In this document: positions 1-45,417 of the stretch, one piece after another
Position numbering within the stretch: the stretch's first letter is position 1
How the letters are laid out: every line of letters begins with the position of its first letter
IMG/VR virus record: IMGVR_UViG_2675903468_000006
Strand: one strand, 5' to 3'
DNA from: a virus
Lineage: Duplodnaviria > Heunggongvirae > Uroviricota > Caudoviricetes
Length of the DNA: 45,417 bases
Made by a program: the position numbers and the translations under genes
The notes under the pieces: model-generated
The model's input: only the letters and a program-made list of their open reading frames with translations
Databases searched by the model: none
Told to the model about the DNA's origin: nothing

Positions 1-675
1 ATGTGTGGACGTTTCTCACAATCAATGACCCGCGATGACTATCTGGCTCTGCTGGCTGATGAATCCGATCGCGATATTCCCTATGACCCTGAACCAATCG
101 GGCGATTCAACGTGGCGCCAGGTACCAAAGTCCTGCTGCTGAGCGAGCGCGACGAGCAACTGCATCTGGATCCGGTATTCTGGGGATATGCGCCCGAATG
201 GTGGGATAAACCTCCGCTGATTAATGCGCGCGTTGAGACTGCGGCCACCAGCAGAATGTTCAAGCCCCTGTGGCAGCATGGCCGGGCTATCGTGTTTGCG
301 GATGGTTGGTTTGAGTGGAAGAAGGAAGGCGACAAGAAGCAGCCATATTTCATTCACCGGGACGACGGACAGCCGATATTCATGGCGGCGATCGGCAGCA
401 TACCGTTCGAACGCGGAGATGATGCCGAGGGATTCCTGATTGTGACGTCAGCAGCTGATAAGGGACTGGTAGACATTCACGACCGTCGCCCTCTCGTCCT
501 GTCGCCTGAAGCTGCGCGAGAATGGATGCGACAGGATATAGGCGGGAAGGAAGCCGGAGAGATAGCAGACGACGGGGCGGTGCCGGCAGATAAATTTATC
601 TGGCACGCCGTGACACGCGCCGTTGGCAATGTGAAAAATCAGGGACCTGAGATGATCGAGCCAGTCATGGATTAA
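1..675 (+). CDS. yedK: SOS response-associated peptidase (SRAP/YedK family, abasic-site processing)
   Basis: N-terminus MCGRF with Cys2, about 224 aa, overall SRAP-like sequence. Confidence 0.8.
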   Translation: MCGRFSQSMTRDDYLALLADESDRDIPYDPEPIGRFNVAPGTKVLLLSERDEQLHLDPVFWGYAPEWWDKPPLINARVETAATSRMFKPLWQHGRAIVFADGWFEWKKEGDKKQPYFIHRDDGQPIFMAAIGSIPFERGDDAEGFLIVTSAADKGLVDIHDRRPLVLSPEAAREWMRQDIGGKEAGEIADDGAVPADKFIWHAVTRAVGNVKNQGPEMIEPVMD

Positions 676-1043
676 ATCGTCGGGTAGCTATCATCGCTCA
701 ACGCCCGGTTGATGAAGTACGTTACACGACCAATCACTTCCACCTCTTCCAGCGCGCTCCCCTCTATCGCCTCGCCATCTTCAGATATCAGTGCTTTACC
801 TGCCAGTTTTACAAACTGCACTTCACCACCAGCAAGAACGGCGAGTGTATCTCCCTGTCGCGCATTCAGCGACACGTCGATAACCGCGTATCCCTCTGAC
901 GTTTCCAGGATTCGACTATTCATTGATATCCCGCAAAACATATCGACTGTTAAGCGCCTTGAAAGATAATCAGCAGCCGGTGATGGAAATCCCATGTCAT
1001 AGCCCTCCGTTAGGGTTATAGAGCATGAACAAACGCTCCTCAC
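672..1043 (-). CDS. UmuD-like S24 peptidase (LexA/UmuD autoproteolytic family)
   Basis: GFPSPAADY motif as in UmuD, then GISM (cf. GDSM Ser) and downstream Lys; stop overlaps yedK stop on the opposite strand. Confidence 0.55.
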   Translation of the reverse strand: MRSVCSCSITLTEGYDMGFPSPAADYLSRRLTVDMFCGISMNSRILETSEGYAVIDVSLNARQGDTLAVLAGGEVQFVKLAGKALISEDGEAIEGSALEEVEVIGRVTYFINRALSDDSYPTI

Positions 1044-1278
1044 CTTCCGTAGGGGAAATATCCTTGAACGTGCTTATGCTGGCCTCTATCCATGCATTTG
1101 CATCCCGCAAGGAGAAATCCCAGTTCACCTTTTTCAGTTCCCGCACAAAATCAACTGTTCGTAGTGTCCTGCGACCGCTGGGCTCAACAACTACAGCAGA
1201 CCTAAATGCGGCCTCAATGTCATAACGACGCGGCATAAGCCCTCCACACAAAATACTGTTCATATATACAGTATTCAT
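997..1278 (-). CDS. Hypothetical protein upstream of and overlapping the UmuD-like gene
   Basis: 93-aa ORF overlapping the next gene by 47 nt in another frame; no recognisable domain. Confidence 0.3.
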   Translation of the reverse strand: MNTVYMNSILCGGLMPRRYDIEAAFRSAVVVEPSGRRTLRTVDFVRELKKVNWDFSLRDANAWIEASISTFKDISPTEGEERLFMLYNPNGGL

Positions 1279-1525
1279 TCATGATGGATACAGATCAAGC
1301 ACTGTTGGACAGGCATCTATTAACTTGTTGTTTTATTTGTGTATATAGTTATAAGTATGGAAATGTACTGAACTCATAGACCGTATTGTCGGTTATGAAT
1401 GTTCTTGATGACATTCATGTGGTGATAACTTTGAGTGTTCATAAGTGGACAAAATAATATAAAATCTCTATATTGCAATAACAAAATATATACACCAACA
1501 ATATAATTAGAAAGGCTTAACAATA

Positions 1526-2587
1526 ATGTTAAAACAGCGAAATTTAGGAATTGAGGCTCTAAGGATTTTTAGCTTCATAATGGTAGTTACTATACACACA
1601 GCTCCTGAATACAGTATTGGTGGAAATAATAATATTACTGCGTTAATATTGCAGTCGTTATCAAGGGGTGGATTTATATGCTTTTTTATTATAAGTGGAT
1701 ACTTTGCCCTTAACGATAACATTAAAGACATTAAGAAATACTACTATAATAAGATGATAACTATAGTTTTCCCATTTATTATATATGCTTATATACACTA
1801 CTTCATGGTTCATAATAATTTCGGCACATCATTAGAATTATGGAAGAATTTCATTTCTTTTGATGAACTAAAATCTTTTGTTAACGCGATCATGATTGGT
1901 CCATCTTTCAATGGTCCAAAGTTCATGTCTCTGCATTTCTGGTTTGTATACTGGATAGTCGGAGCATTTATTGTTTCTCCTTTCATTGCGTACATAGTAA
2001 ACCTTATACCTTCAGAAAAAAGGATGAGTGCAATATTTGTTTTAATCTCCTTAAATATGTTCCACTTGTACATAACGCGATATATCCCAAAGGCGAACAT
2101 TATATTCTTACCTTACATTGTTAATGGTTGGTTTTTGTATTTTCTAATTGGTGGCTTATTGAATGGCATTAAAGTGACGAATCCAATTAAAACATCAATG
2201 CTTATGTTCATGTCTGGTTATATTCTTACCATCATAATAACTGTATTAAATTATAATGTATTAGGCATTAAAAAAATGCCATACGGCGAAGATATTAATA
2301 TGATATTAATGGCTACAGGTCTATTTATTATGTTTTATAATTCTAACATTAAATGGCCAGCTAGTTTAACTCTGGTAATATCACGACATTCATACTCAAT
2401 GTATTTATGCCACGTATTTATACTTTATTTTATTTCAGGTTTACTGAAGCCAGTGACTGACATCTATTTTATAAATATAATATTTAAAATATTAACAGTT
2501 TCAATACTGTCGTTCATTTTTGCTTACTTGGTTGACACATTTATAGTATTTAAAGCAACCAGATTTTTTAAACAACTATACAAATAA
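1526..2587 (+). CDS. Acyltransferase-3 family membrane protein (OafA/Oac-like O-antigen O-acetyltransferase)
   Basis: Multi-pass hydrophobic 353-aa protein; N-terminal R...H motif (EALRIF...TIHTAP); strongly AT-rich; SD agaaagg. Confidence 0.75.
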   Translation: MLKQRNLGIEALRIFSFIMVVTIHTAPEYSIGGNNNITALILQSLSRGGFICFFIISGYFALNDNIKDIKKYYYNKMITIVFPFIIYAYIHYFMVHNNFGTSLELWKNFISFDELKSFVNAIMIGPSFNGPKFMSLHFWFVYWIVGAFIVSPFIAYIVNLIPSEKRMSAIFVLISLNMFHLYITRYIPKANIIFLPYIVNGWFLYFLIGGLLNGIKVTNPIKTSMLMFMSGYILTIIITVLNYNVLGIKKMPYGEDINMILMATGLFIMFYNSNIKWPASLTLVISRHSYSMYLCHVFILYFISGLLKPVTDIYFINIIFKILTVSILSFIFAYLVDTFIVFKATRFFKQLYK

Positions 2588-2595
2588 GAACTATC

Positions 2596-2632
2596 TACTC
2601 GCCAACTCCATCCAGTGAAGTTGGCGAGTTAT
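2596..2632. terminator. Hairpin between convergent acyltransferase and tailspike genes, T-run on plus strand
   Basis: About 10-bp inverted repeat CTCGCCAACT...AGTTGGCGAG followed by ttatttatt. Confidence 0.5.
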
Positions 2633-4759
2633 TTATTGAAGGTATCCTTTTTTGTTTTTCAGCATACGTGTCAGTGCTTCAGCCCACGCAGCCATGATAC
2701 TAATTTGTCCATCAACTGTTGGGTGAATGTTATCCCCATACCAACCAAGATTAGCCCCAAAATTCCTGCGCATATCAGCAAATTCATAGCCATTCTGGAT
2801 GCAAAACTTTTTCAATGCATGAGTATACTTTGCATGTGCAGCATAGTTTGAAGTGGTAACACCGTGAATGCCACTATTTGCCTCGGTAGTAAATATGGGG
2901 AAAATGCCGAACACAGGAATTGCACCAGCGGAAACTATTTTATTAGCGATTGTCTGCAGGTTAGTCGTGTACTGTGCTACAGCCACGCCACCCTGCTGAT
3001 CATTAGTTCCGATCATGCACAGAACTACTTTATGAGGCGAGTAATCAGTGGGCGAACCGTCTCCAGTAGCCCAATACGCTGAACTGGTTCCGCTGACAGC
3101 ATAGTTGGTGATACTTACTTTACCAATATTATCTGAGTTTTGAATAAATGATGGTAACAATCTAACTATGTCATTACTACACCAAGCTCCATAACTAATT
3201 GAGTCGCCGATAACACCGATACTTAGAGGCCGCTTAACTCTTAGTTTAAAATTTGTTGTTTTCAGACAATCAAGGAATGTTACACCTGCAGCATCACCTG
3301 CCTGAGATAATATAAAACCAGCATTAACAACAGTCCCATTGAATCTGTACACAGGCAATCCATTTAGTACAAATGTCATAACAGAATCGTTTACAACGAA
3401 CCCTAGGTTTACCTGCTGATTACTAATCCAGCCATATGCGCCACCATTTGGCAATGTGTATTCTTCATTTATTGTTTGTGAACCTGAGAAATTAAATCCT
3501 TTAACAGACAGTTTCCCTGATGCTACAGTTATTGAAGCAAAAACAACGGCACTTGATGTTTTTATAAAAACACCGCATGACTCAGCCTGTCCACTTGTAA
3601 ACGCATTAATCTCATAAAGAGATCCATTCTCTGGCGCTGTTGGATATAGAACTTGCGGGTTTGCTGCGAAATCAGATGACCACGTCACAGTGTTTGATGT
3701 TACGGTTCCTGTCCCTGATGCGCTAATGTCTCCTGTTGAAACATTATAGATGGTCTGATTCCAGGTTGTAAGATTCACAATAGAAGCCGACTCATTGAGC
3801 GACATATTAACTAAACCAGGAGCAACATTGTACAACTCCTTCAAGTCAATAAATGTATTTGCTGGCTTAATTAAAGTTGTTCCGCTTACAGGATTTTCAA
3901 TTCTTAAATTAGTTAATAAGCGTAAATCTTTCGTGTTAGGATTTTCGTCAACTTTAAAGGTCACTCCCTCATCGGCATGGATTTTAACTCCAGACAGATC
4001 AGGTCTTGCCCCTGAATAAAGTACGACACCAGCTCCTGAGAAATATAAAACCTCGTCTTTAGCGGACAGATAGTTACGGGCGTTATTAAATTGCGTTACC
4101 CCGTCATTAAACCCATCATATTTAATACCCCATTGGCGAGCCTCCTTTGGAGTTTCAGCTTCTACGTACAGGCCGTTAGAAATGACGAAAATGCTACCAC
4201 CATCCTCGGTCGCTGAGCCGCTATGTACTACACCGTAATTACCACCACCATCACCAACGGAGTAATAACCAAGCCATCTGACATGATCACCTTCCTTTAG
4301 ATTACCTGATCTCATATCAGAAACCGTCTGAAATACCCGAGAATACTGGTCGTTTAGGTATCCGTTGTTCAGGTCTGATCGTAGAGAAGCATCACCGACT
4401 CCAACCCACGCCCCCGGCCCTACACCGCCAGTTGAGTCTGGCGTTGAACCAGGGGGGACTACTTTGGGGAATTCACCATCCCATCTGTAGTATTCCCCGT
4501 TACTCTCCCAGCGCAGGCACTCGTTAACAAGGCTAATGGTGCTGCCAGCTTCAAAAGAATCCTTCGTGATATAGCCATAATTCACTATTGCCTGATTTGC
4601 ATCGTAATTAATACCGGCAATTGTACGATGCTCATCGCCAAATCTGTCAACATAAACATGGTCTTCCGAGGTCACGAACTCATCAATCTTTCCGGCGTTA
4701 AACTTCAGATCGCGTGGTGATTCGCTTGGGACAGACAAATTGGTAGGTTGCGTAGCCAT
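2633..4759 (-). CDS. Tailspike/tail fibre with C-terminal SGNH (GDSL) esterase domain
   Basis: C-terminal GDSISYG, GTND and DNIHPT blocks; fibre-like N-terminus; last gene of tail operon; AT-richer than upstream tail genes. Confidence 0.75.
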   Translation of the reverse strand: MATQPTNLSVPSESPRDLKFNAGKIDEFVTSEDHVYVDRFGDEHRTIAGINYDANQAIVNYGYITKDSFEAGSTISLVNECLRWESNGEYYRWDGEFPKVVPPGSTPDSTGGVGPGAWVGVGDASLRSDLNNGYLNDQYSRVFQTVSDMRSGNLKEGDHVRWLGYYSVGDGGGNYGVVHSGSATEDGGSIFVISNGLYVEAETPKEARQWGIKYDGFNDGVTQFNNARNYLSAKDEVLYFSGAGVVLYSGARPDLSGVKIHADEGVTFKVDENPNTKDLRLLTNLRIENPVSGTTLIKPANTFIDLKELYNVAPGLVNMSLNESASIVNLTTWNQTIYNVSTGDISASGTGTVTSNTVTWSSDFAANPQVLYPTAPENGSLYEINAFTSGQAESCGVFIKTSSAVVFASITVASGKLSVKGFNFSGSQTINEEYTLPNGGAYGWISNQQVNLGFVVNDSVMTFVLNGLPVYRFNGTVVNAGFILSQAGDAAGVTFLDCLKTTNFKLRVKRPLSIGVIGDSISYGAWCSNDIVRLLPSFIQNSDNIGKVSITNYAVSGTSSAYWATGDGSPTDYSPHKVVLCMIGTNDQQGGVAVAQYTTNLQTIANKIVSAGAIPVFGIFPIFTTEANSGIHGVTTSNYAAHAKYTHALKKFCIQNGYEFADMRRNFGANLGWYGDNIHPTVDGQISIMAAWAEALTRMLKNKKGYLQ

Positions 4760-4764
4760 ATTGA

Positions 4765-4800
4765 TTCCATAAAAAAACCCGGCACGGTGGCCGGGTTTGG
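4765..4800 (-). terminator. Intrinsic terminator after the J-like gene
   Basis: Minus-strand CCCGGC-loop-GCCGGG hairpin followed by a T-run; tailspike ATG about 14 nt beyond. Confidence 0.5.
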
Positions 4801-4817
4801 TTGGTCGGGGACGGTTC

Positions 4818-7295
4818 TTATTGGTAGATTGCGTCGCTGTATTCCGCGACGGTCAGAGATACCGTGTTATCTGTGTTCGGTTTGATGCTGTTGACCGTCC
4901 ATAGCTGACTGTCCAGTTCCTCCACTGTCGCAATGAGGTAGCGCGACGGGAGCTGTACAGTGTCTCCGTTCCATATGTTGAGCTGAATGTCGGGTATTGC
5001 CGCGGTGAAGCCGTACTTCGTGTCACCGCGGGCCGTCGCCGGATAGCGCAGCGTCGGATTACCCAGGCTGTCGGTCACCAGCACGTACATATCCCCGGAA
5101 AAGGTGAGCGGCTCGCTGGTATCGAAGTTATTCCCGGCGCGGCCGGTGATGTAACCCTGTTGCTGGTTGCTGTCGTAGATATCAGGCATCTGAATGACGC
5201 TGCCAACCTGGATAATACCGTCCTCAAACACTTTTGCGTTCATCTTCACCCGGGAGTAGATTAGGCGCTTCGTTTCGCGCAGCGCGCGTTCGCGCGCCTG
5301 ATACTCGTTACGGAAGCCGACAATTTCGATCTTATTCGGGTTCTCCGCTTCCTGCTCGACGATAACGCCGTTCAGAACACGGTAGTTGATGTACGTCTTG
5401 TTGTTCGTGGTCGGGTGAACGTAGGACACCTGCACGCCGTCGTAACCGCCTGGAAGAGTAGCCTCGTACGTCATTTTGTACTCGTCCGTCTTCATGTTGG
5501 CCCGGTTGAATACGGCCGCCGGGTAGCCAACTTTCTGGTCCCTGGTGAACGTGAGCACACCGTCGTCCCAGTACGCCACCACAGATGCCGCATTGCAGAT
5601 CGCCTGCACGCGGTCTCCCAGAGAGTCGTTCTCATCATCAAAGGTATAGTCGAAGTAACCAAGGCGCTCATCAGGCAGGCTTTCGGCGATCGAATACAAC
5701 CCATACAGGTCAATGCTGCTTACGGGCTGCTCACCCATAATCAGCCATGTGTGAGCCACTGCATCAGCGAATGAACGCGACGGACGCAGCGTGTAATCTA
5801 CCGTCTGCGTGTCCAGATCGTACGTGATGGTGTGCCGCGTTACCAGGGCGTTGTATTTGCGGTCGCGGCTGCCCAGCGCGTTCTCTGTAGCCCTAACCTT
5901 CACGCGCACCAGCGTATCGGTTGGATGGACAACGTTTGTTCGCACGTTTACGGCGTGGATTTCCTCAAGTTTGAGTATCGACGCATCACCAGAGTTATCG
6001 GTGCGCTGCAGGTTAATGGCGTACTTCCCGAAGCCGCCAGTCGGCACTATCTTGTCGGTCCGATAGAATGTCTCGCTATCCTGCTTGTGCCAGGTTGTCT
6101 GCTTGAACACCAGCGTCTGCTGAGTGCCAGGGATCATGTTGTAGTCGTCATCAATTTTCCAAAGCACCACCTTCCAGTTGGTCTGCTTCTTCGGACCGAG
6201 GCTACTTTGGGTATGGATCCACAACTGCGTTGATTCAACCGGAGAAAAGAACGGACCTACGACCAGCGCTTCGTTGTCGTTCAGCACGAACTTCGTCGTG
6301 TTGATCGTTGCGGTAGCGGGGATATCTGGCGGGCCATCCAGGTCGCCCATGGTGAAGGTGTACCAGCGGACTGGGTTTATCACCGCGCCGTCGTTTGTCT
6401 CTACAGCTGAAACAAGCGTGCCGGAGAACGTGGCGTCAGTAGTTACCGAACCAGAGGCAGTCGCGTAAGTGACGTTTATGTCGAACGAGACGGCATGCGG
6501 CAATACCAGGCCCATGAAATAGTCAAATTCCGCCTGTTTAACGATTTTCACCGCTATCTGACCGCCGGCATACGTGCCGCTGACCACTGTGTTGGCTGTA
6601 GCGGTTTCAACAGGGAACGATTCGCCCTGGTTCGCACCCGGGACTTCCTGCCCATCGACGTCATCGAAGCTGTAGCCTTCGTTAATCGACGGGATTACCT
6701 CGCCAGGCTGAATGAACTGGTATTCGGCTCCGGCCATGCTTCCAAGGCTCGATTCTGAGTAGCGCACAGACTCATAATTGTACTTGCCAATCCCGATACA
6801 CATCCATTCCGTCACGTACTTCTTGCCACCGTCTCGCACGCCAGTGCTGATGTACTCAAACAGTGATTCCTGAATCAGGTCTGGGAAAGAACGCACCTGC
6901 CCGTATATGTCCGGTTTGGCTTTATAGACGCGCGCGGTGTTTGTCTGACCGGTCAGGCTATTGTTTGGCGAGTCGACAGTGTTACCACCGGTATTTGCGA
7001 TTGCCGGCTTAGGCGCCAGAAAAGAAAATACAGACCCGACAACTTTGAAAATCGGGCTCAGGATGTCACTGACAATGCCCTTTGGCTGGTCGAAAATCTG
7101 GATGTTGTCCAGTTCGCTCAGCTCAAACGCCAGCTCGTCATCATCACAAAGCTTTACGCCGTTCCGGACAATCAGCAGATCGCGGTGAAAGGTAGCGTCA
7201 TTTGCCACCAGCCAGTCATAAAAAAGGGTGCCGTTTGGCACCCTGTAGCGTTCTTTTGGCGTCCCCGGGAAACGCTGAAGCTCAATCAACGCCAT
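4818..7295 (-). CDS. Tail tip / central fibre protein (host specificity protein J-like)
   Basis: 825 aa, follows the NlpC/P60 tail gene, at the distal end of the tail module. Confidence 0.55.
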   Translation of the reverse strand: MALIELQRFPGTPKERYRVPNGTLFYDWLVANDATFHRDLLIVRNGVKLCDDDELAFELSELDNIQIFDQPKGIVSDILSPIFKVVGSVFSFLAPKPAIANTGGNTVDSPNNSLTGQTNTARVYKAKPDIYGQVRSFPDLIQESLFEYISTGVRDGGKKYVTEWMCIGIGKYNYESVRYSESSLGSMAGAEYQFIQPGEVIPSINEGYSFDDVDGQEVPGANQGESFPVETATANTVVSGTYAGGQIAVKIVKQAEFDYFMGLVLPHAVSFDINVTYATASGSVTTDATFSGTLVSAVETNDGAVINPVRWYTFTMGDLDGPPDIPATATINTTKFVLNDNEALVVGPFFSPVESTQLWIHTQSSLGPKKQTNWKVVLWKIDDDYNMIPGTQQTLVFKQTTWHKQDSETFYRTDKIVPTGGFGKYAINLQRTDNSGDASILKLEEIHAVNVRTNVVHPTDTLVRVKVRATENALGSRDRKYNALVTRHTITYDLDTQTVDYTLRPSRSFADAVAHTWLIMGEQPVSSIDLYGLYSIAESLPDERLGYFDYTFDDENDSLGDRVQAICNAASVVAYWDDGVLTFTRDQKVGYPAAVFNRANMKTDEYKMTYEATLPGGYDGVQVSYVHPTTNNKTYINYRVLNGVIVEQEAENPNKIEIVGFRNEYQARERALRETKRLIYSRVKMNAKVFEDGIIQVGSVIQMPDIYDSNQQQGYITGRAGNNFDTSEPLTFSGDMYVLVTDSLGNPTLRYPATARGDTKYGFTAAIPDIQLNIWNGDTVQLPSRYLIATVEELDSQLWTVNSIKPNTDNTVSLTVAEYSDAIYQ

Positions 7296-7698
7296 ATTCG
7301 AAAAACTCCACTTTGGTGAATGCCCGCTGAATGACCAGCAACGAGTCCATGCGCACGCTTCCGTTCTCGCCGCGCGAGTGCAGCGCCTGCCGGTTCAGTA
7401 CCAGGCCAACATGCGCAGGTTGCGCGCCGCGGTACCCGACGAATATCCCGCCATCGACCGGTTTATCGAGCTTGCGCCAGAAAACGACGTCTCCCTGATA
7501 GCAGGTGAAGAAATCCTCACCGGCTTCGTAGTCCGGCGTCTGGTGCAGTTCAATGCCGAGAACGTGCCGGTAATACAGCACCACCAGCCCCCAGCAATCC
7601 AACTTCTCGAACGAACAGGCCCGGTTAGCCCATGGCACGCCGATCACCTTCCGAACAAAATCAGAGGTACTGCAGGCCGGTATATTCCGTTGGGTCAT
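7282..7698 (-). CDS. Tail assembly protein with NlpC/P60 peptidase fold (gpK-like)
   Basis: DCWGLV Cys motif and downstream HVGLV His; position in tail tip cluster. Confidence 0.6.
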   Translation of the reverse strand: MTQRNIPACSTSDFVRKVIGVPWANRACSFEKLDCWGLVVLYYRHVLGIELHQTPDYEAGEDFFTCYQGDVVFWRKLDKPVDGGIFVGYRGAQPAHVGLVLNRQALHSRGENGSVRMDSLLVIQRAFTKVEFFEYGVD

Positions 7699-8131
7699 AG
7701 AGCCTTCCGATGTTGTTGTTCAGCGGGTTGGTGACGGACAGGGTTACTGACGCGGAGTCAGCATCGATGTCCACTGTCTTGACGTATAACTGCCAGGACT
7801 TAATCGGCACAGACACGTCCCCGCTGTCGAAGATCTGCCTTGTGGCCGTGATGGCCGTCAGCCGGGCCGCGCCCTTCCACTGCTTCATCAGCGCTTTGAT
7901 GTCCGACGAAAGCCGCCCTAACTTCACCGTCGCGTCGATTACCGGCGTGCCGCTCTGCTGACTCTCCTCGATTTCAAAGCGCGCGGGCGTGTACGTCTGG
8001 CCGCCGAGCGTCTTCGGAAAGAACTGCTTATCGACCAGGTGGATGTAGCCAAAGGATGGATGGTAGAAAGTAATGGTATCGTACAGCCCACGCGTCGGCC
8101 GTTGCTGCTTGTACTCCCTGAAGCTCTGCAT
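7661..8131 (-). CDS. Minor tail protein (gpL-like position)
   Basis: Position between distal tail gene and NlpC/P60 gene; coupled ends. Confidence 0.45.
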   Translation of the reverse strand: MQSFREYKQQRPTRGLYDTITFYHPSFGYIHLVDKQFFPKTLGGQTYTPARFEIEESQQSGTPVIDATVKLGRLSSDIKALMKQWKGAARLTAITATRQIFDSGDVSVPIKSWQLYVKTVDIDADSASVTLSVTNPLNNNIGRLYDPTEYTGLQYL

Positions 8132-8628
8132 TACGGCACCCTCGGAAGTGATTCTGGGTCTCTATTGTCCGGATAACCCGTAACCACGATATCCAGCCAC
8201 GAATCCCACGGTGGCGGCAGCTCTACAATGATGTCGTCGAACTCGTCGTCGGCGTTGTAGAGGTGGTTCGCAATAACTGTCCCTGTCCAGGTCACCACAC
8301 CGCCGTCAATACTGGTTTGCACCGGCATCTGCGTGAAGTGAAGCTCCTGCAGCTGCAGACCGCTACCGCCAAGGTTGATATTCATCCGGAACCAGTTCAG
8401 GCCCCGGTTGAGATAGTTCGGGCTGCGCAGCCACTGCTGGAAAGCGCGCTCCTGGTCCAGAGTGAAGATCCATGTCAGGGACCATGTCACTTTCAGGTCG
8501 TGAGTAAGGTTCTGGAAGATAGCCGGGCCGACCGCTGGCTGGTCGGTCTGGAACCCGGTATCGAGCGTCATATTTTTGCTGGCCTTCTGCGCCAGCGGAA
8601 GCCAGTCGGGATAGTCGATAATTGGCAT
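8131..8628 (-). CDS. Minor/distal tail protein (gpM-like position)
   Basis: Immediately downstream of tape measure with overlapping stop/start. Confidence 0.45.
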   Translation of the reverse strand: MPIIDYPDWLPLAQKASKNMTLDTGFQTDQPAVGPAIFQNLTHDLKVTWSLTWIFTLDQERAFQQWLRSPNYLNRGLNWFRMNINLGGSGLQLQELHFTQMPVQTSIDGGVVTWTGTVIANHLYNADDEFDDIIVELPPPWDSWLDIVVTGYPDNRDPESLPRVP

Positions 8629-11558
8629 CAGCCCTGCCCCCTTGGCGTGCGCTTAACGTTCAAATTGCTGGTAATAGCCTGGCTTGCTGGTCCACCATTA
8701 TTCATGTCAGCGATGAATGTATCGATAGTCCAGGTGCCGTCACTGCCCTGCGTAGCCTGTGCATCGACCGACGCTGAAGAGTAATTGTTGATATTCAAAA
8801 TTACCCCGCCACCGCCTCCGGCAGTCATTTCCTTGTTGCTGATCACCTTGCCGTTGTCGCCCGGTATCATGTACTGCTTACCGGTGCTGGCCTGGTAAAT
8901 CTCCGGCATTCCACCTTCGCCGACCTGATACATTCCGCTTGCACTAACCGGGCCGCCGTTCTTACGCTTTCCTGACAGTGCCAGGATGCCAGCCATAGCT
9001 CCGATGCCGATCGCCACCGCTCCACCGAATGACGCAATGGAGGACATGATGGCCGCTGGCGTCCATGCTGCAGTTGTGGCCGCCGCCGCCGCGGTAGACG
9101 TCGCCGTGGTAGTGGCAATGCCTGCTGCCTGCGCCGTGGTAGATGCTGCAACCGCTGCAGTGGTGGCCGTCTGCCCCATGATTGCCGATTTAACCCACTC
9201 AACGCCCATCTGGACGAAGGTGTTGATGAGGCTGTTCAGTACGGTATTCCCGATCGAGCGCAGAGCATCGGAAGCTGACATGCTCCCGGTGATGATGCCG
9301 GTTAAGGCATTGGACGCATTACCGGCCAGTGCATCAAAGGACGCCGCCAGCGCTTCATTGCCTGCGCTCTGGTTACGGAAAATCTCCCATTGCGCCGCGA
9401 TGCGAGCCTGCTCGTACTCCCTGTCAGCTGATGCGCGCAGCATAAGCGCGTTCTGGTGAGTAATAATCCCCTGCTGCTCGTAAGCCTGAATAAGCGCGAG
9501 TTTTCGGGCATTTTCATTCGCCAGTTGCTGCACCGGATCCACACCGCCAGCAGCTTCCTGCAGTGGGCTGACAGCCTGATCGGCACGGATTTTCGCAAGG
9601 TTGGCCTGGTGAGTTGCTTCCAGTCGCTCGGATGTCTGATTGAACTGCTCCTGACTGATTTTCTTCGCAGCCAGAGCGGTATTCAGGTCCTCAACATCCT
9701 GCCTGTAGCTGGCGTTCTCGCGGGCCTCAGGAAGAAGTTTCTCCGCTGCAGCCTGAGCCTTAATGGCGTTGGCGGTGTCCCATTTTTTGGCCGCATACTG
9801 ACCGGCAAGTGCTATCTGCTCTTTGGTGGCACCTTTCCCGAGCGACTGCTGCGCATTCAGAATAGCCTGCTCTCGGCTCAGCTTATTCGTTGAATCGGCA
9901 GCGAGTTCTGACTGCTGTTTCAGGTTCGCCAGCTTCTGAGCAATGGTTTCTGCCTGAGATGCTCCTTTTTTCTGCTCCGATTTAAGCTTCTTTTGCTCTT
10001 CCGTATTTTTGTACGTAGCGGCAGCATCATCTTCCATCTGCTTGGCATGCGGATCATCCTTCGCAAATCCAGCATCTTCGGCAGCGTATTGCGCCTGCAA
10101 CCGTGCGCGAGCCTCGCCCTGCAACTTCGAGAGTGCCAGGTTGCGCTCGGACTGTTTGATCAGGTTCTTCTGTCCGGCGGTAAGGTTATCCGTGGACTTA
10201 TTCAGGCTGTCTACATTGATCTTCGCATTGGCTGCCTCTCTTGCCAGATCGACAAGTTTACCAGCCAGCTCAGCAATGGCTGACTGCCCATCTTTGGAGG
10301 AGGACTTCATTTCCTGGAGCTTTTTCGCCAGTTCCTGAAGTGCTTCAGGCGACGGGTTGTTGCTCAGGTCTGATAACTCTCTTGCAAGATCAAACGCTGA
10401 TTGCTTGCTGATGCCGAGGCGTGAAGAAAGCGTGCTGACCGTTGAAGATAAAGAGTTCACAATGCCAGAGGCATATTGCCCCTGACTGTTGGCCTGTTGA
10501 ATGGCCTGGCTCCAGTCATTTGTGGTAACGCCAAGCGCAGAAAGCTCATCGTTGAACTTTTTGATGCTTGGAGACGCACCGCCAACAGCCGCCAGTGCGC
10601 GATCGCCTAACGTAATGAAAGCATCAGACGCGTCACTAATGGCTTTAGGAATCTTTGAGATCGCCTGGTTATACTCGAGCAGTGCCTGATTTCTCAGCAA
10701 AGTAGCCACGTCGGCATTTACGCGCGCCAGGGCAGCATACTTGTCGGAAAGCGCGGCCACGCCTTGCGATGAAATGGTGATAACCTTATCCATCGCTTCA
10801 GCTGCGTCTTTCAGCGCATCCATGGCATTCTTGCCGCCATTCAGCGAAGTAATCAGCACGCCAGCCAGCACCGAACCAAGCGCGATTATGGCACCAACGA
10901 CTGCGCCGCCGGGACCGAATGCACCAGCGAGTTGAGACCCCTGCTGAGCGAACGCCACCAGCGCAGACTGGCCGCCCTGCACCTGTACTATGAAATCCTG
11001 AACCTGATAACCAGCCTGCTGCATGCTGGCCTTCCAGCCTTTATTACTGCCCATCGAGGTATCAGCAGCGCCTTTCATGTCGAAGAGCCGCCCAGTCAAT
11101 TCGCCGATCTTCTGCTTCTCTTCGTCTGTAGCTTTTGACCCGGCTCGGAGCTGGGCTGCCAGAACCGCGGCACTACGCGCGCCATTCTCCTGCGCTTCGT
11201 CCAGCACAGCCAGCTGGTTACCCAGCGCCTCGATGATTGATTCTGCGCGACTGAATTCACTGCTCGCGCCGCCGGTACCGCTGCGGGCCTCTTCCATAGC
11301 GCGGGCAATTCCGCTCACGTTGGTGTTCAGCTTGCGCAGCTGGTTATCCATGGAATTGGCATAACCAGCCAGTTCAGTAAAAGCGGATCCGGTTTGAGAC
11401 GTGCTCTGGTCGAGGTTATCCATTCCCTTCCCGGACTGCTGGGCTGCAGCATCCAGTTTATCCAGAGCATCAATGGCCTGTTTACCGCCCTGCAGCAGCG
11501 GCTCAATATTGGCGCTGACTTCATAAACGATGCTACCGGCGTTTTTCTCACCTGCCAT
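8628..11558 (-). CDS. Tail tape measure protein
   Basis: 976 aa, Ala/Gln/Leu-rich coiled-coil composition, hydrophobic Gly/Ala-rich C-terminal segment, position. Confidence 0.85.
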   Translation of the reverse strand: MAGEKNAGSIVYEVSANIEPLLQGGKQAIDALDKLDAAAQQSGKGMDNLDQSTSQTGSAFTELAGYANSMDNQLRKLNTNVSGIARAMEEARSGTGGASSEFSRAESIIEALGNQLAVLDEAQENGARSAAVLAAQLRAGSKATDEEKQKIGELTGRLFDMKGAADTSMGSNKGWKASMQQAGYQVQDFIVQVQGGQSALVAFAQQGSQLAGAFGPGGAVVGAIIALGSVLAGVLITSLNGGKNAMDALKDAAEAMDKVITISSQGVAALSDKYAALARVNADVATLLRNQALLEYNQAISKIPKAISDASDAFITLGDRALAAVGGASPSIKKFNDELSALGVTTNDWSQAIQQANSQGQYASGIVNSLSSTVSTLSSRLGISKQSAFDLARELSDLSNNPSPEALQELAKKLQEMKSSSKDGQSAIAELAGKLVDLAREAANAKINVDSLNKSTDNLTAGQKNLIKQSERNLALSKLQGEARARLQAQYAAEDAGFAKDDPHAKQMEDDAAATYKNTEEQKKLKSEQKKGASQAETIAQKLANLKQQSELAADSTNKLSREQAILNAQQSLGKGATKEQIALAGQYAAKKWDTANAIKAQAAAEKLLPEARENASYRQDVEDLNTALAAKKISQEQFNQTSERLEATHQANLAKIRADQAVSPLQEAAGGVDPVQQLANENARKLALIQAYEQQGIITHQNALMLRASADREYEQARIAAQWEIFRNQSAGNEALAASFDALAGNASNALTGIITGSMSASDALRSIGNTVLNSLINTFVQMGVEWVKSAIMGQTATTAAVAASTTAQAAGIATTTATSTAAAAATTAAWTPAAIMSSIASFGGAVAIGIGAMAGILALSGKRKNGGPVSASGMYQVGEGGMPEIYQASTGKQYMIPGDNGKVISNKEMTAGGGGGVILNINNYSSASVDAQATQGSDGTWTIDTFIADMNNGGPASQAITSNLNVKRTPRGQG

Positions 11559-11574
11559 GTCGTTCTCCGGACAT

Positions 11575-11600
11575 AAAAAAACCCGCCGAAGCGGGTTTTA
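11575..11600 (-). terminator. Intrinsic terminator after the NYN gene, directly upstream of tape measure
   Basis: Minus-strand ACCCGC-TTCG-GCGGGT hairpin plus T7; identical hairpin recurs near 13933. Confidence 0.6.
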
Positions 11601-11615
11601 AGAAATGATTAAAGT

Positions 11616-12248
11616 TTACAAATTAGCGTACGTTTCAGGGATATGGAGGTCAGAATGAATAGGCAAAGATGGTTTGACTCTATGACCGAGAGTATAAGTG
11701 AATACTTGCTTTCCTTCAGATCTCGCAAATTTGATGATGGGTGCAAAATCTGAGTCACCTGTTACCAAGCAAAAAACGTCTGCTTGGTTTTTTAAAGTCA
11801 TAGATGAGATATCTAATGCGATCCTCATATCCACACCTTTCTGCTGAAGATTGGGAGAAACATTATGAGCATTAATTGTTGCCGTCCCTCCTGCACCTGA
11901 CTGAAGAGCAGCATCAGAAACCTTCCACCCTCTAAAATTGAGTTCCCCTAGGCGCACAGCAAAAAAAGGCTTGACCTTAAGCTCATCTAACAATGTATTA
12001 CAATCAATGGCCATTTGTGTAGCGCCAAAGTTAATAACAGCGTTGGATATAGGATGTGTCTTAGTACCCGTGAAAGGCTCAGCGTCGTAATAAAACACAC
12101 GATACAACCGCATCCCTAATAACTCAGCTCGTGCTTTAATTTTATTAACTAAATCTTCGACATTTTGAGCTGTCATTGGTGCTGCCTGAGTACCTAATTT
12201 TCGGCGCAAGAACCCTGCGTCAAGAAGTACTGCGTACTGTCTTTCCAT
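11616..12248 (-). CDS. NYN/LabA-like domain protein (predicted RNase), moron
   Basis: Motifs VLLDAGF, KGVDMRIALD, LVTGDSDF; AT-rich; own promoter and terminator. Confidence 0.65.
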   Translation of the reverse strand: MERQYAVLLDAGFLRRKLGTQAAPMTAQNVEDLVNKIKARAELLGMRLYRVFYYDAEPFTGTKTHPISNAVINFGATQMAIDCNTLLDELKVKPFFAVRLGELNFRGWKVSDAALQSGAGGTATINAHNVSPNLQQKGVDMRIALDISSMTLKNQADVFCLVTGDSDFAPIIKFARSEGKQVFTYTLGHRVKPSLPIHSDLHIPETYANL

Positions 12249-12352
12249 TTTTATTAACCGAATTCGGGGAATTAGAGGGAGAGTGGTGGGTTAGGCTCGC
12301 GGAGGTAAACCTCACTTGTATGGGGTGCGAGCCGCCCACATCATTGTTGTGA

Positions 12353-12381
12353 ACTATAACTCCTACTCAATAACCCTGCAA
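12353..12381 (-). promoter_or_regulatory. Candidate sigma70 promoter for the NYN moron
   Basis: Minus-strand TTGCAG, 17-nt spacer, TATAGT; about 100-nt leader with inverted repeats. Confidence 0.35.
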
Positions 12382-12427
12382 GTATGGCTAGTGCAAAATA
12401 AAAGGTAATTTTGTAAATTTCATTTTA

Positions 12428-13099
12428 TTAACTACTAACTTGTGCCCTGCGCGCGGCCTGTTTAGCCAGGTATTCGTCGGCGATGCTGTCGTACTCTTCG
12501 CGAGTGAAACCTTTCTGGTCCGGGTATTTCGTGGCCAGCAGCATCTGAAATTCGGTCATCGTTAGCTGGGAAGCTTCGGCGCGATTCATGCCGAAGTGAC
12601 TTCGTGCCGCGCTGATGTAGTCGAAGGCTTTAAACTCGGTAGTGCGCTCGTCAGTCTCGTGACGCTGCAACTGTCGAACTTTGGCTTTACCTACGACCCC
12701 GTGCTGCATGAGGTGCTGCGCCAGTACGATGATGTCGTTCTTCGGCATCTGGCCCGGGCGGTAGACGACACAATGTCGCCACCCTTTCCATTCGCCAATC
12801 ATTGGCGTCAGGTCATCATCACAACACGCCTGCAGCACAAGCATGCACGTTGATAACAGCTTCTCAGCGGCGCGGTTGAATGAAGGTGATAGCCATTCAG
12901 GAAAGCGGCCCAGCCCGCCGGTGCACACCTCAATGAGTTGAGCGACATCATTCCCGTGGATGGTGGCATACGCCTGCACAATCTCTTCCGGAGTGCCGAT
13001 TCTCGCCATAGCCTCGAATGACGGCCGTAACAGGTAATCTTTCCCGCCTTCGCGGCTGTCGCTGATAGAGAGTTCGCCAATATCTGTTAAAGCGGTCAT
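12428..13099 (-). CDS. Tail assembly chaperone (between major tail and tape measure)
   Basis: Position; no slippery site identified. Confidence 0.45.
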   Translation of the reverse strand: MTALTDIGELSISDSREGGKDYLLRPSFEAMARIGTPEEIVQAYATIHGNDVAQLIEVCTGGLGRFPEWLSPSFNRAAEKLLSTCMLVLQACCDDDLTPMIGEWKGWRHCVVYRPGQMPKNDIIVLAQHLMQHGVVGKAKVRQLQRHETDERTTEFKAFDYISAARSHFGMNRAEASQLTMTEFQMLLATKYPDQKGFTREEYDSIADEYLAKQAARRAQVSS

Positions 13100-13156
13100 A
13101 GGCCTTCCAGTAAACGGTCATTATCAAGGGCGGCACGCCACCCTTTGGAATGTCCG

Positions 13157-13900
13157 TTAAGTAACTGTTACCGTATGCACGGCCACAAAGTTGCCGTCTT
13201 CGGTGTTGATGATGATCTGCGCGCTGCCGGTCGCCACACGGTTAACCGTGACGGTAGTACCTGATGCCGTGGCAGTGGCTTTGGTGGGATCGGTTGAAGC
13301 GACGGTGAAGCCAGTATTTGTTGCGCCGGTTGGTGCGATATTCACCGTGAAGGTGCTGGTACCGCCAGCCGCGCCAGTGCTGGTAGTCGGGGTTACCGTC
13401 ACACCAGTCACTGCTACCGCAGTGATTTCGTTCACTTCGATAGTGCTCGCGTCACCGACCTTGAACTCAGTAGAGAACGTGACGATATCGTTAGTGCCAC
13501 CGTCAGAACTCAACGCGTTAATGTTCATGTAGCCGATGAATTCAATCGGACCGTAGTCCATGCGCACCCAGATACCTGGCTGGCGCTTAGCCTTCAGCTC
13601 ATCAGCGAAATACTTGATGAACTTGCCGACACCGTACTGGTCCAGTTTGTCCTTCTTGCGCACTTCACCTTCAAAGCTCAGGGTGAAGTCACTGTTGGTG
13701 ATGATGGTCTCGACATAGCCGCCGCCGTCATCCGCATCAGAGGTAACCGAGTTAGGGTTGAAGTCGAAGCCTTTCGACGTACCAGCAGCCAGCGCCTTCC
13801 ACTCAGATTCGAGTGGTTTGACATCCGGGCAGCCATCGGCGACTTCCAGCACGACCGCACCGCCGAACAGGCGTTCGTTCGAGTTCTGGCAATTAGCCAT
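13157..13900 (-). CDS. Major tail protein with C-terminal Ig-like (Big_2-type) domain
   Basis: Thr/Val/Gly-rich beta-type C-terminus, size and position; SD agaggag. Confidence 0.7.
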   Translation of the reverse strand: MANCQNSNERLFGGAVVLEVADGCPDVKPLESEWKALAAGTSKGFDFNPNSVTSDADDGGGYVETIITNSDFTLSFEGEVRKKDKLDQYGVGKFIKYFADELKAKRQPGIWVRMDYGPIEFIGYMNINALSSDGGTNDIVTFSTEFKVGDASTIEVNEITAVAVTGVTVTPTTSTGAAGGTSTFTVNIAPTGATNTGFTVASTDPTKATATASGTTVTVNRVATGSAQIIINTEDGNFVAVHTVTVT

Positions 13901-13924
13901 TTGAAACTCCTCTTTGACGTATAA

Positions 13925-13950
13925 AAAGAAAACCCGCCGAAGCGGGTTAT
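13925..13950 (-). terminator. Intrinsic terminator upstream of major tail gene
   Basis: Same ACCCGC-TTCG-GCGGGT hairpin as at 11582, followed by TTTCTTTTT. Confidence 0.55.
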
Positions 13951-13963
13951 TTGGTTGGGATGG

Positions 13964-14347
13964 CTATTCGCCGTAAGTGCAGGCGAACTGGAGTCTGAAG
14001 ACTATTCGCCCTTCTTCTGTGAGCACCGGCGCGGGAATTGCGCCCATGTTCTGGATGTAGCCGACGCACTCGTCAGCCATGGGGTTGGCCTGGACGTAAT
14101 CGACGATGCGCTGTACGGCATTGAGTGCGTCTTTGCGCTTATCTTTTGCGCCTACGACGTCGACCAGGACGTGATACTCAGAGCCGAGGTCAGTCCGAAT
14201 ATACGACCCGCCGTTAGGCCTGAACACCATGATCGCCTTCGACAGGTCTCCCGGGTCGTCGTACATCAGCTGCTGCACCGTGAAACCGGTAGTTAGCCCG
14301 GCGTCGCCGAACATGTTGCGCACCCGCTCGTGCATCATGGGTGTCAT
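13964..14347 (-). CDS. Tail completion / tail terminator-like protein
   Basis: 127 aa, position before major tail gene. Confidence 0.4.
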   Translation of the reverse strand: MTPMMHERVRNMFGDAGLTTGFTVQQLMYDDPGDLSKAIMVFRPNGGSYIRTDLGSEYHVLVDVVGAKDKRKDALNAVQRIVDYVQANPMADECVGYIQNMGAIPAPVLTEEGRIVFRLQFACTYGE

Positions 14348-14808
14348 AGCGAAAGCTCCTTGCGCATCACCGCATCAACGTTATCGCGCTCATCATTCGC
14401 GCCTTTGGTCAGGAATTGCGGTTCACCGTGCGGATCCCAGTAGTTGCCCTTTCCGGTGCCGCCGCCGAACTCTTTCGGTTTCTGCGGACCGAACTCAGAT
14501 CGGTTGCTGGTTATACCAAAGTGCGCGCGCGGCTGACCTTTCAGCTTGCCTGACGCCTCATGAACGTACGCGGCATAGTTTGCTGAGTAACCGATGCGCC
14601 CGGTGATGAACACGCCGCCAGCGTCAATTTCGCGAAACTGGCTGTTAATCAGCGTAGAGGTGTCGATCGGGGTGTAATAGGCTGCCCGTGCCCCGATGAG
14701 AATCATCGCCGACTGCAGCGCGCGAATCACCTTGCGCCACTTCACGTCGTTGATGACATCGTTCAGGTGCTTTTTCGCCTGGCTAACGCCCTTCACTTTG
14801 ATGCCCAT
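14344..14808 (-). CDS. Head-tail joining protein (HK97 gp10-like)
   Basis: Size and position; overlapping stop/start with neighbours. Confidence 0.4.
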   Translation of the reverse strand: MGIKVKGVSQAKKHLNDVINDVKWRKVIRALQSAMILIGARAAYYTPIDTSTLINSQFREIDAGGVFITGRIGYSANYAAYVHEASGKLKGQPRAHFGITSNRSEFGPQKPKEFGGGTGKGNYWDPHGEPQFLTKGANDERDNVDAVMRKELSL

Positions 14809-14810
14809 GG

Positions 14811-15158
14811 CTACACCCCCGTCAGGATGGCGTAATCATCCACTAGGCGCTCGAACGTGTCGGCGTAGCGGATAACCTGCCGCACCTCGTCTGCTCCGGC
14901 GACAACCGGATCGGATTCGGTTGACTGGCCAATCAGCAGGTAATCACCCGCCGCTGCCAGTGCATACTCAGTCCAAACGGTATTCTTCACGACGATTTCA
15001 GATCCGATATTGCCGATGCGCTTTGACAGGCCACCTTCGTAATCACAGAGAATCGACTCAGGGGCAGAGAAGCCGAGCGAGTCACCGTATTCATCGTTAC
15101 CGAGATTGCGCCAGATTGTCGCCGTCGCGGTGTATGACCAATTAGCGGTTGACGACAT
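14811..15158 (-). CDS. Head-tail adaptor / head closure protein
   Basis: Position in connector cluster. Confidence 0.4.
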   Translation of the reverse strand: MSSTANWSYTATATIWRNLGNDEYGDSLGFSAPESILCDYEGGLSKRIGNIGSEIVVKNTVWTEYALAAAGDYLLIGQSTESDPVVAGADEVRQVIRYADTFERLVDDYAILTGV

Positions 15159-15331
15159 CAGTCATCCCTCCATCGCAGCACAGCGGCGCCAGTCGCCCGG
15201 ATGCGCGGGCAGTTGATGAACCACTCGCCGTCCGACTTAACGTAACCGGTTGTCTCCCGCCCTGTGTCGGTCATCACCCAGACGCGGGTGAACGCGCGCG
15301 GAAGGCCGTGCTTAACTGATTTGTACGTCAT
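15158..15331 (-). CDS. Small coupled ORF (57 aa), below the track cutoff
   Basis: ATG overlaps upstream stop (TGATG) and its stop overlaps the next ATG; translates MTYKSVKHGLPRAF...LRWRDD. Confidence 0.35.
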   Translation of the reverse strand: MTYKSVKHGLPRAFTRVWVMTDTGRETTGYVKSDGEWFINCPRIRATGAAVLRWRDD

Positions 15332-15711
15332 CAGCAACCCCCGACCACCATGAACAGGCCGACGCTGTTACCGGCGCTAATCGGCAACTCGCCGGTGCAG
15401 CCGCTGGTATCGAGACGGGCCAGCGAGTCGCGCAGCCAGGTGATGCTGTCAGCATCGTAATCGAACGAGCGGGACGCGCCAGAAGGCGCACCCTGCGATT
15501 TGATGCGGCGCGCGCCGGACGAAGTAGCCATAAGCGCGGCGGCATACATCAGGATCAGCTTCGCGGTGCAGTCGTCATAACCAGCGCCATCGAGACAAGG
15601 GATAATCTTGTTCACCACGCAGAGAATCGGCTCCAGCAGCGCGCCCGGGATGGAGTAACCCAATTCACCGAGGAACGCCTGCACGTCTGCCGCTGTGATT
15701 GGGTCAGCCAT
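15331..15711 (-). CDS. Head-tail connector family protein (hypothetical)
   Basis: Position after the coiled-coil gene. Confidence 0.4.
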   Translation of the reverse strand: MADPITAADVQAFLGELGYSIPGALLEPILCVVNKIIPCLDGAGYDDCTAKLILMYAAALMATSSGARRIKSQGAPSGASRSFDYDADSITWLRDSLARLDTSGCTGELPISAGNSVGLFMVVGGC

Positions 15712-15713
15712 GG

Positions 15714-16001
15714 TTATTTCGCCTTTTTCTTCAGCTCGTCGATTTGTTTCTGAGCCTCGTCGAGGTCAGCCTGCAGCTTCGTGTTGTCAGCGGTCAGCGA
15801 CTCAACTTTGCCATTGGCCTCGTCGAGGTCAGCCTGCAGCTTTTGCACGTCGGCAGGTGTCGCAACTTCCAGGACCTGGTCGCTTACCGGGATCGCTTTT
15901 CCTGCCAGCCACAGCGGGAGAGTCTCGCCTTTGTAGACCTCACCCTTTTTCAGTTCGTGGCTGTCATGGGTGAGCAACCATTTTTGTTCTTTACCAGCCA
16001 T
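15714..16001 (-). CDS. Small coiled-coil protein with internal repeat (KLQADLDEA twice)
   Basis: Start set at MAGKEQ with SD GGAGG; 26-bp direct DNA repeat encodes the repeated heptads. Confidence 0.45.
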   Translation of the reverse strand: MAGKEQKWLLTHDSHELKKGEVYKGETLPLWLAGKAIPVSDQVLEVATPADVQKLQADLDEANGKVESLTADNTKLQADLDEAQKQIDELKKKAK

Positions 16002-16010
16002 ACGGCCTCC

Positions 16011-16037
16011 GTAAAAAAGATGGGGCCTGAGCCCCAT
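16011..16037 (-). terminator. Intrinsic terminator immediately after major capsid gene
   Basis: Minus-strand ATGGGGC-TCAG-GCCCCAT hairpin followed by a T-run. Confidence 0.6.
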
Positions 16038-16040
16038 GAA

Positions 16041-17072
16041 TTATGCTTTGGTCAGCTGGGCGTAACCGGCCTGGCCATTCGCGTCATGTTTGAACTGCGG
16101 CGCCGCAGCAGCCAACACGGAGAAGACATAATCGTCTTCCGGATTCTGGCGAGCTTTCGGGCGCATAGTCATCGGCATGCCGTTGAGGATCTGCACAACG
16201 TCAGGGCGCTTAACCACACCCAGCAGTTCGTTTTGCGGTACCTTAGAACCAGGAACCAGCGCCGCAACACCAGGGATTTCCATGATGCGGGACAGGATGG
16301 TCTTCGGATAGTTGGCCGCGTAGTCGTTCACAGACGCGTAGAACCAGTCTTTGTAGTTCACGTAGATGGTTACCGGGCCGTAGAAATTCTTGGACTGCAG
16401 CAGACCAATCAGCGCGGAGATGGCGCCGACCCACTGAGCGCCGGTTGCGCCGTTCAGGTCAAGACCATGCGTGCCGGTTGCGCGGTTTGGCGCAGTGCGC
16501 AGGCCGTAAATGGTCGCGCCTCCGACGTTGATGTTTGGATCGCCGTTCAGCACCATATCTTCCAGCTTCTCAGCCACTTTACGCTGATGGTTGGAGATGG
16601 CGTCGCTGTCCAGAGAGTAGCCTTCAGTCTGCGCTGCCAGCATCTGACGCCAGCCGAAAGTCAGCTCGCTGTCGATGATAGGCAGTGGCGTACCTTCGTA
16701 ATCCATGACAGGCTGATCGCCCTTCGCCTTGCCGCGGCCATCCAGGCTGATGTTTACATCACCGGAATCTGACAGAGTCATGAAGTAGTGAACGATCTTA
16801 CCGAGTGCCATCGGGCGGGAAACGCTGGCGGCCAGGTCGTTAAACACTGACAGCACGTCGCGCTGAACGGTAATCGCAGAGCGGTCCCATTCCCCCCAGA
16901 CATCTTTCGGCAGCACGGAGGCGTTACCGACGAGCTCATCAAATGCAATGAACTGACCGCCTGCGTCGTTGACTGCAAAGCCATGCTGTGCAGCCATATT
17001 GCGCTGCATCATATCCCAGCGACGGCGGGCATTGAGAATCAGCTTCTGCTGCTGTGGAGTAAACTTTAACAT
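16041..17072 (-). CDS. Major capsid protein
   Basis: 343 aa, position after scaffold/decoration genes, strong SD, terminator downstream. Confidence 0.65.
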
Positions 17073-17083
17073 TCTTGTTTTCC

Positions 17084-17518
17084 TTATGCCTTGGCGTACG
17101 GAGTGGAGAGGATCACCACGTCGGCGAAACCTTCCGCCGCCAGAGTGCGTCCTGCTTTTTCGTCGAACGTTGCGACGACCTGGTTGCCGGTTGCGGCCGC
17201 TTTGAATACGCCGCCGGTACCGATAGTCAGCTCCTGACCCACCGTATAGGCCGCCGCTGCCAGGCGAACGTTGTATTCCTGCTCACCTTCAACGCGGTAT
17301 GCAACTCCGGTTTCGTTAGCTGCGTATGCAGTTGTGATTGCCTGGCCGATGAAACGACGGTTGCCGAGGATGAACCAGCGGCCGGTTGTATCAGCGGAGG
17401 CTGCGAGCTTGCCTGATGCAACCTTAACTGCCACGCCTGGGTTAAGCGCCGCAGCAACCGGCAGGTTGATGGTTTCCGGCTCGCGCTCGACCGGGCCGCG
17501 ATAGATGACGTTAGCCAT
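17084..17518 (-). CDS. Small head structural / decoration-like protein
   Basis: 144 aa, Ala/Gly/Val-rich, directly upstream of capsid gene. Confidence 0.4.
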
Positions 17519-18906
17519 TATTTAGTCCCCTCTTCCATACCTGCGTTAAGGTCGTAGTCTTTCCACTGGTCGTTTTCAGAATTGACCATCTGGAATGATG
17601 GGTTCAGCGGAGTGCTGGTCTGGCACTGTGAGTACATGTCGTTCAGCGCTTCGCCGGAAAGCGAGTTGATCGCTGCTTCGGTCATGAACGAGAATTTCGC
17701 TTTAACCGCGTCACGTTTGGTTTTCAGGTCGCTCTCAGCGTTCGCCTGCAGTTGGGTTTCCAGCTTGCCCAACTTTTCATTCAGCGTGGTGAGTGCCGCA
17801 TTAACGGCCGCGGTGATCACGTCAGAGTTAATTTGAGCCTGGCCCGGGTCGCCGCCGCCATCTTTCTTCTGCATCTGCTGGTTGTAGGCATCCCAGACCT
17901 GATCGTCGGTCAGCCCCTCGGTTTTAACGCCTGCGGCATTGAGCGCGGCGATCATCTTCTCTTTCATCGGGTTTGTTTCTCCGTTGGTTTTGACTTCGTA
18001 CTCAGTTGGTTTGCGCACGACTTCTACACGATCGCCGACAAAGACAGCCTTGCCATCATCGTCAATCAGGTACTTTTGTTTGAAATATTGCTCTCCGTCG
18101 CGATAGACGAAGCTGTCAGGCCAGATGGCTTCCGGCCAGAGATAGGAGTCTTCACCCTGTCCCTCTCGTAATCTGCAGGTAATAGCCCGGTTAATGTCGT
18201 CGAATGTGTAATTCGATGCGTTTGAAAGGTAAAACTTCACCTTATTCCACAGGCCATCTTTCATGCTGTTGGCTGCATCGATGAGGCTCGTCGTTTCAAC
18301 ATCAGCCTCTTGCCCGTCAGCGTTGACGAACATGCCGACACCTTCATCCGGCGTACCGGCACCGGGTTCGTCGAGCAGGATCGCGATGTGGTCGAACTGC
18401 ATGTTGTGAGCAACCCAGGAGTATTTCTTCTGCTTCGACTCCCCGGCCTTTTGCTCTTTGTTCAGCAACAGACCGGTAGAGACATGAATCGGGTCGGCGT
18501 TATTGCCGGAAATCATGTCGTCCAGGCGCTGAATAAGGCGCTTACCGTCAGGCTTGGTGTCTGCCACTGCCTTATTTACGTAAACGTCCATCACGACTTT
18601 GTCGTTGGCCTTGCTGACGTTCTGAGCCCATGCACCGGCGTAGTAATCGTTGACCGCTTGCGGGTCGTTGGCGCTGACGTATTTGCCGTTCACCATCGGG
18701 TGGCCGATCGGCATTAACTTGCGCTCCATCGTCTGGTAGCTGTTGTTAATCTCCTCCGCCGGGTACAGGACGCCATTCATCACGATGTCATCGACGATCG
18801 GAACCGCACCACGAATGACGTAGTGTTCCTGGCCGTTGATGGTGGTCGTTGAGATGTTGGAGGCGTTGATGGCGAGGCTTTTTACATGAATGCTGGACAG
18901 CTTCAT
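17518..18906 (-). CDS. Putative scaffold / prohead protease-like head protein
   Basis: 462 aa with coiled-coil C-terminus; position between head morphogenesis and capsid genes. Confidence 0.45.
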
Positions 18907-18960
18907 GGATATTCCTCATTATGACAGATGGTTGTTATTCACTAAAAACAAGGTGTTAAA

Positions 18961-19176
18961 ATGCAATACAAGGTCTTATTCTCTGCCTTAATTAATGGCA
19001 ACAAACAAAATCTCGACGCTGTATTTACTACCACCGGCGCACCAACACTGGATGACAAAGTGACTGCCAAAGACGCTGCAAAGGCTGCTATGCAAGCGCT
19101 GTCTTCGGTCGTTGGTGTAAACACTCCAATATTCACCGTGGAATTCCGTTTAGAAGCAGTTCTTCCAGTAGTTTAA
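18961..19176 (+). CDS. Small opposite-strand ORF (71 aa) in the gap between head genes
   Basis: ATG preceded by AAGGTG; fills a 266-nt minus-strand coding gap; stop overlaps the head morphogenesis stop. Confidence 0.35.
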   Translation: MQYKVLFSALINGNKQNLDAVFTTTGAPTLDDKVTAKDAAKAAMQALSSVVGVNTPIFTVEFRLEAVLPVV

Positions 19177-20096
19177 GTTTCCTGGCTCTGCCATCGCTTT
19201 CTCTCGGTGGCGAGCTTATCCGCCAGCCCCTCATTGAAGATACTGCCGTCGTCGTTGAGCAGCACCGGAATCTGGCTGCAATAGCAGTTGTACCGGTTGC
19301 CGTTCTCGGCGTAGAAGTCACGCACCTCTTCGGTGGTGTAGACCTTGCCGTGGCGGCTGGCGTGCCAGGTGCGCGTCGTTGGCTTTAGCGCTGACAGCCA
19401 TAGCAAGCCGGTATTCAGCCCCAGTCGGTCAGCGGCCCAGTCTGTTTCGTTCCACTGGGCCTGCCGCAGCGCGCCAACCTGCTCAGTCTGAGCGATGGTC
19501 TTGGCCTTCGACATCGACACATCGAGGCGCTTGCTGATGACGCTGGCCGTTTCGCGAGGATTCACCCCACGCGCAACCGCGTCAGTGATGATATTGGTCA
19601 GATCGCCGCGGGCTGTATCGCTGATGACCTTCCAGTCACTGAACGTTGTCAGCCTGGCCGCCGATATCTGGTTCAGATAACCGGGGCTGCTTAAAAGCTG
19701 CTGTAGCGTCGTCTGGCTGGCGTATACCTGCGACTGCTGCGAGAGGTTATTGAATGCCTCCAGCGTTCCGCGCTGCGCTTCTGCAACAACGTAATCCATC
19801 GCCCACAGGTTTTGCTCGCCACCATCCAGCAGGTAATCGTCGAGAATGCCCTGCACTGCTTCCAGCAAATCCGCCAGTTCCTGCGCCGACATGTCATAGA
19901 TGAACTTTCCGGCGTTAACCTGGTAGAGCCGCATGTCCGCGCCGTTGTCGTGGCAAAGAAAGTGCCAGTTATGGCTGTTGGTTTCACGCTCTCGTCCGGT
20001 CATGCGCTGGTCGAACAGGGCTTTCAGTGCCACCTTTATCTCGTAATACCGATCCTCAATGTCGCGCTCCATCTTGCTGACTGACTTGCGCGACAT
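19173..20096 (-). CDS. Head morphogenesis protein (Mu F-like / SPP1 gp7 family)
   Basis: Start moved to MSRKSVSK just after the portal stop; the track's longer N-terminus overlaps the portal gene. Confidence 0.65.
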   Translation of the reverse strand: MSRKSVSKMERDIEDRYYEIKVALKALFDQRMTGRERETNSHNWHFLCHDNGADMRLYQVNAGKFIYDMSAQELADLLEAVQGILDDYLLDGGEQNLWAMDYVVAEAQRGTLEAFNNLSQQSQVYASQTTLQQLLSSPGYLNQISAARLTTFSDWKVISDTARGDLTNIITDAVARGVNPRETASVISKRLDVSMSKAKTIAQTEQVGALRQAQWNETDWAADRLGLNTGLLWLSALKPTTRTWHASRHGKVYTTEEVRDFYAENGNRYNCYCSQIPVLLNDDGSIFNEGLADKLATERKRWQSQET

Positions 20097-20103
20097 CGTG
20101 GGG

Positions 20104-21555
20104 TCAACTTTCGACCGTGGTATCACCGGACTTTTCGGCTTCTGGTTGAGGGTCGGCCAGAGGATCAGGTTTTGGTTTGTTGCCATCAGGCGGAACCTCA
20201 TCATCAAGCTCAGGTAGTGGTTGCAGTTCGCCAGCAGCGCGGATCTCGTTCTCTTCGATAGCCGAGCGTCCAAACGCGTTTGTCGACTTAACGGCAACGT
20301 CAGCGAGTTTGTCCATGTTGGCAATCTTCTCTGCCTGGCTCGGCGCCAACAGATCAGACCAGCCTACAGTGATTTCTTCATTCTGAGCCGGTGGAATAAT
20401 GCCAAGCGCCCAGAATCGCGAAACCACATCGGTGATAACGTCCGTCAGGAAGCCTTTCCGGCGGCTCATCCTGGTGCGCCCCCAACCTTTGGCATCCTCA
20501 GTGCTGGCGCGCTCACCCGTCTGCATCCCAACGAGCTCTTTCACAGGGATAGGAACGGTCGCGCAGAACTCGCTCAGCGCGGTACGCCAGGTCGGCTCTG
20601 GGTCAGCTGCTGCAACACTCAACACCTCAGCGGTACCAGCCTGCATAAAGCTGGCGCTGTCGGTGCTGTCGTTAAGGCGACGGACCTGCTGATCAAGCGC
20701 TTCTGCAAGTTGCCCCTCAGCAACGCCAAGGGCTTTGGCAAGTGCGGAGAAGTTCGTCTTCTCACTGAACGAGTAGTTGAGCTGGCGACTGGCGTTCTTC
20801 AGGAAGCCCTCAGACGCACCACCGCTAACTTTCTCTATGTCCAGCAGCTTGTTGAAGCCAGCCTCAAGCAGCGACTTGCCCGACGTCATCACGCCATCAT
20901 CAGAGCCCTCGGCCAGGATGATTACGCGATCCGGGTGTACGTTGATGATTCGGCCCGGGCGAGCGTCGAAGTTCCCGTCAACCGGCAGCTCTGTGAACGA
21001 GTACATCGTCACTTCGCCGAACGTTTCACTGTTCGGATTATCGTCCCAGTTAACCGGGTCGATTTGCGCTTCCCATGCAGGAATCAGCTTAACGAGTGCC
21101 TTTTCCTGAAGCCTTCCCACAATGGTGGTGTCAACAGGTTCAGACCACTTCTTGCTGTCCTTAATCTGAAGCAGGATCGCAGAGTAGCGCCCCACCAAGT
21201 TACGGCGGTCTGCGCCTTTAATCTGCTCCCAGCAGCGTTTCAGTAGCTTGTTGACACGCTTATCCCACGCCGTTTGCTTCGATGCGTCCTTTGTCTGGTC
21301 GCCTTCGTAAACATCAGGGTAGTCTTCCCAGCAGCCGTCGAGCATGCGCGTCACGGCGGCACCAGCCACCGCATTTCGCCGGTACGCCCGGTAAAAGTCA
21401 TCAAACGTTAGGTGTAGCGGGTAACCGAACTCCTGATAGAGCCGCTGGCGTTTGGTATTACTGGTGCCGTTAAACAGCATTGAGAGGTTTTTATTCCGCT
21501 CCCTCTCAACACTGGAGTTACTGGCGCGCTGTTGTTTCATTTCGCTTTCGGTCAC
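20104..21555 (-). CDS. Portal protein
   Basis: 483 aa, directly downstream of terminase large subunit. Confidence 0.65.
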   Translation of the reverse strand: MTESEMKQQRASNSSVERERNKNLSMLFNGTSNTKRQRLYQEFGYPLHLTFDDFYRAYRRNAVAGAAVTRMLDGCWEDYPDVYEGDQTKDASKQTAWDKRVNKLLKRCWEQIKGADRRNLVGRYSAILLQIKDSKKWSEPVDTTIVGRLQEKALVKLIPAWEAQIDPVNWDDNPNSETFGEVTMYSFTELPVDGNFDARPGRIINVHPDRVIILAEGSDDGVMTSGKSLLEAGFNKLLDIEKVSGGASEGFLKNASRQLNYSFSEKTNFSALAKALGVAEGQLAEALDQQVRRLNDSTDSASFMQAGTAEVLSVAAADPEPTWRTALSEFCATVPIPVKELVGMQTGERASTEDAKGWGRTRMSRRKGFLTDVITDVVSRFWALGIIPPAQNEEITVGWSDLLAPSQAEKIANMDKLADVAVKSTNAFGRSAIEENEIRAAGELQPLPELDDEVPPDGNKPKPDPLADPQPEAEKSGDTTVES

Positions 21556-23134
21556 GATGTCCTCCGTCAGCGCGATCGCACCAACATGCCGGTGATTTTT
21601 TGTGGTGAATGCAGTACGCGATAACGTGTTCCATCCCAGTCGTGGTCTTCTTGCTGGGTGTCGACGTCATCAGGTTTTTTTCGTCACGAACGAGCACCGG
21701 AATGCGGCTTATCCAGCCACGGCAATAGTCAAAAACGTAAAATGCTGGCTTCTCAGGCATACCTGATTCCAGCTTCACGCCTTCAACCACCGCTTCGAGC
21801 ATATCCGCAAAAAGAGATGCGCCGTTGATGCGGGAGCCAGGCTTTTTATCAGCTGGCAACCAGGTAACGCCCTGCGCTTCCATCTTCTGAGCGATCGATA
21901 ACTCGTTATCGCCGGTGTTGAATATCGCCCCGTCAGCTGGTCCGGGGATCACTTCGCTACAGATGCCCGGCATAATGTGAAGCTGGCCCTGCGTGACACC
22001 GTCGATTTTAATCTCTTCCGGCTCGTCGGCCTCTTCGCCCACCAGTCGCTTGTCAATCCACGCCACGCCTTTCGCGACGTTGGTTGATGACATATTCAGG
22101 CCTTTGTTCAGCTCGTCAGGCGGGCAGCCGTACCACTCGCCGATCAGTATCAGCGACCCGGCTGGCGGGCAGAACTTTCGACCATCTGGCAGCTCGGCGG
22201 CTGTGCCATCAGCCTGCGCCCACCAGAGGTTAGAGAACGGCTTAGACTCGCCCCAGTCGTGAGAGCGGTCGACGGTCCAGCTATCCGGTATGCGGAACGG
22301 CTTAATGACGTGCAGCGCTTCATTCCACAGGTGGTCAAAGCGTCCGCCACTGGTCACATCCCATGAGCCCTCTACCCACGCTTTGCGCCGGTTAGGGTCT
22401 TTGATGGCCATCAGGGTCGCGATGTACTGCGGGTCTAGGTACGGGTTCTCTTTGAACGATCCGTGGATGGCCACGCGGGTAAGCGTGATTTCCTCTTCTC
22501 GTTCTGTCTGGGGGTTGAACACCATTTGCCGGTCACGCTGCACGGTACCGCGCGGCGCTGGCTCAATGAAGCGTTTCTTCACCCAGGTATGCCCGATGCC
22601 GAACGGGTTGGTCGTGCTGAACGTCTCCAGCGGGATTGGCTTCAGTAACTTGCCATTCTCCAGCGGGTAGTTTTCCGGCCTGAACGATGAACGTCGGCAG
22701 GAGAACATCATTTCGTAGAACTCTGGAGACTGCTGTTTCGTCAGCTCGTTAAAGCCAATGAAAGGAAATTCCTGCCCGTGGAAATCCCAGTAGTCGTCCG
22801 CCTCTTTGCCGAAGCGGAAGAGCAGCTCCTCGCCAGTAGGCCATACCCATCGCAATTCGCTCGCAGATGACAGGTATCGCGCACCATCGTTGAACAGGCG
22901 AAACATACGCTTCGACTGAGTGATGATATCGGCAAGGTTCTTATATTCGGTATCGAAGATGACTCCGCGCCAGAAAGAGCCATAGCCCACGCCGACATTA
23001 CGCCGGAACCTGGCTAACTGCGCAGCGGTCTTGCCCGGGCCGCGAGTGCCTTCGAACAGGATTTCGTTACACGGGCAACTCAGCGCCAGAGACTGTGATC
23101 CAGGCAGTGGCTTCCATACAGCTTTGTAATTCAT
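21518..23134 (-). CDS. Terminase large subunit
   Basis: 538 aa with Walker A-like GTRGPGKT; overlaps small subunit stop. Confidence 0.85.
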   Translation of the reverse strand: MNYKAVWKPLPGSQSLALSCPCNEILFEGTRGPGKTAAQLARFRRNVGVGYGSFWRGVIFDTEYKNLADIITQSKRMFRLFNDGARYLSSASELRWVWPTGEELLFRFGKEADDYWDFHGQEFPFIGFNELTKQQSPEFYEMMFSCRRSSFRPENYPLENGKLLKPIPLETFSTTNPFGIGHTWVKKRFIEPAPRGTVQRDRQMVFNPQTEREEEITLTRVAIHGSFKENPYLDPQYIATLMAIKDPNRRKAWVEGSWDVTSGGRFDHLWNEALHVIKPFRIPDSWTVDRSHDWGESKPFSNLWWAQADGTAAELPDGRKFCPPAGSLILIGEWYGCPPDELNKGLNMSSTNVAKGVAWIDKRLVGEEADEPEEIKIDGVTQGQLHIMPGICSEVIPGPADGAIFNTGDNELSIAQKMEAQGVTWLPADKKPGSRINGASLFADMLEAVVEGVKLESGMPEKPAFYVFDYCRGWISRIPVLVRDEKNLMTSTPSKKTTTGMEHVIAYCIHHKKSPACWCDRADGGHRDRKRNETTARQ

Positions 23135-23781
23135 CCACCGAGCACCCCGTCCTGTTGTTTTTGCGCTGCCGCTTCCCAGTCGTCCACGTTGTCACTGGTT
23201 GGCACCAGCATGACGTTATGGGTGACCTCTTTCGTTTCAGCCTTATTCTCGATGCTGTACGCCTCACGTTCGAGGCCGATCAGCGTCTTCAGGCTGTCGC
23301 TTAGGTCTTTCATGGATTTAACGCGGGAAGGCAGGCTGATTATTTTATGGTACAGATCGTTGAGCTTATCCTGACCTTTGTCATCCTCACGGCGCATCAG
23401 GTCACCTAGCATCTCAAGCGCAGCCACGTCGCCACACTCCCCGGCCAGCTCATCAAATAGCATGTTGGTCAGTTCACGAGCCCGGCGGATGTCTCCCCGG
23501 TGCTCCATGCGTACCGTGGCAATCACCTCGGCAGTCGCCTCTATCAGTACGCGTTCGGTCAAAGTGCTTTCGTTGCGTACCGTCCTGCGTACCTCCTGCT
23601 TGCGTACCAGATCATCAGCCTTTTGCTGAATCTTCGCATTGAGGTCACGCGACCAGTCGTCACGCTTGGCACGCTTACGGATAGCGCCTTCGCTAATACC
23701 GTGCTGTGAAGCAATTTCTCGGAGGGACATCACTCCGGCCCGGTACGCCGTCTCGATGGCCTCCCAGTCCGGTTTGCTCAT
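23131..23781 (-). CDS. Terminase small subunit
   Basis: HTH-like N-terminus (LREIASQHGISEGAIRKR), position upstream of large subunit. Confidence 0.7.
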   Translation of the reverse strand: MSKPDWEAIETAYRAGVMSLREIASQHGISEGAIRKRAKRDDWSRDLNAKIQQKADDLVRKQEVRRTVRNESTLTERVLIEATAEVIATVRMEHRGDIRRARELTNMLFDELAGECGDVAALEMLGDLMRREDDKGQDKLNDLYHKIISLPSRVKSMKDLSDSLKTLIGLEREAYSIENKAETKEVTHNVMLVPTSDNVDDWEAAAQKQQDGVLGG

Positions 23782-23784
23782 TCG

Positions 23785-24003
23785 TTACTCCGTTGTTTGT
23801 CCTGCTGGCTGTTCGGTCTGCTCTGCCGGTACTGGCGTAAACTGCACGCGCTTCACATCGGCCGGAGCGAAATAAAGCCACTCGCCCGTCTCTGTCGCCA
23901 GCGGCACAAAGCCATTAACCAACTCAGGCTGACGTCGTGACATCTTGCCCGTGAAGGTTTCGCCTGTTTGAGTGGTTAGCGTGATTTGGTAGATGTCGGA
24001 CAT
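23785..24003 (-). CDS. Hypothetical small protein upstream of terminase
   Basis: Start set at MSDIYQ; terminator hairpin just upstream. Confidence 0.4.
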   Translation of the reverse strand: MSDIYQITLTTQTGETFTGKMSRRQPELVNGFVPLATETGEWLYFAPADVKRVQFTPVPAEQTEQPAGQTTE

Positions 24004-24023
24004 GAAGACCCTCACAAGCCACT

Positions 24024-24057
24024 GTTGAAGAAAATGCCATCAGCATGGTGATGGCAT
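24024..24057 (-). terminator. Intrinsic terminator after the R-x4-H moron
   Basis: Minus-strand 9-bp stem ATGCCATCA...TGATGGCAT followed by TTTTCTT. Confidence 0.5.
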
Positions 24058-24080
24058 TACAATTCAATAATATGGCTGTA

Positions 24081-24662
24081 TTATTTTGCAGTTTTGTATT
24101 CAATAAACCCGTCAAAAATCAGACTATCGATGGTCATCATTTTCGTAAGTTTTTCCATAACCTCAGGATTTTCTTGCATATCAACAAGCCATCTCCTCAC
24201 GCCATTAGCTATATCATTACATAACTCAATAACATCTAATTGCAGAACACCATTAAAAGCATTCATATGTGCATGAAGGTTTTCTCGCGCAGGGGTCGTT
24301 ATCTTAAACTTCCTTAGCTTCGTTTCATCAACGCCTTCATGCAAACATGCATTCCTTAAACTCCAACAGTCTTCTGCAGTGAATGAGACTACGGGTTTTT
24401 GCGCCCTTAAGCTTTGCTTTATTCCTTCAGGCATGCTCTGAACCATTGCAGGGCTGGTGAGACTTAAATAGTCATACATGTTATCAGCGTTATATCTTGG
24501 CTTAAGATAGCGATTAAACCAGTCCTTGTACCTCGCGCCATTTCCTTTGATTTTATCCTCTGTCGCGCCACAGATGTCAGGAAGTGATATTGCTATGAAT
24601 AAAGCACCAAACCAATTCTTTTTAGACAAGCAATCATCTATTCCACTCAGCAACTGTTGCAT
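24081..24662 (-). CDS. Moron protein with R-x4-H (HEPN-like) motif; possible abortive-infection/defence candidate
   Basis: AT-rich; ATG at 24662 with SD AAGGTG; RNACLH motif; alternative GTG start at 24743 gives a lipobox-like LIVASGC N-terminus. Confidence 0.5.
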   Translation of the reverse strand: MQQLLSGIDDCLSKKNWFGALFIAISLPDICGATEDKIKGNGARYKDWFNRYLKPRYNADNMYDYLSLTSPAMVQSMPEGIKQSLRAQKPVVSFTAEDCWSLRNACLHEGVDETKLRKFKITTPARENLHAHMNAFNGVLQLDVIELCNDIANGVRRWLVDMQENPEVMEKLTKMMTIDSLIFDGFIEYKTAK

Positions 24663-24730
24663 ATATGAGCACCTTATTTTGTTGTAGACAGAGCCTACAA
24701 TACAACCAGATGCAACTATTAAGAAAACCT

Positions 24731-25192
24731 TTACTTCAAGCACTGAGTGCTTAGATATTCCTGAAGATAGCCAACCTGCTTCATCACTGTGGCGATTCTT
24801 TCTCTGAGGGTGAAATAATCCCGTTCAGCGGAGTCAGTAAGTCGGGGGCCGGAAGCATCGCCCATGCCGCTGGAGCCGGTCGTTCCGTTCGCGGGACAGT
24901 TTGCGTTGAGCTGCAGCCGCTTACGGCCAGCAATGACATCGCTATGCAGACGCTCAATGGTTTCTTTCGCATCAGCTAGTTCTCCGGTGTATTTGGCATC
25001 CAGTGCAGCGACATCACGCTGGCGGGCCTGCATGTCTTTTATGGTGGTGTTAGCCAGGCTGAGTTTCTCAGTGGCTTTATCGCGCTGGTCTTTATAAGCG
25101 ATGGCGTTGTCGCGGTAGTGGTTAATCGCCCAGGCCATGGAAACGAGCAGGCAGATAACGACAGCACAGATGATTGCTGTTAATCGGCTCAT
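24731..25192 (-). CDS. Rz: Rz i-spanin
   Basis: N-terminal TM segment then coiled coil; ATG overlaps endolysin stop; Rz1 embedded. Confidence 0.7.
24784..24972 (-). CDS. Rz1: Rz1 o-spanin lipoprotein embedded in Rz
   Basis: Signal peptide with lipobox LAVSGC, Pro-rich mature part, +1 frame inside Rz. Confidence 0.7.
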
Positions 25193-25683
25193 TTCTGGCC
25201 CCACTCGCAAACTTCGCGCTCAATCTCGCGCCGGGTTATCAGTCCCTTCCACTGCTTGCCACCGGCATACGTCCAGCGTTGCAGTTCTTTGCATGCCCCC
25301 GGCACGTCTCCGGCGTTCAGCTTCTTCAGCAGCGTCGAGCTGGCAAAAGCACCAGAGCCAACGTTATAGGTGAAGGAGTAAAGCGCGGCGCGGGTTGGCT
25401 CAGGAATGCGAACCTTGATCAGCGGGTCGATAGCATTTGCCACCTTTCGCAGATCGGCCTTCAGCATGTTGTCGCACTCTTTGTCGGTGTATCGGTGACC
25501 GCGGCGAATGTCCGCTCCGGTGTGCCCATCGCAAACAGTCCAGACGCCGACCACATCCTGATAGGCGTAATAGCGCCGTCCTTCCAGCCCATCGGCATTG
25601 CCCAGCATTACTGCAGCAATGGTGATGGCTCCGGATCCGCCAACAATGGCACCCACCAGCTTATTCCTCAACGTTGGGTTCAT
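25189..25683 (-). CDS. SAR endolysin (T4-lysozyme-type, GH24)
   Basis: N-terminal Gly/Ala-rich SAR segment [20 protein letters not shown]; lysozyme-like core. Confidence 0.85.
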
Positions 25684-25885
25684 CTCGGCTCCTGCTGCGG
25701 CGGTTGTCTTCGCGGATCTTGAAATAGAGATTCGTCAGATACGTCAGTACGGCAATGATGATACCCACCAGCACGCCGATAGCGTTCCACTGCTCGGGGC
25801 TGTAGGCATTAAGCATGCCGTTTAGGATGCTCCCGGCTGAAGCGCCATAGGCAGCACCAGTGGTTATTTTTTCCATGCGATACAT
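25661..25885 (-). CDS. Holin (pinholin-like, two TMD)
   Basis: 74 aa, two hydrophobic segments, charged C-terminus, overlaps endolysin start. Confidence 0.7.
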
Positions 25886-25984
25886 GCTCTCACCTCGCGT
25901 AGTTAGCGGGTGCTGTTCGTGTAGTGGGAAAGGCCGTCAAACACGATAGCTACGGGGCATCTGAAAGTGATTGTCTGCGGCCTG

Positions 25985-26010
25985 AATAAAAAACCCGGCG
26001 ACAGGCCGGG
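25985..26010 (-). terminator. Intrinsic terminator downstream of tRNA-Thr, upstream of holin
   Basis: Minus-strand CCCGGC-CTGTC-GCCGGG hairpin plus T-run. Confidence 0.55.
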
Positions 26011-26064
26011 AAGATGAGGGTAAGGCAATGTCGGCTCTACGGCCTATCCCAGCTGGCGGGATTC

Positions 26065-26140
26065 TGGTGCTGATTGACGGAGTTGAACCGCCGACATCCT
26101 GCTTACAAGGCAGGCGCTCTACCTACTGAGCTAAATCAGC
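26065..26140 (-). tRNA. tRNA-Thr (anticodon UGU), phage-borne
   Basis: 76-nt cloverleaf folded by hand: 7-bp acceptor stem, D-arm, anticodon loop CUUGUAA, T-loop TTCAACT, encoded CCA. Confidence 0.8.
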
Positions 26141-26170
26141 CAATAAAAAAGCCCCGCACGATGGCGAGGC
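26141..26170 (-). terminator. Hairpin plus T-run between Q and tRNA (candidate tR'-type terminator)
   Basis: Minus-strand GCCTCGC-CATCGT-GCGGGGC (one G-U pair) followed by TTTTTTATT. Confidence 0.45.
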
Positions 26171-26232
26171 TGGTTATTCATTCATGTCACACACAACAAT
26201 GGCAACATATACGAATTATTCTGCTCATTTGT

Positions 26233-26733
26233 TCATTGAAAAGCAAGCACGTTGTGAACATTTTTTGCAACTTTGTTCACATTATCGCGGCTGATAAAGG
26301 CATTTTGCAGCGGTTGATACAGGCAGAACAGTGCCGCGTTAAGTGTTTCCTTCACCTCCCGGCGTATGGTGGATATGCTCGGGTGCTTATACTGATTCCC
26401 GCCACGCGTCTTCATCACTCGAGGTTTGCTCACAGCGTGCTGCCAGCTGGCGATGCGGATCTCACTGGAGTTGCAGACGTAATAGGCGAAGACAACACGC
26501 CAGGCGTTCTCGTCGATATTTTTCAGGTAATGGCGCAGCACTGCGTCAATCAGCATACCGTCGTCGTCGCTACATACCGGGCGAGATGCCTGCTGCGGTT
26601 CGACGGTCGCCATAAACTTGGCAATCATGTTGATCATCGCCTTGTCTATCTTCCCGGTCTGCGACCATGCACCCCACAACTGGAGCCACTGATCAATCCA
26701 CTGATGCTGCTCGTTGGTTAATTCCAGTTTCAT
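26233..26733 (-). CDS. Q: Late gene antiterminator Q
   Basis: 166 aa, immediately upstream of tRNA/lysis cassette, SD AAGGAGG. Confidence 0.65.
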   Translation of the reverse strand: MKLELTNEQHQWIDQWLQLWGAWSQTGKIDKAMINMIAKFMATVEPQQASRPVCSDDDGMLIDAVLRHYLKNIDENAWRVVFAYYVCNSSEIRIASWQHAVSKPRVMKTRGGNQYKHPSISTIRREVKETLNAALFCLYQPLQNAFISRDNVNKVAKNVHNVLAFQ

Positions 26734-26846
26734 GCGGCCTCCTTCTTTGGCTGGTTGGTTTTGGTCTGGCTGTGCTTTGCTATTGGCGGCAGACTGGCGC
26801 GCTTAACGCTTTCGGCCTGGTATCTGGCTATCTGGTCACTGGTCAT
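26730..26846 (-). CDS. Very small coupled ORF (38 aa), Lys-rich C-terminus
   Basis: Start and stop both overlap neighbouring genes; below track cutoff. Confidence 0.2.
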   Translation of the reverse strand: MTSDQIARYQAESVKRASLPPIAKHSQTKTNQPKKEAA

Positions 26847-27058
26847 CAAATCGCCCTCGGCCTAGTTACGCACACAGAAATTCGGTAATGCTCACCTGCA
26901 TCAAATACGAATCCTTTTGCGTAAGTGGATAGCCCATCAGATACCGTCTTCCTTGCTAGCCTGTCAGCCGCGTGTTGTGCCTGCCTCTTGCTCATCCTGA
27001 TAGCGTTAAAATCGGCGTCCGTCAGCGGGCCACCTATGCCGAAAACTGGCTTTATCAT
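26846..27058 (-). CDS. Hypothetical nin-region protein (NinH-like position)
   Basis: 70 aa between NinG and Q. Confidence 0.4.
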   Translation of the reverse strand: MIKPVFGIGGPLTDADFNAIRMSKRQAQHAADRLARKTVSDGLSTYAKGFVFDAGEHYRISVCVTRPRAI

Positions 27059-27687
27059 GCTGCCTCCTGTTGACGGGCGCGGCGCTTCTCCAGCGCGCGG
27101 GCTTTACGGGTGAAAATGGATTTGATGCGTTGCAGGTATTGGATGTCGAACCGGCGGACGGAGTTATCGTTGTTTATCGCCTCAACTTTTTCGGCACCGA
27201 TGCGCTCGATAAGGCCCTGTTCAAATGCCTTTTGCGCGCCGTCCCGATCCCGGTTGCAATAGACACACTGGGCAGCGGTATTGTGAAGGTTGAAAGCCAG
27301 ATGCGCGGCAGCGCCACGGGTGCGATAGTGTCCGCAGTCCATGGTTCCGCCAAACTTCTGCTCTGGCAGCCTGCCGCAGCTGATGCACGGCTTACCTGCA
27401 TCCCTCAGACGGACGTACCGGTTGAATGCCGCCTGCGCTTCCGATCTCCACTGCGGTTTCGTTTTTAGCGCCACCTTTCTCGCTTTCAGATCCCGGCGTT
27501 CCGCGCGCTCTTTCTCTTTGCGCTCCTTGATGCGCTTAGCCGCGGCTTTAACCTTCTCCTTTTCGCGCTCCTCCATCGCGAGGATTGCGCCGTGCTCCGG
27601 ACAGCACCAGCGGATCCGGATGTCGTGGAATTTCGGCACGAAGTATTCACCGCATACTTTGCACTTACGGCGGGATGGTTTACGCAT
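27055..27687 (-). CDS. ninG: NinG/Rap-family recombination protein
   Basis: N-terminus [16 protein letters not shown], Cys clusters, basic repeat region; start moved to internal Met. Confidence 0.7.
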
Positions 27688-28348
27688 GGGCACCACCTTG
27701 AACCTGTACCAGCGTGAGGTTTCCGCAGAACACGGCACCGGTATCGATGTACATCTGGTTGGCATACTTCAGGGGCTGGCGCGCTGGGGTGTGTCCGAAG
27801 ATAAACAGATCAGCACCGGATATCGGCGAGACAATGCCGTCCTGAGCGTCGCTAACCCGCTCACGATTCCAGATGACCATTTCTTTCGGCACTGGCTTAT
27901 CAAATTCATATTCGTTGTGCGGGTAGTCAGCGTGACAGATGACTATTTTTCGATCGGAGGTAACCAACTCGATGATGAGTGGTAACTCAGCCGCTTTGTG
28001 AACCAGAGCCTTAGCCAGCACTTCTTTGTCATAGTCGAGATTGAAGAACCAACCGCCACCATTTACCAGCCAGTGATTGACGTTTCCATACTCCGACAGC
28101 CCATCAATCATCATCTGCTCATGGTTTCCTCGCACAGCCCGGAGCCAAGGCATAGTAATCAACTCCAGGCACTCGACGTTTTCCGCGCCGCGGTCAACAA
28201 GGTCTCCAACCGAAATCAGCAAATCACACGCAGGGTCGAACGAAACTTTTTCGAGCTCATTCATCAGCAGCGTGTAGCACCCATGCAGATCGCCGACGAC
28301 GAAAATATTGCGCCATTCAGCGCCATTAATGCGTTGATACATGCTCAT
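27680..28348 (-). CDS. Serine/threonine protein phosphatase (lambda NinI / PP-lambda family)
   Basis: GDLHG, GDLVDRG, GNHE motifs; start set at [12 protein letters not shown]. Confidence 0.8.
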
Positions 28349-28515
28349 GCAGATTTTCTCCTCGCCGCGAGACGCAGCCATTTCTGATCCACCAGACGGG
28401 CGGTGTAGCCCTTCAGTGTCGGGATGTCGGACGGCTTAACCGCAGGCTTACGCTGGCGGCGCGCAGGAACGCGGAATATTTCGTTTGTGATGATGCGGGA
28501 AAGTGGAGTAGACAT
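28345..28515 (-). CDS. Small coupled nin-region ORF (56 aa), basic
   Basis: ATG overlaps NinB stop, stop overlaps phosphatase ATG; below track cutoff. Confidence 0.35.
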
Positions 28516-28970
28516 CAGGCCTCCTGCTTATCGCGCAGCTGCTGGTATTCACAGCTCTGCGGAATGGTCAGGTGGCAGCCGATATTCATCGCCCAGGCTT
28601 CGACCTTGCACAGGAAGATGTACATTTCGCCAGTTTCCAGATCAGACGTATGGCGGAGGGATTGGACGGTGGTGACCTCGCCGGACACGACGTCTACACG
28701 GTCTTTGCTTTCGTAGCCGAGATAGGTGTGCTTCATCGCGTCTTTGACCCACTCAGGCGTAGCGAAGGTCTTGCCGCGGGCGATGAGGTACTCGCTGATT
28801 TCCGTGTACCACATGTGGCTGAGCGCGTTCTGTGACAGGCTGCGCTTCTCTCGCCACGGCTTAACCTGCAGGCGGAAGCACTGCCCGGCATCCAGCAATG
28901 GCTGAATCTGCTGGCCGATGGCCGCGAAGTTGCCACGATGGAGTTTGATACCGTCTACTGGCAGAGTCAT
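28515..28970 (-). CDS. ninB: NinB recombination protein
   Basis: 151 aa, position at start of nin cluster. Confidence 0.7.
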   Translation of the reverse strand: MTLPVDGIKLHRGNFAAIGQQIQPLLDAGQCFRLQVKPWREKRSLSQNALSHMWYTEISEYLIARGKTFATPEWVKDAMKHTYLGYESKDRVDVVSGEVTTVQSLRHTSDLETGEMYIFLCKVEAWAMNIGCHLTIPQSCEYQQLRDKQEA

Positions 28971-29149
28971 ACGGCCTCCTTAACGGAAACCGCAGAATGC
29001 AGAAAATCGCAGGTGCATTTCTGCATCTGTGACAATGTGAGGAGTTCAGATTGTGGTCGCATTTAAGTCCCCTTAAATGCGCAGAAGTCACCAATGGGTG
29101 TTCAGACCATCAGCAAAGAAAGTATGGACGGTTGATTCAACAAAATCAA

Positions 29150-29176
29150 CTGAAGAGAAAGGCCTCCGGAGAGGCC
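29150..29176 (-). terminator. Intrinsic terminator after the Cys-rich moron
   Basis: GGCCTC-CGGA-GAGGCC hairpin, T-rich tract on minus strand. Confidence 0.5.
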
Positions 29177-29182
29177 AATGAG

Positions 29183-29464
29183 TTAGTCGTCCACGCGTTT
29201 AAAGCACTGCGGGCAAACATCATTTCCACCGTGTTCTTCGTATGCGCTTTTAACAGCATCAGTCATCTCTTTAAAGCTTTCGAATAGATGACTACCGTTG
29301 CTTTTTTTATAAGCTCCGGCTGCGTATTTGTAGATGTCGGACTCTTCTATGCCCTCATCAACATAAGTGCCCTCATGATGAGGGCACTGCGTTAAAGCGC
29401 CAACCCTACCAAGCATCTCCAATGCCCAACACTCTTGTTTCATGCAAAGTTGATCGATACTCAT
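29183..29464 (-). CDS. Cys-rich small protein (possible zinc-binding), moron
   Basis: Start at MSIDQL with SD AGGAGG; AT-rich; CxxxxC, CPHH and CPQC clusters; own terminator. Confidence 0.45.
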   Translation of the reverse strand: MSIDQLCMKQECWALEMLGRVGALTQCPHHEGTYVDEGIEESDIYKYAAGAYKKSNGSHLFESFKEMTDAVKSAYEEHGGNDVCPQCFKRVDD

Positions 29465-29730
29465 AACGCCTCCTGTTGGTTTTACATCGCCAAATGAATG
29501 TACCACCATGCAAGAGGAAATGAAGCAGTTAAATTGTAAAACATGTGTATATATCAATGAGTTAAAATAGTTTGCTATTTTTCTTACAGCCTTGCTGCGT
29601 CGAATGGGTTAGGCATGGCGACCTCTACACGAGCTGAAAATATAAGCCGCTACAGCCAAATCCTGAATTGCTGTTATTGCCAGCATCCAACCATAAATGC
29701 TGTCATTGAAATGCCACGCCAGCGCTGTAA

Positions 29731-29946
29731 TCACGGCTTCACCTCCTTAGCCGTTTTGACGATTGCAGCGAGGCACTTCTTGCATGGAACCTGCAATGAA
29801 CCCTGCTCAATGCTCAACAGTGCATGCTGAGCGTCCTGAAACAACCAGTCAGAAAATTGAGGCTTATGTCCGCACCATGTTTCTGTTTCATGCTTCGCAA
29901 GTTTTACGCCGTCACGATAGTCATATTTGATGATGTGATTACTCAC
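29731..29946 (-). CDS. Hypothetical protein
   Basis: 71-aa ORF overlapping the Lar-like stop. Confidence 0.4.
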   Translation of the reverse strand: MSNHIIKYDYRDGVKLAKHETETWCGHKPQFSDWLFQDAQHALLSIEQGSLQVPCKKCLAAIVKTAKEVKP

Positions 29947-30242
29947 GGCTGTACCTCCTGCTGCGGTGCTGCAATTAGTTCTAGCGTGAAGCCGTCTTGC
30001 TTAAGACTATCAATGTAAGCCGCAGTTCTCCTGCGCTCGCCAGCACATGCCAGCGTTTCTGGGTCGTAAAACCACACCTTCATTCGGCTATTCCATGCAG
30101 AAATTGCTTCAGCCTTATTGCGCTTTAATGGCCCATGAGCACCACATTTGCAGTGGACGTAGCGCTTCTTTCCCATAATACTGAATGAGTAGCCAATACC
30201 AAGCGCTGTCGATTCGCAAAATGGGCAGAGTAGTGGAGTCAT
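29943..30242 (-). CDS. lar: Lar-family restriction alleviation protein
   Basis: N-terminal CPFC...CKCG zinc-ribbon arrangement, about 99 aa. Confidence 0.55.
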   Translation of the reverse strand: MTPLLCPFCESTALGIGYSFSIMGKKRYVHCKCGAHGPLKRNKAEAISAWNSRMKVWFYDPETLACAGERRRTAAYIDSLKQDGFTLELIAAPQQEVQP

Positions 30243-30943
30243 TTATCCTCCTGCTGAGGTGCTGCTGAAGATGCAAAAATATCAATCAGCGTATCTTCTC
30301 CCATGCTATTGCAATGAGCCTGAAGCCTATTGATGATTGCCTGAAGAGCAAACTTCGGAACCATATTTTCCTTACCTATCTGCGGGCAGTTTTCGGTACC
30401 GAACCAAAATTGCTCGATCTGCAGCAGCAGACCATTTTTGCCTTCAGTTGCACTGAATACGCCGAACGCTTCAATGTCGTATGCTTTCGCAATCACAGGA
30501 GAGTTGCCATCGGCACCCTGAAGCATGGCGGCGCGGCGCTCCCAGTCAGCTATTGCGGCTGAATGTTCCATCGAGTCGTCGCCAAACTCAGCATGTGCGC
30601 ACTCGTCTGCCGCATTGGCGGCAGTTTTCGCAATCGTCAAGAGATCTGACAGGAGCGAATCAGATATCGGTGCTGGCGGGGCGGTGTAAAGCGGCTCACA
30701 TTCCCAGCCTTGCTTTTGCCAGGATGCCAGGACATTTTTTGAATCTGTCAGAAGGCCGTGATTCTCGTAATAAAGCGATCGCCACGCCACAGGATCCGCT
30801 TCGAGAGATGCCAGCGCGATACGAAACACCTCTGCAGTCATGCTGCGAGGCGACTGATTGTCATGCGCTGGGTCGGTAAGGAAGCCAGTAATAAACGCCT
30901 TCAATTGCTGATTGTGAATATCGCGTTTGTCGATGTTGCTCAT
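30239..30943 (-). CDS. Hypothetical protein
   Basis: Start set at ATG after SD GGAGGA; the track's longer start is a TTG inside the SD. Confidence 0.45.
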   Translation of the reverse strand: MSNIDKRDIHNQQLKAFITGFLTDPAHDNQSPRSMTAEVFRIALASLEADPVAWRSLYYENHGLLTDSKNVLASWQKQGWECEPLYTAPPAPISDSLLSDLLTIAKTAANAADECAHAEFGDDSMEHSAAIADWERRAAMLQGADGNSPVIAKAYDIEAFGVFSATEGKNGLLLQIEQFWFGTENCPQIGKENMVPKFALQAIINRLQAHCNSMGEDTLIDIFASSAAPQQEDK

Positions 30944-31587
30944 TGGGCGGTCCTCCAACCTTCACATTCAATGTCACTGCAGCCATCGAAATCGTATGGA
31001 TTTAGCTGCCAGCTAATCTTTCCGCAGCAAGGGCAATTCCAGCGAACCTTACCGCTGCGTGATTTTTTTCGGTTGTGCTTTTTCAGCCACTCAGGCATGA
31101 CAAGCCCTGCCGCCTGAACCATGGTGCGTCGGTTAAACTCATTGATGCTGAACGTGCGGCGCTTAGCCTTGTCAGCTAAAGCAAAAGGAATCCAGACAAT
31201 GCCAGGCTCTGCCGTGTTGGCGGATACAAAAACGAATGCCTTACTGAAGTCGTCAGTTGGAAGGCCTCCATGTTGCAACCAGTACACATCGTTACCGTTC
31301 CAACTGCCTTTTTTGTAGGCCACATAGGACTCACAGCCAGGCTCAATAACACTTTCGGTAGGTATGTACTGACAATCGACATGCCAGACAGCCATGGAAT
31401 CAACACTGTCAGCGCAAACCGGCTGATCAATCTCTCTACCCAATTCCCAGCTTCTTTGAGCTTCTTCACGGGTGTACACGTGGGCGCGGTCTATATTGGA
31501 GCTATATCCGTTGCCGTTGTGGCAGTGGAATGACGCGTTACTGCCAACCGTTTCGCGAGTACAAAGCATGTAAAATCTATCGCTCAT
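30940..31587 (-). CDS. Hypothetical protein with C-terminal Cys cluster
   Basis: 215 aa; NCPCCG...C.IEC at the C-terminus. Confidence 0.45.
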   Translation of the reverse strand: MSDRFYMLCTRETVGSNASFHCHNGNGYSSNIDRAHVYTREEAQRSWELGREIDQPVCADSVDSMAVWHVDCQYIPTESVIEPGCESYVAYKKGSWNGNDVYWLQHGGLPTDDFSKAFVFVSANTAEPGIVWIPFALADKAKRRTFSINEFNRRTMVQAAGLVMPEWLKKHNRKKSRSGKVRWNCPCCGKISWQLNPYDFDGCSDIECEGWRTAQ

Positions 31588-32018
31588 GACTGCACTCCTT
31601 TGCGAAGCTCGTCGGCGAAGTTCTCAGCATCTGCGGCCATGCCAGCAGCCTCTTCAGACATCCTCATGCTTCGGCTACGCAGAGCCTGCTGTCGTTCTCG
31701 CTTATGTGCGGCAAACATCTCCACACCCTGCGCCCGCACTTCAGCCAGGAAAGCGTCGGTGGCTGGGGTTTTGACCTTATTCGCAGCGAACTCAATTTTT
31801 TCTTTCGTGTCTCTGCCGATTTCGCTTGAGCCCAACTTTCCGATGAAGCTAACGATTTGGTCAGGGAACTGCTTCAGCCCCGCATTCTCCGCAGCCAGCG
31901 CAGCGAATGTGGTTTCAAACACGTTAAGCAGAGTCGTAACTTCTGCCGGTGACATGTGCTCACCACATTCTGCATTCACCCTGGCGTTTTTAATCAGATC
32001 TTCGTATTTGTTGCTCAT
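31584..32018 (-). CDS. Hypothetical protein
   Basis: Start set at MSNKYEDL, adjacent to upstream stop. Confidence 0.45.
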   Translation of the reverse strand: MSNKYEDLIKNARVNAECGEHMSPAEVTTLLNVFETTFAALAAENAGLKQFPDQIVSFIGKLGSSEIGRDTKEKIEFAANKVKTPATDAFLAEVRAQGVEMFAAHKRERQQALRSRSMRMSEEAAGMAADAENFADELRKGVQS

Positions 32019-32314
32019 ACCCCTACCCTCCCCCAAACCATCAATACTCGCTTCATCGCCGCGCTGTTGCGGCACTCCTGAAATATTCCGTTGGTGCAGC
32101 TGCGCGCGGTACCATCTTGCTCTTCCGGCGTCGCCAGGCGGTAAGTCACCGTTCGCCAGACCTTGCTCACGCGCACAATCTTCCTGGCCCGCTCCAGATC
32201 GATAGCGTTCTTGGTGATGCAGTTGATGGTCATGACGCACTCTGTGGCCACATCCTTCGCAGTGAAGGTCCGGTGCGTTTCGAGATAACGCAGAATTGCC
32301 TGTTTGCCTTTCAT
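32015..32314 (-). CDS. Hypothetical small protein (possible winged-helix)
   Basis: 99 aa immediately downstream of helicase. Confidence 0.35.
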   Translation of the reverse strand: MKGKQAILRYLETHRTFTAKDVATECVMTINCITKNAIDLERARKIVRVSKVWRTVTYRLATPEEQDGTARSCTNGIFQECRNSAAMKRVLMVWGRVGV

Positions 32315-33747
32315 CAGAAGCCCCCTTTCTTTTTCGGCTGCTGCTCGCGCCCGCGACGTTCTGCGGCGGCGGCCTGCTGGTCTGTGTCGTAAATTGCCCC
32401 GTTAATCTGATTGCAATAAACCGTTCCGGTACTGCCGTGGCGGTTGAGTCGCAGGATTAACTCGGTTTCGCCCGGCGGCACGCTGTCATCGAAAGCACCT
32501 TCCCGGTGGATACCAACCCAGTAGTCGCAGTCCTGCTCAATCTGTCCTGTGTCGCGGGAATCACTCGGCAACGGGCGTTTATTCACTCGCTTCTCCAGTT
32601 CGCGGTTGAGCTGAGTCAGCAGCACGACGACGCAGCCAAGCTCTTTGGCCAGGTTCTTCAACCCTTTGGTGATCATCCCGTAGGCCAGGTCATTACGGTC
32701 TGCTTTTTCGGCGGTCATCAGCGTCAGGTAGTCAACCAGAATCATGCCTACGCAGCCTTTCTCGCGCTTAATTCGACGGCATTCGGTAACGATATGCGCC
32801 AGTGACAGGCCAGGAGTGTCGTCGATGTACAGCATGTCGATTTCACTCAGCCGCCCGGCTGTTGCGATCGCCTTCTTAAAGTCGCCGTCGTAGTCGCCCT
32901 GATACTGGTCATCGGCATCATCCGTGGCGGGCATGTAAAAAATGCTCGGGTTAATGCCCGACTTCTGACCAACCAGTTTTTCGAGGATCTGGTCGCCTGG
33001 CATTTCCAGGCTGAACATCAGCGCCGGCTTTTTCTCACGAACCGCGCAGTTGATCGCCATCTGCCCGTACAGGGTTGTTTTGCCCATTTTTGGCCTTGCG
33101 CCAATTACGAACAGAGAGCCTTTAACCAGACCTTTCGGCGCCAGCAGCCGGTCGAGTGACGGGATACCGGTACTCATGCCGCGCTGTTCGCCTGAGGGGT
33201 CAAATCGTTTTTCCAGATCTGCTACCCAGTCATCCATAACCTCGCCGAACGACCGCAACCCACGACGATTTCCGGTTTTTGAATGATCTGCGAGCTGGGT
33301 GAAGATACCCTGAATGGCCTCATACTTCTGCGTAGCGCTCATACCGTTGCGGGAATACAGCAGCTCAGTAGCTTCGGTCAGACGGTTGATACCGTAGCGC
33401 TCCATTGCGGCTTCCCGGACTGATTCTGCGTATGCCACGATGTTTGCTGCGCTTGGAGTGTTCTTGGCTATCTCCGCCAGGTAAGCAAAGCCACCTACCT
33501 GCTCCGCGAGCCCTTTTCCTTCAAGCGCGTCGAACAATGTCAGACCATCGACTGGCTTGTTGTCGCGGAACATCTGGCGCATCTCGGCAAAGATCAGCTG
33601 GTGAGGTCGGCTGTAGAACGACTCAGGCTTGAGCATCGCCAGAACCTTCTGGACTCGCTCGCTGTTGTCATCATCCAGCAGCAGGCCACCGATAACGCTC
33701 TGCTCCGCTTCGAGGTTTTGTGGCACAGCCATGAATTCAGCGGTCAT
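32314..33747 (-). CDS. Replicative DNA helicase (DnaB family)
   Basis: Walker A GARPKMGKT, DnaB-like N- and C-domains; SD GGGGG. Confidence 0.85.
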   Translation of the reverse strand: MTAEFMAVPQNLEAEQSVIGGLLLDDDNSERVQKVLAMLKPESFYSRPHQLIFAEMRQMFRDNKPVDGLTLFDALEGKGLAEQVGGFAYLAEIAKNTPSAANIVAYAESVREAAMERYGINRLTEATELLYSRNGMSATQKYEAIQGIFTQLADHSKTGNRRGLRSFGEVMDDWVADLEKRFDPSGEQRGMSTGIPSLDRLLAPKGLVKGSLFVIGARPKMGKTTLYGQMAINCAVREKKPALMFSLEMPGDQILEKLVGQKSGINPSIFYMPATDDADDQYQGDYDGDFKKAIATAGRLSEIDMLYIDDTPGLSLAHIVTECRRIKREKGCVGMILVDYLTLMTAEKADRNDLAYGMITKGLKNLAKELGCVVVLLTQLNRELEKRVNKRPLPSDSRDTGQIEQDCDYWVGIHREGAFDDSVPPGETELILRLNRHGSTGTVYCNQINGAIYDTDQQAAAAERRGREQQPKKKGGF

Positions 33748-34636
33748 CACGATCCCCCTCGCGCACTTCGATGTAGAGCTTTTCGGTCAGGAACTTATCG
33801 AATTTCATGCGGCGCCAGGTTTTCCCGGATTTCTGGTCTGGTCGGTCTTCAAGCATCCAGCGGCAGTTTTGAGCGATATATCGCAGATAGCTTCTGAAAC
33901 CGTCCATATCCATCGGCTTGCCGTCCAGGTTGCGGGCAATCTTGTTAGCCTTACCCCAGAAGGTGCGGATCAGATTGCGTCGCTCATCAGTGAGGCATCT
34001 CCATCCCCGGGCTTCAGGCAGTTCGTCTTTCAGGCATTGCCATACTTCATCGCATGACAAACGGGACTTTTTCTCTTCAGCGGGGTTCTGGTCATTTGCG
34101 ACATACTTACTACCTTTAGGTAGTAAGTTATTTAATATATTGTTATCTGTGGACACCGGCTGGACATCGGCTGGACACACATCCTCCACAGGCATTGTTA
34201 TTACTGCGTTTGCGCTGGACACTGGCTGGACATCGGCTGGACAAAAATTTGACTGATATTCGTCATATTTGACCACTTTTAGAACAGTAAAACGGTTGTT
34301 CGATTTGGTGGTGATCATGCCCAGATTCTGGAATTTACGGAGCAGTGATTTAACGCGATCAGCGGTCAAACCCGTTTCCATTGCCAGCGTGTTACGCCCG
34401 GTGATGAACTCGCCGCGCTCGCAGATCACATCGCCAACATCAGTCGATACCAGTGTCTGTTCGTGATTAGCGCGCAGGAGCAGGTGAACCCATAAATGAG
34501 CCGCCTCAGCGTCCTTGTAGAACGGCACATCCATAATTTTACGGTGCAGCAAGGCAAACCCCTTACCGTCATTCGTGCGCGGTTTCTGGAGCCTTCTGGC
34601 CTCTCTGGCTTCGGCTAAATTGGATACGTTACCCAC
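33737..34636 (-). CDS. Replication initiator (lambda O-like), contains origin iterons
   Basis: Internal protein repeat CPADVQPVS matching the DNA iterons; probable GTG start after SD AAGGAGA. Confidence 0.65.
   Translation of the reverse strand: MGNVSNLAEAREARRLQKPRTNDGKGFALLHRKIMDVPFYKDAEAAHLWVHLLLRANHEQTLVSTDVGDVICERGEFITGRNTLAMETGLTADRVKSLLRKFQNLGMITTKSNNRFTVLKVVKYDEYQSNFCPADVQPVSSANAVITMPVEDVCPADVQPVSTDNNILNNLLPKGSKYVANDQNPAEEKKSRLSCDEVWQCLKDELPEARGWRCLTDERRNLIRTFWGKANKIARNLDGKPMDMDGFRSYLRYIAQNCRWMLEDRPDQKSGKTWRRMKFDKFLTEKLYIEVREGDRDDR
34103..34243. repeat. Phage replication origin: 10-bp inverted repeat, AT-rich tract and about six CTGGACA-type iterons
   Basis: Iterons at about 10-bp periodicity in two clusters; inverted repeat CTTACTACCT/AGGTAGTAAG. 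Confidence 0.6.
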
Positions 34637-34865
34637 GGCCACTCTCCTTACGTTTCAATTCTTCCAGGATGGCGCGCATCTTCTCTGCCACAATCGGGTT
34701 AACCGAGCGGATGAAGCGGTCGCGGGCTATGTTTTTATGTACAGCGGTATGGTAATAGCGTGGATTTTTTGCCATTATTCCTCCTGCAATGAGTGCACAC
34801 GATTTGCATCTGAAGGCCAGTTCTGTTCGCGCAGACTGGCTTTCGCCATTTTTGATACTTCCCAT
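34629..34865 (-). CDS. Small coupled ORF between YdaT-like and O genes
   Basis: ATG overlaps upstream stop (TGATG); 78 aa. Confidence 0.3.
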   Translation of the reverse strand: MGSIKNGESQSARTELAFRCKSCALIAGGIMAKNPRYYHTAVHKNIARDRFIRSVNPIVAEKMRAILEELKRKESGRG

Positions 34866-35407
34866 CACATAACCCCCAGCATCGACGTGACCATCGTCAT
34901 CAGTGGGCCTACCTGCTCCGGCATGAGGCGGAACAGCGAAGCTATACCCTCGCTTACCTCTTTCAGCTTCTGATGCTCTGGGGCGTCCAAAAGCACGGCC
35001 TGTTTAGCTTCAGCACACTCTTTCATCGCAGAAGCGATCAGCGACATCGTGTCGTTCTGCGGCGCCAGGCGGTTGCGGTACTCCAGCGGCAATACGGACA
35101 TGATTGCGGGTGTCAGCTGGCGCACGTTCTCGCGGTACTGTTCGGAGTCGAAACGGTTATCCAGGAAGCGGAACAGCTTCTGGCGCGCACGGCTGATGTC
35201 GTCAGGAAAGCTGATGGCGGTCCCGCCCTGCTCCCGGTATTCGTTGATGATCAGTGCCGAAACGACGTCCTGATTGTCCAGCGCCGAAGACCATGCCCGG
35301 ACCGCATCGCGGATCTTTTCGTGGTCAGGCGCCGCCTTAGGTTGAGCGCGGTTTATCATCGCTCCCGGGTGTATTCCGGTATTGTGTTGATACGCAAGTG
35401 AATGCAT
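34865..35407 (-). CDS. YdaT-family regulatory protein (cII position)
   Basis: Segments NEYREQGG and LTPAIMSVLPLEYRNRL resemble Rac YdaT; sits directly after cro. Confidence 0.55.
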   Translation of the reverse strand: MHSLAYQHNTGIHPGAMINRAQPKAAPDHEKIRDAVRAWSSALDNQDVVSALIINEYREQGGTAISFPDDISRARQKLFRFLDNRFDSEQYRENVRQLTPAIMSVLPLEYRNRLAPQNDTMSLIASAMKECAEAKQAVLLDAPEHQKLKEVSEGIASLFRLMPEQVGPLMTMVTSMLGVM

Positions 35408-35424
35408 TGCTTTCCCTTTCGTGG

Positions 35425-35658
35425 TTAGGCCGCAGTATCACGCGGCGATGCGAATACCAGGCTTTCTTTTAGGACCGGAGCCTGGCGGTGAAAATTCTTC
35501 GTGCCTTTCTCGATAGCAGATGCCATTTCTGGAGATGCCCGGCGATTTCCGTAGGCGATCTGGTCCAGGTAACCTGGCGTCGTGTTAGCCAACTTTGCGA
35601 GCTGCGCCCATTCGTCGGTAGTGGCGGCCTTGCGCCAGCGGTGTAGTTCAGTGCTCAT
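35425..35658 (-). CDS. cro: Cro-like HTH regulator
   Basis: 77 aa, divergent from the repressor across the operator region; SD GGAG. Confidence 0.6.
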   Translation of the reverse strand: MSTELHRWRKAATTDEWAQLAKLANTTPGYLDQIAYGNRRASPEMASAIEKGTKNFHRQAPVLKESLVFASPRDTAA

Positions 35659-35690
35659 TGGTGTCTCCGGGTGAGTTGTTTGATTTGGAG

Positions 35691-35757
35691 TTTAGCGTTA
35701 TGCTAAATACTACGCAAGCATCATTTAGCAATTTGCACATTTATCATTTTGCTAAAA
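35691..35757. promoter_or_regulatory. Right operator region (OR), three sites of type TTTAGC-N5-GCTAAA
   Basis: Perfect site TTTAGCgttatGCTAAA plus two degenerate copies between cro and cI starts. Confidence 0.6.
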
Positions 35758-35774
35758 GCAGTAACAATGCAGGT

Positions 35775-36452
35775 ATGGAAAATAAAGAAATCAGAAAAGC
35801 CAACCTGGAAGCGCTGTACGAGAAGCGTCAGCACGAGTCTGGAATGACCAAAGCGCAGTTTGCCGAGCTCATCGAGACAAGTCCGGCTGCGCTTAGCCAG
35901 CTACTGGGACCAAACCCTCATCGCAATATCGGCGATAAGATGGCTCGCAAAATTGAAACTGCGCTTGATCTGCCTTTTGGCTGGATGGATGTTTTACACG
36001 CCAGTGAAGAACCTTCGAACGTTGCATTTCGAGGACTGAACGAGACAAAAGGAAGTTATCCTGTAATCAGCTGGGTAAGCGCGGGGCAATGGATGGAAGC
36101 TGTAGAACCTTATCACCGAAGAGCGATAGATCGCTGGTATGACACGACTGTTGACTGCTCAGAAGATTCATTCTGGCTGGACGTTAAAGGGGATTCTATG
36201 ACCTCCCCGGCTGGACTGAGCATACCCGAGGGAGCAGCGATACTTGTTGATCCTGAAGTCGAGCCGCGCAACGGAAAGCTGGTTGTCGCGAAGCTAGAAG
36301 GCGATAACGAAGCGACCTTTAAGAAGCTTGTAATCGATGCCGGCAGACGCTTCCTAAAGCCCCTTAACCCCGCATATCCAATGCTAGAAATTAATGGAAA
36401 CTGCAAAATCATCGGCGTTGTGGTTGATGCCAAAATACTAAACATCCCATAA
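35775..36452 (+). CDS. cI: CI-like repressor with C-terminal S24 (LexA-type) autopeptidase domain
   Basis: N-terminal HTH, C-terminal GDSM Ser and conserved Lys; start at MENKEIRK. Confidence 0.8.
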   Translation: MENKEIRKANLEALYEKRQHESGMTKAQFAELIETSPAALSQLLGPNPHRNIGDKMARKIETALDLPFGWMDVLHASEEPSNVAFRGLNETKGSYPVISWVSAGQWMEAVEPYHRRAIDRWYDTTVDCSEDSFWLDVKGDSMTSPAGLSIPEGAAILVDPEVEPRNGKLVVAKLEGDNEATFKKLVIDAGRRFLKPLNPAYPMLEINGNCKIIGVVVDAKILNIP

Positions 36453-36469
36453 CCTCACGCAAAACCCCT

Positions 36470-36497
36470 CAAGCCCGCCATCGCGCGGGCTTTTTTA
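36470..36497 (+). terminator. Intrinsic terminator after cI
   Basis: AGCCCGC-loop-GCGGGCT hairpin followed by T6. Confidence 0.6.
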
Positions 36498-36535
36498 CGT
36501 CCCGAATTCCTTCGCTGTAAATTTTTAATCGCTTA

Positions 36536-36610
36536 TTAATCAATACGCTAAATAAAACCATTCAACAATTTAGCATTTTGCTATTGCGCATAATTTAGCA
36601 TCACGCTAAA
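36536..36610. promoter_or_regulatory. Left operator region (OL), three sites of the same TTTAGC-N5-GCTAAA type
   Basis: Perfect site TTTAGCatcacGCTAAA plus two degenerate copies. Confidence 0.55.
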
Positions 36611-36807
36611 TTCACCCCATCGAAACGAAACATCGACAGCTGAGCGAAGTTAGCCAGCGGCGAAGTGGAGATTCGGTCAGTCGAACGGCGCGACAGTAAA
36701 CCATGCGTCGGACCATAGGCGGGCTCAGGAAGAGCGGCAATTATGGCTAAACGATTTACCAGCAGCTCTTTGCGAGGGGCTGACGGTAAACAATCAGAGG
36801 GGTGTAT

Positions 36808-37149
36808 ATGTCAGATAAAAAAATGGCGCCACTACTGCTCAATGTAGACGCCAGCGAAGTGCTTACCCAGACCGGGGAGCTTTTAAAGTTACTTGAACTT
36901 CCAGCCAGCTCCTTTCAGGGAATTCCTGAGCATGTCGTCGATCTGTTTTTTGACCGTGTCCGTGGCCTGATTGACAACATCGTCCTTAGTGATTTCGCGA
37001 CCACAGTCAGCACAACTGACGCCGGTGAAATTTGTCTCAAAGTCAAAATCATCGGGCTGGTTGAACATCTCACTTCCGCAGTCAGGGCACACGGTCCGCA
37101 TGGTTTGCATGAACATATCCTTTCTACTGTTGGGGAGCTTAAAGAGTAA
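36808..37149 (+). CDS. Hypothetical first early-left ORF (N position, no Arg-rich motif)
   Basis: ATG with SD AGAGGGG; overlapped by a zinc-ribbon ORF on the other strand, so coding strand is unresolved. Confidence 0.35.
   Translation: MSDKKMAPLLLNVDASEVLTQTGELLKLLELPASSFQGIPEHVVDLFFDRVRGLIDNIVLSDFATTVSTTDAGEICLKVKIIGLVEHLTSAVRAHGPHGLHEHILSTVGELKE
36889..37110 (-). CDS. Candidate zinc-ribbon protein antisense to the first early-left ORF
   Basis: Paired C-[PA]-D-C-G motifs (VCPDCG ... SCADCG) and Lys-rich tail. Confidence 0.35.
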   Translation of the reverse strand: MQTMRTVCPDCGSEMFNQPDDFDFETNFTGVSCADCGREITKDDVVNQATDTVKKQIDDMLRNSLKGAGWKFK

Positions 37150-37338
37150 GCGATTTCTTGCTGTTGGGGAATAGCGGGAAAGCGCGCGCCGGGCGCGGAT
37201 AAATACCCCGGCAATAACTGGAATGTTTTGTAGTGCAGTGAATTGCAGCTGCATCGACGGCAACCGGAAGATAAGCACCCGGCGCTGCACCACAAAGCAT
37301 TTCTCCCGCATCAGCGGGTAACGACAGAGGGTAAGTCA

Positions 37339-38007
37339 ATGATTCGTCTTAACAACGAAATTAAAAATCAGCTATGCCATAACCTGCTTCTCGCATCCCC
37401 ATTGTTTGAGAAAGCGAAAGCTGCGGTTAATGAGAGGGCGAAAATTGTTGAAGAAATTCGACAGGCATTGCTCAAGCAGGAAAACACTAGCGATGAGCAA
37501 ATAACTAAGGCTCGGGAAGATTTCAAAGATAACTCCTTCATCAAGATGAAGGTCGGCGCTAAAACTGCAATTTTAAAGGTCATTATTAATGGTGAGTATC
37601 ACGAATTAGCCAGGAACGGTTTGGATCATCGCTATCGCCACCGTGGAAAACATATTGGTAAGCACGATCTTGAAAGCGACCTGTTCTTCGGAGCTTCCTT
37701 CGCGCCTGTAATTGATTCGGGTTTCGTTCCTGAAAGTTACAGCACGCTGAAGAAAGTTGGAAAATTACACGACCGACTCACTGAATCGACGGTAACCATC
37801 AACGTTCTTTACGATGAAGTTGATGCCTTCCAATTGCAGGTTAAAGGTGCTCTAACCAAAGTCTCAACTGTTAAAAAACTGGCTGAGATGTGGCCTGAGG
37901 CAGTGCCATATTTGCCTGAGGTGGAACGCCGTGAAGCGACCAGCACCGCACTTGCCATTCCCGTTGAAACGCTAAACGCCCTTTGCGGCATACCAAAGAA
38001 TGAATGA
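37339..38007 (+). CDS. Hypothetical 222-aa protein, AT-rich moron immediately downstream of OL
   Basis: SD GAGGGTAAG; own terminator; no recognisable family. Confidence 0.55.
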   Translation: MIRLNNEIKNQLCHNLLLASPLFEKAKAAVNERAKIVEEIRQALLKQENTSDEQITKAREDFKDNSFIKMKVGAKTAILKVIINGEYHELARNGLDHRYRHRGKHIGKHDLESDLFFGASFAPVIDSGFVPESYSTLKKVGKLHDRLTESTVTINVLYDEVDAFQLQVKGALTKVSTVKKLAEMWPEAVPYLPEVERREATSTALAIPVETLNALCGIPKNE

Positions 38008-38028
38008 CCCGCTCCGGCGGGTTTTTTA
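38008..38028 (+). terminator. Intrinsic terminator after the 222-aa gene
   Basis: CCCGC-TCCG-GCGGG hairpin followed by T6. Confidence 0.6.
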
Positions 38029-38168
38029 TCGGCCATACATAGGCATATTTTCGAGTCTGCCCATTTATGACAACCGGCGGCCATCCACCGCCCATTGAAA
38101 CACTGAATAAATGCGTTGAAGTCTTGTATTAACCGTTCCGTTCGCCGCGATAAGGCCAAGAGGAAATC

Positions 38169-38297
38169 ATGGTAAACCAGCAGCAGATCAGAGAGGCCCA
38201 ACGGCTCGCGTCGTTCGCGGTGCTCCATCGCAATGCTCCGGCGTGGGAAGAAGCAAAACGCCTTTACGCCGTCGCCATCGGGAGGACTCTTCACTGA
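38169..38297 (+). CDS. Small coupled ORF (42 aa)
   Basis: SD AGAGGA; stop overlaps next ATG (TGATG). Confidence 0.3.
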   Translation: MVNQQQIREAQRLASFAVLHRNAPAWEEAKRLYAVAIGRTLH

Positions 38298-38494
38298 TGG
38301 AAACTTTATTCGCACTCGTCCTGACCGTGGCAATGACCAACGGTGATTATCAGGATGTCATTCTCGGCGTTTACGACAGCCAGCAGGAATGCAGCCTGGC
38401 AGCTACAGAGCAGAAAGTGTCAGCTGAGTGCTGGCCGGTAGAAAGCATCATCCGCAACGGCGAGTTCCCGGCGAAATCCATCGCGCAGCAGTAA
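38297..38494 (+). CDS. Small protein with signal-peptide-like N-terminus (65 aa)
   Basis: METLFALVLTVAMTNG hydrophobic N-terminus. Confidence 0.4.
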   Translation: METLFALVLTVAMTNGDYQDVILGVYDSQQECSLAATEQKVSAECWPVESIIRNGEFPAKSIAQQ

Positions 38495-38564
38495 CCACCC
38501 TATTCAACCGATCGGCCTGGCATTACGCGGGCGGGATCTGCACATCCAAATTTCAGGAGAAACC

Positions 38565-39536
38565 ATGAGCGAAGTAACGGACTTAACTGTCATCGAAATC
38601 AAGCCGGAACAGGCCCCAGTGCTTTACGTAGCGGGCGGCCTTGACGCGTACCTTGAGCAAATCCGCCAGGCTGTAAACGAAGTGCCGGACCTGTCCACGA
38701 AGAAAGGCCGTGACCGTGTTGCCTCTCTGGCAGCGCAGGTGTCCCGCAGCAAGACGGCAATCGAAAAGCCGGGCCGTGAGTACCTGAAGCGCCTGAAAGA
38801 GGCTGTGCGTCCGGCTGAGGCCGAAATTAAGCGATTCGTTGATGCCTGCGACGAGCTGCGCGATGCGACCCGCCGCCCACTCACCGAATGGGAAGCCGAG
38901 CAGGAACGCATTAAGGCTGAAGAAGCCATGAACGCGATGCACGCCGAAGCGCTGGAGATGAACATCAGGTTCGATCAGGAACTGGCTGCCAAGTTCGAAG
39001 CGGACCACGAAATGGCTCTACTGATGAACAAGGATTTTGACCGTGACCGCGAAGAGCAGCGCCGTCTGGCGGAACAGGCTCAGCGTGAACGTGATGAGCG
39101 GCTGAAACAGGAAGCGGCAGAACAAGCCCGCCGCGATGCCGAAGCGAAGCACAAAGCGGAGATTGAAGCCGCAGCGCGCCGTGAAGCCGAAGAGAAAGCC
39201 CGCGCTGAACTGGCGGAGCGCCAGTGCGTCGAAGCGGAACAGCGTGCAGCTCGCGAGAAGCAGGAAGCGGAAGCCCGGGCGGAACGCGAAAAAGCCGCGG
39301 CGGTTGAAGCCGAGCGCCTGAAGGCCAAACAGGCCGAAGATGCCCGCCTGGCCGAAGAGAAGCGCCTCGCCGATGAGCAGGCAAAGCGTGAAGCTGACGT
39401 TAAGCACCGCAAGACGGTCGGCACCAACATCGTTAACGCGCTCACCAGCCAAACCAGCTTAACCCGCGAGCAGGCTATCGAAGTGCTTACCGCTCTGAAA
39501 GATGACCTGATCCCCTGCGCGAAAATTCATTACTGA
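38565..39536 (+). CDS. Hypothetical protein with long Glu/Arg/Ala-rich coiled-coil region
   Basis: 323 aa upstream of RecT; overlapping antisense ORFs are low-complexity artefacts. Confidence 0.5.
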   Translation: MSEVTDLTVIEIKPEQAPVLYVAGGLDAYLEQIRQAVNEVPDLSTKKGRDRVASLAAQVSRSKTAIEKPGREYLKRLKEAVRPAEAEIKRFVDACDELRDATRRPLTEWEAEQERIKAEEAMNAMHAEALEMNIRFDQELAAKFEADHEMALLMNKDFDRDREEQRRLAEQAQRERDERLKQEAAEQARRDAEAKHKAEIEAAARREAEEKARAELAERQCVEAEQRAAREKQEAEARAEREKAAAVEAERLKAKQAEDARLAEEKRLADEQAKREADVKHRKTVGTNIVNALTSQTSLTREQAIEVLTALKDDLIPCAKIHY

Positions 39537-39543
39537 GGCAACC

Positions 39544-39828
39544 ATGAACGCATACCTCACTTACGACCGCATCGAAGATCGGCGCTGGGCTGAGCAGCAG
39601 ATCACCGACGAGAAAGAGAAGTGGATCGACGACCGGGCGCAGAAAATCATCGACATGATGCCTAAAGAGCCGTCCGGCCTCTTCCACTTCACGATCCCGA
39701 TAGACTCCAGCCCATACGAAGGGCTTCGCAGCGATAAAGCTGGCGAGGCCTACAACGATTTCATTTCGGTAGTTGCTTACGCCCAGGCGGAATACGACTG
39801 GGAACACCGTACCGGCTGCCCGTTTTAA
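39544..39828 (+). CDS. Hypothetical protein
   Basis: 94 aa directly upstream of RecT. Confidence 0.4.
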   Translation: MNAYLTYDRIEDRRWAEQQITDEKEKWIDDRAQKIIDMMPKEPSGLFHFTIPIDSSPYEGLRSDKAGEAYNDFISVVAYAQAEYDWEHRTGCPF

Positions 39829-39846
39829 TTTTTGAGGGATTTAACA

Positions 39847-40593
39847 ATGAGTACTGCACTTTCCACCATGGCCGGGAAACTGGCCGCACGCCTCGGCATG
39901 GATGCCGGTACAGACCTGATGAATACGCTGAAGAATACAGCGTTCAAAGGTGGCAACGTCACGGACGAGCAGTTTACAGCCCTGTTGATCGTCGCCAACC
40001 AGTACGGCCTGAACCCATGGACCAAAGAGATTTACGCATTCCCAGATAAAGGCGGGATTGTCCCGGTCGTCGGCGTTGATGGATGGGCTCGCATTATCAA
40101 CGAGCATCCTCAGTTTGACGGCATGGAGTTCTCTTACGACAAGGAGGAAGGCGCGTGTACCTGCAAGATTTACCGCAAAGACCGTAAGCACCCGACCATC
40201 GTCACCGAGTACATGGGAGAGTGCAAACGCAACACTCAGCCATGGCAGTCCCACCCTACCCGCATGCTTCGCCACAAGACGCTGATCCAGTGCGCGCGTC
40301 TGGCCTTTGGTTTCGCTGGCATCTTCGACCAGGACGAGGCAGAGCGAGTAATTGAAGGAACAACGGCAGAGGTTCATGCGGGCCATGAATCAGATAGCCG
40401 CCGCCCGGAACTGATCGCAAAAGGTGAGTCCGCCGCGCGCCTTGGAACCGTTAAGTATCAGGAGTTCTGGGTGGCGCTGAGCGCCGAAGAGAAACAGGTG
40501 ATCGGCGCAGTTGAGAAACGACGCATGTATGACATGAGTCTTGCTGTCGACAACGCCGAACCTGTCAATGTCGCAGAGACGGAGGCTGAATGA
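39847..40593 (+). CDS. recT: RecT-family single-strand annealing recombinase
   Basis: RecT-like sequence; start set at MSTALS with upstream SD; followed by YqaJ-type exonuclease. Confidence 0.8.
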   Translation: MSTALSTMAGKLAARLGMDAGTDLMNTLKNTAFKGGNVTDEQFTALLIVANQYGLNPWTKEIYAFPDKGGIVPVVGVDGWARIINEHPQFDGMEFSYDKEEGACTCKIYRKDRKHPTIVTEYMGECKRNTQPWQSHPTRMLRHKTLIQCARLAFGFAGIFDQDEAERVIEGTTAEVHAGHESDSRRPELIAKGESAARLGTVKYQEFWVALSAEEKQVIGAVEKRRMYDMSLAVDNAEPVNVAETEAE

Positions 40594-41207
40594 TAGAGCA
40601 ACGCACCCCTGAATGGTTTGCTGCGCGCTGCGGCAAGGTCACAGCCAGTCGCCTGGCTGATGTCATGGCCCGGACTAAGTCGGGCTACTCCACCAGCCGC
40701 CAGAACTACATGGCCGAGCTGATTTGCCAACGGCTGACCGGGAAGCTGGAGGAAGGGTTTTCGAATGCCGCGATGATGCGCGGCACTGAACTTGAGCCAG
40801 TGGCACGCGAAATGTACGCGCTGAATGAGTTCAATGCGGAAATCACTGAAGTTGGACTCATCGATCACCCAACCATACCCGGATTCGCAGCCAGCCCGGA
40901 CGGACTTGTAAACGACGACGGGCTTATCGAAATCAAATGCCCCAATACCTGGACCCATATCGAAACGCTGAAAACCGGTGAACCAAAGCGCCAGTACATG
41001 CTGCAAATGCATGCACAGATGATGTGCACCGGGCGGAAATGGTGTGATTTCGTTAGTTTCGATGATCGCCTGCCGCCTGACCTCGCCTATTTCAAGAAGC
41101 GTATTCATTTCGATGAAGAGCTGGCGCGCGAAATCGAGTCTGAGGTTAAGACCTTCCTTGCAGATCTGGAATCTGAAATTCAGAAAATCACAGAGCGTGC
41201 AGCATGA
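40590..41207 (+). CDS. YqaJ-type viral recombinase exonuclease
   Basis: PD-(D/E)xK-like motifs (ASPDG, IEIKCP); overlaps RecT stop. Confidence 0.8.
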   Translation: MIEQRTPEWFAARCGKVTASRLADVMARTKSGYSTSRQNYMAELICQRLTGKLEEGFSNAAMMRGTELEPVAREMYALNEFNAEITEVGLIDHPTIPGFAASPDGLVNDDGLIEIKCPNTWTHIETLKTGEPKRQYMLQMHAQMMCTGRKWCDFVSFDDRLPPDLAYFKKRIHFDEELAREIESEVKTFLADLESEIQKITERAA

Positions 41208-41292
41208 AGGCACTCATCACCCGGGAGCTTAAAGCTCCTTTTTTATTGCTGGCGTTCACCTTCAACCGAATTAACCGACAGTTCCGGGAGCA

Positions 41293-41517
41293 TTGACCAT
41301 GGACATCATCGATACCGCAGCAGAGATTGAAGAGCTTCAGCGTAACGCTGCCCTTTCCGCTCACCGCATCGACCGTAATGCCGTTTCAGCGGAGCATTGC
41401 GAAGAATGCGACGAACCAATTCCCGAACCGCGGCGCGCTGCCGTTCCCGGCTGCCAGACGTGTGCAGAGTGCCAATCCGTCATCGAGCTGAAGAATAAGC
41501 AAAGGGGGTTGCAGTGA
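41293..41517 (+). CDS. TraR/DksA-family C4 zinc-finger protein
   Basis: CEECDEP...CQTCAECQ four-Cys arrangement, 74 aa. Confidence 0.6.
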   Translation: MTMDIIDTAAEIEELQRNAALSAHRIDRNAVSAEHCEECDEPIPEPRRAAVPGCQTCAECQSVIELKNKQRGLQ

Positions 41518-42182
41518 AAGAGCGCGGAATGATTTTCAACGGCGAGATGGTGCGCGCCATCCTCGACGGCAAAAAGACGCAGACGCGGCGCATCATGAAG
41601 GTTCAGCCGACTGATGGTTTCCACCCAACGCATAACGGTTACGATCTGGATTTAAACGCACACTGGTACACACCTGGCGTGATCGATAAAAACGGATACC
41701 TGCAACCTGCAAAGAAAGATGCATTTGGCGTTGCTGATGAGAATGAAGGCTATACCTGCCCGTTCGGTGCCGTCGGCGATCGCATCTGGGTGCGCGAAAC
41801 GTGGGCTGAAGCTGGTGCTGGCGCGCCGGACCTGAAACTTTATCGCGCGGATTACCCTGAGCATGTTCCAACTCATTACGAGAATGTGCCGCTGGCTGAT
41901 GAAATACGCTGGACGCCTTCGATTCACATGCCGCGCTGGGCTAGTCGTCTAACTCTGGAGATTACCGGAGTGCGAGTTGAGCGATTGCAGGCCATTACCC
42001 TTGGGGATATCTGTAAGGAAATCGGCTGCGGTCTTTACGACTTCCGCCCTGCTACTTATGGCTTTCAGGTGTGGGAAGAACTGTGGAAGTCCATCTACGG
42101 CGAAGAAAACTGGCAGGCCAACCCCTGGGTCTGGGTAATCGAATTTAAGGTGGTGCCCAATGTTCAGGATAATCCAGCCTAA
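41514..42182 (+). CDS. ASCH/PUA-like domain protein (tentative)
   Basis: N-terminal MIFNGEMVRAILDGKKTQTRR resembles the ASCH G-[KR]-K-T-x-T-x-R signature. Confidence 0.4.
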   Translation: MKERGMIFNGEMVRAILDGKKTQTRRIMKVQPTDGFHPTHNGYDLDLNAHWYTPGVIDKNGYLQPAKKDAFGVADENEGYTCPFGAVGDRIWVRETWAEAGAGAPDLKLYRADYPEHVPTHYENVPLADEIRWTPSIHMPRWASRLTLEITGVRVERLQAITLGDICKEIGCGLYDFRPATYGFQVWEELWKSIYGEENWQANPWVWVIEFKVVPNVQDNPA

Positions 42183-42474
42183 TACCTGGTACGCCGATCC
42201 CCACGGCGCGTCCTGCAAAATCCTCCGCGCTACCCACGAAGTAATCCACTACATCCGCAACGGTCGCACCTGCATCGCCAGCATTGGCCGCTTTCAACAT
42301 GAATTCGAGCCGCTGACCAAAGCACAGGCTGAGCGGATCGCCGAAGAAATCGAAACAGCAAAGCACATCGAAAAATTAAGGAGCATGAGACGTGATCGGA
42401 ATACTCAAGCCGGTACCGGAATCGCAATGGCCGGTACGATGCCACGACCCCAAGCGGAGCAACGTGTGGGCTAA
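42160..42474 (+). CDS. Hypothetical protein
   Basis: 104-aa ORF overlapping neighbours at both ends. Confidence 0.35.
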   Translation: MFRIIQPNTWYADPHGASCKILRATHEVIHYIRNGRTCIASIGRFQHEFEPLTKAQAERIAEEIETAKHIEKLRSMRRDRNTQAGTGIAMAGTMPRPQAEQRVG

Positions 42475-42733
42475 CTCTTACTTTCTTGTTCAGGAGTTTC
42501 AGGAAGAGAACGGTGTTATTCGCCTGACGGTGAACACCACCAGCATTGGCAGCTCTGGCCGGTGGAAGGATGGCATCAGTTGGGATGCATTGCAGGAGAT
42601 AAAGTCAGCCGTTGGCTATGGGGATCGGGATGCCGTGGAGATTTACCCGCGGGATTATGATGTGGTGAACGTGGCGAACATGCGCCACCTGTGGATTACG
42701 CCGGAGCCAATTAGCTTCGCCTGGCGGAAGTAA
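42392..42733 (+). CDS. Hypothetical protein
   Basis: GTG start with SD AAGGAG. Confidence 0.4.
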   Translation: MIGILKPVPESQWPVRCHDPKRSNVWANSYFLVQEFQEENGVIRLTVNTTSIGSSGRWKDGISWDALQEIKSAVGYGDRDAVEIYPRDYDVVNVANMRHLWITPEPISFAWRK

Positions 42734-42823
42734 ACAGCATCAGCGCATCGCCGTGTGGCGGGTGACATCCCGCCAAATAACGACGATCAACTGAACATCA
42801 ACACATTATATGTACATACGACC

Positions 42824-43915
42824 ATGAACATTCAGATCAAAACACTATCTGTCCGAATTAAAGACAAGCACGCAGCCGTTTTGCGGCAGATGGCCTTTGA
42901 GGTCAATCAGATCTTTAATCTGGCAAACGAGATAACCAGCGCAGCATACGGCAACGCTGGCTTTTTTGGCGCGCAAAAACCGCAATGGCTATCGGCGTTT
43001 GATGTTCAGAAACCGCTCCTTAAAGAGCGAAAAGAGCGCGGGTATACCATCCCCAGCCATACCGTACAGGAAATCGCAGCAATTCACGGCAAGGCACGGA
43101 AGCAATTTAAACGCTCTCGCTTACGCTGGCGAGTCAGTGGGGGATCTCGCCGTTCGTTGGGTTGGGTGCCGTTTAAAATAGGCAGCGCTGTCTGGAAAAA
43201 TGGCGCGGTGCGGTTCGCTGGCAGGATTTTTAATGTCTGGGATAGCTACGGCTTGGGAGGATTTAAATTCCGTGCTGGAAGCTTTTCAGAAGACAGCCGT
43301 GGACGCTGGTACTTCAATGTTTGCGTAGAGGTCGAAACTGTCCCATCAACGGCCACTTCCGCCGTGGGTATCGATTTAGGGCTGAAAGACTACGCCACCC
43401 CGTCAGAAGGTGATCCGCTGATTGCCGGTAGATTCTATCGAGATCTGGAGCCTGCATTAGGAAAGGCACAGCGTGCAAACAAAAAAGCCCGTGTACGCGC
43501 CATACACGCCAAAATTAAGAACCGCCGCAAAGATGCCCTGCACAAGTACAGCACGGCGCTGGTTAACAGCCATGCGGCAATATTCGTAGGCGACGCGAGC
43601 AGTAAGAAACTGGTTAAAACCAAAATGGCAAAAAGCATTTTGGACGCTGGCTGGTTCATGCTCAAAACACAACTGGAATATAAAGCGATTGCGCGGTCAG
43701 TGGTGTTTGAAGTGGTCAACGAAAGTTATTCCACCCAAGCTTGTTCGTGTTGCGGGGCTATCTCCGCCAACAGTCCGAAAGGTAGAGCAGGCCTGCGAAT
43801 AAGAGAATGGACTTGTTGTGAGTGCGGAACCACTCATGACCGCGACGTGAACGCCGCAAAGAACATTCTCGCGGCGGGGCATCGCCGTCTAGCTGTAGGA
43901 ATCCCCTTCCTTTAG
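42824..43915 (+). CDS. tnpB: TnpB (IS200/IS605 OrfB; RuvC-like RNA-guided nuclease family)
   Basis: RuvC-I GIDLGLKDYAT, zinc ribbon CSCCG...CCECG, RuvC-III HDRDVNAAKNI. Confidence 0.85.
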   Translation: MNIQIKTLSVRIKDKHAAVLRQMAFEVNQIFNLANEITSAAYGNAGFFGAQKPQWLSAFDVQKPLLKERKERGYTIPSHTVQEIAAIHGKARKQFKRSRLRWRVSGGSRRSLGWVPFKIGSAVWKNGAVRFAGRIFNVWDSYGLGGFKFRAGSFSEDSRGRWYFNVCVEVETVPSTATSAVGIDLGLKDYATPSEGDPLIAGRFYRDLEPALGKAQRANKKARVRAIHAKIKNRRKDALHKYSTALVNSHAAIFVGDASSKKLVKTKMAKSILDAGWFMLKTQLEYKAIARSVVFEVVNESYSTQACSCCGAISANSPKGRAGLRIREWTCCECGTTHDRDVNAAKNILAAGHRRLAVGIPFL

Positions 43916-43998
43916 GACGGGGAGGATGTCAAGCAACTGATAGCCAGTTATGAGCTGGCTATTGGGTGCGAAAGCACTGCTCAGTTATCCCCCATTTT

Positions 43999-44027
43999 GC
44001 CCGGCCCCGCGCCGGGCGCTCTTTTTC
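43999..44027 (+). terminator. Hairpin plus T-run after tnpB (terminator or right-end hairpin of the IS)
   Basis: GCCCGGC-CCCGC-GCCGGGC followed by gctcttttt. Confidence 0.5.
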
Positions 44028-44039
44028 TGGAGATCACAG

Positions 44040-44255
44040 ATGAATGACAGCATCCTGGTTACAAGCGAAATCCTTGCGCGCTACAAAATATCGCGCAGCA
44101 CGCTCTATTTCTGGAGCACTCCCGCACGTATGCCATCCAGCTTTTCATGCCCATTCCCGAAACCAACCATCCCCGGAAATCCGAAGCGCTGGCGTGAGTC
44201 AGAAATCAAGTCATGGGAAGACAAGGTCAACTTTGCTAAAGGGGATACCCAATAA
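44040..44255 (+). CDS. AlpA-family excisionase / transcriptional regulator
   Basis: ISRSTLYFW and PKRWRESEIKSWE resemble AlpA; SD GGAG; convergent with int. Confidence 0.65.
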   Translation: MNDSILVTSEILARYKISRSTLYFWSTPARMPSSFSCPFPKPTIPGNPKRWRESEIKSWEDKVNFAKGDTQ

Positions 44256-45417
44256 TCTCCTGCAAATGCTTCTGCCAGATATCCAGCCATTCATGCTGAT
44301 CGTCCATATAGTCATGAAGGTTGTATCTGGCCATAACCCCGCCCATCTGATGTCCGAGCAACTTTTCTATAACGTGTGGTGGAGCGCCAAGCTCGGACAG
44401 GCGCGTGGCCACCGTTCTCCGCAAATCATGTAATGACCACTCCTTCATTCCGTTCTTACGCACTACCTGCATTGAGTACGTCGAGACAAGCGTCTGCCCA
44501 GGTGGGACATCTTCTTTATCCCGGAACTGTGCTGGAGTCAGAACGTGCTTAGTGATTGATCCGCGTTGATGCTCTTGCAGAAGCCTGACCGCAGTATCCG
44601 GCAACGCACGACGAATAGTTTTACCGGTCTTATAATCCTCTGCCGGCACAGTCCAGGACCTTTCTTTGAAATCGAACCACTCCCATCTCGACTTTCTTAT
44701 TTCTGCGGCGCGGCATCCGGTTAGAATCATGAACCTGATTACCAGTTGTTGAGAGGGAGGCAGAGAGAAAAGAGTATCCCACACCTGCTTTATCTCACTA
44801 TCTGAAAGCCGCCTCTCCTTCATCTTCGCTGCTATACCGACATCCGATTTTCGTAACGACTCCAGTGGATTGGTTTTGATTACTCCCCTGTTGTGGCAGA
44901 ACCGGAAAGCACGCTTGGTCAGAGACAGCATCTCACCTGATATGACACTCCTCCCCATTGCATCGAAAACCTCAAGCCAGTTCGCCTTCACTGTCTGGTC
45001 CACAATAGCCTTCCCTAGCCGCGGGCTAATGTGCTTTTTGAAGCTTTTACCGTTCGCATCAATTTTAATGAGCCCCTCCGGGATACAGTAATGCTTCACC
45101 CAGTACTCATAGGCCTCATCGACTGTCAGCGCTTCTATTCTTTCAGCCTTCTCCACCAGCACTTTCTGCCGGGGATCATACCCCTCGCTCAACCACGCTC
45201 TGAACTGCTGTCTTCTGTCTCTCGCCTGAGAGAGTGAAATAGTTGGATAGTCACCAATGCTTAACTGCACAGGCTTGCCCTGCCAGCGATACCGATAGAA
45301 GAATGTGATAGAACCGGTTATGCTTAGACGCACATTCAGTCCGTTTGAATCAGAGAGAACCTCAACCTTCTCCCTGCGCTTTCCGAGCGACTTTCGTAAC
45401 TTAGTATCTGTGAGCAC
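44236..45417 (-). CDS. int: Tyrosine integrase (P4-like), start at or just beyond the window edge
   Basis: C-terminal HDLRRT ... LGH ... Y catalytic signature; N-terminus LTDTKLRK typical of P4-type integrases. Confidence 0.85.
   Translation of the reverse strand: MLTDTKLRKSLGKRREKVEVLSDSNGLNVRLSITGSITFFYRYRWQGKPVQLSIGDYPTISLSQARDRRQQFRAWLSEGYDPRQKVLVEKAERIEALTVDEAYEYWVKHYCIPEGLIKIDANGKSFKKHISPRLGKAIVDQTVKANWLEVFDAMGRSVISGEMLSLTKRAFRFCHNRGVIKTNPLESLRKSDVGIAAKMKERRLSDSEIKQVWDTLFSLPPSQQLVIRFMILTGCRAAEIRKSRWEWFDFKERSWTVPAEDYKTGKTIRRALPDTAVRLLQEHQRGSITKHVLTPAQFRDKEDVPPGQTLVSTYSMQVVRKNGMKEWSLHDLRRTVATRLSELGAPPHVIEKLLGHQMGGVMARYNLHDYMDDQHEWLDIWQKHLQEIIGYPL

What the first reader, a model, noticed from the sequence alone, without database searches (positions are those of the whole stretch)
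1279..4759. Convergent receptor-modification pair: O-acyltransferase gene facing a tailspike with SGNH esterase
Seen in sequence: an acyltransferase-3 membrane protein gene (1526..2587, plus) converges on a tailspike gene (2633..4759, minus) whose C-terminus has SGNH blocks GDSISYG, GTND and DNIHPT. Both are AT-richer than the upstream tail genes and share one hairpin terminator. Established knowledge: Oac/OafA-type enzymes acetylate O-antigen for serotype conversion, and some tailspikes carry SGNH esterases that deacetylate polysaccharide receptors. Inference: one cassette encoding both receptor recognition by deacetylation and lysogen surface acetylation.
Basis: partly seen in the sequence, partly recalled or inferred. 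Interest (0 to 1): 0.6.

Follow-up and report, generated by a model that had tools for sequence, protein, structure and literature searches.

The report
Prophage O-acetyltransferase facing an esterase tailspike
An E. coli prophage carries a surface-sugar acetylating gene back-to-back with an acetyl-removing tailspike gene, but comparison with about 100 related prophages shows this is the ordinary "tailspike plus O-antigen-modification gene" layout known from phage Sf6, not a specially matched pair.

Summary
ORF 1526..2587(+) is an AT3-only acyltransferase. ORF 2633..4759(-) is a tailspike with a conserved N-terminal anchor and a C-terminal SGNH esterase whose catalytic blocks are intact. The two genes converge on one strong hairpin (2597..2629) and are AT-richer than the tail genes.

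The "one cassette" inference is not supported.
- The AT3's nearest relatives (46-48% identity) sit in chromosomal O-antigen clusters (manB-AT3-gnd), with no spike nearby.
- The spike's receptor-binding module recurs at 78-88% identity in a different E. coli prophage type, without an adjacent AT3, and DNA homology stops at the spike stop codon.
- In 100 related prophage loci, the slot after the spike holds AT3/MBOAT acyltransferases, gtrABC, other glycan-modification genes, or no recognised module.
- Acyltransferases follow esterase spikes in 13 of 23 units and other spikes in 21 of 50 (OR 1.8, p=0.32).
- One esterase-spike type pairs with different AT3s, with gtrABC, or with nothing.

The layout matches Sf6 gene 14 / terminator / oac / int. 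Most likely the AT3 is a lysogenic-conversion O-antigen O-acetyltransferase and the spike a deacetylating receptor-binding protein, each acquired independently. Whether the AT3 writes the acetyl that the spike removes cannot be tested with sequence data. This is a new member of a known kind, of modest interest.

The parts
1279..1525 (+). AT-rich (about 30% GC) intergenic region upstream of the acyltransferase. It is the presumed site of the gene's own promoter. Promoter-like hexamers lie at 1446-1474 (TGGACA-17-TATATT) and 1478-1507 (ATAACA-18-TATAAT), and a purine-rich stretch (AGAAAGG, read from the sequence) sits just upstream of the ATG.
   Evidence: Sequence and consensus scan. The number of promoter-like sites in the region is not above shuffled expectation, so this evidence is weak. 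The region is identical in the near-identical IMG/VR copy L063.
1526..2587 (+). AT3-only membrane O-acyltransferase gene (353 aa), predicted to be an O-antigen O-acetyltransferase and a lysogenic-conversion moron.
   Evidence: Pfam PF01757 E=2.7e-28 and PHROG phrog_3333 'O-acetyltransferase' E=1e-16. R13-X10-H24 and F53/I56-S57-G58 are invariant in an alignment that includes Sf6 Oac. Relatives at 46-48% identity lie in manB-AT3-gnd O-antigen clusters. GC is 0.29.
2597..2629 (.). Stable hairpin in the 45-nt gap between the two stop codons. It is an intrinsic terminator for the acyltransferase (T-rich tail on the + strand) and possibly bidirectional.
   Evidence: dG -19.5 (+) and -23.0 (-) kcal/mol, z about -5.6 on each strand. 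Comparable hairpins occur in the gaps of nearly all convergent AT3-spike pairs of the lineage, and Sf6 has an annotated oac terminator in the same place.
2633..4759 (-). Tailspike / receptor-binding protein gene (708 aa).
4364..4759 (-). Spike aa 1-132: the conserved N-terminal anchor (includes Tail_spike_N) that attaches the spike to this siphophage's tail tip. It is shared by all 135 spike-bearing loci that were collected.
   Evidence: Pfam PF18668. It matches solved structure 9occ_G gp13 over aa 1-132 at E=7.8e-49. Identity to the 47 species-level and 80 IMG/VR loci is 41-99%.
3260..4363 (-). Spike aa 133-500: central domains, ending in a beta-sandwich (about aa 324-500) that precedes the esterase, laid out like a carbohydrate-binding module.
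   Evidence: In the AF2 model this part scores mostly 80-95 pLDDT, with dips near aa 133-140 and 300-320. Foldseek matches YxiM (2o14) and Ape1 (8gld), both beta-sandwich plus SGNH proteins, and a galectin (3vv1).
2645..3259 (-). Spike aa 501-705: SGNH/GDSL esterase domain with Ser520, Gly557, Asn586, Asp676 and His679.
   Evidence: Pfam PF13472 E=1e-18. The catalytic blocks are at least 90% conserved in 30 homologues. Foldseek matches SGNH esterases with target-normalised TM-scores of 0.6-0.77 (Axe2 3w7v, TesA 1u8u) and also G7C gp63.1 4qnl.
4775..4798 (-). Terminator-like hairpin followed by T7, lying between the tipJ stop and the spike start. It marks the upstream boundary of the exchangeable spike module.
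   Evidence: It is conserved in 58 of 68 representative loci, with compensatory stem changes.
4818..7295 (-). TipJ-family host-specificity tail-tip protein (context: the conserved backbone gene upstream of the spike).
   Evidence: NCBIfam NF040662 E=1.5e-145. About 84% DNA identity to Enterobacter phage CobraSix and relatives.

Best explanation
The window is a CobraSix-like temperate siphophage integrated in E. coli. Downstream of the tail-tip gene tipJ lies an exchangeable tailspike gene. Immediately after it, close to the end of the prophage, lies a slot that this phage lineage fills with surface-polysaccharide modification genes.

In this prophage the slot holds an AT3-only O-acyltransferase. 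Inferred: it is transcribed in the lysogen from its own AT-rich promoter region and stops at the hairpin, and it O-acetylates the host O-antigen. That would be lysogenic conversion, which changes serotype and hinders adsorption of O-antigen-dependent phages, probably including this phage's own kind.

The spike is a virion protein made late in infection. Its conserved N-terminus plugs into the tail tip. Its C-terminal beta-sandwich plus SGNH domain is a predicted carbohydrate O-acetylesterase. Inferred, by analogy with G7C gp63.1: it binds and deacetylates an O-acetylated surface polysaccharide during adsorption.

The two genes were acquired independently and are neighbours because of where the slot lies, not because they form a co-inherited write/erase unit. 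Shown here: gene identities, motif integrity, the hairpin, the independent distribution of the two modules, the generality of the slot, and the lack of significant enrichment. Inferred: expression timing, O-antigen as the substrate of both enzymes, and the exclusion function.
For: Identities.

AT3 substrate context: P0002, P0003 and P0006 (46-48% identity) all lie between manB and gnd in O-antigen clusters. No deposited phage genome encodes a relative.

Independent mobility of the spike module: relatives at 78-88% identity (P0016-P0018) occur in a different E. coli prophage type, where the spike is followed by holin and endolysin genes and no AT3 lies within 7 kb either side. Relatives at 34-51% identity occur in another siphophage, a Firmicutes-type phage and a Vibrio myophage, none with an adjacent AT3. 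DNA homology (about 83%) ends at the spike stop codon, window position 2630, and so excludes the hairpin and the AT3. GC is 0.29 for the AT3 against 0.41 for the spike module.

General slot: in 100 usable loci the gene(s) after the spike are an AT3, an MBOAT, gtrABC, WzyE-like, RgpF, or GNAT plus deacetylase.

Association test: esterase spikes have 13 acyltransferase, 4 gtr and 6 none; other spikes have 21, 14 and 15. OR is 1.8 and Fisher p=0.32. Pfam validated the spike classes.

No one-to-one pairing: one esterase-spike cluster pairs with two unrelated AT3s, with gtrABC, or with nothing.

Precedent: Sf6 has tailspike, terminator, convergent oac with its own promoter, then int/attP. Oac, OafB(BTP1) and the phiV10 Oac homologue are phage- or prophage-encoded O-antigen acetyltransferases, and blocking of the phage's own tailspike is described for Sf6 and BTP1 (PMC9558356, read).
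Against: No experiment or expression data exist for this element. The promoter-like matches are not above chance.

The trend in the association test goes in the direction of coupling (57% vs 42%, and p=0.08 under a different clustering threshold). The sample is small and is dereplicated only by spike cluster, so a weak real enrichment cannot be excluded.

For an esterase spike, adding acetyl groups is not an obvious way to block the spike. The exclusion logic borrowed from glycosidase spikes may therefore not transfer.

The AT3 lacks the Oac-type RxxR loop motif. Its substrate could also be another glycan.

An AT3 elsewhere in the prophages that carry P0016-P0018 was not excluded beyond +/-7 kb.
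Confidence: 0.65

Rival explanations
1. Matched write/erase pair. The AT3 installs the very O-acetyl group that the spike esterase recognises and removes. Phages of this type would then keep privileged access to, or release from, cells converted by the same AT3, while other O-antigen-dependent phages are shut out.
For: Both enzymes plausibly act on acetyl esters of the same surface polymer. Acyltransferases are numerically more frequent next to esterase spikes: 13/23 vs 21/50, and 15/23 vs 23/56 at 80% clustering, p=0.08. In a post-hoc subset of five loci whose SGNH domain is C-terminal like the window's, all five have an acyltransferase next door, four AT3 and one non-homologous MBOAT.
Against: The enrichment is not significant, and the 5/5 subset was defined after seeing the data. 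An enlarged sample then found the same spike type (L065) without the MBOAT. The same esterase-spike clusters also occur with gtrABC or with nothing. The window's spike module travels without an AT3 in six other contexts, and its homology stops at the stop codon. The AT3's relatives are chromosomal and have no spike. Creating one's own receptor on an immune lysogen would waste progeny virions.
Confidence: 0.12
2. The AT3 does not act on O-antigen. It acts on another envelope glycan such as enterobacterial common antigen, colanic acid or capsule, or peptidoglycan. It would then be functionally unrelated to phage adsorption through O-antigen.
For: AT3 proteins modify many substrates, including ECA (WecH), peptidoglycan (OatA) and exopolysaccharides (PMC9558356). 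Sequence identity to characterised O-antigen acetylases is low: 21% over 98 aa to Sf6 Oac. There is no NCBIfam equivalog.
Against: All three looked-up relatives at 46-48% identity are embedded in O-antigen clusters between manB and gnd. The slot otherwise holds gtrABC and other O-antigen modifiers. PHROG annotates the family as O-acetyltransferase.
Confidence: 0.1
3. The spike's SGNH domain targets a capsule or another non-O-antigen polysaccharide, or serves mainly as a binding module. In that case the spike and the AT3 act on different polymers.
For: The same module (44% identity) occurs in a phage with a Gram-positive-type endolysin, where no O-antigen exists. SGNH receptor-binding proteins of Klebsiella prophages are linked to capsule types (PMC13123978). 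The window's spike lacks the G7C-specific domains (compare).
Against: The catalytic Ser, Gly, Asn, Asp and His positions are each conserved in at least 90% of 30 homologues, which argues for activity. In E. coli, spikes with this anchor sit beside O-antigen modifiers. G7C gp63.1 shows that O-antigen deacetylation by an SGNH spike occurs in E. coli (PMC10743462).
Confidence: 0.13

Closest known systems
Shigella phage Sf6 gene 14 (tailspike) / gene 15 (oac) / int-attP region
   Same: A tailspike gene and an AT3-only O-antigen acetylase gene converge across a short gap that holds a terminator (33 bp in Sf6, 45 nt here). The acetylase has its own promoter region, and the pair lies next to the integrase/att end of the temperate phage. 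Core AT3 motifs are shared: R-X10-H and FFxISG.
   Different: Sf6 is a P22-like podovirus whose spike is an endorhamnosidase. Here the backbone is a CobraSix-like siphophage and the spike carries an SGNH esterase. The two AT3 proteins are only about 21% identical over 98 aa. The window's AT3 lacks the RxxR loop motif and is closest to chromosomal O-antigen-cluster genes.
E. coli phage G7C tailspike gp63.1 (PDB 4qnl), an O-antigen deacetylase
   Same: It shares the Tail_spike_N-type N-terminal region (aa 57-136 against 4qnl 91-169, E=5e-14) and an SGNH esterase domain (Foldseek E=3e-8). It is the model for adsorption by deacetylation without cutting the backbone (PMC10743462).
   Different: There is no detectable sequence similarity in the esterase part. 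The gp63.1-specific domains Gp63_3rd_G7C and G7C_GBD are absent from the window's spike but present in other spikes of this lineage, such as L011 and L091. The SGNH domain is C-terminal here and follows a beta-sandwich. G7C is a virulent N4-like phage with no conversion gene.
P22-type gtrABC and BTP1 GtrC/OafB conversion modules next to the tailspike gene
   Same: The genomic logic is the same: an O-antigen modification module expressed from the prophage, located beside the tailspike gene near att. In BTP1 it protects lysogens against the phage's own spike (PMC9558356). Many relatives of this prophage carry gtrABC in exactly this slot.
   Different: gtrABC glucosylates. OafB is a fused AT3-SGNH protein, whereas the window's enzyme is AT3-only and has no partner SGNH gene.
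Chromosomal O-antigen-cluster AT3 genes of Citrobacter, Enterobacter and Leclercia (P0002-P0008)
   Same: These are the closest sequence relatives (46-48% identity over the full length). They have the same length and motifs and a similarly low GC content.
   Different: They sit between manB and gnd in the chromosomal O-antigen locus, with no phage genes around them. The window's copy is prophage-borne.
SGNH-domain receptor-binding proteins of Klebsiella prophages (PLoS Biol 2026, PMC13123978)
   Same: They are temperate-phage receptor-binding proteins with SGNH esterase domains. The same prophage populations often encode acetyltransferases, and the authors suggest that prophages both remove and add acetyl groups on surface glycans.
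   Different: That work concerns capsules and a genome-wide association. In the passages I read it does not analyse adjacency or coupling between the esterase and the acetyltransferase.

Membership tests
AT3 (Acyl_transf_3, PF01757) AT3-only O-antigen O-acetyltransferases (Oac/WbaK type) | Full-length match to the AT3 profile above the curated threshold | tested here: met
   99.4 bits against a cutoff of 31, covering profile positions 2-324 of 326. PHROG O-acetyltransferase family match at E=1e-16.
AT3 (Acyl_transf_3, PF01757) AT3-only O-antigen O-acetyltransferases (Oac/WbaK type) | R/K-X10-H motif in TM1 and the FFxISG motif | tested here: met
   R13, H24, F53, I56, S57 and G58 are invariant in a 14-sequence alignment that includes Sf6 Oac.
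AT3 (Acyl_transf_3, PF01757) AT3-only O-antigen O-acetyltransferases (Oac/WbaK type) | RxxR motif in the first cytoplasmic loop, essential in OacA | tested here: not met
   The aligned segment reads KKYYYNK, against AKRARRIF in Oac and RRVVR / RRVFR in two other prophage AT3s. It is basic but is not RxxR.
AT3 (Acyl_transf_3, PF01757) AT3-only O-antigen O-acetyltransferases (Oac/WbaK type) | AT3-only architecture: no fused SGNH domain and a multi-pass membrane protein of about 330-400 aa | tested here: met
   353 aa with a single Pfam domain. A crude hydropathy scan finds 8 strongly hydrophobic segments. No free-standing SGNH gene lies nearby.
AT3 (Acyl_transf_3, PF01757) AT3-only O-antigen O-acetyltransferases (Oac/WbaK type) | O-acetylates the O-antigen repeat unit | not testable with these tools
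   Only contextual support: three relatives lie inside O-antigen clusters.
SGNH esterase tailspikes (G7C gp63.1-like O-antigen deacetylases) | Tail_spike_N-type anchor followed by an SGNH fold with conserved blocks I, II, III and V (Ser, Gly, Asn, Asp/His) | tested here: met
SGNH esterase tailspikes (G7C gp63.1-like O-antigen deacetylases) | gp63.1-specific domains (Gp63_3rd_G7C, G7C_GBD) or sequence homology to the gp63.1 esterase part | tested here: not met
   There are no such Pfam hits. The phmmer match to 4qnl is confined to aa 57-136. Other spikes of the lineage do have these domains. The window's spike works like gp63.1 but is not a member of that subfamily.
SGNH esterase tailspikes (G7C gp63.1-like O-antigen deacetylases) | Deacetylase activity on the host polysaccharide that is required for infection | not testable with these tools
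   Needs an enzyme assay and adsorption tests.
Tailspike-adjacent serotype-conversion module of temperate phages (Sf6 oac, P22 gtrABC) | Modification gene(s) directly beside the tailspike gene, near the att/int end of the prophage | tested here: met
   The AT3 lies 46 nt from the spike and about 1.8 kb from the host junction. The integrase is at the other prophage end, so it becomes adjacent in the circular form. The slot is used in the same way in most of the 100 loci.
Tailspike-adjacent serotype-conversion module of temperate phages (Sf6 oac, P22 gtrABC) | A separate transcription unit (own promoter, terminator, usually convergent) with atypical base composition | tested here: inconclusive
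   The convergent orientation, hairpin terminator and GC of 0.29 are shown. In the lineage, 26 of 34 acyltransferases are convergent. The promoter is supported only by consensus matches that are not above chance.
Tailspike-adjacent serotype-conversion module of temperate phages (Sf6 oac, P22 gtrABC) | The modification blocks adsorption of the phage itself | not testable with these tools
   Needs adsorption or efficiency-of-plating tests on a cured host expressing the AT3.

The most novel reading that the evidence does not exclude
The acyltransferase and the esterase spike form a lock-and-key pair. The prophage acetylates the O-antigen at a site that shields the cell from phages with glycan-cleaving spikes, while its own virions, and only relatives carrying a matching esterase, can strip exactly that acetyl group. 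The lineage would thereby keep exclusive access to, and clean release from, converted cells. The weak excess of acyltransferases next to esterase spikes (57% vs 42%) would then be the first trace of a general write/erase strategy in temperate phages.
Probability: 0.1. Interest if true: 0.7.

Novelty: new member of a known kind. Interest (0 to 1): 0.3.

Why it matters
As it stands this is a fresh example of a textbook arrangement, a serotype-converting gene beside the tailspike gene, in a little-studied group of temperate siphophages of Enterobacterales. It adds an AT3 subfamily previously seen only in chromosomal O-antigen clusters, and an esterase receptor-binding module that moves between very different phages.

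The useful by-product is the survey. In this lineage, one slot bounded by terminators collects acyltransferases (AT3, AT3-SGNH, MBOAT), gtrABC, a Wzy-like polymerase, RgpF and other glycan modifiers next to freely exchangeable spikes. That makes it a convenient natural system for studying how receptor-binding and receptor-modifying genes are shuffled.

If the acetyl written by the AT3 proved to be the one the spike erases, it would be a new kind of phage strategy. The present evidence makes that unlikely.

Tried and rejected
1. An apparent 5/5 association between window-type (C-terminal SGNH) spikes and acyltransferases, including one MBOAT, appeared in the first 47 loci. I rejected it as evidence. 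The subset was defined post hoc, its SGNH domains are only about 25% identical to each other, and the enlarged sample broke the pattern (L065).

2. My first local SGNH and AT3 profiles missed members (the L015 AT3, and the G7C-like spikes). I re-seeded them and validated the classes with Pfam. Three 'non-SGNH' spikes turned out to be SASA esterases and were reclassified.

3. I looked for an E. coli O-antigen cluster resembling the Citrobacter cluster that hosts the AT3 relatives, to guess the substrate backbone. Megablast found no match in 5,426 complete genomes.

4. I tried to use the near-identical IMG/VR copy L063 to assess selection. There are only 3 nucleotide differences, so it is uninformative.

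5. Dam/OxyR-type phase variation of the AT3, as in gtr and oafB: by eye, only one GATC lies in the 247-nt upstream region (sequence). I did not pursue it.

6. PADLOC found no defence-system match for the AT3, the spike or their small neighbours.

7. The AT3 has no sequence relative with a solved structure.

8. The epsilon15 esterase-tailspike preprint could not be opened, so only its title and abstract start were available.


Full report
**1. Observation**

- Pfam assigns the first ORF to Acyl_transf_3 (E=2.7e-28, almost the whole profile).
- Pfam assigns the second to Tail_spike_N (aa 63-123) plus Lipase_GDSL_2 (aa 516-685, E=1e-18).
- The quoted SGNH blocks are real. In an alignment of 30 homologues, G518-D519-S520, G557, G584-T585-N586-D587 and D676-N677-x-H679 are each at least 90% conserved.
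- GC falls from about 0.55 in the tail genes to 0.50 in the spike N-terminus, 0.41 in the rest of the spike and 0.29 in the acyltransferase.
- The 45-nt gap contains a hairpin at 2597..2629, with dG -19.5 and -23.0 kcal/mol on the two strands and z about -5.6.
- Only the + strand has a good T-rich tail after the hairpin. It is therefore first of all the acyltransferase's terminator.

**2. Where the window comes from**

- The exact acyltransferase and spike are found in an E. coli draft genome (GCA_001571665.1). There the element is inserted after yciC / an IspA-family gene, near the trp operon and ompW.
- The window starts at a phage SRAP gene (phrog_1599) and ends in a tyrosine integrase.
- The tail module is about 84% identical in DNA to Enterobacter phage CobraSix and relatives, which are temperate siphophages.
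- Only the tipJ-to-spike-N-terminus junction is conserved in other E. coli prophages. Downstream of it, those prophages carry many different receptor-binding parts.

**3. The acyltransferase**

- It is an AT3-only protein with the family's R-X10-H and FFxISG motifs, which are invariant even against Sf6 Oac. It lacks Oac's RxxR loop motif.
- It is only about 21% identical to Oac over 98 aa. It has no relative with a solved structure and none in 50,697 deposited phage genomes.
- Its family is small: 14 clusters, all from Enterobacterales or metagenomes.
- The three relatives I looked up (46-48% identity) all lie in the same place in chromosomal O-antigen loci: wzx ... GT ... manC-manB-AT3-gnd-ugd-wzz-his.
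- This is the strongest available evidence that the substrate is an O-antigen repeat unit. It also suggests the phage copy was captured from such a locus, and the 0.29 GC fits that origin.

**4. The spike**

- Residues 1-132 match the N-terminus of a solved siphophage tail protein (9occ gp13, E=8e-49). More weakly, they match the anchor regions of CBA120 tailspikes and G7C gp63.1.
- The AF2 model has a mean pLDDT of 79.8. Scores are high from residue 140 onwards, apart from a dip near residues 300-320.
- The model shows central domains, a beta-sandwich (about aa 324-500) and an SGNH domain (aa 501-705).
- Foldseek places the C-terminal half with carbohydrate and peptidoglycan O-acetylesterases that also combine a beta-sandwich with SGNH (YxiM 2o14, Ape1 8gld). 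It also matches Axe2, TesA and gp63.1 (4qnl).
- The spike lacks the gp63.1-specific Pfam domains, which other spikes of this lineage do carry.
- So it works like an esterase spike but is not a gp63.1 family member.

**5. Is it one cassette? Module histories**

- The receptor-binding part has relatives at 78-88% identity in E. coli (P0016-P0018). These sit in a different prophage type next to ppx. There the spike is followed by holins, a GH19 endolysin and the prophage end, and no acyltransferase lies within 7 kb on either side.
- DNA homology to those genes (about 83%) runs from inside the spike gene to window position 2630. It therefore stops at the stop codon and excludes the hairpin and the AT3.
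- More distant relatives (34-51% identity) are in another siphophage, in a phage with a Gram-positive-type endolysin, and in a Vibrio P2-like myophage. None has an adjacent AT3.
- The two genes therefore have separate histories.

**6. Is it one cassette? Lineage survey**

I anchored on the conserved spike N-terminus and collected 47 species-level genomic loci and 80 IMG/VR loci.

The position directly after the spike is a general glycan-modification slot. Its contents, confirmed by Pfam, are:
- gtrA/gtrB/gtrC trios, with Glucos_trans_II, DUF6056 or DUF6311 as the gtrC component;
- AT3, AT3-SGNH fusions, or AT3 plus a free-standing SGNH protein;
- MBOAT plus a partner of unknown family;
- a WzyE-like polymerase (CobraSix gp26);
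- RgpF;
- GNAT plus a polysaccharide deacetylase;
- or no recognised module.

I kept 100 usable loci and dereplicated them into 68 receptor-binding clusters. I validated the spike classes with Pfam: 14 of 16 SGNH representatives hit Lipase_GDSL_2, none of 52 others did, and three of those others were SASA esterases that I reclassified.

| Spike class | Acyltransferase | gtr | None |
|---|---|---|---|
| Esterase spikes | 13 | 4 | 6 |
| Other spikes | 21 | 14 | 15 |

The odds ratio is 1.8 and Fisher p=0.32. Before the SASA correction the values were p=0.19, or p=0.08 at 80% clustering.

Further points:
- The same esterase-spike cluster occurs with two unrelated AT3s, with gtrABC, or with nothing.
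- The MBOAT-linked spike type also occurs without the MBOAT.
- AT3s in the slot are extremely diverse: 33 clusters at 40% identity.
- Acyltransferases are mostly convergent with the spike (26 of 34), and nearly all convergent gaps hold a GC-rich hairpin.

**7. Comparison with what is known**

- Sf6 has exactly this architecture: tailspike gene 14, a 33-bp gap with an annotated oac terminator, convergent oac with its own promoter, then int and attP.
- The AT3 review describes Oac, OafB (BTP1) and the phiV10 Oac homologue as phage- or prophage-encoded O-antigen acetyltransferases. It states that in Sf6 and BTP1 the acetylation blocks the phage's own tailspike (PMC9558356).
- G7C gp63.1 shows that an SGNH spike can mediate infection purely by deacetylating O-antigen (PMC10743462).
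- A 2026 study shows that SGNH receptor-binding proteins are common in Klebsiella prophages and that those prophages often encode acetyltransferases (PMC13123978).
- What is particular here is the combination of an esterase spike with an acyltransferase. The survey shows that this combination is common (13 units) but not specific.

**8. Mechanism and verdict**

Most likely (about 0.65):
- The AT3 is a lysogenic-conversion O-antigen O-acetyltransferase expressed from the prophage.
- The spike is a virion esterase that binds and deacetylates an acetylated surface polysaccharide.
- They are neighbours because of the slot's position.

By the usual exclusion logic, the AT3 should acetylate a site different from the one the spike needs. 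This is inference only.

The rivals each stand at about 0.1: a true write/erase pair, an AT3 acting on another glycan, and a spike acting on a non-O-antigen polymer. Simple biochemical tests would separate them.

The finding is a correct observation with a partly correct interpretation. It is a new member of a known kind, of modest interest.

Noticed in passing
window 4775-4798 (- strand), between the tipJ stop (4818) and the spike start (4759): A GC-rich hairpin followed by T7 sits a few nucleotides (about 8) before the spike ATG. It is conserved in 58 of 68 representative loci, with compensatory stem changes (ACCCGGCC/GCCGGGT, GGCCAGCC/GCTGGCC, AGCCAGCC/GGTTGGCT). This suggests a real terminator or attenuator that brackets the exchangeable spike module inside the late operon.
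   Followed up: partly
L017 11418-13952, L067 and L084 (Ewingella and IMG/VR prophages): The slot after an SGNH spike holds an MBOAT O-acyltransferase (about 480 aa, Pfam E=1e-36) plus a 359-360-aa partner with no Pfam or PHROG match. This may be a phage-borne two-component O-acylation system not built on AT3.
   Followed up: partly
L003 2622-3920 (CobraSix gp26); L022 11023-12309; L019 11074-13172: The slot also holds other cargo: a WzyE-like O-antigen polymerase in phage CobraSix, an RgpF-like rhamnosyltransferase, and a GNAT acetyltransferase followed by a Polysacc_deac_1 deacetylase.
   Followed up: partly
window 1-1278: The left arm of the prophage carries an SRAP (YedK-like) gene, a UmuD-like S24 peptidase gene (phrog_3469) and a 93-aa gene (phrog_3893). 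It lacks the 423-aa UmuC-like polymerase gene that follows the UmuD-like gene in CobraSix and in many related loci. SRAP and UmuDC-like genes appear to be alternative DNA-damage cargo at this end.
   Followed up: no
L147 (metagenome scaffold) and L148 (Vibrio owensii): The spike's beta-sandwich plus SGNH module occurs at 44% identity in a phage with an Amidase_3/SH3_5 endolysin and a BhlA holin (Gram-positive type). It also occurs at 34% identity as the tail fibre of a Vibrio P2-like myophage. The esterase module is therefore exchanged across very distant phage groups.
   Followed up: partly
L002 256-6093 (E. coli XJ55 prophage): An IS5-family element (ISKpn26) is inserted between a free-standing 227-aa SGNH gene, which lies next to the SGNH spike, and the AT3. 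This possibly splits a two-gene AT3 plus SGNH acetylation module.
   Followed up: no
window 26065-26140 (- strand): A tRNA-Thr (anticodon TGT) gene lies inside the prophage.
   Followed up: no
L011, L069-L078, L091-L105 (spike genes): Many temperate siphophage spikes of this lineage carry the G7C gp63.1-specific domains (Gp63_3rd_G7C, G7C_GBD) together with SGNH. The deacetylase spike architecture of the virulent N4-like phage G7C is therefore also widespread in prophages, where it is paired with an AT3, with gtrABC or with nothing.
   Followed up: partly

What the first reader, a model, noticed from the sequence alone, without database searches (positions are those of the whole stretch)
11560..12430. 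NYN/LabA-like RNase moron inserted between tail chaperone and tape-measure genes
Seen in sequence: ORF 11616..12248 (minus) carries NYN-type acidic motifs (VLLDAGF at the N-terminus, KGVDMRIALD, LVTGDSDF). Its DNA is visibly AT-rich against GC-rich tail genes. It has a sigma70-like promoter (TTGCAG-17-TATAGT), a roughly 100-nt leader with inverted repeats and no obvious SD, and its own terminator abutting the tape-measure start. Established knowledge: in siphoviruses the chaperone gene normally sits directly before tape measure. Inference: an autonomously expressed RNase cargo gene, a candidate for phage defence, superinfection exclusion or host RNA manipulation.
Basis: partly seen in the sequence, partly recalled or inferred. 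Interest (0 to 1): 0.75.

Follow-up and report, generated by a model that had tools for sequence, protein, structure and literature searches.

The report
Phage RNase cargo gene with RNA leader
A prophage carries an 873-bp add-on gene cassette for an NYN-type RNase in the classic cargo slot before the tape-measure gene, and the RNase gene always travels with a conserved folded RNA, absent from Rfam, that probably keeps the enzyme in check.

Summary
ORF 11616..12248(-) encodes a 210-aa NYN-domain protein: Pfam PF01936 scores 48.8 bits against a cut-off of 24.2, the AF2 model has pLDDT 92, and the nearest folds are the LabA-like 2qip and the MARF1 NYN domain. The acidic residues are conserved. 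The gene lies in an AT-rich 873-bp insert (11571-12443; 41% GC against 55-56% in the flanks) between the DUF6246 gene and the tape-measure gene, and has its own intrinsic terminator. Related phages have this slot empty (CobraSix, E. coli 30EVA1) or filled with other cargo (BHUENT6, 20A24, L006). This is the same slot as the original HK97 "moron".

The new point is the leader. Its "inverted repeats" are a conserved structured RNA (12286-12339). It starts a few nt after a conserved promoter position and has three helices and a conserved 11-13-nt bulge (…AUACAAG…). One RNA family precedes NYN genes in 38 of 76 viral loci. Covariation supports the fold (94% paired; 9 of 17 pairs compensatory). All 19 true copies found by NYN-blind DNA scans sit directly upstream of an NYN gene. 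Rfam 15 has no match, and no protein partner is conserved.

The best reading is an RNA-controlled, probably toxic RNase module, resembling type III toxin-antitoxin and AbiF/RCd22 systems. Its function is untested.

The parts
11571..12443 (-). The whole inserted cassette (873 bp; moron). It replaces the 16 nt that separate the DUF6246 gene and the tape-measure gene in phage CobraSix.
   Evidence: BLAST breakpoints against CobraSix, BHUENT6, 30EVA1 and 20A24. CobraSix junction sequence. GC 0.411 against 0.554-0.559 in the flanks.
12353..12381 (-). Putative sigma-70 promoter: -35 TTGCAG (12381-12376), 17-nt spacer, -10 TATAGT (12358-12353). Predicted start is near 12346.
   Evidence: Read from the sequence. 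Not called by the consensus scan. CTTGCx and TATAGT are conserved in position in L007 and L008. The -10 ends 13-18 nt before helix P1 in most homologous loci, scoring 7.8/12 on average against 5.4 for shuffles.
12286..12339 (-). Conserved structured RNA at the 5' end of the NYN transcript. P1 is 12339-12335 with 12290-12286. P2 is 12333-12327 with 12300-12294. The conserved 13-nt bulge ACCCCAUACAAGU is 12326-12314. P3 is 12313-12310 with 12305-12302, with loop UUUA.
   Evidence: Alignments A1 and A10. Pair counts: 99% paired with 2 compensatory pairs in the enterobacterial type; 94% paired with 9 of 17 compensatory pairs in the broad type. Model R2 hit at 12272-12354, 87.7 bits, the only copy in the window. 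No Rfam match. MFE z = -4.1.
12249..12285 (-). A 37-nt C/U-rich then A/U-rich spacer between the RNA element and the ATG. It has no Shine-Dalgarno and contains a small CCGAAUUCGG palindrome.
   Evidence: Shine-Dalgarno absence is shared by all enterobacterial-type copies.
11616..12248 (-). NYN-domain (LabA-like) protein, 210 aa; predicted metal-dependent endoribonuclease.
   Evidence: Pfam PF01936 48.8 bits; phrog_5783 1e-67. AF2 and Foldseek. Conserved Asp residues. Homologues cover the full 210 aa, so the ATG at 12248, not the internal Met used by PGAP, is the start.
11578..11599 (-). Intrinsic terminator of the cassette (9-bp stem, GC-rich, followed by a T-run), 20 nt upstream of the tape-measure start codon.
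   Evidence: Related terminators follow the gene in L006 and L007.
12397..12429 (.). AT-rich inverted repeat at the upstream edge of the cassette, overlapping the DUF6246 stop codon. It could be an UP-element-like region or a junction feature.
   Evidence: I1. Not analysed further.
12428..13099 (-). Upstream flank: DUF6246 / phrog_791 gene, in the position of a tail assembly chaperone. Its last ~5 codons (up to ~20 against BHUENT6) are replaced by cassette sequence.
8628..11558 (-). Downstream flank: tape-measure protein gene. Its Shine-Dalgarno (CCGGAG) is retained immediately after the insert.

Best explanation
SHOWN.
- Window 11571-12443 is a self-contained, horizontally mobile cassette (a 'moron'). 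It sits in a variable slot of the tail operon.
- Its order is: promoter-like hexamers, a 54-nt three-helix RNA element at the very 5' end of the predicted transcript, a spacer without Shine-Dalgarno, a 210-aa NYN-fold protein with an intact acidic active-site signature, and an intrinsic terminator.
- The RNA element belongs to a family that is not in Rfam. The fold is supported by covariation and is read on the sense strand (many G-U pairs).
- It is found only directly upstream of this NYN subfamily, and no protein-coding partner is conserved. The functional unit is therefore RNA plus NYN.

INFERRED.
- The RNA is a negative control element for a potentially toxic RNase.
- In most family members the outer helix is followed by a U-tract. 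Most transcripts should then end as a ~70-nt RNA, with only read-through making NYN mRNA.
- In the window's enterobacterial variant the U-tract is lost. The 5' structure and the missing Shine-Dalgarno would still keep translation low.
- The invariant bulge is the likely binding or cleavage site for the NYN protein itself. It would act either as an autoregulatory operator or substrate, or as an antitoxin-like RNA that sequesters the enzyme.
- The lysogen would then carry a poised RNase that is unleashed when the RNA:protein balance collapses, for example on superinfection. This works like type III toxin-antitoxin / abortive-infection modules (ToxIN, AbiF-RCd22).
For: Cassette and mobility:
- Empty sites in CobraSix and 30EVA1, and other cargo in BHUENT6, 20A24 and L006.
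- The same cassette, with its leader, in a baseplate module (L007) and a lambdoid nin region (L008).
- GC 41% against 55-56%. Terminator.

NYN identity.

RNA:
- The leader is more conserved than the protein-coding sequence.
- Broad-type covariation: 93.9% paired, 9 of 17 pairs and 33 cells compensatory, 0 of 500 shuffles as good, slid controls 28-55% paired.
- Enterobacterial type: 99.1% paired, 2 compensatory pairs.
- Reciprocal model detection links the two types through L031, L044 and L016.
- Reverse-strand scores are ~24 bits against ~80 bits for the sense strand.
- NYN-blind DNA scans: 14 of 14 and 5 of 5 true elements lie directly upstream of an NYN gene.
- All 17 enterobacterial-type viral loci carry the element.
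- No Rfam match.
- No conserved neighbouring gene in 42 loci.

Negative-control reading:
- U-tract after P1 in 13 of 18 broad-type copies.
- The start codon lies only 8-43 nt after the element, and most copies lack a Shine-Dalgarno.
- The promoter -10 ends 13-18 nt before P1.

Precedent: prophage AbiF with the promoter-motif RNA-terminator-toxin layout, where the RNA neutralises the toxin by direct binding (PMC12373285).
Against: - There is no experimental evidence that this NYN is an active or toxic RNase, that the RNA is made, or that the two interact.
- The window's own variant lacks the U-tract, so the termination step cannot apply here.
- There are no tandem RNA repeats as in ToxI, and one copy per locus.
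- The promoter fails a standard consensus scan.
- PADLOC gives only weak domain-level hits.
- The one NYN defence candidate that has been tested, HEC-09, showed no protection.
- The enterobacterial type has only two compensatory pairs, which amounts to two events between two clades.
- The single-sequence MFE fold differs from the comparative model in the apical part.
Confidence: 0.55

Rival explanations
1. The leader is a plain cis-regulatory or stabilising element of a non-toxic enzyme. The 5'-terminal hairpin protects the mRNA from 5'-end-dependent decay, or acts as an attenuator read by a host or phage factor. NYN is an RNA-processing or host-RNA-manipulating enzyme, or an anti-defence enzyme, used by the phage itself during lytic growth. 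It would be reached by read-through of the co-oriented late operon.
For: The cassette is co-oriented with the surrounding phage operon in all four contexts inspected. The window's type has no terminator after the element. Bacterial LabA-like NYN proteins have no demonstrated toxin role (PMC5499597). HEC-09 gave no defence.
Against: A mere stabiliser would not need an invariant 11-13-nt bulge kept across proteins only 40% identical. Exclusive linkage to one protein subfamily points to a specific RNA-protein relationship. The cassette's own promoter and terminator and its foreign composition fit prophage-expressed cargo better than a lytic-cycle function.
Confidence: 0.25
2. The element is a ligand- or signal-sensing riboswitch-like attenuator. 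The bulge and helices form an aptamer embedded in a terminator hairpin, which turns NYN synthesis on or off in response to a small molecule or nucleotide signal.
For: The outer helix plus U-tract resembles a terminator in 13 of 18 broad-type copies. The unpaired nucleotides are highly conserved. The element sits at the 5' end of the transcript.
Against: No alternative (antiterminator) pairing is evident. The enterobacterial type keeps the element but has lost the U-tract. The element is small, with a single bulge. Association with just one gene family is more typical of protein-RNA pairs. There is no Rfam riboswitch similarity.
Confidence: 0.08
3. The hairpin is a DNA-level feature, such as a recombination or mobility site, or a replication or packaging signal. 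It would mediate movement of the cassette between phages rather than act as an RNA.
For: The cassette is clearly mobile. Short inverted repeats flank its core (I8). A near-identical terminator ends a different small insert in BHUENT6.
Against: The element lies ~100 nt inside the cassette, not at its boundary. Its position is fixed 13-18 nt after a -10 hexamer and just before the ORF. Numerous G-U pairs and a threefold strand asymmetry in model score favour a sense-strand RNA. No recombinase is linked.
Confidence: 0.05
4. The gene is a decaying passenger without current function, and the leader conservation merely reflects recent common descent.
For: The exact cassette is rare: 1 of 5,426 complete E. 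coli genomes. The A14 copy sits in a degraded prophage.
Against: The ORF is intact, with invariant catalytic-type residues across 35 homologues down to 41% identity. Compensatory changes in the RNA show purifying selection on the structure. There are 539 homologues at E<=1e-5.
Confidence: 0.04

Closest known systems
HK97 gene 15 moron (the founding example of a phage 'moron')
   Same: [quoted passage not shown] Like this cassette it has its own promoter and terminator, a deviating GC content, and is absent from close relatives (PMC3594210).
   Different: HK97 gp15 is a small inner-membrane superinfection-exclusion protein. Here the cargo is a cytoplasmic NYN-fold nuclease with a conserved structured RNA leader.
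AbiF(Cd)-RCd22 (prophage phi027, C. difficile) and the Rfam abiF motif RF03085
   Same: A prophage cargo with the order: sigma-A/sigma-70 promoter, ncRNA with a conserved motif, Rho-independent terminator, then read-through into the toxin gene. The RNA is found specifically upstream of one protein family (PMC12373285).
   Different: The toxin there is an Abi_2/AbiD/F (HEPN-like) protein, not NYN. RCd22 carries two abiF motifs, whereas here there is one three-helix element with a bulge. No Rfam hit to RF03085 or to any other family. The window's variant has no terminator between the RNA and the ORF.
Type III toxin-antitoxin systems (ToxIN, CptIN, TenpIN; AvcID)
   Same: An RNA gene lies immediately upstream of a nuclease or enzyme toxin under one promoter, often with an intervening terminator. 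These systems are frequently carried on mobile elements and act in abortive infection.
   Different: Classical antitoxin RNAs are tandem repeats processed by the toxin into pseudoknots. Here there are no repeats. The toxin folds differ (ToxN/Kid-like against NYN/PIN-like). Toxicity and neutralisation are untested.
LabA-like NYN proteins (COG1432; PDB 2qip) and the MARF1 NYN domain
   Same: Same fold and the same acidic motif pattern. MARF1 is a proven endoribonuclease.
   Different: Sequence similarity is confined to aa 131-186. A profile of the family finds no PDB sequence at E<=0.1. The protein is 210 aa against ~150 aa, with an inserted beta-hairpin region at about aa 57-130. It is a solo, phage-borne protein without OST-HTH or other RNA-binding domains.
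HEC-09 (PADLOC candidate; an NYN protein embedded in Hma defence loci)
   Same: An NYN-domain candidate defence protein with MARF1-like aspartates.
   Different: The match is weak and covers the core only (E=4e-4, aa 129-178). HEC-09 has an N-terminal HTH-like domain and showed no protection against the phages tested.
Regnase-1/ZC3H12A (eukaryotic NYN/PIN-like RNase); comparison from my own knowledge, not tested here
   Same: An NYN-type RNase that recognises stem-loops and cleaves a stem-loop in its own mRNA for negative autoregulation. This is the same logic as the autoregulatory version proposed here.
   Different: It is eukaryotic, has a zinc finger, and its target lies in the 3' UTR. There is no evidence of homology beyond the fold.

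Membership tests
NYN domain (Pfam PF01936; LabA-like, PIN-like superfamily) | Profile HMM match above the curated gathering threshold | tested here: met
   48.8 bits against 24.2, aa 131-186. All 120 listed homologues carry PF01936.
NYN domain (Pfam PF01936; LabA-like, PIN-like superfamily) | PIN-like/NYN alpha-beta fold | tested here: met
   AF2 pLDDT 92.4, pTM 0.85. Foldseek top hits are 2qip (7e-7) and the MARF1 NYN domains 5yaa and 6fdl (3e-5), with TM-score to target 0.66-0.73.
NYN domain (Pfam PF01936; LabA-like, PIN-like superfamily) | Conserved acidic (Asp) metal-binding residues: N-terminal D, the 'GVD' motif and the 'GDSDF' motif | tested here: met
   D55, D140, D146, D165 and D167 are invariant and D10 is >=90% conserved in 35 sequences. 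Spatial clustering in the model was not checked.
NYN domain (Pfam PF01936; LabA-like, PIN-like superfamily) | Metal-dependent endoribonuclease activity | not testable with these tools
   Needs biochemistry.
Phage moron (Hendrix/Juhala definition) | Present between two genes that are adjacent in related phages | tested here: met
   In CobraSix and E. coli 30EVA1 the DUF6246 stop lies 12 nt from the tape-measure ATG. The insert is 11571-12443.
Phage moron (Hendrix/Juhala definition) | Base composition different from the surrounding genes | tested here: met
   41.1% against 55.4-55.9% GC.
Phage moron (Hendrix/Juhala definition) | Own terminator | tested here: met
   11599..11578(-), 9-bp stem plus T-run.
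Phage moron (Hendrix/Juhala definition) | Own promoter | tested here: inconclusive
   TTGCAG-17-TATAGT is present, but its -35 matches only 3 of 6 and the scan did not call it. The hexamers and their spacing to the RNA are conserved across cassettes, and relatives score up to 10/12.
Phage moron (Hendrix/Juhala definition) | Expressed from the repressed prophage | not testable with these tools
   Needs lysogen RNA-seq.
Type III toxin-antitoxin / AbiF-RCd22-like RNA-protein modules | Structured ncRNA encoded immediately upstream of the toxin gene, in the same orientation and under a shared promoter | tested here: met
   Covariation-supported element 8-43 nt before the start codon. The promoter -10 ends 13-18 nt before the element.
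Type III toxin-antitoxin / AbiF-RCd22-like RNA-protein modules | Terminator between the RNA and the toxin ORF, setting the RNA:toxin ratio | tested here: not met
   Not met for the window's copy: there is no U-tract after P1, in any of the 7 enterobacterial-type copies. It is met in 13 of 18 broad-type relatives.
Type III toxin-antitoxin / AbiF-RCd22-like RNA-protein modules | Tandemly repeated antitoxin RNA units (classical ToxI, CptI, TenpI) | tested here: not met
   No tandem repeats in 11400-12700. One model hit per locus.
Type III toxin-antitoxin / AbiF-RCd22-like RNA-protein modules | Toxin belongs to a known type III toxin family (ToxN, AbiF/Abi_2, AvcD) | tested here: not met
   Pfam, NCBIfam and PADLOC give only NYN/PIN hits.
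Type III toxin-antitoxin / AbiF-RCd22-like RNA-protein modules | The protein is toxic, and is neutralised by direct binding of the RNA | not testable with these tools
   Needs toxicity and rescue assays, plus EMSA.
Any curated Rfam family (release 15) for the leader RNA | Covariance-model match | tested here: not met
   No hit on the leader at E<=10 in the window or on the best broad-type copy. No hit at gathering threshold in 16 loci or in the whole window.
Known PADLOC defence systems | Significant full-length match to a system protein | tested here: not met
   Only HEC-09 (4e-4) and NYN (8e-4), both on the ~50-aa catalytic core.

The most novel reading that the evidence does not exclude
The NYN gene and its leader form a new family of two-component RNA-protein toxin modules. 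The toxin is an NYN-fold endoribonuclease. It is held in check by a single-copy, three-helix RNA encoded at the 5' end of its own transcript, acting as a type III-like antitoxin and/or autoregulatory substrate. The module spreads among temperate phages of Proteobacteria as a moron and gives lysogens abortive-infection-type immunity. It would be the first functional assignment for bacterial LabA-like NYN proteins and a new RNA class absent from Rfam.
Probability: 0.3. Interest if true: 0.8.

Novelty: new variant of a known kind. Interest (0 to 1): 0.66.

Why it matters
Bacterial LabA-like NYN proteins are abundant, with thousands of members, but no biochemical role has been established for them (PMC5499597).

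This work yields a compact, testable unit. It is a ~0.87-kb phage cassette in which an NYN protein is strictly coupled to a conserved RNA that is not in Rfam. That coupling points directly to an RNA partner, substrate or regulator for the enzyme.

If the RNA restrains a toxic RNase, two things follow. RNA-antitoxin (type III-like) logic would extend to the PIN-like/NYN superfamily. A new prophage-borne defence or exclusion candidate would be added.

The locus also documents the chaperone/tape-measure junction as a recurrent cargo hotspot in this phage group, with five different occupancy states. It echoes the original HK97 moron.

Finally, it flags two annotation errors that would hide the biology. 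The NYN start is called at an internal Met, and a tape-measure gene start is called too late.

Tried and rejected
- Rfam at a permissive threshold found only terminator-like noise around 11575-11620 and nothing on the leader. This held for the window leader and for a strong broad-type copy.
- A profile search of PDB sequences with the family alignment gave 0 hits at E<=0.1. Only fold comparison links the family to solved NYN structures.
- PADLOC gave only weak core hits, so the gene is not filed under any known defence system.
- The first loose DNA pattern for the enterobacterial RNA returned mostly chance matches: 66 of the 80 listed lacked the stems. The hits had to be filtered by stem context.
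- The broad-type model R1 does not detect the window's own copy globally. It gives only a local 6.3-bit match. Homology was instead established through intermediates (L016, L031, L044) and by the reciprocal model R2.
- A search for a conserved protein partner (antitoxin or immunity gene) among +/-3 neighbours in 42 loci found none.
- A search for further copies of the RNA in the 45-kb window and in 41 kb of the E. coli A14 region, as possible trans targets, found none.
- Tandem repeats of the ToxI kind: none.
- I looked by eye for a pseudoknot partner of the bulge, tRNA-like 3' ends, and similarity to CRISPR repeats. Nothing was consistent across variants, so I dropped these.
- One mis-specified reverse-strand coordinate (L127) spoiled alignment A8, and A7 contained a spurious hit. 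Both were discarded, and A9 and A10 were used instead.
Full report
**1. The observation**

- It matches Pfam NYN (PF01936) at 48.8 bits, above the 24.2-bit cut-off, over aa 131-186.
- It matches PHROG 5783, a phage family of unknown function, over its full length at 1e-67.
- NCBIfam and PADLOC give only sub-threshold hits to the catalytic core: TIGR00288 at 27 bits against a cut-off of 178, HEC-09 at 4e-4, and the PADLOC 'NYN' model at 8e-4.

An alignment of 35 homologues down to 41% identity shows D55, D140, D146, D165 and D167 invariant and D10 nearly so. An AlphaFold2 model built on that alignment is confident (pLDDT 92.4, pTM 0.85). Its best PDB neighbours are the LabA-like protein 2qip and the NYN endoribonuclease domain of MARF1. 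A sequence profile of the family finds no PDB entry at E<=0.1, so this is a divergent NYN subfamily.

The surrounding features also check out.
- The region is AT-rich: the insert is 41.1% GC, against 55.9% for the tape-measure gene and 55.4% for the DUF6246 gene.
- The terminator at 11599..11578 is called by the scan and ends 20 nt before the tape-measure start codon.
The consensus scan does not accept them, because the -35 matches only 3 of 6.
- No Shine-Dalgarno precedes the ATG.

**2. It is an insertion in a variable slot**

In Enterobacter phage CobraSix the DUF6246 gene ends 12 nt before the tape-measure ATG...TAA CCGGAGAATGAC ATG. The same holds in an E. coli 30EVA1 prophage once the tape-measure ORF is read to its true start.

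Breakpoints against these genomes place the insert at window 11571-12443, 873 bp replacing 16 nt. The tape-measure Shine-Dalgarno is retained right after it.

Other relatives fill the same slot differently.
- A 98-aa ORF on the opposite strand in phage BHUENT6 and its relatives.
- A 70-aa ORF on the opposite strand in E. coli 20A24.
- The NYN gene plus ~3.7 kb of further cargo in a metagenomic relative, L006. That cargo includes an Arc-like protein, a P22 antirepressor N-terminal domain protein and an IalB-domain protein.

The exact cassette is rare. It occurs in 1 of 5,426 complete E. coli genomes, strain A14, in a degraded prophage next to yciA/tonB. The window itself is a more complete relative of that prophage.

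This slot is the site of the very first 'moron', HK97 gene 15 (PMC3594210). The 'tail chaperone' label for DUF6246 rests on position only.

**3. The cassette moves, and it moves with its leader**

An 84%-identical NYN lies beside a Baseplate_J gene in another phage (L007). A 60%-identical one lies in the nin region of a lambdoid Klebsiella prophage, between dnaB and Q (L008).

Aligning the upstream regions shows a ~55-nt hairpin in all of them. It is better conserved than the coding sequence, and the two clades differ by compensatory substitutions. The -10 TATAGT and a CTTGCx -35 are also conserved in L007 and L008. Similar terminators follow the gene in L006 and L007.

**4. A structured RNA family tied to NYN genes**

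A protein-based scan of viral contigs gave 76 loci. By inspection and by two covariance models, 38 of them carry one RNA family immediately upstream of the NYN start. These are essentially all loci whose NYN is >=~40% identical and that have upstream sequence available.

The shared architecture is:
- an outer helix P1 and a second helix P2;
- an 11-13-nt bulge on the 5' side with a conserved core (ACAUAUAACAG, CCAUCCAAGU or CCAUACAAGU);
- an apical hairpin P3, with zero or one unpaired nt before P2 closes.

In the window:
- P1 is 12339-12335 with 12290-12286.
- P2 is 12333-12327 with 12300-12294.
- The bulge is 12326-12314.
- P3 is 12313-12310 with 12305-12302.

Covariation supports the fold.
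- For the 16 'broad-type' sequences, 93.9% of cells pair and 9 of 17 pairs show changes on both sides (33 cells). No shuffle in 500 does as well, and sliding the partner by 1-3 columns drops pairing to 28-55%.
- The seven distinct enterobacterial-type sequences pair at 99.1%, with two compensatory pairs. That is few events. It is backed by reciprocal model detection. The broad-type model finds L031, L044 and L016/L017 at the right place (E 0.001-0.04). The enterobacterial model finds L044 (4e-7) and L031 (2e-5), and weakly four broad-type copies.

Frequent G-U pairs, and reverse-strand scores of ~24 bits against ~80 bits, identify the NYN-sense strand as the folded one.

Rfam 15 has nothing similar, even at E<=10.

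The linkage also holds in the reverse direction. NYN-blind DNA pattern scans of the viral collection returned 14 and 5 true copies, and every one lies directly upstream of an NYN gene. All other matches lacked the stems.

No protein-coding neighbour is conserved across 42 loci. The window holds a single copy, and none was found elsewhere in the prophage or in 41 kb of the A14 chromosome.

**5. Anatomy that bears on mechanism**

- A sigma-70-like promoter whose -10 ends 13-18 nt before P1 is found in most loci, scoring up to 10/12. The mean is 7.8 against 5.4 for shuffled sequence. The element therefore forms the extreme 5' end of the transcript.
- In 13 of 18 broad-type copies P1 is followed at once by a U-tract, which makes an intrinsic-terminator configuration.
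- None of the enterobacterial copies, including the window's, has this U-tract. A C/U-rich tract follows instead.
- The start codon lies 8-43 nt after the element, and most copies lack a Shine-Dalgarno.

Each feature points to low or conditional NYN synthesis. The invariant bulge implies a specific partner. Because the only constant companion is the NYN protein, that protein is the most economical candidate.

Several more distant NYN subfamilies, which the models do not match, also carry unusually stable hairpins upstream, often with U-runs. In 10 of 17 the upstream 110 nt has z<=-3. The theme of a structured RNA before the NYN gene therefore seems general.

**6. Comparison with known systems**

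What it works like. The layout promoter, conserved-motif RNA, optional terminator, nuclease gene, carried on a prophage, matches type III toxin-antitoxin loci. It is especially close to the recently dissected AbiF-RCd22 module of a C. difficile prophage. There the RNA down-regulates the toxin and neutralises it by direct binding, in cis and in trans (PMC12373285).

Whether it is a member. It is not a member of any described type III family.
- The protein is NYN, not ToxN, Abi_2 or AvcD.
- There are no tandem RNA repeats.
- The window's variant lacks the intervening terminator.
- Toxicity is untested.

The only NYN defence candidate tested so far, HEC-09, is a weak match and showed no protection. 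Bacterial LabA-like NYN proteins remain without an assigned function (PMC5499597).

**7. Verdict**

As a moron the locus is textbook. As an NYN gene it is a new member of an annotated but uncharacterised family.

What lifts it above the ordinary is the RNA element: covariation-supported, absent from Rfam, and strictly NYN-linked.

My preferred explanation, at about 0.55, is that the RNA is a negative control element and likely direct partner of a potentially toxic RNase. The stronger claim, at about 0.3, is that this is a new type III-like toxin-antitoxin or abortive-infection family.

Rival explanations:
- a plain regulatory or stabilising leader of a non-toxic phage RNase (~0.25);
- a ligand-sensing attenuator (~0.08);
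- a DNA-level mobility site (~0.05);
- a functionless passenger (~0.04).

Noticed in passing
L003 20117-20677 (E. coli A14, NZ_CP028760; equals window 11616-12176): RefSeq/PGAP annotates the NYN gene as 186 aa from an internal Met. This drops the conserved N-terminal YAxLxDAGF motif with Asp10. Homologues align over all 210 aa, so the start is probably mis-called. P0004 is called the same way.
   Followed up: partly
L004 882-3977 (E. coli 30EVA1): The tape-measure gene is annotated as 882..3206, but the ORF runs to 3977 and starts 12 nt after DUF6246. The apparent 784-nt 'gap' is an annotation artefact, and this site is empty.
   Followed up: yes
L001 575-855 (phage BHUENT6); window 11565-11598: BHUENT6 has a second small insert between the tape-measure gene and the next tail gene, which overlap in the window at 8628. 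That insert ends in a terminator (AAACCCGCTTCGGCGGGTTTTTT) that is 91% identical to the NYN cassette's terminator. Shared terminators at the ends of different morons may mark recombination-prone module ends.
   Followed up: partly
L001 3865-4161(+); L005 3750-3962(+): Alternative cargo in the same slot: a 98-aa and a 70-aa ORF on the strand opposite to the tail operon. Neither has a Pfam match.
   Followed up: partly
L006 1564-5183: In a metagenomic relative the slot holds ~3.7 kb of additional cargo after the NYN gene. It includes an Arc-like repressor, a P22 antirepressor N-terminal domain protein (reminiscent of an immI region) and an IalB-domain protein.
   Followed up: partly
window 26065-26140 (-): A tRNA-Thr (anticodon TGT) gene lies inside the prophage.
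   Followed up: no
window 12397-12429 and 11612-11622 / 12410-12420: An AT-rich 15-nt inverted repeat lies right after the DUF6246 stop codon, at the upstream edge of the cassette. An 11-nt inverted repeat (AAATTTACAAA ... TTTGTAAACTT) brackets the promoter-to-stop-codon core. Both could be chance in AT-rich DNA.
   Followed up: no
L084 4883-4966; L058 3086-3151(-); L016 7728-8280: Rfam hits near other NYN loci: sRNA-Xcc1 just downstream of the NYN gene in L084, a Pistol ribozyme ~850 nt upstream (opposite strand) in L058, and STnc100 (two copies) plus isrI in L016.
   Followed up: no
L051, L057, L058, L064, L067, L069, L070, L071 (110 nt upstream of NYN): More distant NYN subfamilies, including the one in Stx2a-converting phages (~27% identity), have different but unusually stable hairpins, often followed by U-runs, directly upstream of the gene (MFE z from -3 to -9.6).
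   Followed up: partly
L003 29086-31042 (E. coli A14); window 43039-45417: The A14 copy of this prophage is degraded. An InsQ/TnpB gene abuts a truncated Acb1-family (anti-CBASS) / portal-region pseudogene. The window matches A14 only at 4386-15725 (98%) and at the integrase end (99.9%).
   Followed up: no

Follow-up and report, generated by a model that had tools for sequence, protein, structure and literature searches.

Size variation by intragenic recombination is familiar from the streptococcal M proteins, which are coiled-coil surface proteins. Small auxiliary head proteins that form rods are known from phages as well, for instance SPP1 gp12, a collagen-like capsid binder, and phi29 gp8.5, a head fibre. 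For gpFI of phage lambda (gene Fi), a role as capsid chaperone is stated in PMC4493119, which cites Popovic et al. 2012.

Here we describe a small gene in the head module of a virus of the Caudoviricetes (IMG/VR record IMGVR_UViG_2675903468_000006; the whole stretch of 45,417 nt that was analysed is called the window below) which can be compared with all of these. As in the M proteins, direct DNA repeats lie in a region coding for heptad repeats, alleles differ by whole units, reading frame and coiled coil are kept, and the copies are homogenised within the gene. Unlike the M proteins, this is a phage head-module family of 74-137 aa with one to four short units, which is not known to be exposed at a surface or to serve immune evasion. 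With SPP1 gp12 and phi29 gp8.5 it has in common that it is a very small head-module protein with a predicted rod-like oligomerising segment, that a Gly-X-Y-like (GET)n replaces the coiled coil in Mannheimia homologues, and that in phages K1M and KpV2811 a 'head fiber' or 'virion structural' gene adjoins the small-gene homologue. There was, however, no sequence or fold match to either protein, and the corresponding (ETS)n of Pasteurella is not Gly-X-Y. With lambda gpFI, a DNA-packaging chaperone, it shares its position, in that the gene follows the major capsid gene directly and precedes the head-tail joining genes (E-Fi-Fii in lambda), as well as the build of a small two-module protein in which a charged segment lies between a helical part and a small folded part. 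In contrast to gpFI, the beta domain is N-terminal, so that the order of modules is reversed, and the protein has a basic C-terminal end which gpFI lacks. Homology with gpFI was rejected, as hhalign gave a probability of 0.5% and no FI family was among the Pfam matches. The variation itself is of a known kind, namely in-frame, repeat-mediated length polymorphism accompanied by concerted evolution, and leaves the understanding of repeat-mediated variation unchanged; what is new is the instance, in an uncharacterised phage protein.

A repeated 63-nt unit in a small head-module gene

The gene occupies positions 15714..16001 on the minus strand and, by its open reading frame and translation, encodes 95 aa followed by a stop codon (15714-15716). 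Its true start is the ATG at 16001: RefSeq/PGAP annotates the equivalent start in two E. coli genomes, which rules out the longer 107-aa ORF from 16037 as the gene, and a Shine-Dalgarno-like GGAGG can be read 4 nt upstream (16006..16010, minus strand). The upstream neighbour (16041..17072, minus strand) is the major capsid protein gene, matching PF19774 DUF6260 (E 1e-65) and phrog_771 (E 5e-108), and its relatives carry the annotation 'major capsid protein'. Downstream lies a DUF7370 gene (15331..15711, minus strand; PF24085, E 9e-42; phrog_786), the ATG of which comes 2 nt past the stop codon of the small gene. In order of transcription, the module runs from DUF2213 through head decoration (phrog_766), major capsid, the small gene and DUF7370 to connector-like genes and the tail terminator. 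The 107-aa ORF is in frame with the capsid gene across the capsid TAA with a gap of 39 nt, and we considered read-through of this stop codon, or a capsid fusion, and rejected it. In two related loci (L001, L018) the gap is 40 nt because the T-run has one extra T, so that the shared frame is not a conserved feature and is probably a coincidence.

The small protein matches phrog_22246 over its full length (E 5.3e-60, profile positions 1-95 of 95), and its residues 7-53 match phrog_13988 (E 1.2e-22). Both families are without functional annotation, and repeat-length polymorphism is absent from their description. Against Pfam and NCBIfam, all matches were below threshold and of the coiled-coil type. 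The Phage scaffolding protein family was rejected: PF06810 scored 21.3 bits against a cut-off of 35, and phrog_194 (E 6e-4) matched the coiled-coil part only.

Within the 45.4-kb window, the 26-mer GCCTCGTCGAGGTCAGCCTGCAGCTT has two exact plus-strand matches, at 15754-15779 and 15817-15842, while 100 dinucleotide-preserving shuffles of the window never yielded two matches, even when as many as three mismatches were tolerated. In the orientation of the gene, copy 1 (15817..15842, minus strand; gene nt 160-185) encodes KLQADLDEA as residues K54-A62, and copy 2 (15754..15779, minus strand; gene nt 223-248) encodes the same residues as K75-A83. The start-to-start period is 63 nt, equal to 21 codons or three heptads, which leaves 37 nt between the copies (15780..15816, minus strand) that code for the remainder of the 21-aa unit (NGKVESLTADNT). 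This inter-copy segment is missing from one-copy alleles and duplicated in three- and four-copy alleles, as seen in the gene sequences of the alleles and in the alignment with E. coli M37H. Tandem Repeats Finder did not report the locus because only ~1.4 periods are present. The initial annotation had thus correctly recognised a 26-bp direct repeat within a head-module gene, a label borne out by the neighbours (major capsid, head decoration, DUF2213, DUF7370, tail terminator). It had rightly seen two copies, placed in a span of 15753-15839 that becomes 15754-15842. Its spacing of about 61 bp has to be replaced by the period and gap given above, and KLQADLDEA, although encoded twice as it said, is not a heptad but a motif of nine residues in heptad positions c-d-e-f-g-a-b-c-d of the 21-residue, three-heptad unit.

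The 95-aa protein is laid out as an N-terminal beta domain of ~49 aa, a helix of six heptads and a KKKAK end. The conserved N-terminal domain (15855..16001, minus strand; aa 1-49, ...KWLLTHDSHELKKGEVYKGETLPLWLAGKAIPV...EVATP) was delimited by invariant alignment columns and by the profile search, and the C-terminal tail QKQIDELKKKAK (15717..15752, minus strand) comprises the last heptads and the lysine-rich end, the basic character of which is conserved throughout the family in the alignment and the family sequences. A single-chain AlphaFold2 model from a 45-sequence alignment (mean pLDDT 83.9) has strands at residues 6-10, 22-25 and 36-38 and one helix at 49-94; this helix reaches pLDDT 88-96, and the least confident part of the model is residues 41-50. 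Beginning at V52, the heptad register runs on without a break, with V52, L59, V66, N73, L80, I87 and A94 in position a and L55, A62, L69, L76, A83 and L90 in position d. Pattern and predicted helix together suggest that the tail is an alpha-helical coiled coil, presumably oligomeric. The gene is under purifying selection, as seen in the N-terminal domain, where comparison with seven relatives gave pN/pS 0.04-0.29 at pS 0.5-0.84.

Copy-number alleles in related prophages

The repeat number is not invariant among relatives. Proteins of 74, 95, 116 and 137 aa carry one, two, three and four copies of the motif, respectively, in exact steps of 63 nt, which bears out the earlier proposal that the internal duplication could allow length variation. 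When 5.8 billion protein clusters were searched, the matches fell into length classes of 74, 95 and 116-117 aa. Expressed as the tail following EVATP, these comprise 25 residues (22 clusters), 46 residues (63 clusters) and 67 residues (5 clusters), and the rarer tails of 39 and 53 residues likewise lie multiples of a heptad away from these. An IMG/VR scan, independent of the protein-cluster search, added 80 loci; two of them encode 137-aa proteins with four motif copies, where the DNA holds an exact repeat of 138 nt with a period of 63. Two copies are by far the commonest number. The DNA of representatives further revealed that one-copy genes are precise one-period deletions and three-copy genes precise duplications. 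The exact window protein is present on 398 contigs. The 90%-identity cluster that contains it has 845 members, including 126-aa DUF7370 proteins, and its representative is 126 aa long; this mixing looks like a clustering artefact, and cluster-level counts need care.

Alleles of different copy number were found on nearly identical backgrounds. The gene occurs at 97-98% identity in 9 of 5,426 complete E. coli genomes, with two copies in eight of the nine, whereas E. coli M37H has exactly 63 additional nt, giving a protein of 116 aa with three KLQADLDEA motifs. The upstream capsid gene is 96-97% identical (1075 nt) among the window (two copies), CUPF06 (two), an E. cloacae contig (one) and M37H (three). 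Klebsiella includes one, two, three and four copies within one lineage, and the one-copy and three-copy alleles there share 97% identity in the upstream capsid gene. Two complete chromosomes contain the three-copy allele, that of E. coli M37H (NZ_CP092233) and that of K. pneumoniae (CP154079), and 141 index blocks of the collection list the 116-aa protein. We clustered proteins by their N-terminal domain together with the final 12 residues, tolerating no more than one amino-acid difference; five clusters contained mixed copy numbers, which is a lower bound for the number of such backgrounds. Moreover, one-copy forms share lineage-specific tail and motif variants with their nearest two-copy relatives. 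Together with the five mixed clusters, this indicates that events of gain and loss are recurrent.

All alleles are in frame, since the unit, which measures 63 nt in this gene and 9 or 105 nt in homologues, is always a multiple of 3. An on/off phase-variable contingency locus driven by frameshifting repeats was therefore rejected, and the locus is an in-frame, length-polymorphic coding locus of the tandem-repeat type, having repeats, whole-unit differences and concerted evolution. In six metagenome homologues (P0102, P0105, P0106, P0108, P0109, P0111) we observed a frameshift just past EVATP, a few residues from the first repeat (...CKSCRLTSTR...); these may be either sequencing errors at a CAAAAG run or real frameshift alleles.

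Proposed mechanism

We consider it very probable that the two copies are the identical ends of a 63-nt in-frame unit within a coiled-coil stalk, and that misalignment between them adds or removes units. Pairing of one copy with the other, through replication slippage or unequal homologous recombination, would remove or add whole 63-nt units, and the products would have one, two, three or four motif copies and tails of 25, 46, 67 or 88 residues after EVATP. Since 3 nt and 7 residues both divide the unit evenly, frame and heptad register are kept in every allele. In a canonical coiled coil the rise is ~0.148 nm per residue, and if the segment adopts this structure, the length of the stalk alone would change, by ~3.1 nm per unit. 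The same exchanges would keep the copies alike within a gene while lineages drift apart, so that misalignment may well lie behind both the change in copy number and the homogenisation described below.

Spacer variation across the family

A profile search with the N-terminal domain indicated that the commonest homologue has 54-56 aa and consists of this domain and a lysine-rich tail of ~10 residues, without the spacer. Searched against 50,697 phage records, the nucleotide sequence of the gene gave no match, and the phage protein search gave matches to the N-domain only, in Mannheimia phages, Citrobacter phage K1M and Klebsiella phage KpV2811. The latter two have the short 55-aa form without a coiled coil. 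Between their capsid gene and the small-gene homologue lies an extra gene of 85 aa (L003:3743-4000, L005:3743-4000), annotated as 'head fiber protein' in K1M and as 'virion structural protein' in KpV2811.

In Mannheimia phages and prophages (L088-L095, L004:4001-4225), the position of the coiled coil is taken by a perfect 9-nt tandem, (GGCGAAACT)n with n = 2, 5, 6, 9, 10 or 11, which codes for (GET)n; the tract is far more variable and microsatellite-like, within the same protein family. Homologues from Pasteurella multocida (P0158-P0164) have GETS, GETSETS or GETSETSETS before the basic end and lengths of 74, 77 and 80 aa. This (ETS)1-3 is a copy-number series with a unit of 3 aa that is not Gly-X-Y, which weakens the case for reading the Mannheimia (GET)n as collagen-like. 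Unrelated coiled coils are present in Pantoea-like and other lineages, in part with exact repeats of their own, for instance a 29-nt repeat with a period of 105 nt (L080). The segment ahead of the basic C-terminal end is thus a general hot spot for in-frame length change. In two IMG/VR homologues of 110 aa (L096, L097), the coiled coil precedes the LEVATP motif instead of following it, which may mean that EVATP and the basic tail form a C-terminal module of their own. RRGRPPKE, which resembles an AT-hook, is found in a few tails, and the distant homologues P0183-P0185 end in EVATPRRGRPPKE with an AT-hook-like RGRP motif, which hints that the basic tail may bind DNA.

That unrelated repeat systems (63-nt units, the 105-nt period of L080, (GGCGAAACT)2-11 and (ETS)1-3) occupy one position, each with a unit that is a multiple of 3 nt, raises the question of whether the length variation is adaptive instead of near-neutral. 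The locus would then be a contingency-type switch that tunes the reach of a displayed or tethering stalk, a reading which is compatible with misalignment between copies as the source of new lengths and differs from ours in why alleles persist. We regard it as unlikely; that spacers of 0-88 residues are tolerated would be just as compatible with weak constraint. A more specific and somewhat less likely version sees the protein as a device made of an anchor, an evolvable spacer and a basic tip, for which lineages would have independently recruited repeats (21-aa, 35-aa-period, GET/ETS) that tune the reach of a fibre displayed on capsid or neck, or of a tether from capsid to DNA or terminase, to the host or to the geometry of packaging. 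If this were true, the gene would be a length-contingency locus in a phage head module.

Concerted evolution of the copies

The two motif copies evolve in concert within the gene. We compared diverged lineages, namely Pectobacterium (L007), Buttiauxella (L008), Phytobacter (L009), Salmonella (L022) and five IMG/VR loci (L043, L044, L057, L072, L080). In these, the two outer copies of the motif match exactly over 24-29 nt but depart from the window motif at 6-10 of 27 positions, synonymous ones included. In Pectobacterium, for instance, AAGCTCCAGGCTGATTTGGATGCGGC is present twice, and the motif codons are CTC/GAT/TTG/GAT, as against CTG/GAC/CTC/GAC in the window, in both copies of the respective gene. 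On average, motifs differ by 1.4 of 27 nt within a gene, as compared with 5.7 of 27 nt for same-position copies of different genes. Between the motifs lie 36 nt that are orthologous in the different lineages but have diverged, and given the identical motifs on either side, the duplication must be old and its copies must have been homogenised since.

Could the duplication instead be static, its copies being held identical by selection on the peptide KLQADLDEA, for instance as two equivalent contact sites, with neither exchange of DNA nor real length variation? The peptide is indeed strongly conserved, occurring twice in 27 of 67 two-copy proteins, and the predominance of two copies would agree with such a constraint. 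However, one-, three- and four-copy alleles stand on near-identical backgrounds, and selection at the level of the peptide cannot explain why lineage-specific synonymous codons appear in both copies. Among the 40 two-copy proteins that depart from KLQADLDEA, 22 have the same change in both copies, which also argues against peptide-level selection alone. We therefore hold a static duplication to be very improbable.

Equally improbable, in our estimate, is that the nucleotide identity reflects an element acting in DNA or RNA, such as a protein-binding site or the palindrome CCTCG-N-CGAGG, that falls within the coding sequence by chance. Each copy does contain a near-palindrome, CCTCGTCGAGG, and the identity does extend to synonymous positions; yet the nucleotides of the motif are not conserved between lineages, the copies of L007, L008 and L009 are still identical in spite of having no palindrome, one-copy alleles are common, and direct repeats are unable to pair with each other in RNA. 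Most improbable of all is that the differences in copy number are artefacts of short-read assembly collapsing or expanding repeats, for while many homologues do come from short-read metagenome or Logan assemblies and the exact repeats of 75-138 nt in three- and four-copy alleles could be prone to mis-assembly, a 26-nt repeat is shorter than usual assembly k-mers and would not be expected to collapse from two copies to one, one-copy alleles recur in several lineages with their own flanking substitutions each, collapse lowers copy counts rather than creating copies, and the three-copy allele is present in the two complete chromosomes and the 141 index blocks mentioned above.

Possible function and significance

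Neither homology nor fold matches pointed to a function. A sequence profile search of the PDB returned generic coiled-coil matches only, the best being the P22 gp26 tail needle (E 0.001). Foldseek against the PDB found nothing below E 0.1, with the ribosomal L9 N-domain plus helix and SH3 domains on top, and BFVD contained only an unnamed 55-aa homologue and unannotated proteins. In the literature on DUF6260, DUF7370, KpV2811, K1M and 587AP2, we found no functional or proteomic data on the small protein.

We infer that the protein, made of an N-terminal domain, a variable spacer and a lysine-rich end, has an accessory role in head assembly or in the virion, and that its spacer would serve as a tether or stalk of weakly constrained length. 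The tolerance of anything between 0 and 88 spacer residues makes a tether or projecting stalk seem more plausible than a tightly packed structural element. A gpFI-like tether from the capsid to DNA or terminase and a fibre displayed on head or neck appear about equally likely, and each of the two is put forward tentatively.

The natural series of alleles with 3, 6, 9 and 12 heptads, in a protein that is widespread in the head modules of enterobacterial prophages, amounts to a ready-made experiment. If the protein is part of the virion, phages with one and with four copies are expected to differ by ~9 nm of density in cryo-EM, which would locate the protein. If it is a packaging tether, the alleles would serve to test the effect of linker length on packaging. 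The gene furthermore adds a compact example of concerted evolution inside a phage gene.

Hairpins and further features of the window

Between the stop codon of the capsid gene (16041) and the ribosome-binding site of the small gene, a terminator scan detected an intrinsic-terminator-like hairpin, ATGGGGC-TCAG-GCCCCAT followed by CTTTTTT (16013..16037, minus strand), and the centroid RNA fold contained this hairpin only. Stems of differing sequence are retained in L007, L009, L014, L020 and phage K1M, and the hairpin is absent from Mannheimia L004, L008 and L012. Judging from these sequences, the hairpin may be an attenuator that reduces the expression of genes lying beyond the capsid gene. Expression of the small gene below that of the capsid, as the hairpin suggests, would make a stoichiometric component of the shell less likely. 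A second terminator-like hairpin, AACCCGC-NNNN-GCGGGTT (13931-13948), scored on both strands and is located between the tail-terminator gene (13964-14347) and an Ig-like major tail gene (13157-13900).

At the upstream end of the module, the DUF2213 protein (462 aa, window positions 17518-18906) has a homologue in phage K1M annotated as 'prohead core protein protease'. In several related prophages (L002:6255-6288, L014-L016:1-81, L018-L019), a gene of the Rap1a/Tai family (type VI secretion immunity) is found immediately upstream of the DUF2213 gene, on the other strand. This gene resembles a moron that was inserted into the head module, and at the equivalent site the window has only ~270 nt (18907-19172). 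Finally, short tandem repeats occur elsewhere in the window (34150-34243 and 35722-35752), one with an 11-nt unit, TGGACACCGGC, that forms two arrays close together, the other with a 16-nt unit, CATTTAGCAATTTGCA. Iterons or operators of the early region are a possible explanation for them.

Follow-up and report, generated by a model that had tools for sequence, protein, structure and literature searches.

The window analyzed here, a 45,417-nucleotide stretch of DNA from a tailed virus (IMG/VR record IMGVR_UViG_2675903468_000006), contains a gene for a cytoplasmic, mostly helical protein of 193 amino acids that belongs to the HEPN superfamily. The predicted active site of this protein is intact, with D29 in helix 2 and R103 and H108 at the end of helix 3. 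The gene is carried on a 727-bp AT-rich cassette, a piece of horizontally mobile cargo situated in a lambdoid prophage, with the spanin gene Rz on one side and the packaging genes on the other. The family to which the protein belongs is large, has no name in any curated library, and has no dedicated partner gene. An abortive-infection or toxin-type role is suggested by analogy and genomic context; with somewhat better than even confidence, we infer that the protein is a solo HEPN RNase that functions as a trigger-activated abortive-infection effector in the manner of HepS and Tha, which belong to other families.

The coding sequence, as defined by the ORF listing and the sequence itself, occupies 24081..24662 (−), stop codon included; the ATG lies at 24662-24660 and is followed by 193 codons and a TAA at 24083-24081. 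The RefSeq entry for the identical gene (WP_047658998.1) has the same dimensions, 582 nt and a 193-aa product. A Shine-Dalgarno-like AAGGTG at 24670..24675 (−) is read 7 nt 5′ of the ATG and is retained in the 82%-identical relative at locus L007. The original prediction had named this ATG and this Shine-Dalgarno sequence, and both stand; its length of 194 amino acids, which includes the stop codon, is corrected to 193. Homologs are ~190–193 amino acids long and start with the same initiating methionine, which is aligned at position 1 in 94% of 115 sequences.

It had also been proposed that translation might begin at an upstream GTG (24743), adding a lipobox-like sequence (LIVASGC) that would convert the product into a Bor-like lipoprotein. 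The GTG-initiated frame is open within the window and ASGC is present, but the homologs begin at the ATG, and a signal peptide and lipobox at the conserved N-terminus were rejected on finding that, at homologous loci, the upstream frame either is closed or bears no relation to this extension. In L007, which encodes an 89%-identical protein, a stop codon immediately precedes the ATG; in L009, L010, L011, L019, L020, and L023 (47–65% identical), the upstream frame is short or unrelated. Moreover, GTG 24743 overlaps the 3′ end of Rz, the hydrophobic stretch of the extension comprises only ~6 residues, and the RefSeq gene call of 193 amino acids argues against the GTG start. The lipoprotein reading is already refuted by this comparison and retains virtually no probability.

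The predicted catalytic center of the protein is the motif RNACLH (R103-N-A-C-L-H108; 24339..24356 (−)). An R-x4-H motif by itself is unremarkable because 13% of shuffled versions of the window protein contain one; it is raised above chance by its invariance across the family. R103, H108, and a third residue, D29 (codon 24576..24578 (−), within PDICG), are the only invariant columns among 115 homologs, most of which share ~25–40% identity, and R-x4-H is found in 172 of 174 fetched relatives. Near-invariant cysteines and histidines are C31, H132, C148, and, in most members, C104; the residue that follows the arginine is N104 in the window protein, whereas it is cysteine in 82% of the family and asparagine in most others.

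HEPN domains are defined as four-helix bundles in which R-x4-6-H occupies the end of core helix 3 and the start of the next loop, with a polar residue (N/D/H) directly after the arginine, an insert separating helix 2 from helix 3, and a conserved acid in helix 2 (PMC3710099). Metal-independent RNase activity and a composite active site built by dimerization also belong to the definition (PMC3710099). Two single-chain structure models of the window protein, the second built from 115 sequences (pLDDT 94.8), have the same topology, and each structural feature of the definition can be located in them. The protein is modeled as an up-and-down bundle of four helices that resembles solved HEPN domains. 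Acidic D29 lies in core helix 2, which spans residues 17–35 in both models; helix 3 spans residues 96–106 in the first model or 96–109 in the second, such that R103 lies inside the helix and H108 at or just past its end. Residues 41–87 form the insert, a set of short variable helices between these two, and polar N104 follows the arginine.

A fold search with the predicted structure returned HEPN domains almost exclusively and no confident non-HEPN fold. Together with the invariance of R103 and H108, this bears out the earlier reading of the R-x4-H motif as HEPN-like and the conservation of the two residues on which that reading was to be judged. Fold-search scores were modest. Foldseek found no significant match in the PDB and, in BFVD, only two uncharacterized phage proteins. 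PDB sequence searches with two family profiles retrieved no relative, and hhalign comparisons of the family profile with one DUF4145 and one Abi_2 sequence were not significant. No curated HEPN profile in Pfam or NCBIfam matches the window protein or any of its 115 relatives, and membership in the superfamily therefore rests on fold and motif; such a lack of curated matches is expected of a new family.

The statement in the original prediction that no family could be recognized agrees with our searches, in which we found neither a Pfam, NCBIfam, or PADLOC model nor a solved structure for the family. The window protein matched nothing in these three libraries apart from one sub-threshold Pfam line (Anticodon_1, E 0.019), and PHROGs returned only phrog_18591, labeled 'unknown function'. 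When the 115 relatives were compared with curated libraries, no HEPN family was found, only scattered chance matches and a weak signal to DzbB that is discussed below. All named family members are labeled 'hypothetical protein'. Nonetheless, the family comprises 1,899 clusters at 50% identity and ranges from Proteobacteria to phages that infect Actinobacteria.

Most relatives are found in temperate phages, at accessory positions. The slot after Rz is used again in lambdoid prophages of Klebsiella and Enterobacter, with different terminases, and the relative in phage ECP1 is likewise in a post-lysis position; another lies directly before terS, and one in a Firmicutes-type phage sits in the gap between tail and lysis genes. 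Other positions include a site after the integrase (Acinetobacter phage TCUAN1), an integrase-proximal leftward block (Gordonia phage Bowser), and the early region of a Pseudomonas prophage, in reverse orientation. A scan of species-representative genomes yielded 4 loci. Relatives outside phages adjoin other HEPN/Abi genes, DUF4145 at one locus and Abi_2 at another, an observation limited to these two loci. Fusions to TPR repeats, a typical sensor module, occur in some members. No neighbor or partner gene is conserved across the loci examined, and neither the window cassette nor related loci contain a gene for a minimal nucleotidyltransferase antitoxin.

The cassette occupies 24006..24732 (−) and consists of a 68-nt upstream spacer, the gene, and a terminator. 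GC content is 0.395 in the ORF and 0.392 in the cassette as a whole, compared with 0.526 for the entire window and 0.56 and 0.53 in the two 5-kb flanks. The borders are given by comparison with the prophages of E. coli XJ5.2 and M37H, to which homology ends at 24733 and restarts at 24005/24013; these prophages lack the HEPN gene and have a 69-aa ORF in its place. Only 1 of 5,426 complete E. coli genomes contains the cassette, while the flanks are found in 3,538. A 5.3-kb Q-lysis block that includes the HEPN gene is 99.7% identical between two prophages that are otherwise 83–90% identical. Thus base composition, a terminator, and presence or absence among related prophages all agree with the original description of an AT-rich moron between the lysis cassette and terminase.

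The upstream neighbor, outside the cassette, is Rz (24731..25210 (−); PF03245 Phage_lysis, E 9.5e-43), the last gene of the lysis cassette, whose counterpart in an E. coli relative is annotated 'lysis protein'. An Rz1-like ORF is embedded within it (24784-24972), and genes for lysozyme and holin lie 5′ of it. The downstream neighbor is a GC-rich backbone ORF of 72 amino acids (23785..24003 (−)) that has no Pfam match and no assigned function. We considered this ORF as a dedicated partner and rejected it because prophages without the HEPN gene carry it as well. Beyond it are a 216-aa ORF resembling the small terminase subunit and then the large terminase.

Twenty-three nucleotides past the stop codon is an intrinsic-terminator-like hairpin with a U-rich tail (24026..24058 (−)). 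Its 10-bp stem and 6-nt loop (24058-24033) are followed by UUUCUUC, and the RNA folds with an energy of -17 kcal/mol (z = -3.0). The stem is kept in L007 with a different loop, and the claim that the gene has its own terminator is thereby upheld, even though a simple consensus terminator scan did not call the hairpin. The search for a sigma-70 promoter upstream of the gene gave best candidates of only 7/12, and the two promoter-like sites found compare with 1.8 expected by chance. A partly conserved upstream stretch, TTGTATTGTAG, moves with the gene between cassette types. The window also encodes a phage tRNA-Thr(UGU), which recurs at L019 and L023, 2 of the 8 further HEPN-bearing loci that were scanned, and is absent from L007, L009, L011, L031, L032, and L035; the tRNA also occurs in a prophage without the HEPN gene, and we found no link between the two.

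In its overall design the cassette resembles lambdoid morons of the type described by Hendrix, such as bor and lom of lambda. Like them, it is a discrete unit of deviant base composition that ends in its own terminator, is placed between blocks of late genes, and is carried by some prophages but missing from others that are otherwise alike. It differs from bor, which encodes a lipoprotein on the opposite strand, in that its product is cytoplasmic and nuclease-like, its gene shares the strand of the late genes, and no promoter could be assigned to it.

How might such a protein act? According to the model we favor, the HEPN protein would be an RNase that needs no metal and by default does no harm, probably through an oligomer in which the R-x4-H motifs are buried or misaligned. 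A product of an infecting phage would switch the protein on, after which it would cut tRNA or mRNA and bring translation to a stop. The infected cell would be arrested and the rival phage would not spread, an outcome amounting to abortive infection or superinfection exclusion that would benefit both the lysogen and the resident prophage. Experiments have demonstrated the same logic for two solo HEPN proteins of prophages, HepS of Gifsy-1 and Tha of 80alpha, both members of other HEPN families. Several observations weigh against the model. The window protein has no curated HEPN or PADLOC match, and 82% of family members carry cysteine, rather than the usual N/D/H, after the arginine. An association with defense islands is seen at just two loci outside phages. 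In addition, the gene may be made mainly in lytic growth, given its late-operon orientation and the lack of a promoter above 7/12; such expression would suit a defense role less well than expression in the lysogen.

This last point leads to a different reading, in which the protein is a late-expressed RNase that serves the lytic cycle of the phage itself and not the lysogen. Read-through transcription from the Q-dependent late promoter would cover its gene as well as the lysis genes, and the protein would degrade RNA of the host or a competitor, or else cyclic-oligonucleotide defense signals as a form of counter-defense; cleavage of cyclic oligoadenylates is known for the HEPN domains of some Csm6 proteins. 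The gene is co-oriented with the late operon, begins 68 nt past Rz with no intervening terminator and no convincing promoter of its own, and lies within the nearly identical Q-lysis block shared by two prophages. Close and some distant relatives recurrently adjoin lysis or packaging genes as well. However, other relatives sit where genes are classically expressed in the lysogen, either past the integrase or within early regions in reverse orientation, and some are found outside phages beside Abi-type genes. The cassette also has its own terminator, as do morons expressed from the prophage, and an unregulated RNase produced alongside the late mRNAs would harm the phage's own expression. We consider a lytic-cycle RNase unlikely.

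The protein could instead be the toxin half of an addiction or toxin-antitoxin-like module whose antidote would be, for example, an antisense RNA, the product of a small ORF, or that of a backbone gene. Against such a module, promoter-like sites are no more frequent than chance predicts, the 72-aa ORF also occurs in prophages without the HEPN gene, and no MNT or other neighbor is conserved across loci. Furthermore, the solo HEPN proteins HepS and Tha are non-toxic without an antitoxin in cells that carry only the defense gene (PMC13043305, PMC11087260). We regard a toxin module as very improbable, and the same low standing applies to the notion of a non-catalytic helical regulator or adaptor in which R-x4-H has only a structural or ligand-binding role. 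Several HEPN families do lack catalysis (PMC3710099), the fold-search scores are modest, and C31, H132, C148, and in most members C104 could indicate binding of a metal or ligand. Non-catalytic HEPN families, however, typically lose the arginine or the histidine (PMC3710099), whereas in the window family the only three invariant residues among 193 are precisely R, H, and the acid of helix 2.

The recognition that solo HEPN proteins of prophages can constitute complete sense-and-kill defenses is recent, dating to Tha in 2024 (PMC11087260) and HepS in 2026 (PMC13043305). As a trigger-activated abortive-infection RNase, the window gene would define another solo-HEPN family of this kind, unrelated at the sequence level; the family is far larger than its annotation suggests. 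If the protein is a defense nuclease, current tools for cataloging defense genes overlook the family, and enterobacterial lambdoid prophages gain a recurrent type of cargo at their lysis-terminase hot spot; should it instead be an RNase that the phage expresses late, it would represent a new phage use of HEPN. It is tempting to speculate further, although we give the idea only a slim chance, that the gene is a founding member of a large new solo-HEPN clade (~1,900 clusters at 50% identity) that acts in a manner undescribed for prophage HEPN proteins. The Cys/His-rich surround of the active site (C31, C104/C106, H132, C148) and the late-operon placement could reflect, for example, a lytic-cycle RNase directed against specific tRNAs or cyclic-nucleotide defense signals, whose effects the resident phage would escape through its own tRNA-Thr or through timing, unlike the lysogen-expressed Abi sensor-effectors of the HepS/Tha type.

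Comparison with characterized HEPN proteins places the window protein apart from several groups. HEPN-MNT toxins (HepT/MntA; PDB 5YEP, 7AE2, and 8XDJ) are accompanied by an adjacent nucleotidyltransferase antitoxin, which is missing from the window locus. Relative to these toxins and AF0298 (2HSB), to which it is 6–11% identical, the window protein has a 45-residue helical insert and a β-hairpin insert that carries conserved H132. The Foldseek match to AbiV, a solo HEPN Abi protein of Lactococcus (PDB 9BJ5/9BJ7), was not significant (E 0.8, TM 0.32–0.36). AbiV is typically without the motif histidine and uses an alternative one (PMC3710099); in contrast, R and H are both invariant in the window family.

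A weak sequence link to a validated abortive system may exist through DzbB of Dazbog (PADLOC PDLC03836), the only defense-protein model with repeated matches to the family. Matches came from 8 of the 115 members at E ~1e-3, and none from the window protein itself, either to DzbB or to PADLOC as a whole. In the four hits examined, the alignment falls exactly over the R-x4-H region (DDCYALRCxYxHEG), and model positions 259–328 of 341 are covered. Dazbog is a two-gene abortive-infection system with a DUF262 sensor (DzbA), whereas no DUF262 gene lies near the window locus.

The closest parallels in organization are Tha and HepS. Tha, a tail-activated HEPN anti-phage protein of the S. aureus prophages 80alpha and phiNM2, provides Abi-like defense upon activation by a structural protein of the incoming phage (PMC11087260). 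Both it and the window protein are single HEPN proteins encoded by prophages, and they share the pattern R-N-x3-H (RNSIMH in Tha and RNACLH in the window protein). The two are likened by description. Tha differs in being 301 amino acids long with an N-terminal domain; its gene is located in the lysogeny module, is transcribed from the cI promoter, and comes with an inhibitor, Ith, encoded antisense to it, and nothing comparable was found at the window locus. HepS is a solo HEPN abortive-infection protein of the Salmonella prophage Gifsy-1 (PDB 9OIJ/9OIK) that is activated by the tail-tip protein J of siphophages and cleaves tRNA anticodon loops (PMC13043305). Its homologs are often encoded on prophages and extend from Bacillaceae to Enterobacteriaceae (PMC13043305). 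We detected no sequence or structural homology to HepS (9OIJ/9OIK), and an ORF with R100/H105 for direct comparison was not found in the LT2 Gifsy-1 record; the two proteins are likened indirectly. Like HepS, the window protein is a single HEPN-domain protein of ~200 amino acids whose gene occupies an accessory slot in a lambdoid prophage and is not accompanied by one for a partner or inhibitor, and the positions of the motif are nearly equal, R100/H105 in HepS and R103/H108 in the window protein.

The R-x4-H motif of the HEPN protein (R103-N-A-C-L-H108) is by itself weak evidence for a HEPN fold because 13% of shuffles of the protein contain one. The pattern of conservation among homologues argues far more strongly for the assignment. 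An alignment of 115 diverse members, mostly 25–40% identical to the query, contains only three invariant columns: D29, R103, and H108. Of 174 fetched relatives, 172 retain R-x4-H; the other two are a fragment and a member (P0156) that has lost both R and H (LLQQACLCKD) and carries G in place of D29 (PGVCG for PDICG), while the remaining fold signature is intact. All three predicted catalytic residues are thus gone from P0156, which appears from its sequence to be an inactivated derivative. The published definition of HEPN domains contains four points, including a polar residue after the motif Arg, an insert between helices 2 and 3, and a conserved acid in helix 2 (PMC3710099). The HEPN protein agrees with all four. 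In the models, a predicted helix (residues 17–35) carries D29, residues 41–87 form a variable helical insert, and R103 and N104 reside in a predicted helix (residues 96–106/109) with H108 at its end or just past it. The residue after the motif Arg is Cys, rather than N, D, or H, in 82% of family members. Outside the core, a β-hairpin between helices 3 and 4 bears the nearly invariant H132, and C31 and C148 are also conserved. From predicted fold, topology, and conservation, rather than a match to a curated profile, we conclude that the protein belongs to a new family within the HEPN superfamily and that its predicted active site is intact. The HEPN-like reading of the original prediction is thus supported both by the predicted helix topology and by retention of R and H across homologues; neither of the sequence or fold outcomes named there as refuting it, a confident match to a non-HEPN fold or loss of R/H conservation, was observed.

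Scans of the HEPN protein with Pfam, NCBIfam, and PADLOC yielded no matching model, and PHROGs assigns it to phrog_18591 (“function unknown”). An exhaustive profile search, counted as cluster representatives at 50% identity, retrieved 1,899 representatives at E ≤ 1e-3 and 765 at E ≤ 1e-10. The majority stand alone at 160–200 amino acids; some members have C-terminal TPR repeats, are extended by 135 amino acids at the N-terminus, or end in a long basic tail. Curated HEPN models matched none of the 115 diverse members, none of the 117 proteins in a second search was named or had a Pfam domain, and no chain in the PDB sequence set was related to the family. Named sources include Methylomonas, Nitrospira, Pseudomonas, Dickeya, Treponema endosymbionts, and Armatimonadetes, as well as phages of Acinetobacter, Gordonia, and Arthrobacter. 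A 34%-identical homologue in Escherichia phage ECP1 (L032 4001–4474; KY979108.1 8614–9087) lies where no gene is annotated and looks like a missed gene call.

The HEPN gene extends on the minus strand from an ATG at 24662 to a TAA at 24083–24081, and AAGGTG lies 7 nt 5′ of the ATG. The original prediction had placed the ORF, start codon, and SD sequence correctly; its length of 194 amino acids counted the stop codon, and the protein has 193. The alternative upstream GTG start with a lipobox, and with it the reading of the product as a lipoprotein, is refuted because homologues start at the ATG and their upstream frames are closed, short, or unrelated. Close homologues are all 188–195 amino acids in length with the N-terminus MQQLL or MNQLL, Met occupies position 1 in 94% of the 115 aligned sequences, and the identical gene in RefSeq is a 582-nt CDS (WP_047658998.1). 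In L007, which encodes an 89%-identical protein, a stop codon immediately 5′ of the ATG closes the upstream frame; in the 47–65%-identical relatives, this frame is short or unrelated. The predicted AT-rich island is evident from the GC content of the ORF and its short flanks (0.39), compared with 0.526 for the whole window and 0.56 and 0.53 in the adjoining 5 kb on each side. Beginning 23 nt past the stop codon, a terminator-like hairpin (24058–24033, minus strand) consists of a 10-bp stem followed by UUUCUUC. Its fold energy is −17 kcal/mol (z = −3.0 versus shuffles), and in L007, where the DNA is 82% identical, the stem is preserved and the loop changed. A simple terminator scan left this hairpin unreported.

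The window spans a complete lambdoid prophage, whose right end carries an integrase. Directly 5′ of the HEPN gene is Rz (PF03245, E = 9.5e-43), preceded in turn by lysozyme, holin, tRNA-Thr, and the Q antiterminator; 3′ of the gene lie a 72-amino acid ORF, a 216-amino acid small-terminase-like ORF, and the large terminase, as expected for the proposed slot between lysis cassette and terminase. Homology to E. coli prophages that share these flanks ends at the Rz stop codon (24733) and restarts at 24005/24013, just ahead of the 72-amino acid ORF; an unrelated 69-amino acid ORF occupies the cassette’s place. Of 5,426 complete E. coli genomes, 3,538 have detectable flanks and one has the 727-bp cassette, at 100% identity. 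In this relative, a 5.3-kb block of Q, lysis genes, and cassette is 99.7% identical, whereas structural genes are only 83–90% identical. Database records list the exact HEPN protein on 384 contigs, from E. coli and Enterobacter species, and invariably call it “hypothetical protein”. The cassette behaves as a moron, as originally proposed, in its deviant composition, its own terminator, and presence/absence polymorphism between related prophages.

In lambdoid prophages of Klebsiella, Raoultella, and Enterobacter, which differ in their terminases and downstream genes, close relatives (47–65% identity) likewise lie directly 3′ of Rz. Distant members occur 3′ of the lysis genes in phage ECP1, immediately 5′ of a small terminase gene and, in a Firmicutes-type phage, in the gap separating tail from lysis genes. 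Acinetobacter phage TCUAN1 carries its copy right behind the integrase, the copy of Gordonia phage Bowser belongs to the integrase-proximal leftward block, and a Pseudomonas prophage has the gene in reverse orientation in its early region. Others adjoin a DUF4145 (HEPN) gene in an IS26-flanked segment, reside in an island holding an Abi_2 gene or, in one case, lie between core chromosomal genes with a 71-amino acid gene upstream. The dominant pattern of the family is that of a solo accessory gene of temperate phages. On two independent contigs from one distant subfamily, a 71-amino acid gene (L046 6732–6947; L047 168–383) lies 54 nt 5′ of the HEPN homologue and could encode a subfamily-specific partner (regulator or antitoxin).

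The prophage and its E. coli relative (L001) carry other genes of note. An extra, reverse-oriented 170-amino acid gene in L001 (WP_095907981.1; 7563–8075, minus strand; NZ_AP045762.1 2694170–2694682), which has no Pfam match, lies between the 72-amino acid ORF and the small terminase; the window lacks it, so that this site is a second variable slot, only ~300 bp away from the cassette. The L001 nin region encodes an Abi_2-family (also HEPN) “Abi family protein” (317–1213, minus strand). The window at about 29092–32052 is not homologous to that region and holds a lambda ea8.5-related ORF (29183–29557) and a 239-amino acid ORF with no assignment (30239–30958). Inside the prophage, beside its integrase end, a plus-strand gene (42755–43915) encodes a 386-amino acid TnpB/IS605 OrfB-type RNA-guided endonuclease (PF07282, E = 8e-22; PF01385, E = 9e-13); the annotation of the E. 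coli 23CRST004 relative includes this gene. At about 750–3800 the window reaches its highest AT content (GC about 0.30); in this stretch, next to the tail fibre at the end of the prophage, a plus-strand ORF (1526–2587, 353 amino acids) matches Acyl_transf_3 (PF01757, E = 2.7e-28). This ORF is probably an O-antigen-modifying lysogenic-conversion gene, and an acyltransferase gene occupies the corresponding position in the E. coli relative.

The view that the HEPN gene is mobile cargo of the prophage and that its product is a catalytically competent nuclease of the HEPN type is well supported and very probably correct; with the predicted active site intact, a non-catalytic protein is less likely. 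By analogy, we give an even chance, or slightly better, to a role as a trigger-activated abortive-infection effector, because of characterized precedents, the accessory positions in temperate phages, the absence of an antitoxin, sensor-like fusions, and occasional Abi/HEPN neighbors. A toxin-antitoxin-like reading is less likely; no neighbor gene was shared across the examined loci of relatives. The main rival, which we consider improbable, is that the gene serves the phage’s own lytic cycle. The gene lies 3′ of Rz on the strand of the late genes, no terminator separates the two, and a promoter search upstream found none of its own (best candidates 7/12), so that Q-dependent read-through would express it late in any case. 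A short upstream stretch, TTGTATTGTAG, is partly conserved between Enterobacter-type and Klebsiella-type cassettes. Within the window, non-coding CTGrTTGTATTGTAG (24690–24710, minus strand) is kept upstream of the gene in three relatives (L009, L011, and L019) whose proteins are only ~60% identical; this conserved stretch could be a promoter or another regulatory element that escapes consensus scans.

In our view, the finding adds a credible solo-HEPN family, unnamed until now, to a cargo hot spot of lambdoid prophages, but does not constitute a system of a new kind. The family is large yet missed by current annotation and defense-finding resources, which makes it a worthwhile experimental target. 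Its only link to a catalogued defense protein, a weak one at the sequence level, is DzbB of the abortive Dazbog system: the PADLOC model matches 8 of the 115 members at E about 1e-3 and, in the four matches examined, spans exactly the DDCYALRCxYxHEG region and the model’s C-terminal quarter. The second gene of Dazbog encodes a DUF262 sensor, whereas the window locus has no DUF262 gene.

Two experimentally characterized prophage proteins act as proposed for the HEPN protein. [quoted passage not shown] Tha of S. aureus phages (301 amino acids) has a C-terminal HEPN domain (RNSIMH), is activated by minor tail proteins, and is restrained by a phage inhibitor (PMC11087260). Cleavage of tRNA-Thr by HepS-type nucleases (PMC13043305) is the sole interest of the tRNA-Thr (anticodon UGU) at 26065–26140 (minus strand), between the Q antiterminator and holin. 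No association with the HEPN gene is shown, since 2 of the 8 other loci scanned that bear the gene have this tRNA, as does a prophage that lacks the gene. On indirect comparison, the present family is not HepS: searches of the PDB sequence set with the family profiles returned no HepS chain, although 9OIK is included. The HepS entries (9OIJ/9OIK) are absent from the structural match lists of the HEPN protein, and the residues named for HepS (PMC13043305) fail to align with it by number.

Follow-up and report, generated by a model that had tools for sequence, protein, structure and literature searches.

A tRNA-Thr(UGU) gene in a variable slot of a phage 21-type late leader and its possible role as a spare for the host tRNA

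Results

Exactly one tRNA was called by ARAGORN in the 45.4-kb stretch of viral DNA analyzed here (the window): a 76-nt tRNA-Thr with the anticodon TGT on the minus strand (26065..26140), whose 3′ CCA is present in the DNA. It matches the Rfam tRNA family RF00005 over its full length at 75.1 bits (gathering score 29; E = 8.7e-15), and the cloverleaf, in which all stems pair, is its minimum-energy fold (−27.4 kcal/mol). Read by position, the sequence keeps U8, A14, G18, G19, U33, U54, U55, C56, and A58, and the gene thus combines an above-threshold score with the cloverleaf and tertiary-contact nucleotides of an RF00005 tRNA. The identity elements of the E. coli threonyl-tRNA synthetase (ThrRS) are G1-C72, C2-G71, G35, and U36; by sequence and alignment, all of these are present along with the anticodon UGU. 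An identical copy in RefSeq NZ_AP045762.1 is annotated as tRNA-Thr by PGAP, and the same sequence occurs in 8 loci, the window included. This is almost certainly a real tRNA gene. A first-pass annotation, made from the sequence alone, had described a 76-nt minus-strand tRNA-Thr(UGU) with a cloverleaf and an encoded CCA and had proposed ARAGORN as a check; the ARAGORN call, the Rfam score, and the fold bear out that description. We rejected a pseudogene because the scores are high and every stem is intact. An attachment-site remnant was also rejected, as the tRNA is complete, lies mid-prophage, and is distant from the integrase. Taking its expression, processing, and charging to resemble those of homologues, we consider a functional gene of a phage-specific lineage the best explanation.

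As had been proposed, the tRNA is located between an antiterminator gene and the lysis genes; all lie on the minus strand. Immediately upstream, a 166-aa open reading frame (26233..26733) encodes a Q of the phage 21 (Q21) type, the gene order of a Q-dependent late unit. It matches Pfam PF06530 (Phage_antitermQ; E = 2.7e-21) and, by phmmer, the Q21 structures 6P18 and 6JNX (E = 3.3e-45; residues 2-155, 154 residues matched), and it is 90% identical to Q of HK639 and 48% identical to Q of phage 21. Downstream, the first late gene (25661..25885) encodes a class II (phage 21 S-type) holin (PF04971; E = 1.5e-25) with a Met1/Met4 dual start; its translation begins MYRMEK, with the 3-codon start spacing of S21 of phage 21. 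It is followed by an endolysin gene (25189..25683; PF00959; E = 5e-44) and by Rz/Rz1 spanin genes (24731..25210, with the embedded frame at 24784..24972; PF03245; E = 9.5e-43).

Late promoter, terminators, and leader

Homology to phage 21 places a predicted late promoter, pR′, with its Q-binding element (QBE) at 26215..26246 on the minus strand, with a −35 element TTGCTT at 26246..26241 and a −10 region at 26222..26215. Two 8-bp subsites form a direct repeat between them (26237..26222): QBEu, AATGAACA, at 26237..26230, overlapping the Q stop codon, and QBEd, AATGAGCA, at 26229..26222. The phage 21 promoter used for alignment reads −35 TTGACA, QBEu ATTGAGCA, QBEd AATGAGCA, and −10; all 8 positions of QBEd and 6 of the 8 of QBEu agree with it, and the window contains a single match to the QBE pattern where 0.02 would be expected. 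The sigma-70 elements may be read as TTGCTT-18-AGAATA or TTTTCA-16-AATAAT, both weak consensus matches placed by alignment, and a consensus scan of 24500..27500 returned the pR′ site, as TTTTCA-16-AATAAT, as its only promoter-like site. The predicted start, an A at 26210 or 26208, and the candidate pause element TATGTTG at 26209..26203 (together 26203..26210, minus strand) appear to be position-for-position counterparts of those in phage 21, TATGTTG being a weak, alignment-placed match at the position of the sigma-dependent pause element TAAGCTG. Its Q, its QBE, and its order of elements make this a phage 21-type Q system.

Hairpins followed by T runs flank the tRNA on both sides, as the first-pass annotation had noted. 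The first, t1 (26141..26171, minus strand), was recognized as the tR′ equivalent by terminator scan, fold, and homology. It has an 8-bp stem with 6 G-C pairs (26171..26150) and a tail, TTTTTATTG, that runs to 26141; as RNA it reads AGCCUCGC-CAUCGU-GCGGGGCU and then UUUUUAUUG, and it folds at −13.7 kcal/mol (z = −2.9). The second late terminator, t2 (25986..26010, minus strand), recognized by scan, fold, and comparison, has a stem of 6 G-C pairs (26010..25994) and a tail, TTTTTTAT, that runs to 25986; it reads CCCGGC-CUGUC-GCCGGG and then UUUUUUAU, with a fold of −11.8 kcal/mol (z = −3.3). The interval to which the tRNA had been assigned, 25985..26232, is bounded exactly by the Q stop codon on one side and the end of the t2 tail on the other.

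A scan of 3 kb found 4 terminator-like sites against 2.9 expected, and since this count by itself is not significant, support for t1 and t2 was drawn from comparison. The t1 homologue in phage HK639 carries a terminator annotation, t1 occupies the position at which the phage 21 record annotates a terminator (citing PMID 1704887), and the same hairpin precedes a tRNA-Arg and an Asn-Thr-Arg array in relatives. At the t2 position, 14 distinct leaders carry 12 distinct G+C-rich hairpins with several unrelated stem sequences; folded singly, these are stable except for one weakened variant, and a T-rich tract follows each at the same place. In RNAalifold runs on whole leaders, t2 went undetected, as such divergent hairpins could not be aligned. 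The counterpart of t2 in Salmonella phage L is annotated as a terminator. By structure and conservation, t1 and t2 are canonical intrinsic terminators, at which termination and Q-dependent read-through are predicted. The QBE, the pause counterpart, and t1 all align with phage 21, in agreement with the earlier placement of the late promoter and tR′ just downstream of Q.

A stop at t1 would leave a short leader RNA of about 60-70 nt (26148..26220, minus strand). It matches isrJ (RF01393) over its full length at a sub-threshold 23.3 bits (gathering score 37; E = 0.01-0.05), and assignment to a known RNA family was rejected, as all Rfam matches apart from the tRNA were below threshold. Between the tRNA slot and t2, a spacer with two small hairpins, UCCCGCCAGCUGGGA and GGCCGUAGAGCC (26031..26061, minus strand), is conserved in leaders with and without tRNAs. 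From t2 to the holin start, RNAalifold on 16 leaders predicted a long hairpin with 12 stem pairs and one bulged A (25931..25983, minus strand), in which one pair changes from A-U to C-G in 6 of the 16 and another from G-C to G-U.

A variable tRNA slot between t1 and t2

Among 35 IMG/VR contigs with the same downstream leader, the space between t1 and t2 holds Thr, Arg(UCU), Asn plus Thr, CAU plus Arg, Gly plus Arg, or no tRNA at all; E. coli relatives add a further tRNA-less allele and an Asn-Thr-Arg array. Relatives without a tRNA still have both terminators, about 60 nt apart. Since t2 is found in tRNA-less leaders, it did not come with the tRNA. These leaders show the two late terminators as a tandem pair, with a slot of variable content between them in which the tRNA sits. 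The description of the gene as bracketed by two terminators therefore stands as to their flanking positions but not as to a bracket that belongs to, and arrived with, the tRNA.

About half of the related leaders have no tRNA call, a few of them having little upstream sequence, and decay is evident in others: the "tRNA-Leu(TAA)" of phage L/ST64T aligns to the tRNA-Thr lineage and is not called by ARAGORN, and the slot holds a Gly-like remnant in HK639 and a 3′ remnant in L004. Such losses would be in keeping with a neutral passenger, a cassette in a recombination-prone slot that is transcribed without measurable benefit and is heading to decay. We find this improbable for the window's tRNA-Thr, which is intact at 75 bits with its stems and identity elements kept, recurs unchanged in 8 loci, and belongs to a lineage whose changes are concentrated in the anticodon arm. 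In one backbone lineage, differences fall at 8 of 20 positions in the anticodon arm versus 2 of 56 outside it (p = 2e-4), and changes within the lineage are compensatory, not random.

A single nucleotide separates the end of the t1 tail from position 1 of the tRNA, which leaves no room for a promoter of its own; in relatives, phage 21 included, the first tRNA starts within roughly a dozen nucleotides of the T-run. Given this gap and pR′ as the only promoter-like site between Q and holin, the tRNA is very likely transcribed only from pR′ by read-through of t1, in line with the earlier proposal that it forms part of the read-through late transcript. Its arrangement could be compared to that of an independent moron, which with its own promoter and t2 would be expressed constitutively from the prophage to serve the lysogen. 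Stx2 phage tRNAs do have their own primary start (PMC7547250), and a hairpin terminator does follow tRNA-Thr. We nevertheless rejected a self-contained moron and regard it as very improbable, there being no room for a promoter and t2 being independent of the tRNA. Leak of pR′ transcripts through t1 could still give some expression in the lysogen.

The window is colinear with the E. coli 23CRST004 genome only at 23821..29092 (BLAST). An integrase is encoded at its right end, and tRNA-dependent lysogeny exists in some mycobacteriophages (PMC10865867); the tRNA-Thr might accordingly be imagined to replace a host tRNA gene disrupted by integration. However, a related E. coli prophage, 98.7% identical over window positions 38486..44464 up to just inside the integrase gene, sits between yciB and yciA and not in a tRNA gene, and the late operon that contains the tRNA is silent in a lysogen except for leak. 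On both grounds this replacement was rejected, and we assign it next to no probability.

Codon usage

Codons were counted in strand-restricted ORFs, with a 32-gene E. coli sample as the baseline, from which the window's host may differ. As a share of all Thr codons, ACA stands at 16.1% for the late genes, 15.2% for the early genes, and 12.2% for the E. coli sample (late versus sample, p = 0.09; late versus early, p = 0.83); per 1,000 codons, it stands at 11.2 for late ORFs versus 6.3 for the sample. It is used for 19 of the 53 Thr codons of the tail-spike gene (2633..4759), but for 0 of 15 in the capsid gene and 2 of 35 in the tail tube gene. Enrichment is much stronger for AGA, AGG, and AUA, at roughly 2- to 10-fold, than for ACA. 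These counts support the ACA-supply idea weakly. The earlier suggestion that the tRNA adjusts ACA decoding for late genes, which was to be checked by comparing late-gene codon usage with the host, gains a little from the mild excess over the E. coli sample and nothing from the comparison of late with early genes.

Codon supplementation, by which the tRNA would boost a scarce ACA decoder and speed late translation regardless of any defense, thus draws on a higher ACA frequency in late ORFs that, as a share of Thr codons, reaches only p = 0.09 against a possibly foreign baseline and p = 0.83 against early genes. The ACA-rich tail spike stands opposite two major structural genes, capsid and tail tube, that avoid the codon. 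In E. coli, thrU is the only gene for a tRNA with the UGU anticodon (PMC12445682), and late expression, as predicted from the leader, would coincide with demand; yet the phage carries a tRNA for Thr and not for Arg or Ile, whose AGA, AGG, and AUA codons are more enriched, and the tRNA is missing from a close relative whose Q and holin are the same. We consider it unlikely, though not negligible, that codon supply is the explanation.

Counter-defense

Published work points to a different benefit, the replacement of host tRNA-Thr(UGU) destroyed by nucleases (PMC12445682, PMC12409363, PMC13043305). P2 Old, the trigger of which is Gam, owes its lethality to cleavage of host tRNA-ThrU after C28 and C40, from which cells are rescued by the tRNA-Thr(UGU) copies of phages, that of phage 21 among them (PMC12445682). 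PARIS AriB cuts tRNA-Thr(UGU) at C40|A41 in the context U36-A-A-U39, and a U39A substitution abolishes its cleavage of tRNA-Lys; the tRNA-Lys, -Thr, and -Asn of T5 jointly neutralize PARIS, with tRNA-Thr contributing to rescue from AriB (PMC12409363). HepS also attacks tRNA-Thr species (PMC13043305). The prophage itself carries a Gam/Bet/Exo module at 39544..41207 (plus strand).

The window's tRNA-Thr shares its UGU anticodon with the host tRNA targeted by these defense nucleases. It reads U36-A-A-G39-C40-A41, with a C31-G39 pair where thrU has A31-U39, and so carries G39 for U39 among the AriB determinants around C40|A41. We know of no published report on the effect of U39G on tRNA-Thr cleavage, the U39 rule coming from U39A in tRNA-Lys. 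The host hexamer UAAUCA is lost in 35 of 37 distinct phage-type tRNA-Thr(UGU) sequences, a loss partly expected from drift alone. A pattern scan of IMG/VR viral sequences for the D arm and anticodon loop gave 121 matches, 76 of which were host thrU copies at prophage edges.

For P2 Old, resistance follows a two-factor rule of altered CNG motifs plus a shortened anticodon stem (PMC12445682). This signature is absent from the window's tRNA-Thr, which retains C28-U29-G30 and C40-A41-G42 unchanged and whose anticodon stem, with a C27-G43 pair, is five Watson-Crick pairs long; by the two-factor rule it looks P2 Old-sensitive. HepS cuts the anticodon loop, and the loop of the window's tRNA-Thr is identical to that of the host. 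With a change at position 39, as in the protective tRNAs of T5 and phage 21, and a kept Old motif, the gene could serve to tell apart the rules by which AriB and Old recognize their targets. It offers a natural allele for asking whether temperate-phage tRNAs serve codon supply or survival of tRNA-cutting defenses. By analogy with the published cases, we put counter-defense as the main benefit of the tRNA at roughly even probability.

Discussion

By analogy with phage 21 and its relatives, polymerase would start at pR′ (about 26210) and halt at the sigma-dependent pause element. Without Q, it would stop at t1 and release only the 60-70-nt RNA; the few polymerases leaking past t1 would copy the tRNA and end at t2, leaving the lysis genes silent. 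With Q, a pair of Q21-type protomers bound at the direct-repeat QBE would be loaded onto the polymerase while it is paused; so modified, the polymerase would ignore both t1 and t2 and make a single late RNA comprising the tRNA, leader, holin, endolysin, spanins, and structural genes. The tRNA would be excised by RNase P and host 3′-end enzymes. Because read-through would be Q-dependent and late, the tRNA should accumulate as late proteins are made, decoding ACA and, if U34 is modified, ACG and ACU as well. Its main selective value would be as a spare for host tRNA-Thr(UGU) (thrU), whose anticodon arm is cut by PARIS AriB, P2 Old, and, secondarily, HepS; a match to the somewhat higher ACA use of the phage would probably be the smaller benefit. 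In this scheme, transcription, processing, charging, nuclease resistance, and lysogen leak are all modeled on homologues. Taken as a whole, a functional tRNA-Thr(UGU) in a variable slot of a Q21-type late leader, with this mechanism and spare role, is in our estimate evenly balanced between right and wrong.

The tandem-terminator leader can be seen as a conserved scaffold with an exchangeable tRNA slot, which helps prophage annotation and the prediction of strictly Q-dependent tRNAs. More tentatively, and with the weight of probability against it, the slot may be a dedicated swap-in site for counter-defense tRNAs (Thr-UGU, Asn-GUU, Arg-UCU, and others) in lambdoid and P22-like phages. The CCUGC/GCAGG arm would then be a distinct escape allele, AriB-resistant via G39 and not Old-resistant, and t1 leak stopped by t2 would supply a low level of nuclease-resistant tRNA in the lysogen. 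If so, leaked tRNA could blunt abortive-infection tRNases there.

The finding of such a tRNA gene in a lambda-like prophage is correct but ordinary, because the order of Q, tRNA, and lysis genes is known from phage 21 and relatives, and an identical copy is already in RefSeq. tRNAs between Q and holin are textbook for phage 21, P22-like, and Stx phages, and the gene itself adds little. Phage 21 (GenBank OL657228) has a like order of Q, pR′, terminator, tRNA-Asn, tRNA-Thr, S21 holin (pinholin), SAR endolysin, and spanins, and it shares with the window a two-subsite QBE and a terminator that ends directly at the first tRNA, its pause element having a candidate counterpart in the window. With its Q21-type Q and QBE match, the window's cassette therefore mirrors that of phage 21. 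The two differ in that their Q proteins are only 48% identical, the terminator hairpins are unrelated in sequence, and phage 21, with two tRNAs, lacks an annotated second terminator, whereas the window has one tRNA between t1 and t2. The tRNA-Thr of phage 21 ("tRNA-Thr21") differs from the window's at 20 of 76 positions. Both have C31-G39, whereas C28U/G42A and a mismatched 27-43 pair, the changes linked to Old resistance, are found in tRNA-Thr21 and neither is found in the window's tRNA-Thr.

Salmonella phage L/ST64T (P22-like) resembles the window in having a Q21-family antiterminator (gp23; 49% identity), tRNAs between two annotated terminators, and a homologous tRNA-to-holin spacer, t2 position, and leader hairpin (about 77% identity); its slot instead holds a tRNA-Asn and the decayed Thr-lineage copy, and its holin is of another type. 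HK639 has the closest Q and nearly the same pR′, QBE, and t1 hairpin (about 91% DNA identity), but a tRNA-Asn, unannotated in its record, follows t1 in place of tRNA-Thr, and its leader is much longer, with three further annotated terminators.

The lambdoid late leader of Stx phages (933W/Sakai), like that of the window, has its tRNA genes behind Q, pR′, and tR′, here between Q and stx, but with another type of Q and other tRNA species, namely Ile and Arg isoacceptors. Their short terminated pR′ RNA is StxS (PMC7547250, PMC6266700). The downstream tRNAs of Stx2 phage are expressed from a primary start situated between tR′ and stx (PMC7547250), and such a promoter downstream of tR′ would be impossible in the window.

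Unlike the window's gene, the genes for the PARIS-countering tRNA-Thr(UGU) of T5 and T4, both lytic phages, belong to large tRNA clusters that have promoters of their own; these tRNAs share their anticodon and loop with the window's. From U36 to A41, the T5 tRNA reads UAAGCA, exactly as in the window; the T4 tRNA is about 90% identical to the window's, with the same acceptor arm, D arm, and T stem. The anticodon stems differ, being GUUGC/GCAUC (with a U28-U42 mismatch) in T5, CCUCA/UGAGG in T4, and CCUGC/GCAGG in the window.

The tRNA gene and its late-region neighbors

A single tRNA was called by ARAGORN across the window, a tRNA-Thr with anticodon TGT at 26065..26140 (-). The Rfam tRNA model matched it over its full length at 75.1 bits (threshold 29, E = 8.7e-15), the cloverleaf was the minimum-energy structure of the tRNA strand folded alone (-27.4 kcal/mol), and the 3' CCA is genome-encoded. 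G1-C72, C2-G71, G35, and U36 serve as identity elements for E. coli threonyl-tRNA synthetase, and all are present on reading the tRNA sequence. The tool call, the model score, and the fold thus agree with the first-pass annotation, which had proposed a minus-strand tRNA-Thr(UGU) with a complete cloverleaf and encoded CCA. A 1.2-kb segment around the gene matches a prophage of E. coli 23CRST004 (NZ_AP045762.1) at 100% identity, and there the NCBI pipeline has already annotated the tRNA-Thr copy in RefSeq. Colinearity with that prophage is limited to 23821..29092 (the region of Q, the tRNA, lysis, and nin), at 99.7% identity; structural genes are 83 to 91% identical with shifted coordinates, and the early region is partly unrelated. 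With respect to the 23CRST004 prophage, the window is a mosaic relative and not the same element. Its tRNA adds a new allele to a known slot rather than a new kind of element, an identical copy being already in RefSeq.

The adjacent Q antiterminator ORF (26233..26733, -) is of the phage 21 type (Pfam PF06530; Q21 structures, E = 3.3e-45) and shares 90% identity with HK639 Q and 48% with phage 21 Q. The lysis cassette 3' of the tRNA is likewise of phage 21 style, comprising a class II holin of the S21 family with dual starts (Met1/Met4), an endolysin, and Rz with Rz1 embedded. Putative elements of the late promoter pR' were placed on the minus strand by alignment to the fully annotated phage 21 genome: the -35 (TTGCTT, 26246..26241), the upstream Q-binding subsite QBEu (AATGAACA, 26237..26230, overlapping the Q stop codon), QBEd (AATGAGCA, 26229..26222), the -10 region (26222..26215), a predicted transcription start (A, 26210), and a counterpart of the pause element (TATGTTG, 26209..26203). 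The alignment thereby supplied putative counterparts of the late promoter and first late terminator, tR', that had been expected just downstream of Q. The window contains a single match to the QBE pattern, where 0.02 would be expected, and among fetched loci the pattern lies only beside Q genes of the phage 21 type; pR' was the only sigma-70-like site reported by a promoter scan of 24500..27500.

The same arrangement is found in phage 21, where Q is followed by pR' (-35, QBE ATTGAGCA and AATGAGCA, -10, and start), a sigma-dependent pause element, a terminator, tRNA-Asn, tRNA-Thr(UGU), S21, a SAR endolysin, and spanins; its annotated terminator stops at the base preceding tRNA-Asn, much as the first predicted terminator of the window, t1, nearly abuts the tRNA. 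Q, pR', and t1 have their nearest counterparts in HK639. The hairpin homologous to t1 bears a terminator annotation there, and a tRNA-Asn missing from the record's annotation comes immediately after it. In the HK639 locus (HM208537), ARAGORN called this tRNA-Asn(GUU) at 2419..2493 of the locus examined, right after the terminator downstream of Q where the GenBank record has no tRNA; a Gly-like tRNA remnant follows it.

An exchangeable tRNA slot between two predicted terminators

A terminator scan placed t1 (stem 26171..26150, tail to 26141; -13.7 kcal/mol) and t2 (stem 26010..25994, tail to 25986; -11.8 kcal/mol) on the minus strand. Since the 3-kb scan returned four terminator-like sites against 2.9 expected, a raw count not above chance, the case for t1 and t2 rests on comparison. 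Leaders were collected as loci sharing the sequence just 3' of t2, namely 35 IMG/VR contigs together with fetched E. coli and phage loci. At the t2 position, they carry 12 distinct hairpins on several unrelated stems (GGCGG/CCGCC, GCCCAC/GUGGGC, CCCGGC/GCCGGG, GCCAGC/GCUGGC, CCUGGC/GCCAGG, and one 10-bp variant), each followed by a T-rich tract, a pattern that constitutes strong comparative evidence for a terminator. The slot itself holds tRNA-Thr(UGU), tRNA-Arg(UCU), Asn plus Thr, a CAU tRNA plus Arg, Gly plus Arg, Asn-Thr-Arg, or no tRNA. Empty leaders still keep both terminators, with some 60 nt between them, so the pair is a feature of the late leader and did not arrive with the tRNA. Scan, folding, and relatives agree on hairpin-plus-T-run elements on both sides of the gene, as first annotated.

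The P22-like phages L and ST64T share this two-terminator form, and the t2 counterpart of Salmonella phage L is annotated as a terminator. The "tRNA-Leu (TAA)" of phage L (MW013502; 1850..1921 of the locus examined), also present in ST64T and ST160, aligns to the window tRNA-Thr lineage; ARAGORN made no call on the phage L gene, which appears to be a degenerate tRNA-Thr and not a tRNA for leucine. The same lineage also holds the tRNA-Thr of T4 (~90% identity) and P1 (~92%) and several Klebsiella prophage tRNAs.

Q21-type proteins load onto promoter-proximally paused polymerase, and their nozzle on the RNA exit channel blocks formation of terminator hairpins (Yin et al., bioRxiv 10.1101/651190). 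Without Q, pR' transcripts would stop at t1, giving an RNA of ~60 to 70 nt, and polymerases leaking past t1 would copy the tRNA and then stop at t2. With Q, polymerase would read through both, and the tRNA would come first among the products of the late transcript, presumably freed by RNase P and 3'-end enzymes. The t1 tail stops 1 nt short of tRNA position 1, which leaves no space for a promoter and argues against an independent moron. In Stx phages, by contrast, tRNAs are driven by a separate promoter downstream of tR' (PMC7547250). With this 1-nt gap and pR' as the sole promoter-like site of the 3-kb scan, the first-pass placement of the tRNA in a Q-antiterminated late transcript appears sound, while the origin of the terminator bracket and the codon rationale need correcting.

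Several other leader elements were observed. The expected pR'-to-t1 short RNA (26148..26220, -) gave a full-length but sub-threshold Rfam match to IsrJ, an Hfq-binding sRNA of Salmonella (23.3 bits; gathering score, 37). By eye, relatives with a different Q type have pR' leaders that are closer to the IsrJ consensus than the window leader is, so IsrJ may be nothing more than the terminated pR'-tR' RNA of a prophage, like StxS. Just downstream of t2, a 12-bp hairpin with one bulged A (AGGCCGCAGACA / UGUUUG-A-CGGCCU; 25931..25983, -) is kept in position and sequence in 16 leaders, ahead of several different holin genes, with one covarying pair (A-U to C-G in 6 of the 16); a possible role is to mark the 5' end of the lysis mRNA, or to shield it, once the tRNA is excised. 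Two small conserved hairpins, UCCCGCCAGCUGGGA and GGCCGUAGAGCC (26031..26061, -), lie between the tRNA slot and t2 and are also found in tRNA-less leaders.

Possible benefits of tRNA-Thr(UGU)

The first-pass proposal that the tRNA may adjust ACA decoding for late genes was examined with codon counts from ORFs called on the expected strand. ACA makes up 16.1% of Thr codons in late genes, 15.2% in early genes, and 12.2% in an E. coli sample that may not represent the window's host (late versus sample, p = 0.09; late versus early, p = 0.83). Per 1,000 codons, the values are 11.2, 7.5, and 6.3, the late excess arising partly because late proteins are Thr-rich. The excess comes mainly from the tail spike (19 of 53 Thr codons), whereas ACA is avoided by the capsid (0/15) and tail tube (2/35) genes, and AGA, AGG, and AUA are enriched ~2 to 10 times, above ACA. 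On these counts, codon supply is possible, with weak support.

Three published enterobacterial systems, P2 Old, PARIS AriB, and HepS, destroy host tRNA-Thr (PMC12445682, PMC12409363, PMC13043305). P2 Old, which destroys tRNA-Thr(UGU), is triggered by Gam, and phage tRNA-Thr(UGU) copies, phage 21's included, rescue cells (PMC12445682). U39A abolishes tRNA-Lys cleavage by PARIS AriB, and the T5 Lys, Thr, and Asn tRNAs jointly neutralize PARIS (PMC12409363). HepS, from the Gifsy-1 prophage, cuts the anticodon loop of tRNA-Thr species (PMC13043305).

Relative to the host tRNA-Thr(UGU), thrU, the window tRNA is unchanged in the D arm and anticodon loop, but its anticodon stem is CCUGC/GCAGG instead of ACUGA/UCAGU. 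U39 is replaced by G39, so that U36-A41 reads UAAGCA, exactly as in T5 tRNA-Thr, and C31-G39 is common to phage 21 tRNA-Thr. A set of 37 distinct phage-type tRNA-Thr(UGU) sequences was assembled, of which 35 no longer contain the host hexamer UAAUCA. Among members of a single backbone lineage (T4, the window, and several copies from IMG/VR), differences fall at 8 of 20 anticodon-arm positions versus 2 of 56 in the rest of the tRNA (p = 2e-4). The early-left region also encodes a recombination module resembling Gam, Bet, and Exo (39544..41207, +). All of these point toward counter-defence. Drift alone is expected to account for part of the hexamer loss, however. With both CNG motifs intact and all 5 bp of the anticodon stem in place, the tRNA should stay sensitive to P2 Old by the published two-factor rule; its anticodon loop suggests no obvious escape from HepS. 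Having weighed these points, we consider counter-defence, chiefly against AriB-like enzymes, the most likely benefit, with a roughly even chance of being correct. Codon supply comes second and is clearly less likely. The probability left over is divided among three other readings, in which the tRNA is a neutral passenger, is an independent moron, or replaces a host tRNA that was disrupted. The last reading is unlikely because a related E. coli prophage is integrated between yciB and yciA.

A homologous tRNA-Thr in Klebsiella phage Kp4864-1 (2880..2955 of the locus examined) has U37 for A37 (loop CUUGUUA). The change would remove the t6A37 modification site and could represent either a defect or an escape variant of the anticodon loop.

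Near the integrase end of the early-left region, a 386-aa ORF (42755..43915, +) lies in a stretch 98.7% identical to a related E. coli prophage, in which the equivalent gene carries the annotation of an InsQ/TnpB-family RNA-guided endonuclease.
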